A stretch of 64,000 bases of DNA from Candidatus Marinacidobacterales bacterium (GCA_965219415.1 CBDCNP010000001.1:128001-192000), one strand, 5' to 3'. Positions 1 through 64,000 are shown, counted from the stretch's first letter. Notes: a model not told the origin generated them from the letters alone. Program-made: numbers and translations.

Positions 1-153
1 TTACCTGAGCCCCGTTCGTTTCTGGATCTCCTCGAACTTTGGGTCTCCTTTCAGGGATTCCCCTACCGGGGTCCAACGGAGAAAGAGAAACTCGCCGGCG
101 CGCTCGGCATCGGCTTTCTGGAGCCACTCGTAAAGCTTATCGCGCTCGACCGG
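1..153 (-). pseudogene. C-terminal remnant of a TPR-tail protein (kinase/adenylate-cyclase-associated type)
   Basis: Manual translation gives PVERDKLYEWLQKADAERAGEFLFLRWTPVGNPLKGDPKFEEIQKRTGLR*. This resembles the 'EWL.KA..ER...L.GDP.F' tail of such proteins. No start codon before the upstream gene's stop. Confidence 0.5.
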
Positions 154-168
154 GTAGTCGCGTTACTC

Positions 169-1323
169 TTAAGTGTCCTTCGGGAAGCTCCCGACGGGAA
201 AGGCCTTGACGTCACCGTTGGCGTGCGAGAACTCGAACTGGTTCTGGTAGAACTTCGGGTTCTTGCGCGTCCGCAGCTCCATCTCTATGACCTCGCCCGG
301 CATGAACTGCTTTTGGTGCGTTCGCGAACCACTTCTCACCGCGTTGCCCTGCTCGTCGTACCAGTGCTCCGTCACCATAAACCGCGTTATCCAGTCCTTC
401 GACACATTGCGCACCCGGATGGTGGTGATCACCTCGTCGCCTTCGACCTTTGTCTCGGGGGTGAGAATCTGAACTCTAGCGAGGCCGCGTAACTCTCGAG
501 GCCGGTACGTTGGCTCGTTCCGGGCAGGCTGCTTGCTCTCGGCGGCGCCTTGGTTGTCGGCAACCTTCGAGGGCCCGGTGGCGTCTGCCGATTCTGAGGA
601 TGGTTCACTCGCCTTGGCAGGCGCGGATGCCGCGGCCCGAGCCTCCGGGGTTGTCCCCTCGATGTCGAGGATGACCCAACGCGCGGGCTCGATGCGATCG
701 CTCTCCGGCTCAGAGAGTTTGTACTTTCGAAGCACAACCCTATAGGGCAGCTCGTCGCCATCCCGGGGTTTGAGGCGGAGCAGCATTTCCGTCACCGCGA
801 CGTCTCCGTCTAGGTTCTCGACGTTCACCTGGCGCATCACCGACTTGGTGGCGAGTCCGGTTTCACTACGTACGGCCCGTTTGAGCTCTTGAAATGTGCC
901 TTCCTTCTCTCTGCGCTCCTCAACCAGCCTCAACCACTCCTCTTGAATCTCACCCATCTTTCCACGGAACTTGTAATCTGAACCCTCTCGCAGCTTCGAG
1001 ATGATCCGTTCGAGAGCATCCGGCTGGTCGCTGGCATACTTTTGGCCTGCCTCCACCGCGGCGTCTCGTTCCTTCGTGGCGGCCTCAAACCGGTCGAGGA
1101 GCTCCGGCAACGCGAAAGGCTCCGTTGATCGGGAGCTAACCTCGACCACCTTCCACGACTCTACCTCCACGGGAGGGCCGACGGCCGACATGGAAGCAAG
1201 CGTTGTAGGGTCGTTGGTCCGGGCGGCACGGAAGAATTGGTCTATGGTCGATTGCTCCGGACTGCCGCAGGCCCAGAGGCACGCAAGGGTCGCACTCGCG
1301 ATCCATTTCTTGAGTTTCGTCAT
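169..1323 (-). CDS. Putative lipoprotein with coiled-coil insert and C-terminal Ig-like (FxLYD-like) domain
   Basis: Likely start MTKLKK after an AGGAGG RBS. Lipobox LWAC-G. C-terminal 'EHWYDEQG' beta-rich domain. Confidence 0.7.
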   Translation of the reverse strand: MTKLKKWIASATLACLWACGSPEQSTIDQFFRAARTNDPTTLASMSAVGPPVEVESWKVVEVSSRSTEPFALPELLDRFEAATKERDAAVEAGQKYASDQPDALERIISKLREGSDYKFRGKMGEIQEEWLRLVEERREKEGTFQELKRAVRSETGLATKSVMRQVNVENLDGDVAVTEMLLRLKPRDGDELPYRVVLRKYKLSEPESDRIEPARWVILDIEGTTPEARAAASAPAKASEPSSESADATGPSKVADNQGAAESKQPARNEPTYRPRELRGLARVQILTPETKVEGDEVITTIRVRNVSKDWITRFMVTEHWYDEQGNAVRSGSRTHQKQFMPGEVIEMELRTRKNPKFYQNQFEFSHANGDVKAFPVGSFPKDT

Positions 1324-1533
1324 CTGATCCTCCTTTCGGAAACAGACAAACTCCGCACTTCGTGCGGGCACATTATCGTCGATGAAATCCGGCGGGTGCT
1401 GTGGGGCTCCTGGGGAGAACTCGCAGGAAGCTCCCGAGAAACAGGCGCAGCCCGAGCCAGCCTTTCCACCTGCTGACGACGTTCGGTGGCCATGGGAAAG
1501 CCTCCGACTGGTTTATGCTGGCCCAGTCAGAGG

Positions 1534-1637
1534 GAAAATAGCCCCGCACGGGCTGAAAAGTCAAAGGGGTCTCTGTCTTCAGACTGTCCGTGTTTTGTCC
1601 GTGAACATGGAACTAAACCCGACAAAGCTGAACAAAC
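1534..1637 (-). repeat. Dispersed ~105-bp repeat, copy 1, containing TTGACT-N18-TATTTT promoter motif
   Basis: Aligns by eye with 12700-12804 and, in its promoter part, with 18423-18456. Contains the tandem TGTCCGTG-TT-TTGTCCGTG motif. Confidence 0.8.
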
Positions 1638-1707
1638 AAAAAGCGGGAAAAGGCCTTAATTTGTTGGGATTCTTTGTTGGTGTTTGTTCCCTTTGGCAGC
1701 TTGGAAT

Positions 1708-1797
1708 GGGCCCATAACCCAAAGGTCGCAGGTTCCCGCCTTCGCTCCAACGTAGCAACATTCGGAGCTACGGCGGGCAGGCAAATCCTGCCCCCGC
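1708..1797 (+). pseudogene. tRNA-fMet 3' half (att-like), interrupted in the T-loop by a palindromic REP-like insert
   Basis: GGGCCCATAACCCAAAGGTCGCAGGTTC [47-nt insert 1736-1782] AAATCCTGCCCCCGC matches the anticodon(CAT)-to-acceptor part of initiator tRNA. The 5' half is absent. Confidence 0.8.
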
Positions 1798-2160
1798 CCT
1801 ACAAACGCCTGGAACCTGTTTTTGCATCCTTCTTGTTTCTTGGAAAGGCACGTTGGGCTACCCACCCAAAGAAATATCTCAGCAAGAGACTCGCGTGGAT
1901 GTGTCCCCCCTCGGCGTCGCTGCCCGGATCTGCCCCGAAACGGACCAAGAACGCCCTGCTCAGAAGGCCGTGAAACCGAGCCAGCCACCCCGAGCGATGA
2001 GCAGCAAGCCCGTTACTCTTCCGACCGCGACGCCAGCGAGCATCACCTTCTCCATGAGAACGAACAACGCCAGGCCAACTATCCAAATTAGGTTCATTGC
2101 GCCCCCATAGAACAGGAGTGAAGTGACCCCGCTTTCGTGGACAGGTTAAGAGTTAGGGAT

Positions 2161-3012
2161 TCAAGCGTCGCGATAGTACCTCCTTTCGAATTGGATAGGC
2201 GAGCAATAGTCGATGGCGGAGTGTCGTCGTCGCGGGTTGTACCAGCCTTCGATGAAATCGAAGGTCGCCATGCGCGCCTCAGCGTGGTAGCGAAACGACC
2301 GGCGCTCGATCAGCTCGCACTCGAGCGTCGCGAAGAAGCTCTCGCACATCGCATTGTCGTAACAGTCCCCGACTGAACCCATCGACGGTCGCACCCCGGC
2401 CTCCCGGCATCGCTGGCCGAACGCTAGTGACGTGTACTGCGTGCCCTGGTCCGAGTGATGGATGACGTCGCCGGGCTTGCGTTGGAACAGCGCCATGTCG
2501 AGGGCGCTCAAGACGAGCGACGTCCGCAGGTGGGTAGCCATTGCCCATCCGACGATGCGTCGGCTGAAGGCGTCCAGCACGACGGCGAGGAACAAGAAGC
2601 CCGACCACGTGGGCACGTAGGTGATATCGGCGACCCACAGGCGGTCGGGCCGGTCCACCTCGAAATTCCTGTCGACGAGATCGGGGGCGGGACGGGCGTC
2701 GTCACAGCGAATCGTAGTGTGCGCCCTCTTGCGCCGGTGAACACCTTGAATGCCAGCCTCGCGCATTAGCCGCGCTACACGCTTGCGTGAGACGTGGAGC
2801 TCGTGTGTCTCTCGTAGCTCGTGGAGAATCCTCGGCGCGCCGTACGTGCTCCGCGACGCGGTGTGAATCGCCCGGATCTTCTCAAGCAACTCCGCATCCG
2901 ACACCGCGCGGGCCGACGGGGCACGCTCAAGCCACGCATAGTAGCCGCTGGCGGAGACGTCCAGCAGTCGGCACATCGTGGCAACCGGTAGTGAATCCTG
3001 GTTCGCCCTCAC
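2161..3012 (-). CDS. IS3-family transposase OrfB (integrase core)
   Basis: WVADITY, HHSDQGTQYTS and YDNAMCESFFATLE motifs. Confidence 0.95.
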   Translation of the reverse strand: MRANQDSLPVATMCRLLDVSASGYYAWLERAPSARAVSDAELLEKIRAIHTASRSTYGAPRILHELRETHELHVSRKRVARLMREAGIQGVHRRKRAHTTIRCDDARPAPDLVDRNFEVDRPDRLWVADITYVPTWSGFLFLAVVLDAFSRRIVGWAMATHLRTSLVLSALDMALFQRKPGDVIHHSDQGTQYTSLAFGQRCREAGVRPSMGSVGDCYDNAMCESFFATLECELIERRSFRYHAEARMATFDFIEGWYNPRRRHSAIDYCSPIQFERRYYRDA

Positions 3013-3323
3013 GAATCGGAAGGCTTCGGTGGTACCGACTCGGTCTCCCGAGCGAACCAGGCCGCGGCTTTTGAGAGGATCTCCCGCTCCAACCGTAGTT
3101 GACGGTTCTCCCGTCGCAGGCGGCGGAGCTCCGCACGCTCCTCACTCGTCAGACCGTCCTGCCTGCGACCCTCGTCGAGATCCGCCTGGTTCACCCAGTT
3201 CCGGATCGTCTGGCCCGAGGGCTCAAACTCTCGCGCCAGCTCTTCGGAGCCGCGGCCAGCTCGCACCAGCTCTACCATTTGGCGCCGGAATTCGGCCGCG
3301 TATCTGTTTCCCTGCTTTGACAT
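3009..3323 (-). CDS. IS3-family transposase OrfA (HTH)
   Basis: Y..EFR...V.L HTH followed by EL.RLRREN..L..EREIL.KAAAWFA. Confidence 0.95.
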   Translation of the reverse strand: MSKQGNRYAAEFRRQMVELVRAGRGSEELAREFEPSGQTIRNWVNQADLDEGRRQDGLTSEERAELRRLRRENRQLRLEREILSKAAAWFARETESVPPKPSDS

Positions 3324-3579
3324 CGTGGACTCCTGTCTCCCAAAGGATTAGGTGTCCACGAAAGCGGGTCAAGTCCAGGAGGGCCATTAGAAACCAACAA
3401 CACCCGAGACAGAACACACCATGCTCGATGCCCATCCTGAATGCCCCCCCGACCCCGGGCCACCAATGCGTAGACAGAAAGCTAATCGGGGACCTGCAAT
3501 GGCGCAGGCATACTGTTTTTAGTGGGGTTAGTTGCCAGACACCGGCGGCTAGCAACAAACCCGAACCCAAGAGGTTGCT

Positions 3580-5014
3580 GAAAGTGTGCCAATCTTAGTT
3601 GGGAATCGAAACGGCTCCAAACCCCGTGGTTTGATGGCGTTGGACAAAACAAAATCAAGCCGCGAAGAAAGGAGCCGAGATGGGAAGTCTGCTACGTTCG
3701 GTCAAGAAACGCAAGAAGTCGCGTCGTTTGGGTGAGGTCGAGATGGTGAGGCACGAGGATTACGGGGAACTCGTGCTGGACGCCAAGGTAGAGATGATCC
3801 GTTGGTTGGTCCCCCTTGGTCTAATGCACGTTCACGAGTTGCTCGACGACGAAGTGAAGGCGTTGGCGGGAGAGCGATACTCTCGCAAGGACGAGCTGGA
3901 GCGCGGTCGCCGTCCCGGAAGCAACCCGGGCACGGTAGGGCTTGGCGGCCAGCGGGTACCGATCCGTGTGCCACGGGTTCGGAGCATCGAGGGAGGAGAG
4001 ATTCCGCTTCGCTGCTACGAGGCGGTGAGCCACGGCGGTGAGGTGAATGATCTTCTGCTGAAACGAGTTCTCTACGGAATCTCTTGTCGCAACTACGAGG
4101 CGGCAGCGGAAGCGATTCCGGGCGCCATCGGACTGTCGAGCTCAACGGTGTCCCGAGGGTTCGTGCAAGCGAGCGCTGCGAAGCTGCGGGAGATGCAGGA
4201 ACGGGATCTGACCGGCGAGGATGTGGTGGCGCTGTTTCTGGATGGGAAGACATTCGCCGAGGCAACGATGGTCGTGGCTCTGGGCATCACGCTTTGCGGG
4301 GAAAAACGCTTCTTGGGCTTCGTGGAGACGGACACGGAGAACGCGCAGGTGTTGACGCCGTTCCTGCGTTCACTGCTCGAGCGGGGACTCGATATCTCCC
4401 AGGGTCTGCTGGTGATCATCGACGGCGGCAAGGGTCTCCAAGCGGCAGTCAAGAAGGCATTCCGTAAGCGGGCCCTGATACAACGCTGCCAGTGGCACAA
4501 ACGTGAAAACGTAGTGAGCTACCTGTCCAAGGGCGAGCAGGCGTCATGGCGCAAGCGGCTCCAGTGGGCCTACAACAGGCCGGAGTACGAAGAGGCCCTC
4601 ACTGCGCTCGAGCAACTCCACGGTGAGTTAGAAGAGCGGAACCAATCCGCAGCTGGCAGCCTGGAGGAAGGCCTCGAGGAGACGCTGACGTTGCATCGAC
4701 TCGGCGTGCACGCGGTGCTGGGCCGTTCGTTCAAGACGACGAACTGCCTTGAGTCCGTCAATGCTCTCGTCGAGGAACGCTGCGCGAAGGTCGACCACTG
4801 GAAGAACTCGAGCCAACGCCAGCGCTGGTTGGCAACGGCGCTCGTAGACATCGAACCGCGCTTGAGGAAGGTGGTGGGCTACCGCCATCTTCCCAAGCTT
4901 CGCGAAGCTCTCAAGCGGGAACTGAAGATCGAGGCGGAGACATCAACCGTATCGAAGAAGAAGGTCGCTTAAACGTGAGCCGTGGAGAGTTTCAACTAAG
5001 AATGGGCTTGACTC
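3580..5014 (+). mobile_element. IS256-family insertion sequence
   Basis: 8-bp TSD AGGTTGCT at 3572-3579 and 5015-5022. Imperfect IRs sharing TCTTAGTTG. Single transposase ORF. Confidence 0.9.
3680..4972 (+). CDS. IS256-family (Mutator-like) transposase
   Basis: FLDG, IIDGGKGL, QRCQWHK and TTNCLES motifs. Confidence 0.92.
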   Translation: MGSLLRSVKKRKKSRRLGEVEMVRHEDYGELVLDAKVEMIRWLVPLGLMHVHELLDDEVKALAGERYSRKDELERGRRPGSNPGTVGLGGQRVPIRVPRVRSIEGGEIPLRCYEAVSHGGEVNDLLLKRVLYGISCRNYEAAAEAIPGAIGLSSSTVSRGFVQASAAKLREMQERDLTGEDVVALFLDGKTFAEATMVVALGITLCGEKRFLGFVETDTENAQVLTPFLRSLLERGLDISQGLLVIIDGGKGLQAAVKKAFRKRALIQRCQWHKRENVVSYLSKGEQASWRKRLQWAYNRPEYEEALTALEQLHGELEERNQSAAGSLEEGLEETLTLHRLGVHAVLGRSFKTTNCLESVNALVEERCAKVDHWKNSSQRQRWLATALVDIEPRLRKVVGYRHLPKLREALKRELKIEAETSTVSKKKVA

Positions 5015-5491
5015 AGGTTGCTTGTCGACATCATCATGGTGGATAGAAGTTCTTCGCGCTCGAGCCCCCATTGCGCAACTACCGCAACCAGACTGAACGC
5101 TCCCCACATAGCCAAATAGCCGGCGATGAACGCTGTCGTGGTCGAATGAAGTCGGTGTGGACCGGAGGTTGGCCCCGCGTTTTCACCACGCTCCAGTCCC
5201 TTTCGGGTTACCGCAGCGTGCAAAAGCACCATAGGCGCTGCGCTCGGCAGCATCATTGCAATCATCATGAGCCACCACATCGAAAACATGACAAGCGCAT
5301 AGCCGGGCGTCCACGTGACCGGTGACATCAACGTGTCTTCGGTGCGCGAGCGCCCGATCGACGCCGTCATCGTCTCGTGGCCGGGCATGCTGGCCATGCT
5401 CGGTATCGATGGGTCCATACTCATTTGGGACGGAATAAGTACGGCCATCTCGTGGGGATACATGCCGGTGCCCGCCCCGGCTAAGAGATAC

Positions 5492-6859
5492 GGATGTGTC
5501 CCGAGGTCCGTGGAAAAAGAACGGTGCCCTCCACTCCGTCATCAGAGTATCATATCAGGCGGTAACCTCCGCGTGTTCGAGAACCTCGCTCAGACGTTGG
5601 TAGCCGTCGATGCGTCGTAGTTGAATCTGGCCAGAGGCGATAAGCCCAAACAGCAAAGCGACCGCAGACTCCTCGCTGGAGAACGACGCTTGGGTTTTCG
5701 TCCGGCGTCGAAACTCGCGGTTGAGATTCTCCAGAGCTTTGGTCGTTCGAATCGATTTCCACATGGCACGAGGGAATTCGTAGAAGGTCAGCCCAGCTGA
5801 TTACCGGCCTCCTCTAGGCTTCGGACGACGGCCGGCGCGAGAGGCGTCCACTTGGCGACGAGCTCGTCATAGGCTTTGCGAGCATCGAACCCGTTCTTGG
5901 CGTAGACGATCCGGTTGTAGTCACGCCGGAGCTCACGGCGTGCGTGCGCCGGGCAATGTTGGAGCAAGTTGGCGCGCTTGTGCTCGGTACATCGCTGCAA
6001 CCGGCACCCCGGCCACTTCTCCAGCGCTTTCGTCAGCCCCTTGTGGCCGTCGCTGATCACTAGCTTGGGAGCCCGGAGTCCTCGAGCCTGGAGTCCCTCC
6101 AGCACGGAGCCCCAATGCGTCGAGGCTTCGCTCACCGCCAGACGCAATGACAACAGACGTTTGTGCCCGTCTGGCGCGACCCCGAGCGCGGCCAGTACGG
6201 GTACGCTGATCACACGTTTCGCCATCCGCACTTTCAGGTGGAAGCCGTCCAGGTAAACGATCGCGTAGACCTCCTCGCTGAGAGCACGGTTCTGCCATTC
6301 CTCGAAGCGCTCCTTCAGCCGGCTAACCACGCGAGACACCGCGCTCTTCGATAGGTGCTCCTCACCGAGCAGTGGTTTCAGCGCTTTGCGGACCCGGCGG
6401 CTATTCGCGCCCGACAAGTACGTCCCCAAGAGCGCCTCGTCGACCTCACGAGTCCGGCGCGCGTACCGGGGCAACAGCTCGCTCCTGAACTCTATCGTTT
6501 CTCCCGTTTCCTCGTCTCGCACGCGGGCTCGTGGCACCCGGAGCTCGCGAGTTCCCACCGACGTCGTCACGCGACGGGTTTCGGCTCCGTTGCGATATCC
6601 ACGGCGGTCTTCCGCACGCTCGTAGCTACAACACCCCAGCGCTTGGTCGACTTCTTCCTCGAGCACAACCTCGATCGCCTCCAGTACCCGCATACGCAGC
6701 CGAAGTTGGACGAACTCCCGGTACTCGCTTACAGACTCCTTCAATATGGTGGTAGGCTTCTTCATGGCGTAATCCTCCTCCTCGCCTTTCCAGGCGCGGT
6801 TTCGTTTTGCTTAACCGGAGGTTACGCCATTCTTATTTCCACGGAAGCGGGACGGATCC
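5492..6859 (-). mobile_element. IS256-family insertion sequence; transposase 5555-6765 frameshifted near 5790
   Basis: 8-bp TSD AGAGATAC at 5484-5491 and 6860-6867. IRs GGATGTGTCCCG...TCCGTGGAAA / GGATCCGTCCCG...TCCGTGGAAA. YLDG, ISDGHKGL, QRC..HK and LENLNREFRRR motifs. Confidence 0.92.
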
Positions 6860-6971
6860 AGAGATACAGCCAACATGTTGTAATGACAGTCACGAGAACG
6901 CACGTCACTACTTGCCGGTCTCGACGAAGGACCGCCTCAAGCACGTTAGAAGAATTCACGGGAGCGCGGAC

Positions 6972-7640
6972 TCATGCGCCAAGCCATGCTGTGAGCCTTG
7001 ATCTTTCGCGGACCAAGCCATCCTGATTGAAGTGGTGAACACAATAATGCGCCCATGAATCTTCGAACGCCATCTCCATATCACCCGTCACCGAGGTCGT
7101 GCCTAGTCCGATCTCTGCGTAGGTAAACTCGAAACTGCCACTAGGGCGTGCCAACGCAATGTGGAACGGTTGACCATTAAAGTCGTTGATTATCGGTCTG
7201 CCGCTGCTTCTCATGATGCCCGGTATATCAACCCTTGCGGTTCTGAGTTCCAAGTTCGCTTCGAGACCAATCGGCAGGAACAATGTCTCGCAAAATTCCG
7301 AGCATGTGGAGGCGAATACGGAGAAAAGATTGCTCAATGGTTCGCATGCGCCGCCCGAGATAATTGTTTCAAGTGCCGCCCGTTGAGCTTCATCCGCGCG
7401 TTCTTCGATAACGATCTGGCGTTTTCCGTTTCCCTCCATGATTTCCCCAGGCCACTTATACAGCGCCGCCCAATTCAGCCCGGCGAGCGGCGTATCGTTG
7501 AAATGGCCTTCAACGATGTTGCCGACGAAGGCCGACTGACAATAGCCGTGGGTGCTCGGCAAGTTGAACTGGCAACCGCAATTCACAGCGCAATTGCAGT
7601 TATCATAAGTTTCGCTCTTGAATAGCCATTGATCAGCCAT
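6972..7640 (-). CDS. DUF1326 domain protein (Cys-rich N-terminus)
   Basis: NCNCAVNCGC...PSTHGYC, EGHF.DTPL.GL, WPG...EG and DEAQRAAL motifs. Paired with DUF2182 as usual. Confidence 0.85.
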   Translation of the reverse strand: MADQWLFKSETYDNCNCAVNCGCQFNLPSTHGYCQSAFVGNIVEGHFNDTPLAGLNWAALYKWPGEIMEGNGKRQIVIEERADEAQRAALETIISGGACEPLSNLFSVFASTCSEFCETLFLPIGLEANLELRTARVDIPGIMRSSGRPIINDFNGQPFHIALARPSGSFEFTYAEIGLGTTSVTGDMEMAFEDSWAHYCVHHFNQDGLVRERSRLTAWLGA

Positions 7641-8081
7641 GTCGCCGAGCCTCGCCTGACCGATGTCCGCAGTCTGAATTGTGTGCAAAGTGATTACTCC
7701 TCAGAAAAGTCAAAGGGGGCGACGACCACATGGATTCAACTTGCCACACTGTGCGGGAATTGTGCGGGAATGGGATGCCTCTCGTGCCAATCGGTGGCCT
7801 GTTCGTAGGCATGGCCAACGCGCAGAGCATCGCTTCGCTCAGTGGCACCAACACAGGCTTGGCCTTCGCCGGAGTGGGTAGATCGACTTTCTGGCGTCAT
7901 CGAGCGTGGGTGCCAACATCAACCTAGCCAGACGCCGGTCCGGACCTAGTTGAGGTGCCGGCGGCCGTAATGAGGAGCAAGCTTCACGTGCGTAGAGGCG
8001 CCGCTCGTCCACCTCGGCAATGTGTGCGACCAACTCCGGCTCGACGCGTCGTGATTCTTGCACCAGCCCCTATAGGCGGCG

Positions 8082-9453
8082 GAGCTCTTGTCAATAGGTG
8101 TGTAAAAAAGTTCAGGCAGCAGCAACCTTCGACGACTCCGTTACCCTGTCTCCATCTTCAAATCGAACGCCCAGGTGAACCTCTCGCATCAGCTCCGGTG
8201 CGTTGAGCCGGCGAAAATTCTTCTCCGCAACCAGAAGCAGTTTGAAGATTGTCGCAGTGGCGGACTCGACTTTCTTGAACCTTTTGGCCGCATCCGTTCT
8301 CAATCTCAGTGCAGCGAACGGTGATTCCACGACGTTGCTCGTGCGAAGGTGTTGCCAGTGAGGCTTGGGAAAGGAATAGAAGCTGACCATCCGCTCCCAG
8401 TCCTCGTCGAGCACGTGCGCGGCCCCCGGAAGACCCTTGCGCAAGCACCAATCCTGGAACTTGGCCTTCTTCGTCTCGCACTCCTGCAGGCTGGTGGGGT
8501 AGGGGATCGCCGTCAACAGCGGCTTGGCCTGCGCCTGGTCCCTTTTCGGAATCCGGTCCAGTACGTTGAGGATTCGGTGGTTCCAGCACCGCTGCTCCTC
8601 AGCTTCTGGAAATACGTTTCGGGTCGCGGCCCAGATGCCGAGATGACCGTCACCGATCACCAAACGGGGACATCTCAGACCGCGCTTCTTCAGTCTCCGT
8701 AGCAGCGACGACCATGACGCTTCGGATTCTCGATGCCCGGCCTCCAGCGTCAGGACGATTTTCGTCCCGTCGGACAGGCCACCAACCGCAACTAGCACCG
8801 CCGCCTTGTCCTTCTCAAGGCCGGCCTTCACGTACACGCCATCTACCCACAGGGACACGAGCTCGAGTTCGTCCAGTGGGCGAGCTAGCCACTGCTCGTA
8901 CTCTCCCTGCCATTTCTGTTTCAGCCGCGACACCGTGCTGGGAGAAAGTGGAGCGTCCTCCCCTAGAAGCCCGCGGAGCGCCAAATCGAAATCTCCGTGA
9001 GCTAGTCCATGCAGGTACAGCTCCGGAATCAACTCGCTCACCGTTTCGCTCCGACGCTTGAACAGCGGAAGCACTCGACTTTCGAACCTCTCCTCCACGT
9101 CCCGTACTCTCGGCCGGCGAACCGTCACCGTGCCCACGCTCATCGTCAGCTTCCGAGGCTTACCGTATCCATTTCGATAGCCCGCCGTTGTGTCCACGGG
9201 CTTCCGTCTCTCCGATTTCTCACGCCCGAGAAGCTCCGTGACTTCGGCTACCATCAGCTCCTGCACCCAATCCTGGATCTCGAGCCTCGCCCACTTCTCC
9301 AGCGACTCCCAAGCCACCCTTGACGAGCTCCGTCGTCCTGTGGTCTTTTCCTTCATGGCGGTGTCTCCTTCCGTTGGCCCCTTCACGCCGTGTTTCGTGA
9401 CGCGGAAGGTTACTCCGCCTTTACTTTATTTCCACACCTTCTGAGGGTAGCTC
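8082..9453 (-). mobile_element. IS256-family insertion sequence
   Basis: 8-bp TSD AGGCGGCG at 8074-8081 and 9454-9461. IRs GAGCTC...AGGTGTGTAAA / GAGCTA...AGGTGTGGAAA. Confidence 0.92.
8112..9356 (-). CDS. IS256-family transposase
   Basis: GYRNGY, WVDGVY, IGDGHLG, QRCWNH and RTSNVVES motifs. AAGGAG RBS before MKEK. Confidence 0.92.
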   Translation of the reverse strand: MKEKTTGRRSSSRVAWESLEKWARLEIQDWVQELMVAEVTELLGREKSERRKPVDTTAGYRNGYGKPRKLTMSVGTVTVRRPRVRDVEERFESRVLPLFKRRSETVSELIPELYLHGLAHGDFDLALRGLLGEDAPLSPSTVSRLKQKWQGEYEQWLARPLDELELVSLWVDGVYVKAGLEKDKAAVLVAVGGLSDGTKIVLTLEAGHRESEASWSSLLRRLKKRGLRCPRLVIGDGHLGIWAATRNVFPEAEEQRCWNHRILNVLDRIPKRDQAQAKPLLTAIPYPTSLQECETKKAKFQDWCLRKGLPGAAHVLDEDWERMVSFYSFPKPHWQHLRTSNVVESPFAALRLRTDAAKRFKKVESATATIFKLLLVAEKNFRRLNAPELMREVHLGVRFEDGDRVTESSKVAAA

Positions 9454-9551
9454 AGGCGGCGAAGGAGCTCATCATCTGAAATAGTCGAAATCGATTTCAA
9501 TATTCGGATGGAGTTGCCTCTAAGGATCTGACTCCAGCACCACCGCTCTGC

Positions 9552-9767
9552 TCAGCGCAGTTTCTGAAAGTCATCGAGCGACATGCCCAGCTGCCGCAGA
9601 ATCTTCTGGAATAGGGGTGGGCCGATTTCTTTGCCACCGTGGATTGGAATCGTTACAGCGCGGCCATCCGGATGATTCCACCGTTCGTGGCCACCCGTCT
9701 GGCGAGACTTGGTGAATCCTAGCTTGCTCGCTACCTTCCGGAATTCCCGGGCGGTAGCGCTAGGCAT
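9552..9767 (-). CDS. hicA: HicA-family toxin
   Basis: 71 aa. GF...RQTGGH..W.HPDGR.VTIP.H...EIG...IL motif. Confidence 0.9.
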   Translation of the reverse strand: MPSATAREFRKVASKLGFTKSRQTGGHERWNHPDGRAVTIPIHGGKEIGPPLFQKILRQLGMSLDDFQKLR

Positions 9768-9972
9768 TTACGATTTCGGTAGTATCGTCTGGGAGGGGTT
9801 GTCCCTTATCCCGGTACTCCTCTGCGATCAACTCGAACACGTGTGCCAACTCCGACAAGGCCTCTGCTCGTGTCGGCATGAGCGCATAGCAGCCAGGAAT
9901 TGCAGGAACCTCCGCCACCCAGGAGCCGTCTTCCTGCCTGTAGAGGACCGTCTTATAGTCATCGAGAGTCAT
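9760..9972 (-). CDS. hicB: Short HicB-family antitoxin (no DNA-binding domain)
   Basis: EDGSWVAEVPAIPGC...T..EAL motif. Overlaps the hicA start (hicBA order). Confidence 0.88.
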   Translation of the reverse strand: MTLDDYKTVLYRQEDGSWVAEVPAIPGCYALMPTRAEALSELAHVFELIAEEYRDKGQPLPDDTTEIVNA

Positions 9973-10032
9973 CTGTCTCTCAGCATAGCATCGCTTTCGG
10001 GCCCTCTCAAACAAGGCGCCCTTATGGCCCCC

Positions 10033-10077
10033 CCATAACCAAAAGGTCCCTGGGTTCAAATCCTGCCCCCGCCATCA
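10033..10077 (+). pseudogene. Second tRNA-fMet 3' fragment (att-like)
   Basis: CCATAACCAAAAGGTCCCTGGGTTCAAATCCTGCCCCCGCCATCA. No 5' half upstream. Confidence 0.8.
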
Positions 10078-10202
10078 ACTTCTTTCCCAAACAAAACAAA
10101 GAGTTGCGCGGGTTTGCTCGGAGGGATTTTTTCTACGGCTTGCTGCGCTTTTGTGCAGTCGCGATTCCGGGCCGAGCCTGCTCGTCGTCCCGCGGGTTCT
10201 CT

Positions 10203-12678
10203 CTAGCTTTCGCTCTCCGTGCCTTCGTCCTTCGGGAACAGCGTCTGAAGCATCAGGTGCGTTCGGTTTCTCCAGCTCGACCAGCCAGACCCGTCGTGAA
10301 ACTCACCGCCGACGTAGGCATAGCCCTTTTGCTCTAGCACGTCCGCAAAAGCCAGGCCGTCACCTCTGGTGTCCCATCCTTCTTTCTCGCTCTTGGCGTC
10401 ATACTTGATCCAGTCGAGATAAATGGTGAGCGGTTGCCTCCCTGGACTAGACATCAGGGCGGAGTTCTGCTCCCGATAGCCCCTCTCCCAAACGATCGAT
10501 TGCAGTCCGAGCTTGCCGAACATCCCGGGATGCTTCACCGCGGTATAGAAACTCATAAAAGCGGTATGTTCGGTACCGACTAGCGCCCTCGAGCCGGCGC
10601 CGTCCGATACCGGGTAGCGCCCCTCGACCAGTGGAACGATCTCTTCGACCAGCATTCTCTCGTAGAGATCCTTCTGTGCGCCGGAGTAGGTTTGATAAAA
10701 AGTTCGAAAGTTGTAGCCACCGTCGTCCCGCTCGCCTGGAATCGGAATGAAAACGACGAGGATCGGCTCGATGCTATGGCCGCTCAAGTTGTCGAGGGTG
10801 TTCGTCAATCTGCCTAACTGGATCGCCTGGTTGCCGTTGTGTACGTAGGCCACGGGGTATTCCCTGTCGGGCTGGTAGCCGGGTGGCAAGTAGATCTTGA
10901 GGGGCAGGCCCATGTCCAGGTACCGGCTCTCGAGCGCAATCTCCTCGAGCCGGCCGCGCGATTCGGCAGGGGGCTCATCGAGATGGATCGGCGCGACCCA
11001 TTCGGGCATGGCCACATAGGACATCGTGTCTTCGTAAAAGACGAGGGTTTCCATAGGATTCCGCGGATCTTGCAAACGAGTATCGAAATCCTGAATGAAG
11101 CCGTAGTCGACGCGGGCGTCTGACTCCAAGCGCACCGAGTAGTAGAAGAAATCGGTTTCCTCGACCCGGTTCATCGGGCGATCCGTTCGCCCGCCGAACA
11201 GATCGCTAAAGAGTGCCATGTCCTCGCCCAATCCCCGGTAAACGAAGTGCACCATGTCGGTCCCTTCGACAATCGGGAACTGCCGTTGCGATGCCAGGAA
11301 CTCGTCGAGCAAAATCGTCTTTTGGTCGGAGGCCTCGACGCTGGCGATGAAACGCCCGAACTCCGATTCGGAGATGGCTCCTTGTTGCTCCCGGTCGAGG
11401 GTCATCCGTTCGTCCACCTCGACGACGTCGACGCGGGCCCATTCCCCCATGCTGCGAAGATAAAGGCTCTCATTGGCGAAGCTGGCCGGCGTCCACACTA
11501 GGTCGTCGAAAAGGTGAACGCGGGCAATCTCGTTGTATCCTTCGGGGGATGCCGGAGCCATGCTGAGGTCACCGTCCTTGGTGACGATCACCAGATGGCC
11601 ATCGAGCAGAATCGGGAAGCCGTCGCCCGGCGGCCGTGATTTCCAGACGAGCTCGCCCTCCTCTTCGCTGACCGCGCTCAGAATACGGCTGTTGTAGCCG
11701 TAGAAATAGCCCTCGTGATAGACAGGAACAACGTAGGTGTTCTTGATGTAGCGACTCTGCCAGACTTCCCTAGCGCCGGGCTGGTCTCCACCGTTCAACT
11801 CGAAGAGCTTCGAGCTTCCGTGGTGATTGTTGATGAAGACGTGGTCGCCGGAGCCTTTGACGATGTTGGTGCTCCGGCTGCCGATGTCCCTCGTGTCGCC
11901 GCCATGCTCCACCGTCCAGAGCAACTCGCCTGAGGCGGGATCGAGCCCGAGCATCTTTTCATTTCCGATACCCAGCAAGAGCGGCCGCCCTTCGACTGTC
12001 GTCAGTAACGGCGACTGGTAGTCGATCGAATCATGGCCCGCCGTCCAGCGCACATTACCGCTTGCGGCCTCGAACGCCGTGACCGCCCTACCCTTCGGTC
12101 CTCCAGTTTCAAGAATGACGGTGTCGCCGAACGGGATCGGCGCGGTCGCGAAGCCATAGAAGGGAACCACGGACTCCCGATCTTCGGGGCAGGTCTAAAG
12201 ACCACAGCTCCTGCCCGGTCGCAAAATCGAAAGAGAAGAATTGTCCCGAGGTATCCAGCACAAAGACGCGCCCGTCGGCGATCATAGGTGTGGAGATAGG
12301 GCCGTCCTGCGAGCCCCAGTGGCCGGGATAACGCGGCCCGAGTCTGGATCGCCACAGCTCTTCTCCGCTCTCGGCGTCGAAGGCGGCAACATAATCGGAG
12401 GTGGCGTCGGCAAACATGGTTACGGCGACACCATCCACCACTGAGATCCCGGAATAGCCAGAGCCGAGCGGCCTCTTCCAAACGACGTTCAACCGATAGT
12501 TCCCGCCGGGCTGCAGTTTCTTCGTTCGAGTGGCGGTCAAATCCATATTGACGCCCCGCCAGACGGGCCAGTCCCTTTCAGTATGTTGGGAGGAGGCTAG
12601 TGGCGAGAGCGCAAAGGCCAAAGCGAGCGAAGCCAGAATGGTTGTCCTTCGTCGAAGATAGCAAACGCGCCGTTTCAT
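10203..12678 (-). CDS. Exported PQQ-like beta-propeller fused to a Fes-like alpha/beta-hydrolase domain (frameshift near 12170)
   Basis: Signal peptide, WP.WRG and GSGYSG...GP.STP repeats. C-terminal IYLPPGY...YPV.Y esterase-like region. Two overlapping ORFs 12109-12678 and 10203-12170. Confidence 0.8.
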
Positions 12679-12699
12679 CAGTACCTCCTTGAGGAGTGT

Positions 12700-12804
12700 G
12701 AAAATAGCTCCGCACAGGTTGAAGAGTCAAAGGGGTCGTCTGTCCCCGCACCATCCGTGTTTTGTCCGCGAACATGGAAAAAAACCCGACAACACAGACC
12801 AAAC
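12700..12804 (-). promoter_or_regulatory. Dispersed repeat copy 2; TTGACT-N18-TATTTT just upstream of the AGGAGG RBS and ATG at 12678
   Basis: Similar along its full length to 1534-1637. The -10 box lies ~22 nt from the start codon. Confidence 0.75.
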
Positions 12805-12844
12805 CGGCTAAGGCTGAGGAGGAGCGCGGGATACTTTATCTCGT

Positions 12845-14236
12845 CTATCCCTCTTCTGCGATGCAGTAGAGGTATTGCTCCCCGCGCAAGAACAGCTCGC
12901 CGCTGGTGATTGCGGCCGAGGCGCTGAAGCTGTCGTCGAGAAGGTTGAGTGCGAGGGCCTTGGGGTTGTCGTCATGACTGAGCACTAGTGTCGCGCCATC
13001 CAAGTCGGTGATGTAAACGCGGCCGGCGGCGCCCACCGGCGAAGCATATACGTTGCCGATGCCGTCGAGCCGCAATGGGCCTGGGCGGTCTTCGCCGGTC
13101 TTTACACGCAGGCGTGTAAGGATTCCTTGGTAGTGATAAAGGAAGTACAACGCGTCTCCGTAGAGCAATGGCGACGGCACGTATGGAGTGCCTCTACTTC
13201 GCGTCCACACGACCCGGTTGGTTCCGGTGATGTCGCCCCTGGCGTCGTCGAGACGTATGGCCAGCAAGTTCCTCGTGTCGTAACTGCTGCCGGCATAGAC
13301 CATGCCGGCCGCGGCCACCGGCGAGGCAACGATGTTGGCCGACAGCCCGGCGCATTCCCAGATAACCCTACCGGTGTCAAGCTCGTAGCCACGCACACGC
13401 TTCGTGCCGCTGATGATGACCTGGTGCTTCCCGCCGTGCTCGACCACAACCGGCGTCGCCCACGACGTGGGCTCGTCACGCTCAACCTTCCAACGCTGTT
13501 TGCCGGTTCGCTTGTCAAACGCAACCACAAACGACTGCCCTTCGTGATCCCAGTTGATGATCAGAGTATCGCCGTGAAGCACGGGCGAGCCGCCCTCGCC
13601 ATGCCCGTGCTTGGTCTGCATGTCGCCCAGGTCAGTCTCCCATAGCAACTCACCGTCCAAATCGAGGCTGTAAAGGCCGTAGGAGCCGAAGAAGGCAAAC
13701 AAGTGTTCACCGTCAACGACCGGAGAGTTCGACGCAAAGCTTCCCGTGTAGTGAATGCCTTCATTGGGTATGAGCTCGCGAACCGTCCTTTGCCAAACGA
13801 TCTTGCCGTCGAGGCGGTTGACGGCAAGCACGGCGAATGATTGGCGCCGCACCACCGGTAGACCGTCGTGCGCACCGGGGCGGCGGCCAGCCGGCGGGGG
13901 GACTTGCCTTCCTGAAGGAATGGCAGCGGTCAGGAAAATGCGATCGCCCCAGACGACCGGCGTCGAATGCCCTTTGCCAGGAAGCGCGAGCTTCCAACGG
14001 ATGTTCTTGTCCTCGCTCCACTCCAACGGCGGGTCGGCGCGCGGCGCGACGCCGGTACCCAGGGGCCCGCGCCACTGCGGCCAGTAGTGATCGGGGTCGG
14101 CACCGCTCTGACTGGGTGCGGCCCTTTTTTGTTGGGCTATTTCCTGCGGGCTCTCCGGCCGCTCTCTCGAACCGAAGACGCCCGCGATGCTCATCGCCGC
14201 AAGCGTCCCGCCCACGGACAGGAGAAGCCATCTCAT
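12845..14236 (-). CDS. PQQ-binding-like beta-propeller repeat protein (BamB-like)
   Basis: WPQWRGP, PG.GHSTPVVWGDRIF, SWATPV, PYVPSP and YASPV motifs. Confidence 0.88.
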   Translation of the reverse strand: MRWLLLSVGGTLAAMSIAGVFGSRERPESPQEIAQQKRAAPSQSGADPDHYWPQWRGPLGTGVAPRADPPLEWSEDKNIRWKLALPGKGHSTPVVWGDRIFLTAAIPSGRQVPPPAGRRPGAHDGLPVVRRQSFAVLAVNRLDGKIVWQRTVRELIPNEGIHYTGSFASNSPVVDGEHLFAFFGSYGLYSLDLDGELLWETDLGDMQTKHGHGEGGSPVLHGDTLIINWDHEGQSFVVAFDKRTGKQRWKVERDEPTSWATPVVVEHGGKHQVIISGTKRVRGYELDTGRVIWECAGLSANIVASPVAAAGMVYAGSSYDTRNLLAIRLDDARGDITGTNRVVWTRSRGTPYVPSPLLYGDALYFLYHYQGILTRLRVKTGEDRPGPLRLDGIGNVYASPVGAAGRVYITDLDGATLVLSHDDNPKALALNLLDDSFSASAAITSGELFLRGEQYLYCIAEEG

Positions 14237-15176
14237 TGCACACCGAGAAACCGCGCCGGATTGGTCTTGCTTTGCCGCGTGCGAACTACGAGACCTTCGT
14301 GCCCTCGGATCCGAACCGCAATGGTGCGCCACGTACCATCGAGAACCTCGTTCTTTGGTGTGTAGGCAACGCGATAGCTCGTGTGGAGCTCCTGCCCGAT
14401 GGCGGCGAAGCTTCGGTGGAGGTGGTCGACGTTGACGGGGTAGAAGGCGCGACCGCCGCTCTCACTCGCAAGTTGGGTGAGAAAGTTCCGGTTGACGCCT
14501 CGCCCTTCGCCGATGAAACCGACGGTGTAGATCGTCACCTCGGACATCTTCCCCGCTTCGACCACGTCACTCGCAGACCTCTTGCTACCGCCGTCCATAG
14601 GTCTCGAATCACTGCCATCCGTAAACACCAGGAGTGCTTTTCGTCCGTCGATCCTCGCAAGCCTATCGAGAGAATGCAAAATTGCGTCGTACAGGGCTGT
14701 CGATCCTCGAGCGTGGAGAGAGCGAATCGCCTTCAAGAGAGGATCATGGAAAGCTGTGAAATGCGTACTTTTGAGGATCGTATCGCTGAAGATCACGACC
14801 GCTGCCTCGTCCCGCGAGCTCATCTCGCGAACCAAGTTCGACGAAGCCTTCTTGATCGCACCTTCGCTGCCCGTAATACTCGTCGAGGCATCGAGAAGCA
14901 AGACAAGGGTAACCGGAGTTAATTCGTCTGAGGAGAAGAGGCTCACCTCCTGGCGCACACCGTCCTCCAAGATCTCGAAATCGTCGGCGGTCAACCCAGG
15001 AAGAAAGAGCTGACTCGGGCCGGTCACGACCACCTCAAGTAAACCGAACTGACGTTGGTCTTGAACCGGGGCGTGGGCCTACTTTGGCCTTGGAAGTTCT
15101 GCGGCGGCAGAAACGCGAGAGCGTGCGCAGACGCCGAGACAATGAGAAGAGCTATCGCGTTAACGGTACTGGTCAT
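14233..15176 (-). CDS. VWA domain protein (acidobacterial VWFA-related), frameshifted near 15036
   Basis: GLTADDF.ILEDG..Q, LLLDASTS (MIDAS), GSTALYDA, VFTDG.D and SGGRAF motifs. Signal-like N-terminus in another frame from ATG 15176. Confidence 0.85.
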
Positions 15177-15458
15177 GGCGCTCGCCTACCATTTTCACCC
15201 GGCCATCATGGCCTGCAATGAGGCCGCGGCAAAGGAGAAGGTGTTGGCTGACCTAGGCCAGGACGGGCTCATCCGTGTAATCCCAGGTTCGAAGCGTCCC
15301 GGGCTCGAGCCGGATCACTTCCAGGTCGACGCCCTTGTACGCATATCCTCCATGGAAAGCGCCAGTGTACTAGATCCGGCGCCGACACCGACAACAGAAG
15401 AGGCGGGTTGCACGGTGCAAGTGCGTCGTGCTAGATACCGCTAACAGAGAGGTAAGTA

Positions 15459-16918
15459 TGAAAGAGAAACGGAGAGTCCACGTGGGGGTCTTATACCTGT
15501 TTCTGCTGGTCGGCCTTCTTGCTCAGTTTCAAACCACAGCACAGGCTCAGGAATGGGAAGCTGAATCTTCAGTCGATGAAGAGATAGATATGAAGGAATG
15601 GAATAATCGGATTCGCCGAGACAAGTTCGATCTCCTTCTGCCACAAATCATGAGGGAGCGCGATATCGACATGTGGATCCATGTGATGAGACTAGCCATT
15701 CCTGATTCTTTTGGTGCAGAAGAATTGGGCGGCACCTCCGGCTTTTTCGTCTTTACCGACCGTGGCGGTGACAGGATCGAACGCGCGATTCTCGGACGTC
15801 GCTGGGGAGATACGCAGCGTGAACGGGGAGAGCGGGAGACCTTGGTTGAAGAAAGTGGGGCCTACGACATCATTGGCGAGCCCGTCCGTGTGCAGGAACC
15901 GGTGGGAGGTCCGATGACCGAGTATGACCATCGATTCGAGGGCCTGAGAGAATTCGTAGAAGCACGTGACCCCCAGCGCATTGCGATAAATTTCAGGCAT
16001 GATCTGGGACCGTGGGAGACCTACACCGACTTTGGGGGCGCGAAAGACGGTTTGTCGCATACAGACTACGTCCTATTGACCGAGGAGCTCGGTGACAAAT
16101 ATGCGGACAGGCTGGTTTCGTCTGAGTATCTGATGATGGACTACATTATTAGAAAGGTCCCGAGCGAAATTGAGCTACTAAGGAAGATGCGTAAGCACAG
16201 AGTTGAAAGGGTCAAGAAAGCCTTTGCTGAAGTCGTGCCGGGGGTTACTAAGAGTCGCGAGGCCAGAATAACTGTCTTTCGCCGGATGCGCCCAGGACAG
16301 TCACAAAGAGGAAGGAGCAGAGGCTGGGAAGGCAGTGTGGTCCAGGGAGGCGACATCCTTGCCGCACCAGGCGTGGGAATGTACGCCTACGTGCTCCGTG
16401 AGGGAGAGACCGAACCGCCTCCAGACATCCAAAGGCTCTGGGCAGAGTATCTGAAGATCGACGAGATTCTGGCAGATACTATCAGGGCGGGGCTTACCGC
16501 TCGTGAGATCATTCAAAACTACACGCGGAAATTCGAGGAGGAGGGGATTATTCTACGGGACAACCAATTGCATATGATTCAGCCAAAGAACGATTTCTCT
16601 GCCTACTCCAAAGGATTTGATCCTGAAAAAACACACCTTAGTGTCGACGCTCATGGCATGATGAAAGGAGCGCGAGAAAGGGACGACGAGAATTATCTTG
16701 GTCCCAGGATCGGCTCTCTTGGTCCGGATTGGACGAAAGACATACCACTCCCACCCAATCACCACTTTGTTTTGGAGTATTTTTTCTATATGCCGTCGTC
16801 TTCCAGCGAAGGCGAAGACCAATATCTACTCTGGTGGGATCATGAGTCGGTGATTGCCACCGAAAGTGGAGTCGAGTATTTTTTTGCACCGCAAAAGGAG
16901 CTTTATCTGGTTCACTAA
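15459..16918 (+). CDS. Exported M24 (Xaa-Pro peptidase-like) family protein
   Basis: KFD..LP..MR...IDMWIH and FTDRGGDRIERA motifs. Clear paralog of 16932-18310. Confidence 0.75.
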
Positions 16919-16931
16919 TGGTTCGCAAAGA

Positions 16932-18310
16932 TTAGCGAATCAACAGGATTCTTTGGTCGTGCGGGTACAGAAGCTCGACTCCGTTTGCGGTGACGATCGC
17001 GTTGTCCTCGAAGCCGAGCCGCAGTCGGACCCCGCCGAACGACGGCAGCGCGGTGTGAGTGAAGTACTCGAAGGCGAATAGGTTATTGGGCTGGACGGTG
17101 AGGTGGGCGCGTCCCGGCCGGAACGGGGCGATTCCGGGCCCAACCGCGACGTCACCACTTCCGGTGTTGCCGAGGGTGTGCAAATCCATCGACACACCGG
17201 TGACGTTGGGTTCATCGAACTCGGCGATCATTTGCCGGTCGATCGACCCGATGTCGGTGAACGGTGTGTAGGCGAAGCCCGCCGCTTCCAACGCGCCCGC
17301 CATCGCCTCGAGCGATTCCGCGGCGGTGTCTCCGGCGCGGACGCTGCGCCGCATGACCTCGCCGGCGCGCAGGCCCTCGCTCCAAGCGTGCTAGATATCC
17401 GCCGGAACTGAAGTCTCCCCCTCGCGCAGGATATAAGCGGTGCGCTTCAAGTCGGTGGCAAAGTTCAGGTATTTCACGCCCAAGTCGAAGTAGATGAGAT
17501 CACCACGCTGGAACGCGTATTGGTCCGACCGATACTCGGCCGGTTCGGCCACCGCCGAGTGGATCACCGACGGCTTGCTGGCTGAGCCGCCGGGTTGATT
17601 GTCGAAGGAGTAGTCGAGGCTCTGCTCCAGCAGCTGGTCCTTCGCCCACCAACCGACGTCCTCTCTGGTGGTAGCTCCCGGCGTGATCACTTCGCCCGAC
17701 AAGGCGCGCTCAAGAATCCGGCGAGTCATCTCGCCGGCGTCCGCGAATGCAACAATTTCACTCTGAACACGCCGGACACGGAAGTCGGTGATGACCTTCT
17801 CGCTCGACACGAGGCGGGAGGCGTAACGCTGGCCGAGCCGGTCGACGAGCAGCTCATGGCCAGAGTAGGAGAGACCGTCAGCGGCGGGTAGCCACGCCGA
17901 AGTGTTCACGGCGATCACCTCCGGGTCGCGCTCCTGCACGAACCGACGTAGATCTGTGCTGGCGCCGAAGAAATCGTAGGGGTCGCCGTCGCTGGCGCGA
18001 ATTCCCTTGTCGTGTCCGCCGAGCACGGCGCGCTCGATCCTATCGCCACCCCGATCGGTGAAGATGAAATAGGAGGTGGTGCCACGCAGGTCGAGTGGTG
18101 TGCCCAAGTCGAGCGCCAGAGGGTCCGGGTTGCCATCGCGGATGACATGTACCCACATGTCGACGCCGTTGTCGCGCATGGCGCCCGGCAAAACGAGATC
18201 GAACTTTTCGCGCTGGATCAGCTCGAGCAGCTCGGCTCGAGCACGGGCCTCCTGGGCCCTGGCGTCGACTCCCACCAGAGCGGCGGTGATAGAGGCGAGT
18301 GCGAGGATTG
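16932..18310 (-). CDS. Exported M24 (Xaa-Pro peptidase-like) family protein, frameshift near 17385, 5' end unclear
   Basis: GDLIYFDLG...TDLKR.AY.LREGE, H..G, AFE and GFED metal-ligand motifs. Confidence 0.75.
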
Positions 18311-18395
18311 AGCCCCTCTCCCAAAGCGAGAGGGAATAAAGGAAAAGAAGCCATCAGTCCACCCTCACCCTACCCTCTCCCAGAGGGAAAGGGAT
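18311..18395. repeat. REP-like palindromes (CCCTCACCCTACCCTCTCCC...GGG type), two copies
   Basis: CCCCTCTCCCAAAGCGAGAGGG and CCCTCACCCTACCCTCTCCCAGAGGGAAAGGG hairpins. Confidence 0.6.
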
Positions 18396-18422
18396 AAAAG
18401 AAGGAAGCCAAAGTCATTCGGT

Positions 18423-18456
18423 GAAAATAGCCTTGCACTGGTTGACAAGTCAAAGA
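18423..18456 (-). promoter_or_regulatory. Dispersed repeat copy 3 (promoter part only)
   Basis: TTGACT-TGTCAACCAGTGCAAGGC-TATTTT. Spacer similar to copies 1 and 2. Confidence 0.65.
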
Positions 18457-18619
18457 GGAGAACGCGTCGCAAGTCCTCGAGCACGCCGCGAGCGCTCCCC
18501 TTTCTAACTCGGATATGCTATCTTGCGCTCCCGGAGGATTGAAGAACGCAGCCAGCGCCTGCGGCCCGTGCGAGGCGCGACCCTCACCCATCGAACGACA
18601 GCTCGAAATCCCGTTTGAT

Positions 18620-20261
18620 ATGCCGAAACCCGTTCTGCTCACCGTAGACGACGATGCCGATGTCCTGAGCGCGATCGTTCGAGATCTGCGCAAGTGGTAC
18701 GGTCGCGACTATCGCATCCTGCGTACCGACTCCGGGCTCGCGGCCCTCACCCTTCTTCATGAACTGAAAGACCGGAGCGATCCGGTTGCGCTGGTACTCT
18801 CCGATCAACGGATGCCCGAGATGGATGGGGTGACCCTGCTCTCCGAAGCCATGACGCTCCACCCGAGAAGCAAGCGGGCGTTGCTCACAGCCTACGCGGA
18901 CACGGAGGCGGCCATCGGGGCGATCAACAAATCACAGGTCGATTACTACATTCTGAAGCCGTGGGATCCCCCCGAAGAGAAGCTGTATCCGGTGCTGGAC
19001 GACCTGCTCGATGACTGGCGCTCATCGTTTCGCCCGGGGTACGGTGGCGTTCGCATCGTCGGCGATCGTTGGTCGGCCCGGTGCTACCGCCTTCGCGACT
19101 TTTTGGCTCGCAATCAGGTCCCGTACCAATTTCTCGACGTGGAGTCTTCCGACGAGGCACGGGCGCTGGCGGCTGACATCGAACCGTCCCAATTGCCGCT
19201 AGTCCTTCTTCCCGGCGGTGCACGCTTGATGGCGCCGGAGCTTGCCGACGTGGCTGAAGGGATCGGGTTCACGGCCAAGGCCAAGGAGCGCTTCTACGAC
19301 CTGGCGATCGTCGGGGCGGGCCCCGTCGGGCTGGCGGCCGCCGTGTACGGCGGCTCGGAGGGACTGCGCACGGTCCTCATCGAACGGGAAGCACCAGGGG
19401 GGCAGGCCGGCACCAGCAGCAGGATCGAGAATTACCTCGGGTTTCTCGGGTGGCGATCTCGCGCGGCGCGCGGTGGCCCAGGCACGCAAGTTCGGGGTGG
19501 AGATCCTGACGCCGCAGGGGGCAACGGCGCTGCGAGTGGACGGACCGTATAAGCATCTGCGGCTGTCGGATGGGTCCGAGATTTCCTGCCACGTGCTGAT
19601 GCTGGCCATGGGCGTATCCTGGAACCGACTTCCCGCGTCCGGCGCGGACCGGTTGACCGGATCGGGGATCTACTACGGCGCGGCCGCCACGGAGGCTATG
19701 CACGCGAAGGATCAGACGGTCTACATGGTGGGTGGCGGGAACTCTGCAGGCCAGGCCGCGATCTACTTCAAGGATTTTGCCAGCAAGGTCGTCATGATCG
19801 TTCGCGGAGACTCGCTGCACGCCAAGATGTCGCACTACCTCGTGAGTCGCATCGAGTCCACCGACAACATCGAGGTGCGACTGAACACGGAGATTCGAGC
19901 CTGCCAAGGAAGTGAACGCCTGGCAGCGCTCGAATTGTGCGAGACCCGAAACGACCGCACCGATGTCGTGCCGGCTACTTATCTGTTCGTGTTTCTCGGC
20001 GCCGCCCCGCGAACCGACTGGCTCAGAGACATCGTGGCGTGCGATACACGCGGATTTATTCTGACCGGTCCCGAACTGGATCCGAAAACGCACATGAGCG
20101 ACTGGCCGCTGGAACGGCCGCCTTTCTTGCTAGAGACGAATGTCCCCGGGATCTTCGCCTCTGGTGACGCACGACGTGCGTCGGTCAAGAGGGTCGCGTC
20201 AGCGGTGGGGGAAGGATCGGTCGCGGTGTACTTCATGCATCAGGTGCTGGCCGCACGCTGA
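18620..20261 (+). CDS. Response-regulator receiver fused to thioredoxin reductase-like FAD oxidoreductase (frameshift near 19445)
   Basis: [56 protein letters not shown] and [10 protein letters not shown] motifs. Confidence 0.92.
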
Positions 20262-20295
20262 GGCCTGGTCGTCTCGTGCCCTCCCGAAAGCAACG

Positions 20296-21449
20296 ATGAA
20301 GTTTACAGCCGACGAGCTGCGCGCGATCACCATCCTCGAGGGCCTGCCCGACAGACAGATCGCATGGTTCAGCGATCACGGAGAGAAGATCGACCTCGCC
20401 CCTGGCGATCGAATGTTCGAGCGCGGCCAGCCCTCCGACTTCATGTTCATCATCGTCAAGGGCACTATCCAGCGATACGAGGAGATCGGGGGAGCAGTGG
20501 TTGCTCGCGGCCACGACCCAGCAAGGCGAGGCAACGGGGGTGCTGCCCTATTCGCGCATGACTCAGTATCCGGGCTACACCGTGGCCGCCGAGGCCTCGC
20601 AGGTCCTCCGCGTCAAGAAGAGCGATTTCCAAGAAATGCTCGTGGTGAGCCCGGAGGTCGGCCGACGGCTGGTCGGCGTAATGTCGGACCGGGTTCGCGG
20701 TGACGTCTCGATGCGGAGCTCGCCGCCGTCATTCATGGCGTCGAGGGCGTTGTCAATGAGGTTGGTCCACACCTGGTTGAGCTCACCGGCATTCGCGGGG
20801 ATCGCCGGCAGGTCTTGTTGGTAATCGCGCGTCAGCCGGGCGTTCTTCTTCTTGAGCTTGTGGCTCAGCATGATGAGCGTCTTGTCCACACCCTCCCGAA
20901 CGTCAATGGGCTTGTGCTCGGAGGAGCGGTCCATGTGCGAATACGTTTTGACCGAGGCGATCAGCTCCGAGATGCGTGCGGCCGAGGACGCGATTTCTGC
21001 GACCATGCGATCCGCACCGAGGCCACCCGCGACCCAGGCGAGCGCCTCGGCGACGACGGAGGCGGGAGTCTGTCCCTCGAACTGGTCCAGATCGTCGATG
21101 CCCAACCCGGCGTCGACGAATGTCCCGGCGATCTCCCAGGCGTCCGCGACGCCATGATCTTCCAGCCAGCCGCCGAGCTCCTCTTCGCGTTCGGCGCGCG
21201 CGAGGGGTGAGAGGTCGGCGGGATGGTGCTCGCGAACCAGACGCTGAAGACGATCGATGGCCTGGACGGCCGTCTCGTCCATGCGGTGTCGAATCATTCC
21301 CAGGACGAGCGGCGACAATTTCGCGAGCTGCTCCGACACGCTCGCGGCGGCGCGGCCCACGGCCGCCGCAGGGTTGTTCAGTTCGTGTGCCAACCCGGCG
21401 GAAAGCCGCCCCAGGGCTGCCATCCGTTCCCGTTGCTGCTCGAGACGGA
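20296..21449. pseudogene. cNMP-binding histidine kinase, rearranged: 5' part on +, HisKA/partial HATPase inverted on -
   Basis: cNMP domain at 20296-20705 (+). EQQRERMAALGRLSAGLAHELNNP...ELNQVWTNLIDNA on - strand 21449-20706. G boxes missing. Confidence 0.85.
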
Positions 21450-21453
21450 GAAG

Positions 21454-21951
21454 TTAAGTCCCAGCCGCGACTAACATCGCCTCGATCCTCTCCTCCGAGT
21501 AGCTCAAGAGCCGGCCCATTTCCCTCGCAATGTTCAGGCGCGCCTCTCCTTCATACTTCCCGTCGGCAATGAGCTTTTCTGTTTCCGCCTTCAGCGCCAT
21601 GTATTCCTCTTTGACCGGATCCTGGTAGATGAGAAGCACGTGCTTTCCTTCCGTAACGGACGCGGGAAAAAGGTCGGTTACCAAGAAATCGGTCTCGCGA
21701 TGGAGCTTAACGCGGTTCCGAGCGGCGATTTTCGTCGCCTCATCCATCAAGGCGTCCATCTCTTGAGACGTCATGGGGGAGCTCAAGGCCAGCTTCTTGA
21801 CGCCCCCGCCGACGACCTCGGAAAAGGCCCCGATTCCACCCAATCGATAGGACCGCTTGTCGATTCCATCAGATTCACCCTGGTGCTGGGGCGCCGTCAG
21901 ACGCACGAACCCGAGAACGAGGAACGGCACTAGCAAAGTTATCGTCTTCAT
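21454..21951 (-). CDS. Exported hypothetical protein
   Basis: GGGAGG RBS, signal peptide, 165-aa ORF. Confidence 0.7.
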   Translation of the reverse strand: MKTITLLVPFLVLGFVRLTAPQHQGESDGIDKRSYRLGGIGAFSEVVGGGVKKLALSSPMTSQEMDALMDEATKIAARNRVKLHRETDFLVTDLFPASVTEGKHVLLIYQDPVKEEYMALKAETEKLIADGKYEGEARLNIAREMGRLLSYSEERIEAMLVAAGT

Positions 21952-22097
21952 AACTTCTCGACCTCCCTAGGGATCGACTCGCGACAAGCCGATTCGGGCC
22001 CAATCGTAGCACGCGCCCTTATTGGAGCTGTGCCCGGACCAAACTTGGGGGAGGGAACGCCGAATGCCGAAGTTGGATTAACGAGGTAGGCTTTGGG

Positions 22098-22565
22098 CTA
22101 CCAGACGATCCGATTGGGCCTCATTCCTCCGCAGCCGTTATTCGCGAAGGACCTGCCGCATCCGCCGGTGTAGCAAGTGTCACCGCTGAAACCGTCCGGG
22201 TTCACGAAACTGGTCCACTTGATAACGGCTGCACGCACCGCCGGTGCGTCGAAGCCACGCTCCGCAATAAGGTGGTGGGATAAGCCCCAGACGGTCCGAG
22301 AAAGGTTGCAGACGCAGCAGCAGGTGTACGCCGAGTTGTTCGTGCAACACGCGGCGGGGAGACTGGAGAGCGCTTCCCTCTTTACGGCTTCTTGCTCGGG
22401 GGTGAGCTCGATGGTCTGGAAGTAGCCCATAAACTCCTTGGTGTGTTTGCGGGCGTCGGTGAACTCGACTTCGTCGCGCTCCTCGTTCCGAGCCTGAGAA
22501 CTACCCATGGCGACTAGCACCAACAGCGAGCTCGCGAGCAAAACCCGTAGCAATCCGAACTTCAT
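22098..22565 (-). CDS. Exported Cys-rich hypothetical protein
   Basis: Signal peptide. Nine Cys in ACC...CCCVC...CY.GGC...GCGGM. Confidence 0.75.
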   Translation of the reverse strand: MKFGLLRVLLASSLLVLVAMGSSQARNEERDEVEFTDARKHTKEFMGYFQTIELTPEQEAVKREALSSLPAACCTNNSAYTCCCVCNLSRTVWGLSHHLIAERGFDAPAVRAAVIKWTSFVNPDGFSGDTCYTGGCGRSFANNGCGGMRPNRIVW

Positions 22566-22744
22566 CGACTTTTTCCTTTCCTTCAGGGAAGTTATCTAGG
22601 TATTGTCGCACGAAACGGCGACGACGCCCAACTCCTCCCTTGACGTAACCCCAGGCTTCCCCCCCCATGAGTTTTTTGGGCTAAGATACGCGGCTCGAAA
22701 CCGAGACTCGAATACTCTTAGCACTCTTAGCAGGGAGAAATAGG

Positions 22745-23902
22745 TTGAAGCTCACGATCAGAAATATTTCCTCGTTTGCCCTAATTGCCTTCTTATATGT
22801 CAGTTGCGGAGATGACACTCCCACGGGGCCTACACCCAGCACCTCGCCCGCACCCACGGGGAGCGACGGCGCCCTGTCCGGCCCGATCGGGGCCCTTGCG
22901 CTGCAACCGCTAACCACCATCGCAGAGATCATCGAGGACTTCGATAATCTCCGCAAGACCGAAGTCACCATACAGGGACGCGTGACCGAGCAGCTTGCGA
23001 ACGGCGATTACCTGATTACGGACGGCACCGGGTCGATCCCTGGGGATTTCAGCGACACACCCCCACCACCCCTGAACACCCAGCTCCGTTTCATCGGTCA
23101 GGTGATCAATGGTGGCGCCAATTTCCCAGCCAAGATCGATGTCGCCTATTGGGATGACCTGAAGAATTTCAACTGCGACATTCTCACCGACGCTCGGCTT
23201 CGTTTCACCGACCCCGGCTTCAAGCTGGGGAACATCGTGGGAGCCTATTTGAAGTATTCAGGGGTGCCGGCGGGAGAAAAGATCTTAGAGATGATCTGGG
23301 ACGAGGGGAATCCGAGCGGAGACGTGGACAAGTTTCCAGTAGGCCAAGGACAGCCCCAAGGGGACGGGACGTTCTTGTTGGAAGGCATCGTGACGCACGA
23401 GTACCCGAACGTCACGAAAACAGAAACGAAAAAGGTTCGCGCGAATCTTACCATCGAGGGCGTTGATGGTCGATGCTCTCGCGTCAGAGACACAACCGTC
23501 AGTCCTGGCGACGGACCGGATAGTGCCGCGGGTGGGTCGCTGCGAGTGCAAGTCGACAATCCAGTGAAGTCCGGAGGCGAGTTCGAGGTCCGCGCAACGG
23601 TCAAGAACCTCGTCACGGTGCCGATTAGTGTCGACCTCTTGTTTAGAACGCCGAACGACTCGACGTACAACGCTCAAGCGCTGGCTCCCGATTGCAAGGG
23701 GATCAATGGCGATCTCATCGAGTGCACCATTGGGAAAATCGATCCCGGAGATGGTCTGTCGAAAGTCGTGACTTACGAGGCGCCTGAGGTATCGAAGGAC
23801 CGTGAGATCAAGGGCTCGGTGACGCTCGTGGTCGGGGAGTTCGCGCCGATCGTCAACTACTTCACCGTGGTCGAAGTGCCAAAAGCCTCGCCGGCCAACT
23901 GA
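22745..23902 (+). CDS. Lipoprotein with OB-fold-like and Ig/PKD-like domains
   Basis: Lipobox YVSC-G, Pro/Thr linker, V.IQG.V......Y.ITDGTG OB-like segment, beta-rich C-terminus. Confidence 0.7.
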   Translation: MKLTIRNISSFALIAFLYVSCGDDTPTGPTPSTSPAPTGSDGALSGPIGALALQPLTTIAEIIEDFDNLRKTEVTIQGRVTEQLANGDYLITDGTGSIPGDFSDTPPPPLNTQLRFIGQVINGGANFPAKIDVAYWDDLKNFNCDILTDARLRFTDPGFKLGNIVGAYLKYSGVPAGEKILEMIWDEGNPSGDVDKFPVGQGQPQGDGTFLLEGIVTHEYPNVTKTETKKVRANLTIEGVDGRCSRVRDTTVSPGDGPDSAAGGSLRVQVDNPVKSGGEFEVRATVKNLVTVPISVDLLFRTPNDSTYNAQALAPDCKGINGDLIECTIGKIDPGDGLSKVVTYEAPEVSKDREIKGSVTLVVGEFAPIVNYFTVVEVPKASPAN

Positions 23903-24044
23903 TTCAACGAATTGAAGCGCGCGCCGAAGGGGGCGGGTCCGCCCGTCCCTCTAGGATGGCACGATCTGTCCACCTTCATGGACAAAGCGCTTGGGCTGGG
24001 CGCTTTAACCCCAACAACGGGTTGACCTACTCAGACGGTCAACC

Positions 24045-24060
24045 TGGCATCGGTGATGCA
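24045..24060 (+). promoter_or_regulatory. Putative sigma54 promoter of the PEGA gene
   Basis: TGGCATCGGTGATGCA (GG-N10-GC), 30 nt before the ATG. Confidence 0.6.
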
Positions 24061-24090
24061 TAGGGGTACCGACCAAAGGGGGTTTTAGCC

Positions 24091-24768
24091 ATGAGATGGG
24101 TTCTTTCGATCTGCCTGGTCCTCACATTCAGCGTCCAAGCCTCTGCCCAATTGTCTTTCAGCAAGGTCGAAGCGCGCACCGGTTTCGGCCTGGCCGAAGA
24201 GGGTGACAAGGGCAACCTGGTGCTGGACAACGACACGATCCGCCTCGTCAAGAAGAACGGGATGGAGTATTTCTCTCTTCCCACCGATGCGGTGACCGAT
24301 ATGTTCTATTCGCGCGTCTCGGGACGGCGGATCAAGACCGCGATCTTCGTGTCGCCGCTGCTGCTTCTCACCAAGGGTCGGAAGCACTACGTGACGATCA
24401 CGTTCGATGATCCTCAGGCGAGCGGGGCCGTCGAGCTCAAGCTCGACAAGAAAAACTATGTGGGCATCCTTCGGAGCCTGGAACAGGTGACGGGCATGTC
24501 CATGCAGTACGAACAAGAAGGCATCAAGGACACGGAACAAGGGGTCGCCGCCCGCAAGCGGGCGGTGCTCGACATCTCTTCCAACCCAGAAGGGGCCGAC
24601 ATCGAGATCAACGGTGGCTTCAAGGGGAACACGCCGGACATGACGAGCGTTCAGGCGGGCGAGTATACGGTCCGCGTGATTAAGGCGGGCTACGAGCCTT
24701 GGGAACGCCGCATCGTGCTCGATCCGGGGGAGAAAGTTAACATCCAGGCCGATCTAACAAGACAATAG
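24091..24768 (+). CDS. Exported PEGA domain protein
   Basis: C-terminal ISSNPEGADIEING...G.TP...GEY.V...KAGY..W. Confidence 0.85.
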   Translation: MRWVLSICLVLTFSVQASAQLSFSKVEARTGFGLAEEGDKGNLVLDNDTIRLVKKNGMEYFSLPTDAVTDMFYSRVSGRRIKTAIFVSPLLLLTKGRKHYVTITFDDPQASGAVELKLDKKNYVGILRSLEQVTGMSMQYEQEGIKDTEQGVAARKRAVLDISSNPEGADIEINGGFKGNTPDMTSVQAGEYTVRVIKAGYEPWERRIVLDPGEKVNIQADLTRQ

Positions 24769-24777
24769 TTGGGAGTA

Positions 24778-24805
24778 CCGGCCGCGTCGAGAGTGCGCGG
24801 CCGGC
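24778..24805. terminator. GC hairpin between convergent genes
   Basis: CCGGCCGCG...CGCGGCCGG. Confidence 0.5.
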
Positions 24806-24810
24806 ACAAC

Positions 24811-26103
24811 CTAGTGAGCCCGGATGTCGTAGCTGTACAGCCGGCCCTGCTCGCGCAAATAGAGGCGGCCCCCACTCACAACGGGGTGAGGCCAGCTGGG
24901 ATCATCCACGTCCGGGATTTCGAATGAACCACACTCCCGGTATTCCTCGGGCGTGGCGTCGATAAGTAGGACTAGGCCGTTTTGGTAGCGGAAATACAAA
25001 CGACCGTCGGCATAAGCAACGGCAGCCGAGTCGCGGCCTTCATTTCTTACCGGACCCCAGGCAACTTCTCCGGTCTCCAAGCGAACACTCAACGGATAGC
25101 CGCGATTGTGGCCGGTGCCGGTGTAGATGTATCCGTCGAGAAGAATGAGCCCTCCATGATGGTTTTGAAAGGTGTCAGCGGGGAGGAAGTACACCTCTTC
25201 GGCGCGGACCCCTTCGCCATTTCGCGACAGCTTCAAGAGTGCGGCGCCGGTTTGGTAGCCGGTCGACCCAAATACGTAATCACCGGTCACGATGGGAGTG
25301 GTGATGTTGGCGACCTCGTTGGCGATTCGGTTATAGCCCCATAGAAACTCGCCGTCCTCGGCGCGAATACCTACGAGGCCGCGTCCCATGAGCTGAACGT
25401 ACTGCTTCACACCAGCTCCGTGCGAGATCACAATCGAACTGTAGCCGGCGCCATCACTTCCCTGCTCACCGATTCCGGGCATCGATGCCCGCCAGATTTC
25501 TTCGCCACTTGTTTTGTCCAGTGCCACCATGACCGCGTTCGGCGCGCCCGGCGTCACGACGACGCGATTGCCATCGACGAGAGGTGATTCTGCGAATCGC
25601 CAGTTCACACCCCGGGCAATCATCATGAACCCACCGAAATCTTCCGCCACGTTACGTTGCCACACCACCTCGCCGCTATCCGCCTTCAAGCAGGCAAGGG
25701 TTCCTTCCGTGCCGTAGGCGTATACCCGGTCGCCATCGACCGTCGGCGTCGAGCGCGAGCCTGGATAGAAACGCGAGTCAGACCAGCTTTCGCCTATCGA
25801 GGTTTTCCAAAGGAGCGTCCCGTCATCATCGTTGATGGCAATTACGAATTGCTCATCGCCGAAGTCGCCCATGGTGAACACACGACCGTTGGCAACCGAG
25901 ACACTCGAGAAGCCGCGACCCAGACCCTCCGCCGTCCAGACACTTGGAGGACCACCCTCGGGCCACTCCTCGAGCAAGCCGCTCTCGGGCGATTTTCCAT
26001 CGCGATTCGGTCCGCGCCATTGGGGCCACTCTGCAAGAACGGAACCGGACAGGAACAGGCTAAGGCAGACGAGGAGGATGCCGCTCGGGATCCAACGCTT
26101 CAT
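24811..26103 (-). CDS. PQQ-binding-like beta-propeller repeat protein
   Basis: WPQWRGPNRDG, G.GFSS, RSTPTVDG, ESPLVDG, NHHGG and W.HPV motifs. Confidence 0.88.
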   Translation of the reverse strand: MKRWIPSGILLVCLSLFLSGSVLAEWPQWRGPNRDGKSPESGLLEEWPEGGPPSVWTAEGLGRGFSSVSVANGRVFTMGDFGDEQFVIAINDDDGTLLWKTSIGESWSDSRFYPGSRSTPTVDGDRVYAYGTEGTLACLKADSGEVVWQRNVAEDFGGFMMIARGVNWRFAESPLVDGNRVVVTPGAPNAVMVALDKTSGEEIWRASMPGIGEQGSDGAGYSSIVISHGAGVKQYVQLMGRGLVGIRAEDGEFLWGYNRIANEVANITTPIVTGDYVFGSTGYQTGAALLKLSRNGEGVRAEEVYFLPADTFQNHHGGLILLDGYIYTGTGHNRGYPLSVRLETGEVAWGPVRNEGRDSAAVAYADGRLYFRYQNGLVLLIDATPEEYRECGSFEIPDVDDPSWPHPVVSGGRLYLREQGRLYSYDIRAH

Positions 26104-26190
26104 GTCGGGGTCTCCTTCGGATCTCCCATCACGGCACACGGATGTTAGCGCAGGCGGGGGCACTTCGAAAGGCTCAAGGAGCCTAGGGAC

Positions 26191-27765
26191 CTAGGCAGCC
26201 AACGTATTGAAGTAGGCGAGACAGCCGAGAATGGCGAGAAAGTAGACCGCCAAAAACACGTACCACGGTAGCCAGCGTCCGATTTCCAACCCGCTTTCAG
26301 ACAAGATATGGCCGGCGACTTTTTCCGGTGGCGCGGGCACGAAGGTGCTGACGATCCACGAAACGATGGCAGCGACCACGAATCCGAAAACGTTCCACCA
26401 CATCCAGAAGATGTGTGAAAAGGCAATGGCTACTATGAGGTTGACGCCAACACCCGCGATGACGCCGATCGTCATCCCCACCCCGCTGGCCCGCCTGGTC
26501 AGGACACCCATGATGAACGCGGCGAGGATGGGCCCATAGAAGAGTGACCCGATGGTGTTGATGCCCTCGATCACCGTGTCCGAGATTGAGCCGACGGCAA
26601 ACGCGAATGCCGTGATGACGACTCCCCATACGACCGTGGTCACCTTGCTCATCACGAAGAATTGGCGTTCTGGGAGCTCTCTTCCGCGTTCGATGAAATC
26701 GCGTACGGTCGCCGCGGAGAGCGAGTTGAGTCCGGAGTCGATGCTCGACATGGCGGCCGCTAAGATGGCGGCAATGACGACCGCGCGGACCCCTTGCGGA
26801 AGGTGTAGGAGAATGAGATTCGGAATGAGGGCATCTAACTGGTCATCGGGCACCGCGGCGCGGAGCTCGGCGGAGTGGAGGTAAAGGGCGCTGGCGGCGA
26901 TACCAAGAAGCACGTACCCGAGCGTGAACGGGAACCGCGCGATCCCGTTGAAGACCAGTGACCGTCGCGTATCATCGAGTGACTTGGCGGAAAGCTCTCG
27001 CTGTACTTGGCTCTGATCGACTCCGTAGTATGAGGCGTATAGAAAGAGGCCGCCGATCAAGAATCCCCAGAAGGGTGTCCCACTGTCGCCGAATCCGGTC
27101 CTCATGTCGAGCGCCCTCCATCGCTCGGCCGGAAACAAGCTGAAGACTTCTCCCAGACCGCCCACTCCCCCGGCGGCGACCCACACGCAGGCGATCACAC
27201 CGGCCAACAAGATCCCCATTTGGATGACGTCGGAGTAGACAACGGCGGTTATGCCGCCGATCGTGTCGTAGACAATGGTTGCGGCGCCGATGAGAAGAAT
27301 CGTTGCCCAGAGTGGTATCCCCATGCATATCGAGAGGACCAGCGAGGCAGCATAGATCGCAACCCCGGTTGCGAGACCCCGACTAATAAGGAAGACGCCG
27401 CTCAAGAACTGCCGGACCGATCTGCCGTATCTCAGCTCGAGGAACTCGTAGACGCTGATGAGCTCGAGCTTCCGGAAGAACGGAATGAGGAGCGCGATGA
27501 CGACGATCATCGCGAGGGGAACCGCGAGCTCGTACTGCAGCCAGGTCAGCCCGCCGCCTTCTCTGAGCGCCACGAAGGCCGGAATCGAGATGAAGCTGAT
27601 GGCGCTTGATTGAGTCGCCATGGTGGAAATGCCGACCGCCCACCAGGGTAGGTTGCGACCGCCGACGTAGTAATCGGCTTCGCTGGTTTGGCCTCGAGCA
27701 AGATAGACGCTGAGCGCAACCATCCCGGCGAGATAAAGGAAGATAATGATCCAGTCGAGAGGAGA
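26191..27765 (-). CDS. Sodium:solute symporter (SSS family); own start apparently lost by fusion to an upstream fragment
   Basis: LDW..I..Y, DYYVGGR.LPWWA, SAISFIS.P, DQSQVQR and AAAMSS.DS.LNSL motifs. Confidence 0.9.
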   Translation of the reverse strand, partial: SPLDWIIIFLYLAGMVALSVYLARGQTSEADYYVGGRNLPWWAVGISTMATQSSAISFISIPAFVALREGGGLTWLQYELAVPLAMIVVIALLIPFFRKLELISVYEFLELRYGRSVRQFLSGVFLISRGLATGVAIYAASLVLSICMGIPLWATILLIGAATIVYDTIGGITAVVYSDVIQMGILLAGVIACVWVAAGGVGGLGEVFSLFPAERWRALDMRTGFGDSGTPFWGFLIGGLFLYASYYGVDQSQVQRELSAKSLDDTRRSLVFNGIARFPFTLGYVLLGIAASALYLHSAELRAAVPDDQLDALIPNLILLHLPQGVRAVVIAAILAAAMSSIDSGLNSLSAATVRDFIERGRELPERQFFVMSKVTTVVWGVVITAFAFAVGSISDTVIEGINTIGSLFYGPILAAFIMGVLTRRASGVGMTIGVIAGVGVNLIVAIAFSHIFWMWWNVFGFVVAAIVSWIVSTFVPAPPEKVAGHILSESGLEIGRWLPWYVFLAVYFLAILGCLAYFNTLAA

Positions 27766-27991
27766 CGGGTTCAGGCTCCGGCTCCTCAATGAATTCCACC
27801 GGCGGCGGGGCCGGCGCTTCAACCGGAGCAGGTTCAGGTGCGGAACGGTTCTTCCAGAAAAAGAAGTAGAAGCCGAGGGAGAACGCCAGTAAGCCGACAA
27901 TCGCGGCGATGGGCCAAAGTCCGGGACCCTGCGGCCCGGCGCCCCGTGGAAGCTCCTCCTGTTCGATTTCGACGTCGTCCCATTCACTCAT
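27766..27991 (-). pseudogene. N-terminal fragment of a membrane-anchored Pro-rich protein (DUF3014-like), truncated
   Basis: MSEWDDVEI...TM helix...APEPAPVEAPAPPP, then runs out of frame into the SSS gene. Confidence 0.5.
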
Positions 27992-28149
27992 ACGCAACCC
28001 ACACGCGCGCGCTCCCGGGCGGTTTCAGTATATTTCGGGACGGGAAGAGATTCCAGGCTATGGCTTGCTTCGTGCGCCTCGGCTATCTACCATGGGTGGA
28101 AGCTCGCCGGGGACACCTGCTACTTTTGGTTACGACTTGTCACATTATT

Positions 28150-28185
28150 GGATCCGACCCCTGTACTATTTTTGGATCTGACCCC
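28150..28185. repeat. GGATC(C/T)GACCCC REP-like repeats
   Basis: Two direct copies. The same unit recurs at 35996-36065. Confidence 0.65.
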
Positions 28186-28195
28186 AATGATGGCG

Positions 28196-28267
28196 CGGCA
28201 GGGGAATCGGGAGTCCCAACCTCGCAGGGCCTCACCAAGAGGCCCCACCTCCCGGCTCTTCCCGCCA
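28196..28267 (-). ncRNA. Candidate ~70-nt hairpin sRNA downstream of a sigma54-like promoter
   Basis: Outer stem GGCGGG..CCGGGAG/CTCCCGA..CCTGCC, inner GGGCCTC/GAGGCCC. Begins ~12 nt after TGGCCTGGGAATTGC (28280-28294). Confidence 0.4.
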
Positions 28268-28397
28268 GGGTTCCCATAGGCAATTCCCAGGCCATGCGGG
28301 TCGATGCCGCGATCACCCCACAAGACAAGGACTTACGTGAGGCGCATGGCGCTGGGTGTAGAGCGTCGGCGTGGGGAAAGGTCTACGCCGAATCGGT

Positions 28398-28591
28398 AAA
28401 AGGCAACAGTCGACTTTAATGCTTGATTTTAGATGTCTTTTTCACGAACATGAGGGCCGGCGGTTCAGCCCCAAACCCTGAACGTGGGGACCGGGAGCAG
28501 AGCCTGTAAATTCGGCCCCGGTCTCCACCGCCTGTAGCAGACCCCTCCTGCGAGAAATTGCCCTAAGCCGTGGCTACCGAGATCGCCTTTT
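28398..28591 (-). ncRNA. Candidate ~190-nt structured RNA of unknown class
   Basis: Ends pair (AAAAGGCGA/TTGCCTTTT), with nested helices and a branched tip. TTGACG-N18-TAAGGT upstream at 28612-28641. Confidence 0.45.
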
Positions 28592-28656
28592 GGCTTTTCG
28601 GGAACAGGATGACCTTACGCCATTCGCTTCGGTGGCGTCAAGCCGGCGGCTGGCTT

Positions 28657-28682
28657 GGTAGTGTCCTAATTAGGACACTACC
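28657..28682. repeat. Perfect 26-bp palindrome
   Basis: GGTAGTGTCCTAATTAGGACACTACC. Confidence 0.85.
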
Positions 28683-28707
28683 GCTGGCTTTGAGTAATGA
28701 TGGAGGG

Positions 28708-30118
28708 CTAGTGAACGCGCAGCTTCCGCTTCAGTTCTTCGCTGCCGGGGTCTAACTCGAGCGCGCGGGCGAACATCGTCCTCGCCCGGCTGGTCATTCC
28801 CGCTTCTTCGTAGAGCTCGCCGAGGCCCACCAGACAGTCCACGTCGAACGCGTCGATTTCGAGCGCCGCTTGAAAGTGCTCCTCGGATCTTCTTCTCCAC
28901 TTGAAGTTCTTTGCCAGTGCCTGAGCAAGGAGTTTGTGGTAAGACGGCTTGCCGGGATCGAAGCGGACGGCCTCTTCCATGAGCTCGATGGTCTCGTGGT
29001 AGTGCAAGTCACCGAAGTTGTCGTTTCGCCTCCCGATAATAGCGGGCGGCGATGTGCTCCACGGAGGATGGTGAAGTTTCTTTGGGTTTCTTGCGGAGGA
29101 ACTCCCTGGGCCTCAGATCCTCCCCGCGCACCGCTTCGGTACGCAACGAATTATCGAAACGACGGCGCTCGACGGCGTTCATGAGAGTCTTGTGGGCTTC
29201 GGTCAACTTCGACAAGATCTCTCCGAGATCGCCGCGAAGGTAGGAAAGTCGCGTCGAGCGAAGACGATCCGGATGGTATCTCTTGACCATCGTGAGATAC
29301 GCCTTTCGGATCTCTTCCTGCTTCCGTCTTTCCTTGGACCCGCGGAGACTACCGATTCAGCGAACACATCAGCCCGATTGCGGAAGACATCGCCCTGACC
29401 CTGCCGACCATTCCGGTGATCCTCGAAGGGGTCCGCCATATGGACGACCCCGAAGTGGTCCGACGCGCTCTGGGCGACCCGAAGAGCATGGTCAGCTATG
29501 CCAAGAACTTCTCGGTCGTTTCGCCGGACTTCACCTTGACTCCCGAGGAGAGCTTTGTTCTATCTCGCGTAGATGGTCAGTCGTCGACCGCGGACATATT
29601 GTCCATATCGCCGCTGGCCGAGGAGGAGACGCTTCGGTGCCTATATGCATTGGTTTGCGGGGGGTTCTTGGAGCTCGGGGGGAAGAAGCCACGAAGCGAG
29701 CGCAGGATGCGAGGACAACTGCCCGACTAGCCCTCGCAGGTAAGCATCGCTTTCACCGAGCGGCGGAAGCTCGATATCAGTAAATAATGGAAAGCACTTG
29801 CTCCGCCACCCTTACCTCCACCTCACTCTCGGTCATCAGCCCCATGTCGACGAAGGCCTCTCCCAGCCTCGTTCCCGTGTCTTTCACCTTCTGAGAGGCG
29901 AGCGCCAGATGCGAGTTCGTCATCTTCTTGCTCCGGACCAGGAACTCGCCCAATCTGTCACCGCGGTGGCTGGAGTTGGCGAAGATCATCGTGCCCTCGC
30001 CGAAGTAGATCCGCTTGCTGATTTTGTCCCGAGACAAGCTGAGGATCCCGGTGTCCCGAGAGTCGTTGATCGAGTGAATGATCTCGGGAAGGAAATCTTT
30101 GCTCAGGCTTCCCCGCAC
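28708..30118 (-). pseudogene. DUF4388 + J-domain + TPR protein with an internal inverted segment (~29322-29780) and frameshift
   Basis: N-terminal G.L...TG.L...K.IYF..G..IFA.S...RLGE.LV. Middle part reads on +. IRKAY...VKRYHPD J-motif. TPR tail. Confidence 0.8.
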
Positions 30119-30402
30119 GAAACACCTCCTACGTCGTAACAAGACTTCTTCAAACCACCGCTCGTGAGGACGAGCCGGCACCATTGCGTTTTCGGGCAGA
30201 TGAGGTGTGTCTGATTCGATACGAAGCCGTCGCTATAAAGATTCATCGGAGTCGTTGCTCTGAAGTCATAGTAGGAGAATGACAGGGGAAGCGGTATACG
30301 TCGAAACACGGGGCTTTCCCGACATCAAACGTAGGGAAAACCCCATAGGGGGGTGGGAGAACAAAGGGCTCTCCGGCAGTTGCCGAAGAGCCCTAGATGG
30401 GT

Positions 30403-31836
30403 TTAGGGAGCTGGAGTCCCGAGCGGCCCCGGGAGGCGCACCGAAGCGATGCCACGCTTCCCTTTTCGCCGCGCCACGATCTGCCGAAGAGGAGTCTCGA
30501 AGAAGAACTCCTCCTCACCGAAGGCGGGCTCGAGCTGATCGAGCCAGGTAGCTCCGGGATCGAACCGGGCGAAGAAGGGCCGCCCGACCCAGCGTGGATC
30601 TCGTGCTTGGATGAACTTGAGGACGATCACCTTCTCTCCATGAACGGTCGCGATGCCGTCCACGATGACCTTGCCCGGAGTCGCGGACATCGACGGTCCT
30701 CGAACAGTCCGCGCGAGGCCAGAAACCTGCCGGTACGCGTCGTTGAAGATGTGAAACGCCTCGACGAGTGGAAGCTCGAAGTACTCCTTGGCACCGGTAT
30801 CCCGCTCCACGAACATGTAGTACGGAATCGCACCCAACCGTACTTGTTTGCGCCACATGGTGGCCCAAGTATCGGCGCTGTCATTGACCCGGCGAATCAA
30901 TGGTGCTTGGCAGCGAACCACCGCACCGGCGCTTCGGATCCGGCGCACCGCCTCCTCGGCGACCGGCGTGGAGAGCTCTTTCGGGTGGCTGTAGTGCGCC
31001 ATCACTCCGACGCTCCGCCCGCTTTCGCGGATCTCCTCGAACAGTGTGAGGAGCCCGTCCGCGTCCTGGTTGCCAGCGAATCGGTACGGCCAGTAAGCGG
31101 GTGCCTTGGTCCCGAAGCGGATGCTGACCAGACTCTCGAGAGAGCGATCGAGCAAAGGCTCCACGTACTTCCGGAGGACCTGAGTCTTCATGATCATCGG
31201 GTCGCCGCCCGTGAACAGGACGTTGGTGACCTCAGGATGCGCGTGCAGGTAACTCACCAGGGAATCGGCCTGGCGGGCCGCGAACTTGAGTTCGTCGATC
31301 CCAACGAACTGTGCCCAGCGGAAGCAGTACGTGCAGTAGGCGTGGCACGTTTGGCCCGCCGCCGGAAAGAAAAGCACCGTTTCGCCGTACTTGTGCTGCA
31401 GCCCAGAGATGGGCTCGCCATCGACACGCGGAACGTTGAGCTCCATTTGGCCGGCCGGATGAGGATTCAACGTCTGCTGAATCTCGCGGGCTGCGGCGTG
31501 GATCTCTTCTTCTGTGGCCCCACCCCGCACCAGGGCGAACATTCTTTCGAAGTCCTCCCTCCTCAGCATTTCCGGCTGGGGAAACGTCAGCTGATAAATC
31601 GGATCGTCGGGGATGTTCGACCAATCGATCAAGTCTTCGAGAACGTAATTGTTGACCCTGAACGGAAGGACCGCGGATACCGCCTTCATAGCGGTGACCT
31701 GAGATGGAGAGAGGCCCTCCAGTTGTGGGATCTCGTCGATATGTCTGCGTGTGAACACGCGGAACTGGCGATCCTCCAGGGCTTTGGCCTTCTGGGGGGC
31801 TGAGTCGTCCAATTTGCTTGCTTTCTTCTTGTTGAT
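30403..31836 (-). CDS. KamA-family radical SAM protein (lysine 2,3-aminomutase-like)
   Basis: VLPFRVN.YV, GLQHKY.ETVLFFP, CHAYCTYC, LFTGGDP, PYYMF.ERDTG and RGPSMS motifs. Confidence 0.9.
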   Translation of the reverse strand: MNKKKASKLDDSAPQKAKALEDRQFRVFTRRHIDEIPQLEGLSPSQVTAMKAVSAVLPFRVNNYVLEDLIDWSNIPDDPIYQLTFPQPEMLRREDFERMFALVRGGATEEEIHAAAREIQQTLNPHPAGQMELNVPRVDGEPISGLQHKYGETVLFFPAAGQTCHAYCTYCFRWAQFVGIDELKFAARQADSLVSYLHAHPEVTNVLFTGGDPMIMKTQVLRKYVEPLLDRSLESLVSIRFGTKAPAYWPYRFAGNQDADGLLTLFEEIRESGRSVGVMAHYSHPKELSTPVAEEAVRRIRSAGAVVRCQAPLIRRVNDSADTWATMWRKQVRLGAIPYYMFVERDTGAKEYFELPLVEAFHIFNDAYRQVSGLARTVRGPSMSATPGKVIVDGIATVHGEKVIVLKFIQARDPRWVGRPFFARFDPGATWLDQLEPAFGEEEFFFETPLRQIVARRKGKRGIASVRLPGPLGTPAP

Positions 31837-32073
31837 AACGCCCTCCTTTCGTTATTCCGATCCCGACACACCTACAGCGAAGCGCTTCCAGCGCAAGCCA
31901 TTGATGCGCACCTGCTGGAAGGGAATCTCCAGCTTTCAGAGCCCAGACGCCGGAACGCTCACCTCAAGCGCTGATGGCAGCCCTTCGAAAGGGTCGAGTC
32001 CGGCGGTTGGCGCTGGATGCCCTCCCCCTCAGTCGAGGGACTACATTATACCAAAATCGCCGTAACTGTTCAA
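31837..32073 (-). promoter_or_regulatory. Near-consensus sigma70 promoter plus ~200-nt structured 5' leader of the KamA-like gene
   Basis: TTGAAC-N17-TATAAT with extended TG (32073-32045). Leader helices TCCAGCGC/GCGCTGGA, CGCCGGA/TCCGGCG and GCTGGA/TCCAGC. Confidence 0.65.
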
Positions 32074-32168
32074 GTACAAGTACAAGAACTTGGAGCGTGG
32101 CACCCGCTCCTTCCTCGACTGTGTTATCCTCCTCAACCCAGTGGTTGCCTTTTCGGCGCCCACCGTCC

Positions 32169-35100
32169 TTGGAGACAACGCTGCACCGTATCATATTTCT
32201 GATTTCCCTGCTCTCCGTTTCCCTGGCCGCCAACTCGCCGGCCATCGCCTCCGCTCAAGCTGAAACCAGCCCGCTGAAGGCGGAAGCCTTCACGGGGTTG
32301 GCCCTCCGGTGCATCGGTCCCGCTCGAATGTCGGGCCGCATTGCCGACATCGCCATCCATCCTCGGGATCGCAGTACCTGGTACGTGGCCGTCGGCTCGG
32401 GGGGCGTCTGGAAAACGACCAATGCGGGGACCACGTGGACGCCCATTTTCGACGGCGAATCGTCGTATTCCATTGGCTGCGTGGCGATCGACCCCCAGAA
32501 TCCGGAAATCGTGTGGGCAGGGAGCGGCGAGAACGTGAGCGGTCGCCACGTGGGCTATGGGGACGGCGTTTATAGGAGCCTCGACGGCGGAAAGACCTGG
32601 AAAAACGTGGGGCTCAAGGCATCGGAGCACATCGGCAAGATCCTCATCGACCCCCGCGACTCGGATGTCGTCTATGTGGCGGCTGAGGGCCCCCTGTGGG
32701 CGGCGGGCGGCGAACCGAGGTGTGTCTACAAGACCGGGGACGGTGGGGAGGAGACCTGGGACCACGTCCTCGATATCAGCGAGAACACCGGCGTGACGGA
32801 TCTGGAGCTCGATCCGCGGAATCCCGACGTCTTGTACGCAGCCGCATACCAGCGCCGGCGACACATTTGGTCGCTGCTGGCAGGGGGTGAGGAGTCGGGA
32901 ATCTACAAAACCACGAATGCAGGGGCGGACTGGAGGGAGCTCGACAACGGTCTACCTTCGGGAGACATGGGGCGTATCGGCTTGGCGGTGTCCCCCATCG
33001 AGCCCGACATCGTCTACGCCACCATCGAGGCGGGCGAGGATGACAAGGGATTTTACCGCTCGGCCAACGGCGGGGAGGGCTGGGAGAAGAGGAGCGACTA
33101 CATCAGCGGTGGAACCGGCCCTCATTATTATCAAGAGATCTACGCCTCGCCGCACAAGCTCGACCGTATCTACCAAATGGATCCTTGGATCCATGTCAAC
33201 GAAGACGGGGGGAAAACGTTCGACCGACTGGGCGAGCCCTATAAACACGTCGACAACCATGCCTTGGCCTTCGACCCGGATGATCCCGACTACTTGCTTT
33301 CCGGATGCGACGGGGGGCTGTATCAAACGTGGGACCATGCCGAGAGCTGGAGCTTCGTCGCCAACCTCCCGGTGACTCAGTTCTACAAGATGGCCGTCGA
33401 CAACGACTATCCGTTCTACAATGTCGTGGGCGGCACTCAGGACAACAACACCCAGGTCGGACCGTCACAGACCGGGAACCAGAACGGGATCCAAAACAGC
33501 GATTGGTACGTCACGGTTGGTGGTGACGGGTACGCCTGTCAAATCGACCCGACCGACCCCAACATTATCTACTCCGAGTCGCAGTACGGGGGCTTGATGC
33601 GCTACGACCGGCAAAACGGCGAGCTTCTGGATATCAAGCCTCAGCCGGCCAAGGGCGATCCCCCAGAGCGATGGAATTGGGACTCACCGATCCTTTACGT
33701 GGGGACCGATGACGGCATCATCCAAGTGACGGAAGATGGCGGCGGGAGCTGGCGGCGTATCGACACGTTTCCGGGCGTTCCCGATCTGGCGTTCGTCAGT
33801 GAGGTCAAGGCGTCGGTCCGCAACGCAAACACGGTCTTCGCCGTTCTCGACAACCACAAGGTGGGAGACTTCAATCCGTACATCTTGAAGAGCGCGGACC
33901 GGGGAGCGACGTGGACTTCGATCTCGGGTGACATGCCGGCGCGCCATATTGTCTGGTCCATTGTTCAAGACCACATCGATGCAAACCTGCTCTTTGCGGG
34001 GACGGAGTTCGGAATCTTCTTCAGCGTCGACGGTGGTGCACACTGGGTGAGGCTCGAAGGCGGAGTGCCGACGATCTCGTTTCGGGACCTCGAGATCCAG
34101 CGGCGGGAGAGTGACCTGGTGGGCGCGTCGTTCGGTCGCGGTTTCTACATCTTGGACGACTACTCTCCCCTTCGCAGGCTGGACGCCGCCACGCTGGCCT
34201 CGGACGCCCATCTCTTTCCGGTCAAGAACGCACTGCTTTATGTCCCCTCCATCCCACTCGGTTTGAGGGGCAACGCGAGTCTGGGCGGCAGTCATTTCAC
34301 GGCTCCCAACCCACCCTTCGGGGCGGTTTTCACCTACCATTTGAAGGAGTCACCCAAATCCAGCAAGGAGCTTCGAAGGGATGAAGAAAAGGAAATTCGG
34401 GAGAAGGGTGACGACGTGCCGTTTCCGAGATGGGAGGCCCTCGAGCGGGAAGATCGCGAGGAGGAGCCCTCGATCATTCTTACGGTGAAGGACGACGGCG
34501 GAAACGTCGTGCGACGCATCTCGGGACCTTCGGGCAAGGGTTTTCATCGGATCGCTTGGAACTTGCGGTATCCAGCGCCGAACCCGACCGACGTCGATCC
34601 ACCCGCGGTGACCTCGCCGTGGCAACGTCAACCCCAGGGCCCGCGGGCTATGTCTGGGCAGTACTCGGTGGAATTGAGCAAGTTGGTGAACGGGAAACTC
34701 GAGTCCTTGGGGGAGAGCCAGACATTTCAGGTCGTTCCCTTGGAGAACTCGACCCTTCCTCCGCAGAATCGTGAGGCGGTGCGCGCTTTCGAGAAGAAGA
34801 CCGCCGATCTCGTGCGAAGGGCGTTGGGGGCGGTCGATGCCACCGAGGAAGCGCTCAACCGGATCGAGCACTTGAAGCAAGCCATCGTCGATACGCCGGG
34901 CGCATCGCCGGAGCTTCTGTCGCAAGCGGAGGACATCGAGCTGCGACTCAAAGACGTCCAGAAGAAACTGGAGGGCGATCCGGTCGTCCGGCGGCTGCGA
35001 GAACCGCAGACGCCCTCGATCGTCGGGCGTATTTCACAGATCACGTACGGTTCGTGGAAGTCGACTTACGGGCCCACCGAAACCCATCGCCAGAGCTTAG

Positions 35101-35237
35101 AGCTTGCCGCCGAAGAATTCGCGGAGGCGAGCGCCGAGCTCCGGCGACTCACCGAAACGGACATCAAACAACTCGAGTCAGTATTGGAGCAAGCCGGTGC
35201 GCCTTGGACACCTGGTCGAGCCGTTCCGCAAGACTAG
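32169..35237 (+). CDS. VPS10/BNR-repeat glycosyl hydrolase-like exported protein (apparent in-frame internal deletion near 33690)
   Basis: IGP..MSGRI.D, GGVWKT.N.G.TW, GDGVY.S.DGG.TW Asp-box repeats, GG.QDN and PNPPFGA motifs. Confidence 0.9.
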   Translation: METTLHRIIFLISLLSVSLAANSPAIASAQAETSPLKAEAFTGLALRCIGPARMSGRIADIAIHPRDRSTWYVAVGSGGVWKTTNAGTTWTPIFDGESSYSIGCVAIDPQNPEIVWAGSGENVSGRHVGYGDGVYRSLDGGKTWKNVGLKASEHIGKILIDPRDSDVVYVAAEGPLWAAGGEPRCVYKTGDGGEETWDHVLDISENTGVTDLELDPRNPDVLYAAAYQRRRHIWSLLAGGEESGIYKTTNAGADWRELDNGLPSGDMGRIGLAVSPIEPDIVYATIEAGEDDKGFYRSANGGEGWEKRSDYISGGTGPHYYQEIYASPHKLDRIYQMDPWIHVNEDGGKTFDRLGEPYKHVDNHALAFDPDDPDYLLSGCDGGLYQTWDHAESWSFVANLPVTQFYKMAVDNDYPFYNVVGGTQDNNTQVGPSQTGNQNGIQNSDWYVTVGGDGYACQIDPTDPNIIYSESQYGGLMRYDRQNGELLDIKPQPAKGDPPERWNWDSPILYVGTDDGIIQVTEDGGGSWRRIDTFPGVPDLAFVSEVKASVRNANTVFAVLDNHKVGDFNPYILKSADRGATWTSISGDMPARHIVWSIVQDHIDANLLFAGTEFGIFFSVDGGAHWVRLEGGVPTISFRDLEIQRRESDLVGASFGRGFYILDDYSPLRRLDAATLASDAHLFPVKNALLYVPSIPLGLRGNASLGGSHFTAPNPPFGAVFTYHLKESPKSSKELRRDEEKEIREKGDDVPFPRWEALEREDREEEPSIILTVKDDGGNVVRRISGPSGKGFHRIAWNLRYPAPNPTDVDPPAVTSPWQRQPQGPRAMSGQYSVELSKLVNGKLESLGESQTFQVVPLENSTLPPQNREAVRAFEKKTADLVRRALGAVDATEEALNRIEHLKQAIVDTPGASPELLSQAEDIELRLKDVQKKLEGDPVVRRLREPQTPSIVGRISQITYGSWKSTYGPTETHRQSLELAAEEFAEASAELRRLTETDIKQLESVLEQAGAPWTPGRAVPQD

Positions 35238-35253
35238 CGGGGTCGATTTCTAA

Positions 35254-35841
35254 ATGGAGACCCTGAAGAACCTCCTCCTCACCTGGGGCGTTCCGGGTTT
35301 GTTTTTCATCGCGCTCTTGGACTCCGCCGGAGTCCCCCTTCCGGGTGGCCCCGATGCCGTAGTCATGCTGCTGAGTTGGCAGCGCCCCAACTCGATGCTT
35401 TTCATCGCGCTTGCCGCGTCACTCGGCTCCACTGTGGGGAACTGGCTCCTCTACCAAGTTGGGAGAAAGGGTGGCGGAGCCGCGCTCGCCCGCTTCGACC
35501 CAAAGAAAAGAGACTGGGTGACGGACAAGCTCAAGCGGAACGACTTCTTGGCGATCCTGATCGCGATGCTCGGCCCGCCGCCGTTCCCCACCAAGATCTT
35601 CATCCTCATGGCCGGCGCCTTCGAGATGCGTATGGGGCGGTTCCTCCTAGCGGTGTTCAGTGGACGCCTTGTTCGCTTCCTCGGCGAGGCCTATCTGGGA
35701 GCGCGATTCGGTGACGAGGCGGCCGAGGTCCTCGCGAACCATTACGGGACGATCGCTGTCGTCTTGATTGGGGTGGTCGTGGGTTCCCTGCTGGGGCGGT
35801 ACTTTTGGTCTAGAAGGCAAGCGCCTGCGCCAACGCCTTGA
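35254..35841 (+). CDS. YqaA/DedA (VTT domain) membrane protein
   Basis: GLFFIALLDS, LY.VGRKGG, PPP.PTK.F...AG and GR.VRF motifs. Confidence 0.85.
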   Translation: METLKNLLLTWGVPGLFFIALLDSAGVPLPGGPDAVVMLLSWQRPNSMLFIALAASLGSTVGNWLLYQVGRKGGGAALARFDPKKRDWVTDKLKRNDFLAILIAMLGPPPFPTKIFILMAGAFEMRMGRFLLAVFSGRLVRFLGEAYLGARFGDEAAEVLANHYGTIAVVLIGVVVGSLLGRYFWSRRQAPAPTP

Positions 35842-37372
35842 CGCCCTTCTTGATATCCCTCTCGTCCAGGCAGGCATAGCCCATCACCAAGCCCGACCGC
35901 TTGCGAGGACCGAGGTAATAGCGAGAAAGCGGAGCGACATCTACACCTAGCTCGGCTGCTTTCTTCTCAACCCACTCGTCAAGCTCGGCAGGCTCGGGGT
36001 CGGATCCAGTTTTGTGCCCGCACAGAATTGGATCCGACCCCTGTGGCGAAACGAGATCCGACCCCGGTTCTTGCAGCTCCCCAATGAGGTGCATTCCGGC
36101 GTCTGCGGGCTGCACGGACAGGCGTCCCGCGAGATGGCGTCCCACCTCTTTCACTAGCATCGCTTGTCTCTCGCGGTAGAGCCGGCGCATGCGGCGGATG
36201 TGGGATCCGAAATGACCGCCATCGATGAAGTCGGCGACTACCGCTTGGGTAAGCGTGGAGCTGTGGCGGTCCACGAAACTGCGGGCCGCGATGAGCGGGT
36301 CCACGAGGTCGGGAGGTGCGACAAGGTAGCCAAGCCTCAGCGAGGGAAACAGCACTTTCGTAAAAGTCCCGACATAAATCACGCGCGCCGTGTTGTCGAG
36401 ACCTTGTAGAGCGGCCAGCGGCCGCCCCTTGTATCGGTACTCGCTATCGTAGTCGTCCTCGATGATCCAAGCACCTGCGGAGCGTGCCCAATCGAGAAGC
36501 GCGAAGCGGCGAGCAAGACTGAGAGTGGAGCCGAGTGGATATTGGCGAGACGGAGTGACGTACGCAAGGCGCGCACTCGGAGCCAACTCGATTCCGGTTT
36601 CGACTTGTAAACCCTCGTCGTCGACAGGAACCGGTACCAAAGAGAGTCCCGCCGCGGTGAAGGCTCCCCGCGCGCCGAGATAGCCGGGCTCCTCGAGCCA
36701 GACGGCGTCTCCGGGATCGGTTAGAACTCTGACCGCGATGTCGAGAGCTTGCTGCGAGCTCGTATTGATGATGATCTGTTCCGGCTCACACTGAACCCCA
36801 CGTGCCCCCGCCAAGTACGTCGCGATGGCTTCGCGAAGCGGTCGGTAGCCAGCCGGATCGCCATAGCAAAGATTTTCGCGACTCACGCGACGACTGCGTC
36901 GAGAAAGCAACCGATGCCATAGATCGACGGGAAACTGATCGACTGCCGGGACACCGGCAGCGAACGGCCGTGGGTTCATCGCATCTCGACCGATGGGTGT
37001 CGCGCTGATGGCTTTTCCCCGGTCTGAGATCGATCGCCCTTTCACCGGTCGGGCGGGCTTGGGTTTGGTGTCGCGCCGGGCGATGGTTCCGACGTCCTCT
37101 GCGATCGAGGACGCGACGTAGGTACCGTCCCCGAGTCGGCTCTCGACATATCCCTCCGCGACGAGCTGATCGATCGCGACGAGGATCGTATTTCGCGAAA
37201 GGCTCAGGTCATCGGCTAGAGTCCGGCTGGAGGGGAGGCGCGCTCCTCGGGGAAGTTTGCCCTCGAGGATCAGCTCGCGGATACGCTGATAGACCTGTTG
37301 GTACAAGGGCTGGGACGAGCTCGGGTCCACCATGGGGGCCGCAAGTAATGCTCCCATTGGACTTTTGGCCAT
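35810..37372 (-). CDS. MocR/GabR-family regulator (GntR HTH + PLP aminotransferase domain)
   Basis: RLPSSR.LA, EEPGY, YVTPS.QYP.G, IIEDDYDSE and GTF.K.LFP.LRLGY motifs. Confidence 0.95.
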   Translation of the reverse strand: MAKSPMGALLAAPMVDPSSSQPLYQQVYQRIRELILEGKLPRGARLPSSRTLADDLSLSRNTILVAIDQLVAEGYVESRLGDGTYVASSIAEDVGTIARRDTKPKPARPVKGRSISDRGKAISATPIGRDAMNPRPFAAGVPAVDQFPVDLWHRLLSRRSRRVSRENLCYGDPAGYRPLREAIATYLAGARGVQCEPEQIIINTSSQQALDIAVRVLTDPGDAVWLEEPGYLGARGAFTAAGLSLVPVPVDDEGLQVETGIELAPSARLAYVTPSRQYPLGSTLSLARRFALLDWARSAGAWIIEDDYDSEYRYKGRPLAALQGLDNTARVIYVGTFTKVLFPSLRLGYLVAPPDLVDPLIAARSFVDRHSSTLTQAVVADFIDGGHFGSHIRRMRRLYRERQAMLVKEVGRHLAGRLSVQPADAGMHLIGELQEPGSDLVSPQGSDPILCGHKTGSDPEPAELDEWVEKKAAELGVDVAPLSRYYLGPRKRSGLVMGYACLDERDIKKGVKALAQALAF

Positions 37373-37483
37373 CCCGACCCTCCGGAGGACGGCACCCAGA
37401 TTGGCACCGTCGTCCCCATAATAGCGGATCTCTCGAAGGTACCACTTGCAGCCTATCCTCTACCCAGCATGCTATTCTGACGC

Positions 37484-38281
37484 GTGCTAGCGAAGCACCG
37501 ACTCGCCATAGCCTTCTTAACCCTCCTCTTCGTCCCGGTCGCGACCGCCAGCGCTCAAGTCCAGCTTTCCACTCCCCGTGATCGCTCGGTTCACGATTTC
37601 GCTGGCGTCATATCACCTCAAGACGCCGCCACGATGGAAAGACTCCACAAAGCGCTCTTCGACCAGACGGGCGTCGCGATCGTTGTGGTTACCGTTCCGC
37701 GTCTCGAGGGGGAGCCCATCGCAGACTTCGCCGTTCGCGTAGGCCAAGACTGGGGTGTGGGAAGAAAGGGCGAGGATCGTGGGATCGTTTTGGCCCTGGC
37801 CACCGAAGACCGGAAAGTGTTCATTGCCACGGGCTACGGCGTAGAGGGTTACCTCCCCGACGGTCGTGTTGGAAGGATCCTCGATCGGTTCGCGATGCCT
37901 TCCCTCAGACAAGGCGACTGGTCCACCGCGATGCTGCAAACGAGTACCGCGCTGGTGCAAGCCAGTGCCGAGGAGTATGGCGTTGTGGTCGGTGAAACCA
38001 GCAGCGTCGCACCCGAGAGGAGCAGCCCAAGGACTACCGCCCCAGGCGGGGCCTCACAGCGCAGACGTCCGGGGCTGCTCGGTTTCGTGTTTCGGATTCT
38101 CTTCTTTATCTTCATCGTGTACATGATCATTCGCCATCCGCAGCTATTATTTTGGCTGCTCCTCTCGGGCCGCGGAGGAAGGGGCGGATTCGGCGGTGGT
38201 GGTGGATTCGGTGGCGGTGGTGGTTTTGGGGGGTTTGGCGGAGGAGGCTTCGGCGGCGGCGGCGCCGGACGAAGTTTCTAG
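37484..38281 (+). CDS. TPM domain protein with Gly-rich tail
   Basis: V.DFAGVI, WGVG.KG.D.G, I.TGYG.EG.LPD and GGG.FGGGGAGRSF motifs. Confidence 0.92.
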   Translation: MLAKHRLAIAFLTLLFVPVATASAQVQLSTPRDRSVHDFAGVISPQDAATMERLHKALFDQTGVAIVVVTVPRLEGEPIADFAVRVGQDWGVGRKGEDRGIVLALATEDRKVFIATGYGVEGYLPDGRVGRILDRFAMPSLRQGDWSTAMLQTSTALVQASAEEYGVVVGETSSVAPERSSPRTTAPGGASQRRRPGLLGFVFRILFFIFIVYMIIRHPQLLFWLLLSGRGGRGGFGGGGGFGGGGGFGGFGGGGFGGGGAGRSF

Positions 38282-38299
38282 CGCTCAGGAGGGATTAGC

Positions 38300-39016
38300 A
38301 TGGCTTCGGAATTGAAGGACCATCCCACACTAAAGAAGATCCTCACCGATCTCGAGGAATCCGTGGGTGACCGACTCCACAGCGTGGTGCTCTACGGATC
38401 GACGGCACGCGGCGACTACGAGAAAGCCACTAGCGACCTCAACTTGATCGTCGTCCTCGAGAACCTAGATCCGTCCACGCTCGAAGCACTCGAGCCTGCG
38501 TTCACCCATTGGCGCAAAGCGAATCAACCCGTCCCTCGCATCTTCTCCCCTACGCTCATTGCCGAGTCGGCCGACGTGTTTCCCATCGAGTTCTTCGATA
38601 TCAGCCGGCGACGGATCGTCCTTCAGGGGAAGGACCCGTTCGACGAGCTGGAAATCCACGTGAACCACTTGCGCCATCAGTGCGAAAGAGAGCTTCGCGA
38701 AAAGATGATGCGCCTCAGAGAAGCCTTCATCGAGACCCGAGGCAAATCGAAGGCCTTGAAGCTTCTAATGACCGAGTCCTACCCTTCTTTCGTCGCCCTC
38801 TTCCGGGGCTGCCTCCATCTCATGAACCAGGAAGTACCCATCCACAACGAGGAAGTCGTCGCCGCCTTCGGTGAGCAGGCCGACCTCGACACGGCTCCCT
38901 TTCTCGAGATCGAGCGGCTACGGGGCGGTGAAACGATCGACAGCGACCCCCGAGCCCTTTTCGATCGCTATTACAAAGAGCTCACCAAGGCCGTCCACCG
39001 TGTGGATCGCTTCTAG
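38300..39016 (+). CDS. Nucleotidyltransferase-domain protein
   Basis: SVVLYGS.ARGDY....SD.NL and DVFPIEF.DI motifs. Confidence 0.8.
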   Translation: MASELKDHPTLKKILTDLEESVGDRLHSVVLYGSTARGDYEKATSDLNLIVVLENLDPSTLEALEPAFTHWRKANQPVPRIFSPTLIAESADVFPIEFFDISRRRIVLQGKDPFDELEIHVNHLRHQCERELREKMMRLREAFIETRGKSKALKLLMTESYPSFVALFRGCLHLMNQEVPIHNEEVVAAFGEQADLDTAPFLEIERLRGGETIDSDPRALFDRYYKELTKAVHRVDRF

Positions 39017-39026
39017 CCCCCTCCTC

Positions 39027-39073
39027 TTGACAATCTACAGAGCTCGGCCTATTCTCCTGTAGACCGTCTAGGA
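39027..39073 (+). promoter_or_regulatory. sigma70 promoter and probable PadR operator
   Basis: TTGACA-N17-TATTCT followed by the dyad CTCCTGTAGA-CCG-TCTAGGAG. Confidence 0.65.
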
Positions 39074-39083
39074 GAAAGAGAAC

Positions 39084-39428
39084 GTGGCCGAAACCAAAAG
39101 CGACCTCTTACAAGGCACCCTCGACATGCTCATTCTCAAGACCCTGAGTCTGGATCCGATGCACGGCTGGGGCATCTCGCAGCGCATTCAGCAGATCTCA
39201 AAGGACGTGCTACAGGTCAATCAAGGCTCGCTCTATCCCTCGCTGCATCGCCTGGAACGACAGGGATGGATAGCCTCCGAGTGGGGAACCTCGGAGAACA
39301 ATCGCCGGGCCAAGTTCTATCGCGTGACGAGGGCAGGGCGGAGGCAGCTCGCCGAAGAAACCGAGAACTGGGAGCGATTGTCCGCAGCGATCGCCCGTAT
39401 CATGCAGACCGCCCAGGCAACTCGATGA
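39084..39428 (+). CDS. PadR-family regulator (acidobacterial type)
   Basis: [27 protein letters not shown] and SENNRRAK.Y motifs. Confidence 0.95.
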
Positions 39429-39441
39429 TGTCATGGGGTGA

Positions 39442-42094
39442 GTGGTGTTAAGGAAGATCGGCATCGCACTACGTAGCCTTTTCCAAAAGAACCGGGTCGA
39501 AAAGGATCTGGATGAAGAGCTCCGCTTCCACCTCGAGATGCAAACAAAAAAGAACATCGAACGCGGTTTAGATCCCGAAGAAGCTAACTACGCAGCTCGT
39601 CGTAGCTTTGGAGGGTTCGAGCAAGTGAAGGAGGAGTGCCGAGACCTGCGGGGTACCGGCTTCATAGAGACTTTCTGGCAAGACACGCGGTTCGCAATCC
39701 GAACGTTGATGAAGCGGCCGGGCTTCACCGCCATCTTCGTGTTGACGCTCACACTAGGCATCGGAGCGAACACCGCCATCTTCAGCGTCATCAACGGCGT
39801 CCTCTTGCGTCCGCTCCCCTACCAAGATGGCGAACAGCTGGTCGTCCTTCGTCAGCAAGCTCCCTTGGCCGACGTCGACAACATGCCTTTCTCGGTGAAA
39901 GAGATCTTCGACTATCGAGAGCAAAACCAAACGTTGGAAGCAATCGTCGAATACCACACCATGCCCTTCATCCTGCTCGGACGTGGGGAGCCGGAGCGCG
40001 TCCAAACCGGGGTGGTCTCCGCGGAATTTTTTGACGTCTTGAGAGTCCAACCCTACCTGGGCCGGACGTTCCTGCCTGGAGAGGACGAAATCGGTGCCGA
40101 TCCGGTCCTCGTGCTGAGCTACGAATTCTGGCAGAGGAACGGCGGCAATCCCGACATCGTGGGCCAGACGTTCGAGATGAACGACCGAGTCCACACCATC
40201 ATCGGGGTCCTTCCGCCGGTGCCTCAGTTCCCCGACGAAAACGACATCTATATGGCGGTTTCATCCTGCCCGTTCCGCTCCTCGGACGCTCTACGCGACA
40301 ATCGGAACGGCCGCATGATGCGGGTCTTCGGAAAACTCAAGCCCGAATTCTCCCTGGAAGAAGCCCAAGCCGATCTCTCGACGATCGCCCATCGGCTGGA
40401 GGGCGATTACCCAGAGTCCTACCCCAAGGCTCGGGGCTACGCGGTTGCCGCAAACTTTCTACAGGAAGAGCTCACCCAACAGGCACGGCCAACGTTGCTC
40501 GTCCTTCTGGGTACGGTTGCGCTGGTTCTTTTAATCGCCTGCGCCAACGTGGCCAACCTCACGCTGTCTCGCCTCCTCCGTCGCGAACGGGAACTTGCGG
40601 TCCGTTCGGCCATGGGCGCGAGCCGGGGTCGGTTGCTTCGGCAACTACTCACCGAGAGTACCTTGCTGGCCATTGTGGGCGGTGCCTTCGGTCTGCTTCT
40701 CGCCGCCGGTGCGCTCGATGTGCTGGCCGCCTTTACCGCCCGGTTCACCGCGCGTGCCGGCGAGATCGCCATCGACGGGCCAGTCTTACTCTTCACGGTC
40801 CTGGTGTCGATTGCCACGGGCGTCGTCTTCGGATCGATCCCCGCGTTTACCGCGAAACAAAACCTCGTAACCGCACTCAACGAGGGAAGCGGACGCACCA
40901 CGAGTGGCACCGGCGGCCATCGCGTTCGGAGCGTGCTCGTCGTGTCGCAGATCGCGATTTCTCTGATTCTGTTGACCGGTGCCGGGCTCATGATGCGTAG
41001 CTTCATCAAACTGCAGCAAGTGGACGGGGGTTTCCAGACGGAGCGAGTTCTAACCCTACTGCTCGATCTCAACTGGTCCAAATACGACACGGCGGACAAG
41101 CAGCGCGATTTTCATCGTTCTCTCCTCACCAAAGTCCAATCCCTGCCCGGGGTGACGTCGGCCGCAATTACTCGGACCTTTCCGCTCAACGAGATCGGGC
41201 CCGTTCACTCGGCGGCTCCAAATCGAGGGTCGCCTCGTGGAAGAAGGACAATTGTTGCCGCAAGTCGACATCCACACCGCGAGCCCGGACTACTTCCAGG
41301 CGATCGACATACCGTTGGTTAACGGGCGAACGTTCACGACACTCGACCATGCGGAAGCCCCGAGAGTCGCCATCATCAACCAATCGATGGCCCGCCATTA
41401 TTGGGAACGAGAAGACCCAGTTGGGCAGCGCTTGTCACTCGACGGCGGAGAAACCTGGACGACGATCGTTGGGATTCTAGGCGACGTCAGACAGTATGGC
41501 CTGGATACCGACGTCGAAGACGTCATCTATCTGCCTCTCGAGCAGTTTCCCAATCGCGTCACGAGCCTAGTCGCACGCACTGCCGCGAGCCCGCTCGCGA
41601 TGGGACGTCAGTTGACCAAGGCGGTCTATGAGGTGGACCCCAACCAGCCCGTTGCGAGAGTGCGGACGCTCGAACAAGTGCGAAGCGATTCGATCGCCGC
41701 GCCACGCTTGACGACTCTATTGCTTGGTCTCTTCGCGGGGTTGGCGCTCCTAATCACGGCGGCGGGCATCAGTGGAGTCTTGGCGCTTTCCGTCACCGAA
41801 AGAACGCGCGAGATCGGCATACGCATGGCCTTCGGCGCCACGCGCGCGGACATGCTCAAGATGGTTCTAAAACAAGGAATCGTCCTCGTGCTGATCGGAC
41901 TGGCGTTTGGGATCGTGGGCGCCTACGCCTTGGCTCAGCTCCTGTCCGGTCTACTCTTCGAAATCGAACCGACCGACCCGATCACCTTCCTCGCGGTGTC
42001 TCTCCTGCTGGCGGTTGTGGCGATCATCGCTTCGGCCCTGCCGGCGCGGCGTGCCACTGGGATCGATCCGATGAGCGCCCTGAGAAGCAACTAA
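39442..42094 (+). CDS. ADOP-type duplicated ABC (MacB/FtsX-like) permease, frameshift near 41200
   Basis: LDEELRFHL permease prefix, LGIGANTAIFS, LLIACANVANL, RTREIGIRMA.GA and PARRA..IDP motifs. Confidence 0.93.
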
Positions 42095-42176
42095 TCATCT
42101 CCCTCTCCCTTTGGGTGAGTACGGCGTCAAAACACAGCGTGCCGCTATCAAAGTGGCCAGACGCCGGGTGAAGGTC

Positions 42177-42921
42177 CTAATACCACTCCAGCAACCGCAC
42201 CTCGATCTCCGGCCGCTCCTTCAAGGGCGCGGCGAACTCGCTTAGATCCGACCCCCGATAGTGGTACGGGTAGACGATCTTCGGAGCGAACGCCTTCACA
42301 CAATCGGCCGCCTCATTGGGAGGCATGGTGTAAGGCAAGGTTCATCGTGATGAAAGCGACGTCGATGTTCTCGAGCGCGCGAATCTCCGGCACGCATTCG
42401 GTGTCGCCTGAGAAATAGATTCGCTTCCCCCCGAGCGTGAGGATGTAGCCGTTGCCCCGGCCCCTGTCGTGAAAGAGCTTACCCTCCTCGGGGCCGCGGA
42501 CTAAGTTGTACATCGGAACACCTTCGATCGCGACGCCAGCGACCATCCTGGTCTCGCCGTTCGCTAGGACAGTCGGATTCTCAATTTTCGAGGCCGCCGC
42601 GGCAGGCGCAACGACTGGCGTGCCCGATTTTCTGAGCTTGGTGATCATCTCAGGATCTAGGTGGTCCCCATGAATGTCGGTTACCAGAATGAGATCTGCT
42701 GGTGGTGCGCCCGAGTAGTCGCCGCGGCTCCAGGGATCAACGTAGATGACCTTGCCGCCGTACTCGATCTGGACGCTGCCGTGCGTGATGGGAGCAATCT
42801 CGATGTCTCCCCCACTGGCGGGGACGGTGTCGGAATCCCCAGCTATTGCCACGATGGCTTGGCCGAGAACGAATGGAAAGACGGCCACGAGAAACGCTAT
42901 CCCTATCTTTTTGGTCATCAT
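42177..42921 (-). CDS. Exported MBL-fold metallo-hydrolase (frameshift near 42335)
   Basis: TDIHGDHLD, GNGY and SGDT motifs. PYTM and YPYHY continue in another frame to the stop at 42177. Confidence 0.88.
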
Positions 42922-43032
42922 TTAGTCCTCCTTCAGGCAATTACTCGCCATTGTACTGTCCCTCTGTTTGCCATCGCATTGCGCGACTTCGGTCCAAAGC
43001 CTATAATCGGTGACCCTTGAGCCAATGACCCG

Positions 43033-43533
43033 ATGACAGTTGCCCTACTTACCTTGAACGTGATCTCGCTCGCCACCATCGCGGCGACGGTATTCTATGG
43101 CAACATCATTCCGCAAGGAGGCGGAGCGCTCGGGCGCCACCTGACCTTGGGGCTCATTGCCATCCTCCTCGCCTTGTTTGCCCACACCATGACGTTCTTC
43201 TACTTCATCGGTGTCAGCACTTCCATTCGAAACGCGGTCCAAGAAACCGGCGTCGGTGCGGACCAACTCCAGCAGGTCCGGCGCCTGAGGAGCCAGGTCT
43301 TTCCATGGGCGGGCGGAGCGATGTTGACGCTTATGATTGCGTTCATCCTCGGAGGCGCTGCGCACACCATGGCGCTACCGAGCTGGGTCCATGGCGGGTT
43401 TGGGTACTTTGCGTTCCTGAGCGGCCTGGTCGCGTTCATCGTGGAGGCACTCTATCTCATGCGCCAGAACCGGGTGGTGCACGACCTGGAGGGGCAGCTT
43501 CGGTCCAAGACGTCTCATCCGGAGCCGACGTAG
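43033..43533 (+). CDS. Four-TM hypothetical membrane protein
   Basis: Four hydrophobic helices with spaced His residues and a FFYFIG motif. Confidence 0.7.
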   Translation: MTVALLTLNVISLATIAATVFYGNIIPQGGGALGRHLTLGLIAILLALFAHTMTFFYFIGVSTSIRNAVQETGVGADQLQQVRRLRSQVFPWAGGAMLTLMIAFILGGAAHTMALPSWVHGGFGYFAFLSGLVAFIVEALYLMRQNRVVHDLEGQLRSKTSHPEPT

Positions 43534-43783
43534 TTCACTTTCCGATGGAAGAGTAGTCCAAAAACAGGAAAGCCACCTCCGCAGCCTGCCCGCCCTGGCG
43601 ATTTGCAAGTTGGCAATTGAGCCAATTGATAACCGACTGCTATTCCCCATAGAATCGGACCGGAAACGGCCTGCGGACCTTGCGGTCGATATTGGATATC
43701 CAGGCGAACGCTGGTCGTACAACTTCGCACACTCTCACCTTCTACTGCCGCTGCTCGCTGGCTACGAACCGGAATGAGAAAGC

Positions 43784-44200
43784 ATGCCTCGCCGTAAGGA
43801 TCGCGCGGTAGCTTGGGTTGGTACCTTGGTCGTCGCCGTGCACGGCCTAGTCAACGCAGCACACGGGTCGGCTCATTTGGAACTAGGCGTCGAACTGTCG
43901 AAGTGGCAGGAAACATTCGTCCTGGTTGTCATTGGACTGAGTCCCCTAGCAGCTGCGGTGCTTCTTTGGACCTCCCATGCACGGCTAGGCGCAGTCATCC
44001 TGGGTGGCTCGATGGCGGCGGCACTCGTCTTCGGAGTCTATTATCACTACGTTGCGGTTTCGCCGGACCATGTGGAGCATTTGCCTCCGGGGGATGCACG
44101 GGGGTTGTTTCGAGCAAGCGCTCTACTTGTTGCCGCATCGCAGGCTCTGGGCACTGGCGTGGGCCTATGGGGTATCCGAAGACTTCGAGGAGCGTTATAG
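43784..44200 (+). CDS. Hypothetical membrane protein, His-containing
   Basis: H...N..HG.AH and YYHY...SPDHV.H motifs, four TM segments. Confidence 0.7.
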   Translation: MPRRKDRAVAWVGTLVVAVHGLVNAAHGSAHLELGVELSKWQETFVLVVIGLSPLAAAVLLWTSHARLGAVILGGSMAAALVFGVYYHYVAVSPDHVEHLPPGDARGLFRASALLVAASQALGTGVGLWGIRRLRGAL

Positions 44201-44315
44201 ACGCTATCGTGCTGTGGGAGATCGTTGCAGCCCGCCAACCTCGGCGGAGCAGACGGCGCCCGATGGAAGAAACGTCGACACCGCTGTTCGGCTCGACTGT
44301 AAGGCATCAATCGAC

Positions 44316-45347
44316 ATGATGGCAGCTGTCGTTCATCGCCCGGGCAAACCCGAAGTGCTTGAGCTAAGAGAAGTGCTAAGACCCAAGTCGCGATCAGGCT
44401 GGGTGCTGATAAAGGTGATGGCCTTTGGTCTGAACCGATCGGAGCTTTTCACCCGTCAGGGCCATTCAGGTTCGGCCGTAACGTTTCCCCGCATCTTGGG
44501 CATGGAGTGCGTAGGTGTAGTCGAGGCGGCGCCGGACTCTCCTCTTGAGCCGGGGCAAAAGGTTGCGGCAGTCATGGGCGGCATGGGGCGGGCTTATGAT
44601 GGGAGCTATGCCGAATACACGTTGGTCCCCGAGAAATACGTGATGCCCGTGGCGACGGCGCTCCCATGGGAAACTTTAGCAGCCATACCGGAAGCCTTTC
44701 TGACGGCCTGGGGTTCTCTCGTCACATCTTTGAATGTCAGAAAGGGAAACACGCTTTTGATTCGGAGCGGCACATCATCCGTAGGGATGGCGGCTGCGAC
44801 ACTGGCCAAGAGCCTCGGTGTAACAGTCGTCGCTACGACACGGAGTGCAGCAAAGAAGCAAGCGCTGATCGCGAACGGTGCCGATCATGTCCTGATAGAT
44901 GGGAGTATCTCAGACGCTGTCCGCGAGCTCTTCCCAAATGGTGTCACTCATGTTCTGGAATTGATTGGCCCCGCGACTCTTCTCGACTCCCTGAAAGCTG
45001 CGGCGCGACAAGGAGTTGTCTGCAACACCGGAATCCTGGGAAATGCTTGGGTGCTAAAGGAGTTCGAGCCGATGGCGGCGATCCCCTCCAGCGTTCACTT
45101 GACCACGTTCCTCAGCGAGACGGTGGACGCCTCGACTTCGACCTCGCAGCTGCAAAGGGTTCTGGATGCAGCGTCGGATGGGCACTACCCCATAAACCCG
45201 AATAGAGTATTTCGCCTGGACGAGATCGTCGAGGCCCATCGCTACATGGAAGCGAACCAAGCGACCGGCAAAATTGTAGTTAGAGTCTCCGGGTCGTCTT
45301 CGGAGATTGCAGCGAATCGCGAGGACAAGGTGAGATCGGAAGCATGA
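44316..45347 (+). CDS. MDR-family NADPH:quinone oxidoreductase-like protein
   Basis: AFGLNRSE, P.ILG.E.VG, DGSYAEY and AH.YME.N...GK motifs. Confidence 0.9.
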   Translation: MMAAVVHRPGKPEVLELREVLRPKSRSGWVLIKVMAFGLNRSELFTRQGHSGSAVTFPRILGMECVGVVEAAPDSPLEPGQKVAAVMGGMGRAYDGSYAEYTLVPEKYVMPVATALPWETLAAIPEAFLTAWGSLVTSLNVRKGNTLLIRSGTSSVGMAAATLAKSLGVTVVATTRSAAKKQALIANGADHVLIDGSISDAVRELFPNGVTHVLELIGPATLLDSLKAAARQGVVCNTGILGNAWVLKEFEPMAAIPSSVHLTTFLSETVDASTSTSQLQRVLDAASDGHYPINPNRVFRLDEIVEAHRYMEANQATGKIVVRVSGSSSEIAANREDKVRSEA

Positions 45348-45789
45348 CACTGCAAGATGTCCGCAAGACCTCAGCCGACAAGCTGGCAGGAAGTATCAGA
45401 CTGCTGTTGGGCGTGCTCTTTCTGATGACGGGAGTCATGAAGCTGGTCGTTCCCATGCTCGCGGAGGCGTGGTCTGGGCAACTCCTGGCTGCCGGGCCCC
45501 GTTGTATTCCCTGACGAGGTGGAGTGTACCCTTCCTTGAAATATTCCTGGGTATGGTGCTCTTGTGGGGGGCGTTTGCGAGAGTTGCCGTCCTGGTGGTC
45601 ATCGGCATCATGCTCGTCGCCACGTACGTACACGTGGTAGTCGATGATCCCTTGCTGTTTCCGCTCCAGCCGAACGAGCCCGTTATCCCGATCGTCGTCA
45701 TGGCGGCGAGCGGGTACATCCTTTGGCGGGGGGCAGGAACGTGGAGTCTGGACTTGGCCGCCACACGGCGCGCTCCAGCGGAGGGTTGA
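45344..45789 (+). CDS. DoxX-family membrane protein (frameshift near 45497)
   Basis: RLLLG..F.M.G..K, P..E...G..LL.G and GAG.WSLD motifs. Confidence 0.8.
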
Positions 45790-45833
45790 GTCTTCTTATT
45801 TGACGAACATAAGATGATTGCGAGGCAGCGTCG

Positions 45834-47054
45834 ATGACGACAGAAAATCCTCCTTCGCGAAAGAAGACGGCGTGGGCCCGCGCCAAAGATCTCGCTGCGC
45901 GAACTCCCGAAACGCGAAACAGGTACGCCGATTTCCTTCGAGCCGCCTCCATCACCGTCGTCGTCATCGGTCACTGGTTGATCGCTGCCGCGCACGTAGA
46001 AAACGGCCAACTCAAGTTGGGCGACATGTTGCGGTTGGCACCCTGGACGCAGTGGCTCACTTGGCTTTTTCAGGTCATGCCCATCTTCTTCATCGTTGGA
46101 GGCTATTCGAACGGAGCGTCTTGGGCGGCCGCCCGCCGGTCAGGCAAGGACTACGGACTCTGGCTGGGCACGAGGCTAAAGAGACTCATTGGCCCAGTGG
46201 TTCCTCTCCTCATCGTGTGGTCGGTAATTGCGATGATCGCACATCGGTTCGGTGTCCATCCGCAGATGATCAAGACTGGCTCTCAAGCAGCGCTCATCCC
46301 CACCTGGTTTCTCGCGGTCTACATCATGGTCGTGATCACCGCGCCCGCCACCCATTGGGCGTGGCGCCGCTTCGGGATGGCCTCGTTTTGGGGGCTCGTG
46401 CTAGGCGCGGTGGTGGTGGACACGGTGGCCTTCAAGACCGACTTTCCTGCCATTCGTTGGGCCAACTACGTGTTCGTGTGGCTTGCGGTGCATCATCTGG
46501 GCTACGCGTGGCGAGACGGAAAGATCGCCGGCGCCGCCAGAGCACTGCCATGGGCCGTCGGAGGACTGGGAGTCTTGATTTACCTCGTGACCATGGCCTC
46601 CTATCCGATCAGCATGATCACAGTACCCGGCCAAGAAGTATCGAACAGCAGGCCGCCCGCACTGGCGCTTCTTGCTTTGGGGGCATTCCAGGGAGGGCTG
46701 GTGCTGGCATTCGAAGCGCCGGCTCGTCGATGGCTGGCAAACCTCCGGCCTTGGGCGGCGACGGTTCTTGTGAACGGCACGATTATGACTCTCTACCTAT
46801 GGCATCTCACCGTCATGGTGGCTGGTCAGAGGAGAGGAGTCGCGGCTTCCATTCCGACCTGGCGAGCGATATCTGGCGCGTTGGGCATGTGCATCGGGCT
46901 CGCGCTTCTCGCTCTGAATGGGATCGGAGACCAGGGACTGCTGGGAATTCGGATCGGAACTGTAGCCATGGCGATCGCTGGCGCAGCACTGGTTCTAGGT
47001 TTGCCCCAGCGTCAGAGGTCATCGGGTCCTAGCGACCCACGTGAAGCCAACTGA
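45834..47054 (+). CDS. Acyltransferase family 3 membrane protein
   Basis: R....DFLRA....VVV.GHW, QVMP.FF.VGG, WFLAVY and MTLYLWH motifs. Confidence 0.88.
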   Translation: MTTENPPSRKKTAWARAKDLAARTPETRNRYADFLRAASITVVVIGHWLIAAAHVENGQLKLGDMLRLAPWTQWLTWLFQVMPIFFIVGGYSNGASWAAARRSGKDYGLWLGTRLKRLIGPVVPLLIVWSVIAMIAHRFGVHPQMIKTGSQAALIPTWFLAVYIMVVITAPATHWAWRRFGMASFWGLVLGAVVVDTVAFKTDFPAIRWANYVFVWLAVHHLGYAWRDGKIAGAARALPWAVGGLGVLIYLVTMASYPISMITVPGQEVSNSRPPALALLALGAFQGGLVLAFEAPARRWLANLRPWAATVLVNGTIMTLYLWHLTVMVAGQRRGVAASIPTWRAISGALGMCIGLALLALNGIGDQGLLGIRIGTVAMAIAGAALVLGLPQRQRSSGPSDPREAN

Positions 47055-47295
47055 CGCTATGAACTGGCGGGCGTCCCCGACATGGGCCACTACTTGCGCA
47101 GCATATGGAATCCCGATAAAGACGCCGACGACATCCTCGAGGAAACGTCAGACATATTAGGCTGGGACACCCGACTCTCCGAGGTAGGATACTCTCACGA
47201 CGATGACGGAATATTCGGCAAATACACAGACTACCTCGCGCACAGAGTCGATTTGACGTTGTTTACCGAGCTTCACTTTGCGCTGCCGAACTAGC

Positions 47296-49497
47296 ATGAT
47301 CAAAAGAACGCGCCTCCTCCTACTGCCGCTGGTGTCGTTGCTTGTCTCGTCGAGCATTAGCCCCGCTGTCCTGCCCGAGGCCGCCTCGCGAGAGGCTATC
47401 TACGATGTGTACTTCCGCGGTGTCCAGACCGTCGAGCTGACCGTGGGTCCTGTCGAAGATGAATCTACGGCTTTCACCATTCGGCGCAAGAATTGGCGTA
47501 CCAACCAATGGGGTACTTCGACTTCGGCAACCGGTGACAAAGCTGCGGACGACGAGAGGTTCGAGCTTCCCGGAGCTCTCGAGAAACTCCCCGCTCATAT
47601 AACTGAGATCGGGCTCATCGATTGGAACGCTCACCGGGTTGTGGCTTGGCCCGATAGCACATCACTCTACGTGCGAAACCGAGTTATCGAATCCAAGATC
47701 GATGGCCAGTCCGCAAAGGCGACGCATTGGGCACTACAGGACGCAACCTTGCCCATGGACCTCGTGATCGGAACGGACAATCAGTTTCTCGCAGCGATCG
47801 ACGTGACGAGGGACGTGGTGCTAGTCCGCCGTGGATTCGAGTCGTTCACGATCGTAGGCGATTGGAACGCTCCATCCGTATCACCTTCTCGCTACGCGGT
47901 TCGGGAGCTGAATGGCGTTGCCATGCACGCAAGGGACGGCGTGAAACTCTCCACCCTCGTGTACTTGCCGGAAGGGGAAGGCGCGAATGGCCCTTTCCCC
48001 GCCATCTTCGTTCGGACGCCATACGGCATAACGGATCTCATCGATCGATACTGGCCGTACGTCGCGCGGGGGTACGCGGTCGTGCTACAAGCCACACGTG
48101 GACGAGCCTACTGGGATCCTACGAATCGGTCTGAGGGTGATTGGACCCCTATGATCGACGAACCTTCTGATGGAGCCGATGCTTTGGCTTGGATTGCTAA
48201 ACAACCCTGGTCGGACGGACAAATATGCATGGAAGGCGACTCCTACGTGGGGTACACGCAGTGGACCGCGACGATGGCAGGGAACCCCGCGCTCAAGTGC
48301 ATCATCCCCGAAAGCTCGATGGGCACAGCGTTCAGCGACCAACCCTATCGCGGCGGCGGCATGCTCGAAGGCATGGCCTTACTACGTCTTTTGGATGCTC
48401 AACAAGCCGATCCTGCCAGGTCGCAACTGGACGGACATTGTCCATCATCGTCCACTCGTAGACATCGACGAGTTCGCAACCGGGGAGGATATTCCGGAGT
48501 GGAATACCTTCTTCGAGCACTCGGTTAACGACTCTTACTGGCAAAAGCAAAACTGGTACCGCTCGACCGAACCCCGGGAGTTCGGGACACTGCAGATCAG
48601 CGGCTGGTTCGACGACGACGTGACGGGCACGCAAAGCAACTGGGAACTGATGAGGCGTCGCGGGACGCGACCGCAGCGGCTCATTCTCGGCCCCTGGAGG
48701 CACGGCTATAACCAGGATCGGAAGCTCAATGGTTTCGCTTTCGGAGCCAACGCAGTGCGGGACGACATCTGGCTTACTAAACAGCGTTGGTACGATCACT
48801 TTCTACGCGGCGCCGACAATGGGGTCGAACGGCCCCAAGTCGAGTACTTCGTCCTTGGATCGAATGAATGGCGACGGGCATCCACCTGGCCGCCCGCGGA
48901 GGCGAAGCCCGAGGCATGGTACTTCCACAGCGACGGGCAGGCGAACCGCTTGACGAACCGGGGCATCTTGAATCGAGCCGCGCCCAACGGCGCTGAACCT
49001 TCCGACGAGTATCGTTACGATCCTGCCCATCCTCCCACGAACTGGATGAGCTTCGACCTCCTGAAATCTTGGGGTGACTATCAGCGTTATCCGTACGACT
49101 TTAAAGACATCGAGGGTCGGCCGGACGTGGTGACGTTTACATCCGCTCCTACAGTTCCATCCGCCTGACGACCGGGATGTTGCGCGCATGTTTCCGAGGC
49201 CTCGACGACCCGCTTCATCAAGCTTTCGCAGCGAATTTCGAGCGTGAGGAACTTCTCAGCGAGGAGCTCGAGGATGTCGTTCGGTACCGCTTCAGCATCC
49301 CGGCAATCGCCAACATGTTCAAGAAGGGGCACCGCATCCGGGTTGCGGTCTTGAACGCTCTCGACAACTACTACTTCCCCAACTCCAACACCGGGGGGGA
49401 CGAAGGCACGGCCACGCGGACGGTGATCGGCACCATGCGGATACACCGTAGCGCGGACTATCCAAGCCATGTGTCGCTGCCCGTTCTGCCACATTGA
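47296..49497 (+). pseudogene. CocE/NonD-family hydrolase, frameshifted (~48375) and with a deletion near 49150
   Basis: RDGVKL, RTPY, RGR..SEG, G.SY.G nucleophile, GW.DD, LILGPW.H and FKKGHRIR motifs across three ORFs. Confidence 0.85.
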
Positions 49498-49545
49498 GGG
49501 TAGGCGTGCTGGAGAACCACCTGTTTATCTGAAACGGAGCAACTA

Positions 49546-49640
49546 TGGCCGACGTTTTTCATGACTTTCCCAATCAAAGCCTCACCAGAAAAAGTCTTTC
49601 AGGCGGTGACGAGCCCCCCCGGATCGATCAATGGTGGACA
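49546..49640 (+). pseudogene. SRPBCC/AHSA1-like N-terminal fragment
   Basis: MAD.FHD...I.ASPEKVF.A.T...G...WW read across frameshifts. Confidence 0.5.
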
Positions 49641-49642
49641 AC

Positions 49643-50104
49643 GTGAGTAGCGAAACCGGCGATATCGTCGCATCTATCGAAAAGACACGCGCTTCTGTAC
49701 TGGAATCCGTTGCCGATCTGACCGAAGCCCAGGGTGCATTCAAAGCCTCAGAGAACGAGTGGTCGATCGCCGAAGTGATGGAGCATCTCTACCTCGCGGA
49801 GCTAGCCGGCATCACCAAGGTTTGGTCCGCACTCGAGGACGTACAGGCAGGTATACCTTGGACCAAGGAGCTCCCGAATCAGGGCAAGACGATCGACGAA
49901 GTGGTCGCCGAGACTTGGAAGCCGAAAGAGGTCGCACCACAGGTAGCGACCCCCTTCATGGGTGGGCCGCTCCGGTCCTGGTGCTCTGCCTTTGACTCGC
50001 TTACACGAATTCTGGCAGACCTCGTCGCCGAGCTCGAAGGGGAAACGCTCGATGAAATCGTCTTTCCGCATGTTCTTTCAGGTCCGTTTTCCACGTCGCA
50101 ATGA
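49643..50104 (+). CDS. DinB-family protein, C-terminally truncated
   Basis: EWSIAEVMEHL and FPH...GP motifs. The final H...H helix is missing. Confidence 0.7.
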   Translation: MSSETGDIVASIEKTRASVLESVADLTEAQGAFKASENEWSIAEVMEHLYLAELAGITKVWSALEDVQAGIPWTKELPNQGKTIDEVVAETWKPKEVAPQVATPFMGGPLRSWCSAFDSLTRILADLVAELEGETLDEIVFPHVLSGPFSTSQ

Positions 50105-50239
50105 CCCCAGAGGAACTAGGGAAGGCAGGACTGGAGGATCTTGGCAAAAAGTGGGCGTAGGCTCGGATAGCGGCCGGCAGGAAGAATCGCACCGCCCCGA
50201 TTTTTTGGGCCGCCTGGCAGCAAGGGGGAGGTTTGTCCA

Positions 50240-50758
50240 TTGAGCTACTTCATGGTCGACATCGAAGCCGATGGGCCTATTCCGGGTGACTATTCGATGG
50301 TTTGCTTCGGGGCGGTCATCGTGGAACCGGGGCTGGAACGAACGTTCTACGGCCGGCTCAAGCCCGCGACCGATTTGTGGATTCCCGAGGCGCTCAAGGT
50401 AAGCGGTTTTACCCGCGAAGAAACGCTGTCATTCGATGACCCGAAGGCGGTGATGCGTGAGTTCGGGGATTGGGTGAAAAAGGAGACCAAGGGACGCTCG
50501 ATGTTCGTCTCGGACAACAACGGCTTCGACTGGCAGTTCATCAATTGGTACTTCCATCACTTCCTTGGAGAGAATCCCTTTGGACACAGCTCAACCAACT
50601 TGGGCTCGTTATACAAGGGATGCGAGCGGGACATGTTCAAGAACTTCAAACATCTCCGGCAGACCGAGCACACGCACGATCCCCTGGACGATGCGAAGGG
50701 GAACGCCGAAGCCCTGCTCTCGATCAAAGAACAATACGGATTGCGGATCAGCCTATAG
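50240..50758 (+). CDS. DEDD 3'-5' exonuclease (RNase AS/Rv2179c-like)
   Basis: VDIEADGP, FDW.F and H.H.PLDDA motifs. Confidence 0.85.
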   Translation: MSYFMVDIEADGPIPGDYSMVCFGAVIVEPGLERTFYGRLKPATDLWIPEALKVSGFTREETLSFDDPKAVMREFGDWVKKETKGRSMFVSDNNGFDWQFINWYFHHFLGENPFGHSSTNLGSLYKGCERDMFKNFKHLRQTEHTHDPLDDAKGNAEALLSIKEQYGLRISL

Positions 50759-52049
50759 GCCCGATGGAGAAGAAGGCGGGTCGAGGAGTCCTGGCTCGGC
50801 GATGACCCTTTCGATGTCCTCTGCCTCCATCGGAAGAATCTTCGACAGTACCTCATGCCCGCCCGGCGTAACGAGGATCATGTCCTCGAGGGTGACGCGG
50901 AAGTTATTGAGATCGGGCAAAGGGGTCGCCCCGTCCCGTGACGGGCAATATAGTCTTCGGCTCCTCGAACTAAGTAGTCCTCTTTGAGATCCGGTAGCTG
51001 CTTCTTCATCGCTTCGACCGAAGCCATCGCGATGTCCTTCTGCGTGACGCCAGGCTTGATGGCCGCGAGAGCCGCGCGGTAAGCGACCAGATATATATCG
51101 TAGAGAGCGCGCTGCTGCGCGGTGAATTTACCTGAGACCGGCGCGGTGCGTGCGACGTCGGTCTTGAAATAGTCATACTCGCACGAGAGATCCACCAGCA
51201 TCAGCTCACCGGCTTGCATGACTCGATCCAGCTTGTTGTAGTGGTTGAACATCTCTATGAAGCTCTTGACGAAGTTAGGACCCGACTGGAGGTCTTCCGA
51301 GTACGCCAGCCGTTGCGCGCCCTCTTGCCGGCAAGCGAATCGCGAAACCCCCGCGAGCTGGCTTTCGCGGATGCCGGGCCGAACCGAGCGGAGTGTCTCC
51401 AAGAGCGCCAGGCTCAAGATCTCGACCGATCGGCGAATGGTCTCGATCTCGTCAGCGTCTTTAACTGCCCTCAATTCGGTGAGTATGGGGTCCAGGTTCT
51501 CGAACTCCATCCAATCGAAGCGGAAAGACTGGTCTTCAGGTCTTGCTGGCGATCGGTCGGTTCGTCCAGCCCCTCGGGGAAGATTCTTTTCGATCCAAAT
51601 GGGATCTCTCCAGGTTTACGCCCTAGCAAGAGAAAGATCGCGGGACGACGCTCGGCCAAAGCGTCTAAGTCCCCGAGCAGCGAAGTCATCGGAGCAACTC
51701 GCTCGAGGCCTGCCGAAGCAGGCACGGATGACTTCTTCTTGGCCTCGTCCCGTAGATAGAGCGTGGTCTTTCGCGTCTTGCCGTCGACAAGGAGAACCGC
51801 GCTCTTCACGCCGAGACCGGTGAGGTAGTAGAAGTGGACTTCCTGCTTGAACTCCTGTGGAAAGTAGGTGGGGTCGTAGCGATGGGCCTGCCAGGAGGTG
51901 CCGAAGTCCGGCTCCGCCAGCAGCAGCGCGACGCCCCCGTCGAGCTTGTCGTAAAGCGCGGCGCGGCGCCTGGTTGGTTGGGCGTCGGCCAGAGCCGCAG
52001 AGGTTAGAACGACAAGGACAACGATGGAACAGACTTTTTGGGATAGCAT
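50753..52049 (-). pseudogene. Exported aminopeptidase P (M24) family protein, frameshifted/deleted
   Basis: F.QE..FYYLTG, LR.VK...EI, D.SCEY....DV.RT.PVSG.F and EDMILVT motifs across several frames. Confidence 0.8.
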
Positions 52050-52059
52050 GTTTTCCTCC

Positions 52060-53181
52060 TTAGCCGTCGACCTCGACTTCCATGGATTGGAGCTCACGCA
52101 AAATCGTCTCCACCTTCTCGGCGGGCAGGCTGTGTCGCTCTGCCACTTCCTCGATCTGTTGCATCTTGATGCGGCGAGGAGAAAGGGGCACCGTCGGCTC
52201 GAAGTCCTTGTCTCGGATCTGGAGTGAGACCACATCCCACCGACTGTAATGTCCCATGCAATCGAAGACGTTCTTGGCCACGATGCGATCGGCAAGATCC
52301 AAGTCGGCGACCACCAGCTCCTCGCGATTGAAAACCGGCTCCGCTGCGTAGGCGCCGAACGGGTTCACGATCGCGCTGCCACCCATAGCCCACTTCCAGC
52401 TCGCGGTCTTCTTATAGGGGAAGTCGTCCGGCACCGAGTCCTCCGGCAGGTAGAGGCTGGCACTGACCACGAAGGTCTGAGTCTCGAAGGCGTATTCCCG
52501 TATCGCGCAGTCCTGATCGGAAGCGTGGAGCGGTCCCTCGGAGCCCGTCATGTCCCGCACCGAATTTCCCTTTCCGCCATAGCTCCACCAGCCCGGCCAA
52601 ACCGCGGCGTGTACCTCCTCCCCCTTGATGGCCATCGCAGCCTTCAAGAGAGTCATGTGGTTCTCGAAACAAATAAGCCCGCCTAGTCGACCAAAGCTGG
52701 TATCGAAGACTCGCAGGTCGGATGCGTCACCCCGCCCCCAAAAAAAGCGCTCTTGATGTGTGGGCATGAGCTTGCGATGGCGGCCTAGAATCTCGCCATC
52801 GGAGCCGATGAATAGAAGCGTGTTGTACAAAGTCGCCGAGCCCGCACGGTCATCCTGTTCGTTGAGGCCGATGACCGCGACCACCCCGGCGCTCGCCGCC
52901 GCCCGACACAGAACGTCGGTCTCTGGACTGGGTATGCGGACCGACTGCTCGTAGAAGTCGACCACCGTATCTTTCCAAAGCACCGCCGAGTCGGGTGACG
53001 TGTAGCCGAAGTTGTTTCGCCAATACGGGTAGGTCGGGATCCCGGTCTCGGGCGTCACCAGAAGTTTCACGCCCTGTCGTCCCGCCTCAACGATGGTCTC
53101 TGCGTACTTCTCCACAGACTCCCGTTTCTTCATGAAGACGGGCGAGATTTGTGCTGCTGCAACGCGAAGAGGTCTTTTCAT
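52060..53181 (-). CDS. Nitrilase (carbon-nitrogen hydrolase)
   Basis: PE..IP.YP, HRKL.PT..ER and GGLICFEN triad motifs, D..GHYSR. Confidence 0.93.
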   Translation of the reverse strand: MKRPLRVAAAQISPVFMKKRESVEKYAETIVEAGRQGVKLLVTPETGIPTYPYWRNNFGYTSPDSAVLWKDTVVDFYEQSVRIPSPETDVLCRAAASAGVVAVIGLNEQDDRAGSATLYNTLLFIGSDGEILGRHRKLMPTHQERFFWGRGDASDLRVFDTSFGRLGGLICFENHMTLLKAAMAIKGEEVHAAVWPGWWSYGGKGNSVRDMTGSEGPLHASDQDCAIREYAFETQTFVVSASLYLPEDSVPDDFPYKKTASWKWAMGGSAIVNPFGAYAAEPVFNREELVVADLDLADRIVAKNVFDCMGHYSRWDVVSLQIRDKDFEPTVPLSPRRIKMQQIEEVAERHSLPAEKVETILRELQSMEVEVDG

Positions 53182-53186
53182 GATTT

Positions 53187-53308
53187 AGTCCCGCGAGGCT
53201 CCTCGCCTCGCGGGCGCCCTCGCTCTTCCATCAATGGCGCGGGGCCCCACCCCCACGCCTCATGCTCCGTCGCTCCGCGACTGCGCACGGGCTCAAGGCT
53301 GCGCTCGC
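53187..53308. repeat. Intergenic GC-rich palindromic (REP-like) element
   Basis: CCCGCGAGGC/GCCTCGCGGG hairpin plus further imperfect hairpins. Confidence 0.5.
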
Positions 53309-56212
53309 TCACGGGTCGGTGCCTGGCTCGTAGGTCTCCATGGGCGGGCAGGTGCACATCAGATTGCGATCCCCATAGGCGTTATCAATGCGGGCAACCG
53401 GAGGCCAGAACTTGTGCTCCCGAATCCAAGGCGCGGGGAAGGCTGCTTGCTCGCGGGTGTAGGGACGGTCCCAATCGTCCGCCGTCACGGCGCGCGAGGT
53501 GTGGGGGGCCTTCTTGAGCACGTTGTTCTCACGCTCGGCGCGGCCTTCTTCGATCGCACGGACCTCTTCGCGGATTCCGATGAGAGCATCGCAATAGCGA
53601 TCCAACTCGACTTTGGACTCGCTCTCGGTGGGCTCGATCATGAGCGTCCCCGGAACCGGCCAGGACATGGTCGGCGCATGGAATCCGTAATCCATCAGGC
53701 GCTTGGCGATGTCTTCGACCTCGACACCGGCACTTTTCTTGAAGGGACGGCCATCAATGATGAACTCGTGCGCCACGCGACCGTTCTTCCCGGTGTACAG
53801 GATTCCGTAGTGCTCTTCGAGACGCTTGGCCATGTAGTTCGCGTTCAAGATCGCGACTTGCGTCGCCTTGGTCAATCCCTTAGCACCCATCAGGGCGATA
53901 TACGCCCAAGAGATCGGCAAAATGCTGGGGCTCCCATAAGGAGCCTCGGAGACAGGGCCGATCGCTTGCTCTCCCCCGACGTTCGCCATGGGATGTCCCG
54001 GCAGAAACGGCGCGATGTGCTTCTGAACACAGATCGGCCCCATTCCAGGCCCGCCGCCGCCGTGTGGAATGCAAAACGTTTTGTGGAGATTCAGATGACA
54101 GACGTCGGCACCCATGTCGCCCGGTCGCGTCAATCCGACTTGAGCGTTCATGTTCGCACCGTCCATGTAAACTTGACCGCCGTGCCTATGCACGATCTCG
54201 CAGACCTCGCGGATGCTTTCCTCGAAGACACCATGCGTCGATGGATAGGTGACCATCAACGCGCCGAGCGACTCGGCGTGTTGCGAAGCCTTGGCCTTCA
54301 GATCACCGACGTCAATGTTGCCGCGGTCGTCGCATGCCACCGGAACCACCTTGAAGCCAGCCATCACCGCACTCGCTGGATTGGTTCCGTGCGCCGACGC
54401 CGGTATCAAACAAATGTTCCGATCTCCATCACCGCGGCTCTTGTGGTAGGCATGGATAACCAGGAGACCCGCATACTCACCTTGTGAGCCCGCGTTAGGC
54501 TGCAACGACACAGCGCCGAGACCGGTGATCTCGGCCAGCCACTTCTCGAGCTGATCGAAGAGCTCCGCGTAGCCCTCCGCTTGATCGGCGGGCGCGAACG
54601 GGTGCAAGCCGGAAAACCCCGGCCAGGTGATGGGAGTCATCTCGGTGGTACCGTTGAGCTTCATCGTGCAAGAGCCGAGGGGAATCATCGACGTGGTCAT
54701 CGACAAGTCCCTGGCCTGAAGTCGGTGGATGTATCGCAATATCTCGTGCTCGGAGTGAAATCGGTGGAAGACCTGGTGGGTCATGAAAGCGCTGCTGCGC
54801 ACCAAGTTGGCCGGAGGCGCGGGGTCGATATCATCGGCGAGGTCCCCGATGGTGAACGGGATCGTGTCCGAGCTCGAAAACACTTCGAACAGCGCCGACA
54901 AGTCATGGGTCGTCGTCGTCTCGTCGAGGGAGACGCCGAGCGATCCGTCTTCGAAGCGGCGCAGGTTCATATGGCGGGCGCGCGCCGCTTGATGAATCCT
55001 TTCGGAACGCTCAGGCGGCAACGCTACCTTCAAGGTATCGAAGAATGGTCCGCCACCCACATCGAGCCCCAGGCGCTCGAGCCCACGGGCGAGTATCGCG
55101 GTCAAAGCCTGAACCCGACGAGCGATTCGCGAAAGCCCTTCCGGCCCGTGATAAACCGCGTACATGCTGGCCAGGATCGCAGGGAGAACCTGCGCGGTAC
55201 AGATGTTGCTCGTCGCCCGGTCCCGGCGGATGTGCTGCTCGCGCGTCTGAAGAGCCAATCGAAAACCTGATTGTCCGTCGGCATCTTGCGAAACGCCCAC
55301 GATGCGCCCTGGCACCCGGCGCGCGTACTCTTCACGAGTCGAGAGAAACGCCGCATGCGGCCCGCCGAATCCGAGCGGGACACCGAAACGTTGGGTCGAG
55401 CCGACAGCGATGTCGGCGCCGAGCTCTCCCGGCGGGCGGATAAGGGTCAGCGCCAAGAGGTCGGTCGCTACAACTACGGTGGCGTTTCCAGCATGTGCAC
55501 GCGCGATGACTTCGGAGTAGTCCGAAATCACTCCGTCCGTCGCCGGGTACTGGAGGAGTACGCCAAAGAGCTCGGGATCACCGAAGTCGGCATCTCCCGG
55601 AGATCCCACCTGGATCCGAATGCCCAGAGGTAAGCCACGCGTCTCGAGCAGCGCGATCGTCTGAGGATGGCAACTCTCGGCAACGAAGAAGACCTTTTGC
55701 TTGGCACCATGAATGGCCAGGCACATGCTCATCGCTTCCGCTGCTGCCGTCGCCTCGTCCAGCAAGGAGGCGTTGGCCAACGGCAGCCCGGTGAGATCGG
55801 CGACCATGGTTTGGAAATTCAGAAGCGCTTCCAGTCGTCCCTGCGCGATCTCCGACTGATACGGTGTGTACTGAGTGTACCAGCCTGGATTCTCCAAGAT
55901 GTTTCGCTGGATGACGGGTGGTGTGATGCAATCGTAAAAGCCCATCCCCAGGAACGAGCGGAACACCCGATTGCGATCCGCCATCCGGCGCATCTCGCCC
56001 TGGAGCTCGTACTCGCCTCGCTCCTCGGGGATATTCAGGGGGGCTCGAAGGCGGATACTCTCTGGAATCGTGGCGTCGATCAGATCCTCGAGCGAGGAGA
56101 CACCCAACGTCCCCAACATCGCCTCGACGTCTTTGTCGCTCGGGCCGATGTGCCGCCGGGCGAACGTATCAATCGTGCCAAGTAGATCTTTCGCTTTCGA
56201 GGCCTTGATCAT
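53309..56212 (-). CDS. gcvP: Glycine dehydrogenase (decarboxylating), P protein
   Basis: [37 protein letters not shown] and HLNLHKTF motifs. Confidence 0.98.
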
Positions 56213-56231
56213 CTACCGCACTCCGCCAAGC

Positions 56232-56621
56232 TCAATCCGCTCCCTCCTTGTCGACAAGCTCCTGGTACTGCGTCGCTGTGAGCAACTTACCAAGCTCCAT
56301 CGCTTCATCGACTTTGATGATCATGAGCCAGGAATTCCCGTGGGGATCTTTGTTCACCATCTCCGGTGAGTCCACCACGCTTTGGTTGACGTCCACGACT
56401 TCTCCCCCCACCGGGCTGAAGAGCTCGGAGACCGCTTTTACCGACTCGATGGTGCCGAAGACCTCGTTGGCGGTCAACTTGACGCCAACGTCGGGCAGTT
56501 CGACATAGACCACATCACCGAGTTGTTTCTGGGCGTAGTCGGTGATGCCGACGCTGCCACGGTCACCCTCCATCTTGATCCACTCGTGCTCTTTGGAATA
56601 TTGGCGATCGTCAGGGTACAT
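56232..56621 (-). CDS. gcvH: Glycine cleavage system H protein
   Basis: HEW, GITDYAQ..LGD and ESVKA lipoyl motif. Confidence 0.98.
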   Translation of the reverse strand: MYPDDRQYSKEHEWIKMEGDRGSVGITDYAQKQLGDVVYVELPDVGVKLTANEVFGTIESVKAVSELFSPVGGEVVDVNQSVVDSPEMVNKDPHGNSWLMIIKVDEAMELGKLLTATQYQELVDKEGAD

Positions 56622-56687
56622 ATCTGTCTCTCCTAGCCTTGGTCATGAACATCCGCGCATCAATCTCTTCCTATTCTAGTCTTCGCC

Positions 56688-57803
56688 TCAGGTGTCAGCG
56701 CGCACTTTTTTGCGTTTGTAGAAAGGCGTGGGAACCACCCGCGCTCGGACGCGGCGGCCCCGGATCTCCACCTCGAGATCCGTACCATCGGCCCAGGCCG
56801 AAGCCGGCAGATAGCAGAGGCCGATGGCCTTCTTTAAATAGGGAGCGAAACTGCCACTGGTCACAGCACCGGTAGCGTCGCCATCGACGAAAACGGGATA
56901 GCCCTTGCGCGCGATCCCGCGGTCCACCATCTCGAAGCCCACGAGCTTCTGCGAAACACCCTCTTCTTGTTGCCTTGCGAGGACTTCGCGGCCAAGGAAA
57001 TCGCCTTTGTCGAGCTTGATCATCCAACCCAAGTCCGCTTCGAGTACGGTGTGGTCCTCATCGATATCGTTTCCATAGAGCGCCATTTTGGCTTCGAGCC
57101 GCAGCGTGTCGCGCGCTCCCAAGCCGGCAGGCCTTAGCCCCGATGATTGCCCCGCCTCCATCACTTTTTCCCATAGCGCCTCGGCGTGTTCGGCTGGCAC
57201 CAAAAGCTCGAATCCATCTTCGCCCGTGTAGCCGGTGCGAAAGATGGTGACAATGTGTCCGGCGACCTCTCCCCCGACGAAGTTGTAATACTTCAGACCA
57301 TCGAGCTTTTCGGCAGTCAAGGTGGAGAGAATGTCCCGAGCACGCGGCCCCTGGAGGGCGATCAGCGCGTAATCATCACTCACGTTCTTCACTTCGCCTT
57401 CGCCGCGGCGATGAGATTCGATCCAATCGAAGTCCTTTTGAATGTTCGCGGCATTGACGATAGCCAGGTAGCTCGAATCACTCCAACGCGAGATGATCAG
57501 ATCGTCGATGAAACATCCTTCGGGCGTTGTGAGGGCCGAGTAGTGCGCTTTTCCCATTGTGAGACGCGATACGTCGTTGGGTGTTAACCGTTGTAGGAGC
57601 TCCAGAGCTCCCGATCCTTCGAAAAGGAACTCGCCCATGTGGCTCACGTCGAACAACCCAGCGGCGTTACGAACCGCAAGATGCTCATCGACGAGGGCGC
57701 CGTAATCCACCGGCATGTCCCAGCCGGCGAAATCCACCAGCCGTGCATTCAGCTGTCGATGTACGGAGCAAAGGGGCGTTCTCTGCGGCGGGGAGCTAGG
57801 CAT
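56688..57803 (-). CDS. gcvT: Glycine cleavage system aminomethyltransferase T
   Basis: FAGW.MP, GLFDVSHMG, RTGYTGEDGFE and GLGARDTLRLEA motifs. Confidence 0.98.
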   Translation of the reverse strand: MPSSPPQRTPLCSVHRQLNARLVDFAGWDMPVDYGALVDEHLAVRNAAGLFDVSHMGEFLFEGSGALELLQRLTPNDVSRLTMGKAHYSALTTPEGCFIDDLIISRWSDSSYLAIVNAANIQKDFDWIESHRRGEGEVKNVSDDYALIALQGPRARDILSTLTAEKLDGLKYYNFVGGEVAGHIVTIFRTGYTGEDGFELLVPAEHAEALWEKVMEAGQSSGLRPAGLGARDTLRLEAKMALYGNDIDEDHTVLEADLGWMIKLDKGDFLGREVLARQQEEGVSQKLVGFEMVDRGIARKGYPVFVDGDATGAVTSGSFAPYLKKAIGLCYLPASAWADGTDLEVEIRGRRVRARVVPTPFYKRKKVRADT

Positions 57804-57979
57804 TCATACCGTTGGGGCAATAAAAATGAAATGGCCGGCCCGAATTGACCTCGCTACGGGCGGCCACGCTATCATAGGGCTCTTCACGGTGTCAAGGAAA
57901 CCCTTGCCTTGCGTGGGCAAAGCTTCTTATAATAGAGGAGGTTAGGGCGTCCCCTTATAGTTAGTATTTCCAGGGCAAA

Positions 57980-59584
57980 ATGGCCAAAGTCAGCCAAGCA
58001 TACGTCGTTCGCTGCTGGAACTGTCTGAACGATTTCGAGGCGATCGAAGCCGTTTGGTGCAACTGCGATCCCCGCAAACCCAGCAAGCTGTGCCCGTTCT
58101 GCCTTCAATGCTTTTGCCCCGCTGACGACAATTACAAAACCAACTTCTGGGACCTGGCACCCGAGGCGCTGAAGGAAGAGGTCGCGCTCCTCGAACGGAG
58201 CCAGGATCGCTTGGGTGAGATCCTCGTCCGCAACCAGAAACTCACGACCCCCGAGCTGCTCCGCGCCCTGGTGGAGCAGAAACGGACCGGGGACCTGCTG
58301 GGCAAGATCCTGGTCCAGAAGGGGTGGGTGAGCCAGAACGATATCGAGGAGGGGCTCCGCTACCAGGGCTACAAGCCGCTCGTCGATACGGACGGCGGCG
58401 AGGTCCATGCGACACCGGGCGCGGACCAATCGGTTCCCCAGGAAACACTGAACTACCTTCTTACGCTCGGTGCGAAAAAGGGTGCTTCCGACATCCATAT
58501 CGAGCCCGCCGGCGATGAGCTGGGGGTCAAGTTTAGAATCGATGGGTACTTCTACAAGCTGAAGCCGCTTCCGAGGACCGCCCTCGAGCCGTTGTCGGCA
58601 AAGATCGGCTCGCTATTTCGCCTCGATCCGACCCGCGATGGAGTACCCCAAAAGGGTCGGGCCGTGACGCAGCTCATGGAGCGCGAATACGACCTTCTCG
58701 CTCAGACTCTTCCGACTCAAAAGGGAACCAGCACAACGATAAAGCTCGTCGACCGCCGTTTCTTCCTGAAGAACTTCACCGCGCTAGGACTAACCCCGGC
58801 GAACCAGCTGTTCTTGGTCCGGGCGATGGACGCTTCCGCCGGCCTGATACTCGTCTCTTCGCCTCCGTTCAACGGTGCCATGACGACGTGCTACTCGCTC
58901 ATGGACCATTTGGCCAAGTCGGAACGCAAGGTCGTAAGTCTCGAACCGTCCATTCAGTGGCAGGTTCCTTACGTCAACCAGATAGAAGTAAACGAAGAAC
59001 GAGGATTCGGTTTCCCCGAGGCGATGCGCTCTGTCACAACCGTAAAGCCCGACGTACTTTTCGCACTGGACTTGTCGGATCGGCCAATCGCCACACAAGT
59101 CTGTCAGCTCGCCACTTCGGTACTCGTAATCGCTACACTACCCGCATTCAACGCGGTAGAGGCTCTCTGGCGACTCTACGAGTACGGCGTGCCGCCGTCC
59201 GTTATCTCCCGGTCGCTGTCTTTGGTCATGAACCAACGATTGGTTCGACGCATTTGTACGAACTGCCGCGAAGGAGGAAATCTGGCCGACCCGAAAAAAC
59301 TCGCCCCTCATGGCGTCAGTGAAGAGGAGGTCGCCGGCGTAAGGCTCTATCGCGGCAAGGGCTGCGCAGCCTGTAACCGCATTGGCTATCGGCGTCGCAA
59401 GGGAATCTTCGAGGTTATGATTGTCGACGAAGAGATGAGGCGGCTCCTCGCCAAGCGACCTGCCCTCCCGGGCATCGAGGCCGCAGCGCGGCAATCCGGC
59501 ATGGAGTCGCTACGCGAGCGGGCCCTCCGCGATGTGTCCGACGGCATTACCTCCATCGACGAGTTCATTCGTTGGAGACTCTGA
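57980..59584 (+). CDS. GspE/PilB-like protein with N-terminal Cys cluster, MshEN-like motifs and degenerate ATPase motifs
   Basis: GASDIHIEP, FRIDG, QRLVRRIC..C, GKGC..C...GY..R.GIFE and RLGEILV motifs. Confidence 0.88.
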   Translation: MAKVSQAYVVRCWNCLNDFEAIEAVWCNCDPRKPSKLCPFCLQCFCPADDNYKTNFWDLAPEALKEEVALLERSQDRLGEILVRNQKLTTPELLRALVEQKRTGDLLGKILVQKGWVSQNDIEEGLRYQGYKPLVDTDGGEVHATPGADQSVPQETLNYLLTLGAKKGASDIHIEPAGDELGVKFRIDGYFYKLKPLPRTALEPLSAKIGSLFRLDPTRDGVPQKGRAVTQLMEREYDLLAQTLPTQKGTSTTIKLVDRRFFLKNFTALGLTPANQLFLVRAMDASAGLILVSSPPFNGAMTTCYSLMDHLAKSERKVVSLEPSIQWQVPYVNQIEVNEERGFGFPEAMRSVTTVKPDVLFALDLSDRPIATQVCQLATSVLVIATLPAFNAVEALWRLYEYGVPPSVISRSLSLVMNQRLVRRICTNCREGGNLADPKKLAPHGVSEEEVAGVRLYRGKGCAACNRIGYRRRKGIFEVMIVDEEMRRLLAKRPALPGIEAAARQSGMESLRERALRDVSDGITSIDEFIRWRL

Positions 59585-59587
59585 GCG

Positions 59588-60184
59588 GTGAAGATCGCTT
59601 TCATCGGCACGCACGGAGTCGGAAAGACCACCCTCTGCTATCACCTGGCGGGGATTCTCAAGAAGAAGCTTCCTAGCGTCGATATCGTCAAGGAGGTCGC
59701 GCGCGCCTGTCCCTTGCCGATCAATCGCGACACGAACTTGGCGGCCCAGTCCTGGATTCTTCACTCGCAGATTGCGATGGAGATGGCAGCCCAGGATCAA
59801 CACCATACGGTGATCTGCGACCGGAGCGTTCTCGACAACTATGCCTACCTCGTGCACGCGGAGGGAGCGCATCCGGTGCTCGATCAGCTCGTGACCTACT
59901 GGATGGAGACCTACGATTTTCTCTTCAAAGTCCCGGTGGGTTTCGTACTGCAACAAGACGGTGTGCGCGACACGGACACCGAGTTTCAACTCGAGATCGA
60001 CCGGCTGGTTGGCGATATGCTCAACGAGCGGGGGCTGCGTTATTACAACCTTTCAGGTAGCAACCGTGAAATATGGATCGCCTTCGTCGTCGGCGTCGTC
60101 GAACGAGGCGATTCTTCACCAAAGTCCACCACGGCGCTCGGCGCCCCACGCCAAATGTCGCTGCCCATGACGAATGACGGGTGA
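59588..60184 (+). CDS. P-loop NTPase (AAA_28/NadR-like nucleotide kinase fold)
   Basis: IGTHGVGKTT, E.AR, CDRS..D..AY and DGVR motifs. Confidence 0.85.
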   Translation: MKIAFIGTHGVGKTTLCYHLAGILKKKLPSVDIVKEVARACPLPINRDTNLAAQSWILHSQIAMEMAAQDQHHTVICDRSVLDNYAYLVHAEGAHPVLDQLVTYWMETYDFLFKVPVGFVLQQDGVRDTDTEFQLEIDRLVGDMLNERGLRYYNLSGSNREIWIAFVVGVVERGDSSPKSTTALGAPRQMSLPMTNDG

Positions 60185-60331
60185 GTCAGACCGAGAACCG
60201 ACTCCGGGCAGCGAACCTCCCAAACTCTACAAAACTTTACATAGCCGACAAACTCCTGAAACCACGAGTGGCTAGTTTTGGGGAGTGAGGATCGCAATGG
60301 AGCGAGGCCTCACGAACAAAGGAGCCACAAA

Positions 60332-60862
60332 ATGAGTCCCGAGAATAAACATGAGGTTAAGCGCAAACACCGCTCGACAGGGTTCTGGGTATTCGTCCTG
60401 ATCGCCGGGCTCGTGGGCGCGGTCCTGGTAGGAGGGGCGTTCGTTTCGACACAGGCCTCCGGCTTTTTCGGCCACTCCGGTCACGAGCGCCGGGGACACT
60501 TCACCAGAGATCCGGAAATGGCTCGCCAGCACGCCGAGTTCGCGGCGTCCTGGGTGCTGGGCCGTATCGATATGCCACCGACGACCAGAAGGAGCAAGTA
60601 CAGGCGATCGTCGGCAACGGTGTCGAGGACCTTGTCGCGCTCGCACAACGGCGTGGGGAGAATCACGAGGCCTGGCGAGCTGAGCTCTCCAAACCCACCA
60701 TCGGATCGGGTCGCGCTCGAACAGCTTCGGACAGAGGGAATCGAGCTCGCCGATACCGCTTCGACCCGGCTGGTAGAGGCCCTCGCCGATGCGGCCGAAG
60801 TACTGACACCAGAGCAGCGGGCCGAGCTCATGGAAATGGCCGACCGCTTTCACGAGCGCTAG
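60332..60862 (+). CDS. Spy/CpxP-like periplasmic protein (internal frameshifts)
   Basis: Signal anchor, DR.ALE.LR and VLTPEQR motifs. Confidence 0.75.
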   Translation: MSPENKHEVKRKHRSTGFWVFVLIAGLVGAVLVGGAFVSTQASGFFGHSGHERRGHFTRDPEMARQHAEFAASWVLGRIDMPPTTRRSKYRRSSATVSRTLSRSHNGVGRITRPGELSSPNPPSDRVALEQLRTEGIELADTASTRLVEALADAAEVLTPEQRAELMEMADRFHER

Positions 60863-60887
60863 AGTGGGTTGCTGTCATCGATCAATC

Positions 60888-60910
60888 TGGGGGGCCGCAA
60901 GCGGCCCCCC
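60888..60910 (+). terminator. GC hairpin after the Spy/CpxP-like gene
   Basis: GGGGGCCGC-AA-GCGGCCCCC. Confidence 0.55.
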
Positions 60911-60933
60911 GGATTCCGGCTCTGAAGCCAGGA

Positions 60934-61746
60934 GTGTGCGGTGGGGTCGGCGCCTATCCGATCGCCCGGCGCATCACACGCCGCGTGGAGCGGCTCCAAA
61001 GCCGTGTGGACGAGCTGGGGGCGGGAGACCTCTCGGCGCGCGTTACGGTGGAAGGGAACGATGAAGTGGCCAGCCTCGCGCGAAGTTTCAATCAGGCCGC
61101 CGATCGGATCGAGCGCCTGGTCAACGCGCAACGCCATACCTTGGTTAGCGCGTCTCATGAGCTTCGCTCGCCGCTCGCACGTATGCGAATCGCCGTCGAG
61201 CTCTTGGGCGACGGTGATCGCCCGGATGTGCGTGCTCGGATCACGAAGGACATCGCCGAGCTCGATGGGTTCATCGAGGAGCTGCTGCTCGCAAGCCGCC
61301 TGGACGCTCTGGATCACCTCGAAAAAACGGAAGAGGTCGATCTCCTGGCGCTATTGGCCGAGGAGGGAACCCGTGTGGAGGCGTCGATCACCGGTGAGCC
61401 GGTTCGCATCCAAGGGGACGCGCGCATGCTCCGGCGCCTCATCCGTAACCTCCTCGAGAACGCACGGCGCTACGCCGAGGGTTCTCCCGTCGAAGCCTCG
61501 GTCGCTCCAATGAGAAGCGGCGCCCGCCTACTCATCGAGGATCGAGGGCCCGGGGTTCCAGCCGAGGAGCGGGAAAACATCTTCAAACCGTTTTACCGAC
61601 CACCCGGCATGCGAGAGACCGCTGAGGGTGGTGTAGGACTTGGGCTCGCGCTGGTCCGACAAATCGCGCATCGCCACGAAGGAGAAGCGCGCTGCCTCCC
61701 ACGGGAGGGCGGTGGCACTCGCTTCGAAGTGACCCTGCGGACCTAG
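60934..61746 (+). pseudogene. HAMP histidine kinase lacking its N-terminal sensor region
   Basis: HAMP, SHELRSPL, NLLENA, D.GPG, F.PFYR and GLGL motifs. Begins mid-TM and has no cognate regulator. Confidence 0.8.
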
Positions 61747-61769
61747 AGAACCGGCAGTCTCGTCCACGC

Positions 61770-62124
61770 CTAGAAAGGCGGCACTAATGGGTCTTCAGAA
61801 GAGTCGGGCGACGAGTCGGGCTCCGTTCGCTTCGCGTCGCTAGAATTTCCCCCCGCGAGCTCACCCTCTTTCCACCGCTTGTAACTCTCGAGAAGGTCGG
61901 CGAGCAAGCGATCGCTGATCTCTGGGCTCTCGAACGTGACCTGTTTCCAGTATCTCTGTTCGCCGTTGACCCTCACCGGCTTCGAAGGAACGGCCGCGAA
62001 CACTCCGTTCGCGCCGTCGACCACTCGGAATCCGCGGACGATAACAACCTTCACCAACCGTGACGTCGGCGAAAGCCAGAATCTTGGTATCTCTCCCCTT
62101 CGGAAAACTGAATTCAACCTTCAT
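61770..62124 (-). CDS. SpoVG-family protein (frameshift near 62050)
   Basis: ILAFADV, then I.RGFRVVDG.NG.F...PS. Confidence 0.75.
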
Positions 62125-62151
62125 GTCATCCCTCCATTTCTTCTTGTTGAC

Positions 62152-62749
62152 TCAAAAACCCTTTAAGGCAGATGGCTCCCATCGGCCGGCTCGGTATCGG
62201 GCCAAGCGGACCCGTCCCGATGTACCGAGGACGATCACCGCATAGATAAATCCCTGCTCGTTGCTGAGAAAGAGCGTTCCGCTGGTCGAAGTGCCGATCG
62301 GCGAGAACGACAGAATCCTGCCTCGGCCGAACCGAAGCGGTGGAAAGCTGGGCTGCTCCCGAGCGCTTGCAGTACCGGCAGTACTTGGCGGACTCCCGTA
62401 CCGAACGCCGGAGAAGTAATCGCTGAGCCTCCAATAGTCTCGGATCCTTCGATCCACCCCAGATCGGATATCCGCGCGACGTACTCCGTTGCTGTTTCCA
62501 TTCGATGTAGAGGGAAAGCACCGGCTCTCTTTCGACCTCATCGAATACGATCGCGGTGTAGCGACCCTTTGCGGCGGCCTCAGATCGGACCTGGCGGATG
62601 AGCCCCCTGAAGTAGTACGCCGCCCCACGGAGCCGGTACTCCTTCGCCAAATCCCAACCTCGAGGAATCGACAGCCCGGCCACAATCGTCATGAGTAGAA
62701 CCACGATCATCAACTCCAACAACGTGTAGGCCGATTCGTTCGGACGCAT
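62152..62749 (-). CDS. Prepilin-type (GspH/FimT-like) protein (frameshift near 62500)
   Basis: AYTLLEL N-terminal methylation motif. SFSP.GTSTSGT.FL and GRVR in the second frame. Confidence 0.82.
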
Positions 62750-62864
62750 GGTTTGGTGCTCCCGTAAATAAGGACTGGCCCCGAGGTGTGTTACTGGGGG
62801 CCTTCCGTTACTCCCGGTGAGGATGGTTCAGCACCCCGGGACCAGCCCTCTGGTCCTACGCTCC

Positions 62865-63230
62865 TTACTTGGTGCGCTTCCCGCTCGCCTCGACGAACAG
62901 GTAAGGCCGCAGACGCAGAAACGTCTTCTCGCCGATGCCCTTGACGTTCATGACTTCCTCGACCTTCGTGAAGCTCCCGTTCTTCTTGCGGTAGGCCACG
63001 ATCCGGGAGGCGACGATATCGCCAATCCCTGAAAGCGCGGTGAACTCCTCGCCGGTCGCGGTATTCAAGTCGACCCGGAGCTCAGCGGCGGCCCCGGATT
63101 TCTTGGACGTCTCGTCCACAGCAGGCGCAGCAGGCGCGGCAGGCACGGCAAGCGCCGCAGTCGGGACAAGCGCGGCAGGCGCGACCCCGAGGAAGACCAT
63201 CGAGACGACTACCAACATTGTTCGTTTCGT
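62865..63230 (-). CDS. comEA: ComEA-family helix-hairpin-helix DNA-binding protein
   Basis: VDLNTA...L.GIG...A.RIV.YR...G.F..VEE...VKGIG.KT motif. Confidence 0.9.
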   Translation of the reverse strand, partial: TKRTMLVVVSMVFLGVAPAALVPTAALAVPAAPAAPAVDETSKKSGAAAELRVDLNTATGEEFTALSGIGDIVASRIVAYRKKNGSFTKVEEVMNVKGIGEKTFLRLRPYLFVEASGKRTK

Positions 63231-63537
63231 CGTTCCCTCCCTAATAGATGTCCGTGGGCGGCTGAGAATGGGGTGCCGTTTGCCCTCGCGAACCCGATGG
63301 CGGCCGGCCCTCCGCCCTCGTCGACCGCCCATCCGCGACGAGGACATCAAGAAGAGACGGAAAAACGGGAGGAGAACCCTCCCCGGCTTCTTGAAAAAAA
63401 TGAATCTCGTCGACGCAATGCTGAGCCTCAGGGGTTTAGAATCGGATTAAGGTAGCTAGAAAGAGGGGTTTATGGTAAGCTTTAAAGTGGTGTGTTAACT
63501 TTGGCAGGCTTTGGTCTGCCCAAGGCTCACCTGATCA

Positions 63538-64000
63538 ATGGGTGTACAAGACTCCGGAAATCTGAATCAGAGAGCATTCCTGGCGCTGCTCGTTGAGCTC
63601 CACCAGAAGAGCGCTACGGGTTCGCTCAAGCTCGAGCGGGCCCCGCTTCAAAAGGCTGTCTATCTCCGCGACGGCCAGATCCTCTTCGCCGCCTCGAACG
63701 ATCCGCAGGATCAGCTGGCATCCATCCTGGTCGATGAGGGGAAGCTCTCCAAAGATCAAATGCAGGTGGCACAAGCCCGTGTATCGGCCGGAAACCCCCT
63801 AGCCAAGGTTCTTACCGAGCTTGGTTACATCTCGCAAAGAGAGCTGGCGGACGCAGCACGACTCAAGGTCGAGAAGATCCTCACCGATCTCTACGGGTGG
63901 AAGGAGGGGACCTTCCAGTTCGTGGAACGATCGCTGCCCAAGGGTGCGATCGATTTGGAGCTATCCACGCCGCGCTTGATCTTCAACAGTGTGCAACGCA
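63538..64000 (+). CDS. DUF4388 domain protein (runs off the window end)
   Basis: Manual translation: SGNL....F..LL..L.....TGSL.L.....KAVY.RDG.I.FA.SND, L..ILV..G, W.EG.F.F. Confidence 0.8.
   Translation, partial: MGVQDSGNLNQRAFLALLVELHQKSATGSLKLERAPLQKAVYLRDGQILFAASNDPQDQLASILVDEGKLSKDQMQVAQARVSAGNPLAKVLTELGYISQRELADAARLKVEKILTDLYGWKEGTFQFVERSLPKGAIDLELSTPRLIFNSVQR

Follow-up and report, generated by a model that had tools for sequence, protein, structure and literature searches.

Probable accretion and decay of integrase-less island modules at an initiator tRNA gene in an uncultured lineage

Attachment sites of lambda-like phages (attP) carry arm-type sites organized as tandem direct repeats, whose distance to the crossover region is constant at about 100-130 nt and which occur on both sides of the core, in arms that are otherwise unconserved. 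Integrons, in turn, hold ordered gene modules separated by copies of a recombination site, with an order that differs between relatives. Tandem accretion is also described for ICESt1-related elements and IMEs, together with cis-mobilizable elements or CIMEs (PMC5704250), and repeated integration at a tRNA-adjacent site is described for the tycheposon islands of Prochlorococcus (bioRxiv 10.1101/2020.12.28.424599). The locus analyzed here, in a window of 64,000 nt on contig C2, appears to share with CIME accretion, as outlined in that work, repeated integrations that pile integrase-less, att-bearing relics onto a target gene's 3′ end, and the tendency of composite structures to undergo complex rearrangement. 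It differs in its uncultured lineage, its initiator-tRNA target and its decayed att sites; its modules showed no genes for conjugation or mobilisation, and cis-mobilisation would here be hypothetical. The likeness to tycheposons, as that preprint presents them, lies in incoming elements that push older ones outward and in the remnants dispersed across the island, namely partial tRNAs and pieces of integrases, whereas the present locus has no replication module or hallmark genes, belongs to another lineage with other integrases, and shows a recurrent family promoter at module ends.

A first-pass annotation of this DNA had proposed an integron-like capture-and-express array driven by an integrase in trans. 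We describe it instead as relics of islands that accreted in tandem and have no integrase, rather than as an active integron-like system. The region is probably the outer portion of a fossilized stack of island modules, formed by successive integration into the 3′ half of a tRNA-fMet gene (C2:116579-116655), with a kinase-family promoter recurring at module ends. This is an instructive instance of a known process, involving neither a new capture machine nor a new class of recombination system, and it provides a worked example, in an uncultured lineage with large genomes, of how tRNA-gene islands accrete and then decay to integrase-less modules.

To the left of the window, at a distance of 11.4 kb, is the intact tRNA-fMet gene, recognizable as an initiator by its C1-C72 mismatch and by the three G-C pairs of its anticodon stem. 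ARAGORN identified no tRNA gene within the window. Three fragments of the intact gene are found on C2 (C2:121116, 129707 and 138030), all on the plus strand and downstream of it, the layout of a tRNA-targeting island bounded on one side by the whole tRNA and on the other by its directly repeated 3′ part. The latter two, f2 and f3 (Table 1), are the tRNA-fMet 3′ halves in the same orientation that the first-pass annotation had recognized. In f2, window positions 1707-1734 match tRNA positions 29-57 (28/29 identical) and 1782-1798 match positions 57-73 (17/17); hairpin insertions interrupt both f2 and the fragment at C2:121116. In f3, positions 10053-10081 match tRNA positions 53-81 (28/29; 89% identity over 54 nt), and its right flank is orthologous to that of the last fragment in a congener, G001. 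Related genomes contain one to five further fragments each. Across the genome of the window (G000), G001, G005 and G006, at least six unrelated flanking sequences form left junctions with the tRNA, all at positions 29-33. Such varied junctions in four genomes constitute the footprint of repeated site-specific integration, with a fixed junction in the anticodon loop in independent insertions; together with the fragment arrays of relatives, they bear out the earlier suggestion of module stacking at tRNA-fMet through site-specific recombination.

Table 1. Features of the window, with positions counted from its first nucleotide
Feature	Position	Strand	Remarks
Predicted lipoprotein, 385 aa, cargo of module ending at f2	169..1326	-	Signal peptide with Cys
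Out-of-frame N-terminal coding relic (MATERRQQVERL...) of another gene	1372..1493	-	Between promoter and lipoprotein gene
Promoter block copy 1	1531..1571	-	-35 TTGACT 1564-1559, -10 TATTTT 1540-1535; nhmmer E = 9.8e-11
Putative att arm (arm X)	1572..1706	+	Between promoter and tRNA core; tandem motif TGTCCGTGTTTTGTCCGTG at 1585-1603
Fragment f2, tRNA-fMet 3′ half, positions 29-73	1707..1798	+	Interrupted at 1735-1781 by 47-nt hairpin repeat
IS3-family element, two ORFs (rve, HTH_21)	2161..3323	-	Pfam rve E = 1.3e-25
IS256-family (Mutator-type) transposase	3680..4972	+	PF00872 E = 1.2e-36
PpoB2-type copper chaperone domain protein, cargo	4996..5463	-	PF09948 E = 9.7e-19
IS256-family transposase, truncated	5788..6765	-	PF00872 E = 8.6e-69, profile positions 31-316 of 379
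DUF1326 protein, cargo	6972..7688	-	PF07040 E = 5.6e-49
Promoter half-block relic (-35 side), then second arm motif CTGTGCGGGAATTGTGCGGGAAT (7749-7771)	7704..7771		Homology ends on both sides
IS256-family transposase	8112..9386	-	PF00872 E = 1.8e-60
Fragment f3, tRNA-fMet positions ~33-82 and 6 nt of flank	10030..10087	+	Outermost recognisable att copy
Secreted PQQ-like beta-propeller and esterase, two overlapping ORFs (10203-12170, 12109-12678)	10203..12678	-	Pfam PQQ_2, Esterase
Promoter block copy 2	12696..12736	-	nhmmer E = 2.4e-10; consensus scan
Truncated arm X copy, degenerate motif ATCCGTGTTTTGTCCGCG at 12752-12769	12737..12804	+	Next gene's stop codon at 12845
PQQ_2 beta-propeller gene (12845-14332) and VWA-domain gene (14233-15033)	12845..15033	-	Pfam
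Promoter block copy 3 (18421-18459) and two tandem hairpin leader units downstream (18313-18410)	18313..18459	-	nhmmer E = 6e-10

The tandem motif noticed in the first pass is indeed present in arm X as a pair of TGTCCGTG, starting 126 nt before tRNA position 33. The same distance separates motif and core in two G028 copies, and the values in G020 and in a G001 relic are close. Overall, TGTCCGYGTTTTGTCCGTG begins 124-133 nt before position 33 in six instances (one in G000, three in G028 and two in G020); by our count the six spaced TGTCCGTG tandems represent four genomes and two families. A seventh instance of this type, in which the motif begins 128 nt ahead of the aligned position, is the G001 relic, which lacks the promoter and to which arm X is 82% identical. 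In G026 and G020 the motif also occurs 75 nt after the intact tRNA, and in G026, from a third genus, 3 nt separate it from the stop codon of a 368-aa integrase that is intact, adjacent to tRNA-fMet and next to an excisionase-like gene. With a core spacing fixed across families and an integrase gene abutted in another genus, the TGTCCGTG tandem fits a putative arm-type integrase site. A second motif type, two copies of CTGTGCGGGAA, keeps a spacing of 126-127 nt in G000, G001 (twice) and G006, and follows the tRNA in G022. As in lambda-like attP, these motifs are direct repeats in tandem, occur on both sides of the core and keep their spacing to it within arms that show no other conservation; unlike there, the sites are putative, two motif variants share one spacing, and the core is the segment of the tRNA from anticodon loop to 3′ end. 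Comparison alone thus defines two candidate arm-type sites, the TGTCCGTG and TGTGCGGGAA tandems that an integrase may bind, and an att core (tRNA positions ~33-82) for initiator-tRNA-specific integrases.

One IS3 and three IS256 copies are found between f2 and f3. As noted earlier for most of the cargo, the non-IS genes up to 15.2 kb (the lipoprotein, PpoB2-type, DUF1326, propeller-esterase, PQQ_2 and VWA genes) lie on the minus strand in six of six cases. The lipoprotein gene has no Pfam family match; its DNA is 93% identical in G001, where it stands beside a different arm. The propeller-esterase gene is 94% identical to that of G001, and the G001 counterpart of the PQQ_2 gene at 12845-14332 comes directly after that genome's own fragment f3. 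The window and G001 hence have modules in common but in permuted order, and the conservation of cargo order among relatives that would speak against stacking is not seen. An alternative origin of the array is unequal homologous recombination, whereby one ancestral kinase island, with the tRNA on one side and a single fragment on the other, multiplied and diverged without any later integration. There are indeed recurring units that share arm, fragment and downstream terminator (f1 in G000, f1 and f4 in G001, and G006), kinase paralogs are ~80% identical, homology between species ends precisely at the upstream boundary of the 41-nt promoter block, and contig C3 holds a "fragment plus kinase" unit without a tRNA gene. 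The at least six unrelated left junctions are, however, incompatible with one event, the two different arm motifs share their core spacing, and the cargo between fragments is unrelated. We consider this account unlikely: unequal recombination probably played a part, but it leaves unexplained how the fragments arose, for which successive integration is the preferred reading.

The ~105-bp repeat reported near 1.5 kb recurs as the first-pass annotation had indicated. The copy at 1529-1637 aligns with 12695-12804 (86% identity over 43 nt, 77% over 75 nt) and partially with 18418-18460 (72% over 43 nt), and a 31-nt pattern of the repeat has two window matches at ≤3 mismatches and none in 100 shuffles. 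Judged by its sequence, the repeat comprises two separable parts, a 41-nt sigma-70-like promoter block and the tandem motif TGTCCGTG-N4-TGTCCGTG; the distance between them varies (about 20, 35 and 58 nt), while that from motif to core is constant. The leftward TTGACT-N18-TATTTT was recovered by consensus scan on the minus strand, with 9/12 consensus matches at all three window copies. Hexamers, a spacing within 16-18 nt and location before a gene start agree with a predicted sigma-70-type promoter, and the start codon lies roughly 20-110 nt downstream of the block in the cases printed. The genome contains 15 copies (nhmmer), ~90% identical with the spacer included and with sharp edges. At ≤3 mismatches, three members of the genus have 13, 15 and 7 copies, and outside the genus three genomes have one copy each and 25 have none. 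A kinase N-terminal motif occurs ≤300 nt downstream of 23 of 41 block copies; the genes behind the block are mostly Ser/Thr-kinase/PD40 paralogs, but also encode the lipoprotein, the propeller-esterase, a FadL-like porin and a FAD oxidase. The block is accordingly described here as the predicted promoter of a lineage-specific Ser/Thr-kinase/PD40 gene family. Because it belongs to this family, lies mostly away from tRNA fragments and is variably spaced from the motif, it is not an att arm. The proposed att arm doubling as a promoter thus divides into an arm-like TGTCCGTG tandem, which stands, and a separate kinase-family promoter, which does not belong to it. The repeat copies at 12700 and 18423 have no tRNA fragment beside them: none follows the arm X copy at 12737-12804, and copy 3 (18313-18459) has neither arm motif nor fragment.

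Four of the 15 blocks fall <400 nt from fragments of three tRNAs (fMet twice, Thr and Asp), a result that none of 200,000 random placements reached. The block stands 26-174 nt to the left of four of five G001 fragments and two of the three fragments here, and this geometry is repeated at the tRNA-Thr and tRNA-Asp fragments, so that the repeat is linked to tRNA fragments elsewhere too. In our reading the block adjoins arms because several modules have, as their outermost gene, a kinase gene or its replacement behind the same promoter. The mere chance presence of a kinase as the end gene may not suffice to explain four blocks beside three tRNAs, and the non-random presence of this promoter at island ends raises the question of whether such promoters aid the expression of newly acquired genes.

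Reuse of near-identical short upstream sequences before unrelated genes, within and between genomes, is described in print as putative mobile promoters (PMC3575422), and here too similar upstream sequences precede non-homologous genes. The block, with or without the adjoining arm piece, might then be a self-spreading promoter whose nearness to att arms is a target preference. Its conserved spacer and sharp edges, the unrelated genes behind it, the mosaic combination of upstream and downstream flank types and the putative examples in print are in line with this idea. In contrast to the examples that work puts forward, most copies precede one paralogous kinase family, including the single copies in three other genera, and the exceptions resemble gene replacement; several non-kinase cases retain a displaced-start relic, and inspection of the block's surroundings revealed neither terminal repeats nor target duplications. 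The relic at 1372-1493 differs in frame from the ORF at 169-1371; its leader and start recur before a different ORF at C1:1886033, and the leader also occurs in G001. Such relics make gene replacement behind an inherited promoter a better fit than promoter insertion, and we regard self-spreading as improbable. Similarly slim is the chance that in this genus block and P arm together act as a dedicated slot for expression, located outermost in elements targeting at least three tRNAs (fMet, Thr and Asp), with genes exchanged by recombination at the block and att-flanked single-gene modules still movable by a cognate integrase in trans; if true, this would be a promoter-carrying, tRNA-based counterpart of the integron.

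The PF00589 profile matched 13 places in the genome, 11 on C1, two on C3 and none on C2, in agreement with the reported absence of an integrase from the window. Left of the window, where an intact tRNA-fMet and an integrase had been anticipated, the tRNA gene is present and the integrase is not. The best match to the G026 integrase is 33% identical (C1:1170664, near a tRNA-Phe gene), and the best matches to that of G005 are C-terminal remnants. Profile and homologue searches thus found no cognate tRNA-fMet integrase in this genome, which is 96% complete with 8% contamination. An integrase does lie within the element in G026/G020 and in G005, where an 11.5-kb island carries a PF00589 integrase 138 nt from its tRNA fragment. 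C2 resembles a relic in which att copies, mutated or interrupted here and near-perfect in G001, outlast the integrase; decayed sites and missing integrase point to present inactivity. Single-gene modules of 1.9-3 kb, as in G001 and G006, may never have carried an integrase.

Under successive accretion, a tyrosine integrase would cross over in the anticodon loop, each integration leaving a copy of the tRNA from ~29/33 to 82 with the element's P arm to its left and the tandem arm-type motif ~126 nt from the crossover. Integrase genes would subsequently disappear, copies of IS3 and IS256 would invade along with small hairpin repeats, and recombination among tRNA fragments and promoter blocks would reshuffle modules. 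The outermost kinase gene, or its replacement behind the same promoter, reads inward from the arm.

A working integron-like array, in which non-autonomous cassettes with an att arm for a promoter are captured at tRNA-fMet and expressed by means of an integrase encoded elsewhere, can claim single-gene modules bracketed by tRNA halves (1.9 kb in G001, 3.1 kb in G006), the block-fragment geometry at three tRNAs, the differing module order between congeners and the near-perfect fragments of G001, but it is highly doubtful, since no integrase close to the tRNA-fMet-specific ones was found in the genome and the local att copies have decayed, leaving an active array run in trans without support, and since the promoter occurs at many att-less sites, at variable distance from the arm motif, and two of the three repeat copies stand without a fragment. 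The locus shares with integrons an ordered array with recombination-site copies between modules and an order varying among relatives, yet it has no IntI, attI or common promoter (Pc) and no promoterless attC cassettes; its modules own their promoter block, and its repeats are tRNA-derived. Fossil accretion remains the preferred reading for this genome. Three G001 fragments are identical to the tRNA at 50/50, 50/50 and 49/50 positions, with a neighbouring arm only ~80% conserved between species, and these near-perfect copies could reflect sites still used in that congener, or gene conversion.

The source genome (G000; 8.05 Mb in three contigs, C1 to C3, 96% complete with 8% contamination) contains 49 tRNA genes detected by ARAGORN, none of them in the window. 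At C2:116579-116655, 11.4 kb left of the window (which spans C2:128001-192000), lies an anticodon-CAT gene in which C1 and C72 are mismatched and three G-C pairs close the anticodon stem, features characteristic of an initiator tRNA; this is the intact tRNA-fMet gene sought in that direction. The two tRNA-fMet 3' halves that the first-pass annotation had placed near 1708 and 10033 are present, and all three fragments on C2 are oriented like this gene. Inserts interrupt the T arm of two of these three and of the C3 fragment; the remaining C2 fragment shares 89% identity with the tRNA.

Fragments of tRNA-fMet outside the tRNA gene in the source genome
Feature	Position	Strand	Match and remarks
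f2, first part	window 1707-1734	+	tRNA positions 29-57, 28/29
f2, second part	window 1782-1798	+	tRNA positions 57-73, 17/17; after a 47-nt insert
f3	window 10053-10081	+	tRNA positions 53-81, 28/29; longer alignment 89% over 54 nt
f1, third C2 fragment, outside the window	C2:121116	+	tRNA positions 33-51, 19/19; two hairpin inserts
Fourth fragment	C3:1191719		on a contig other than C2

A small hairpin repeat whose ends are conserved (CCGCCTTCGC ... GCTACGGCGG) and whose stem varies was observed at window 1735-1781, C2:121135-121240, C3:1191745 and, in the congener G001, L038:2142-2183. It occupies a nearly identical T-arm spot in four or five tRNA-fMet fragments, the functional gene being free of insertion, and the genome holds roughly a dozen others. 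Run at gathering thresholds on the window plus the adjoining 20 kb on the left, Rfam matched the tRNA gene alone, placing the ~105-bp repeat of the first-pass annotation and the hairpin inserts outside described RNA families.

A survey of the 30 nearest genomes recovered additional tRNA-fMet 3' pieces, each about 50 nt long, from G001 (three, 98-100% identical), G005, G006 and G028 (two), and closer inspection of G001 added two fragments and a relic. In an alignment of all junctions, six or more unrelated left sequences join the tRNA at positions 29-33, the start of the anticodon loop, and past the junction identity continues to the tRNA 3' end plus 5-9 nt. Since random duplication endpoints would not be expected to coincide in this way, the fragments appear to derive from repeated site-specific integration. 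In G005, an 11.5-kb island holding a TIR-domain gene and a kinase/PD40 gene separates the tRNA from its fragment, with an integrase 138 nt from the latter. The Dehalococcoides ssrA island is reportedly the subject of a published paper. The accretion of decayed elements that keep their att sites (CIMEs) is described in PMC5704250, and a study on Prochlorococcus islands describes repeated integration displacing older elements outward and leaving partial tRNAs (bioRxiv 10.1101/2020.12.28.424599).

Two tandem motifs accompany these junctions. The first (TGTCCGTG-N4-TGTCCGTG) lies inside arm X, the candidate att arm at window 1572-1706. With up to two mismatches, TGTCCGTGTTTTGTCCGTG was found in 7 of the 31 genomes searched, counts that take in one unpublished genome (G007) contributing only zero or weak rows. 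Six occurrences of the motif begin 124-133 nt ahead of tRNA position 33: one in the window, three in G028 (at two full fragments and at a relic) and two at relics in G020. The G001 relic, at 128 nt, is a seventh, and the genomes concerned number four. The arm sequence between TGTCCGTGTTTTGTCCGTG and the core is unconserved between families. The same motif lies 75 nt past the intact tRNA in G026 and G020 and, by coordinates, at about that distance in G016. In G026, 3 nt separate it from the stop codon of an intact 368-aa integrase preceded by an excisionase-like 104-aa gene, and homologues of this integrase adjoin tRNA-fMet in G020 (92% identical), G018 (53%) and G016 (a remnant). The second motif, CTGTGCGGGAA twice, keeps to the same spacing (126-127 nt) at C2:120990, beside two G001 fragments and in G006, and a CTGTGCGGGAA pair lies downstream of the tRNA in G022; the arm bearing this motif is 78-82% identical among G000, G001 and G006, and an adjoining stretch of a GGDEF-domain gene is 75% identical between G000 and G006. 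On these comparisons both tandem motifs appear to behave as arm-type sites, and we infer that they bind integrase.

The ~105-bp repeat reported by the first-pass annotation is found at 1529-1637 and 12695-12804, with a partial copy at 18418-18460, and all three copies carry the TTGACT-N18-TATTTT promoter on the minus strand. The proposal that this promoter forms part of the att arm does not hold: the 41-nt promoter block is a separate piece, many copies of which precede kinases. Block and motif are separated by a variable distance (about 20, 35 and 58 nt for the second motif), motif and core by a fixed one. The repeat is therefore a composite in which the promoter block is followed by a 24-nt stretch and then by the start of arm X, and it is present three times in the genome (1534, 12700 and C1:1106k). 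A profile search identified 15 genomic copies of the block, five of them within C2:120-147 kb and all of these leftward. Allowing up to three mismatches, the three genus members hold 13, 15 and 7 copies and G003, G006 and G024 one each; none was found in 25 other genomes, and a reversed control pattern was absent everywhere. A kinase N-terminal motif follows within 300 nt in 23 of the 41 block copies with flanks in hand, and two more G000 blocks precede a kinase across a long leader. Other genes behind the block encode a lipoprotein, a propeller-esterase, a FadL-like porin and a FAD oxidase, and some of these non-kinase genes retain a relic of a displaced start. PMC3575422 describes near-identical promoters being reused in front of unrelated genes. 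A terminator reading of the promoter-spacer hairpin (AGCCC...GGGCT, 1540-1554) was rejected, the hairpin being absent from the other copies.

A conserved leader between block and start codon comprises a pyrimidine tract GGCTTCCTTCCTTTAT, a CCCTCTCCC/GGGAGAGGG hairpin and then TAGGGTGAGGG. Copies were noted at window 18313-18410 (two tandem units), C2:120.85k, C1:1193.3k, C3:4102.8k and C3:2820.7k, and the leader may be a translational control element.

The block is nonetheless non-randomly close to att copies. It lies within 400 nt of four of the 20 tRNA-like fragments outside tRNA genes (tRNA-fMet twice, tRNA-Thr at C1:1923844 and tRNA-Asp at C1:1106175), in every case on the opposite strand and directed away; linkage of the repeat to tRNA fragments elsewhere is borne out on C1. 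When 15 blocks were placed at random 200,000 times, three or more such pairs arose once and four never. The two fMet pairs may be non-independent. The block lies 26-174 nt left of four of the five G001 fragments, the single G006 block adjoins a tRNA-fMet fragment, and two further C1 blocks have integrase C-terminus remnants downstream.

A second decayed island stack was noted at tRNA-Thr(CGT) (L031, C1:1922200-1939000), with three 45-47-nt fragments, an integrase N-terminal remnant adjoining the tRNA, Shedu SduA, SIR2-like and HicB-like genes, IS3 and IS256 copies, and a FadL-like porin behind the promoter block beside the outermost fragment. Contig C1 also holds 3' fragments of tRNA-Glu (C1:51450-51496) and tRNA-Asp (C1:1106175-1106208) whose matching genes are on C3, which points to old rearrangements or to elements that moved with their att copy.

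Conserved cargo order across relatives would have argued against stacked modules; comparison of G000 with G001 instead reveals common modules in permuted order. An intact 887-aa kinase gene (C2:123983-126695) is 88.5% identical to the kinase adjoining the tRNA in G001, where the arm and fragment attached to it are those found in G000 behind another kinase gene, one that an IS3 has disrupted. A 93%-identical lipoprotein block is joined to arm X in G000 and to another arm in G001, where arm X survives, promoter-less, beside a sulfatase gene. In G001 a fragment also precedes the propeller gene (window 12852-14271 in G000). Homology breaks off at the promoter block's upstream boundary in both cases open to examination. 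Permutation and these endpoints together suggest that the stack has been rearranged by recombination, homologous or site-specific, at repeated blocks and fragments.

The proposed active integron-like array is not accepted. The reported absence of an integrase from the window was confirmed and extends to all of C2, the Pfam phage-integrase model matching 13 places in the genome (11 on C1, two on C3). A Pfam search of 20 ORFs between tRNA and window, a stretch of Ser/Thr-kinase/PD40 genes, several broken, and an IS3, recovered no recombinase remnant. No close relative of the tRNA-fMet integrases was found in the G000 genome, the best match being 33% identical and near a tRNA-Phe gene, with C-terminal remnants as the only others. 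The att copies carry inserts or match the tRNA at 89% identity, every module comes with a promoter of its own, and the repeat copies at 12700 and 18423 have no tRNA fragment. The near-perfect tRNA-fMet fragments of G001 leave room for possible activity in that species.

The interval between f2 and f3 holds one IS3, three IS256-family copies, a PpoB2-domain gene and a DUF1326 gene. The propeller-esterase gene (window 10203-12678) is split into two ORFs with a 62-nt overlap, owing either to a frameshift or to misassembly; the G001 promoter region is 1.7 kb further from its coding homology than in G000. Two plus-strand ORFs at 15055-16918 (129 and 496 aa, no Pfam family) break the minus-strand gene run and may be an unrecognised insertion element.

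Kinase domains at L011:15981-18644 and L036:1952-4759 match PADLOC PD-T4-6 kinase models (E = 1e-89 to 1e-94), a match that spans the generic kinase domain only and was not taken to indicate a defence system. At four loci (C2:126804-127739, or L011:18804-19739; L036:1026-2225; L032:1756-2103; L027:7905-8900) an HNH-endonuclease gene lies directly upstream of a kinase/PD40 gene, its 3' end overlapping the promoter block, and the pair may form a two-gene module. The C2 copy has no Pfam hit and is 85% identical to a 399-aa HNH protein on C3.
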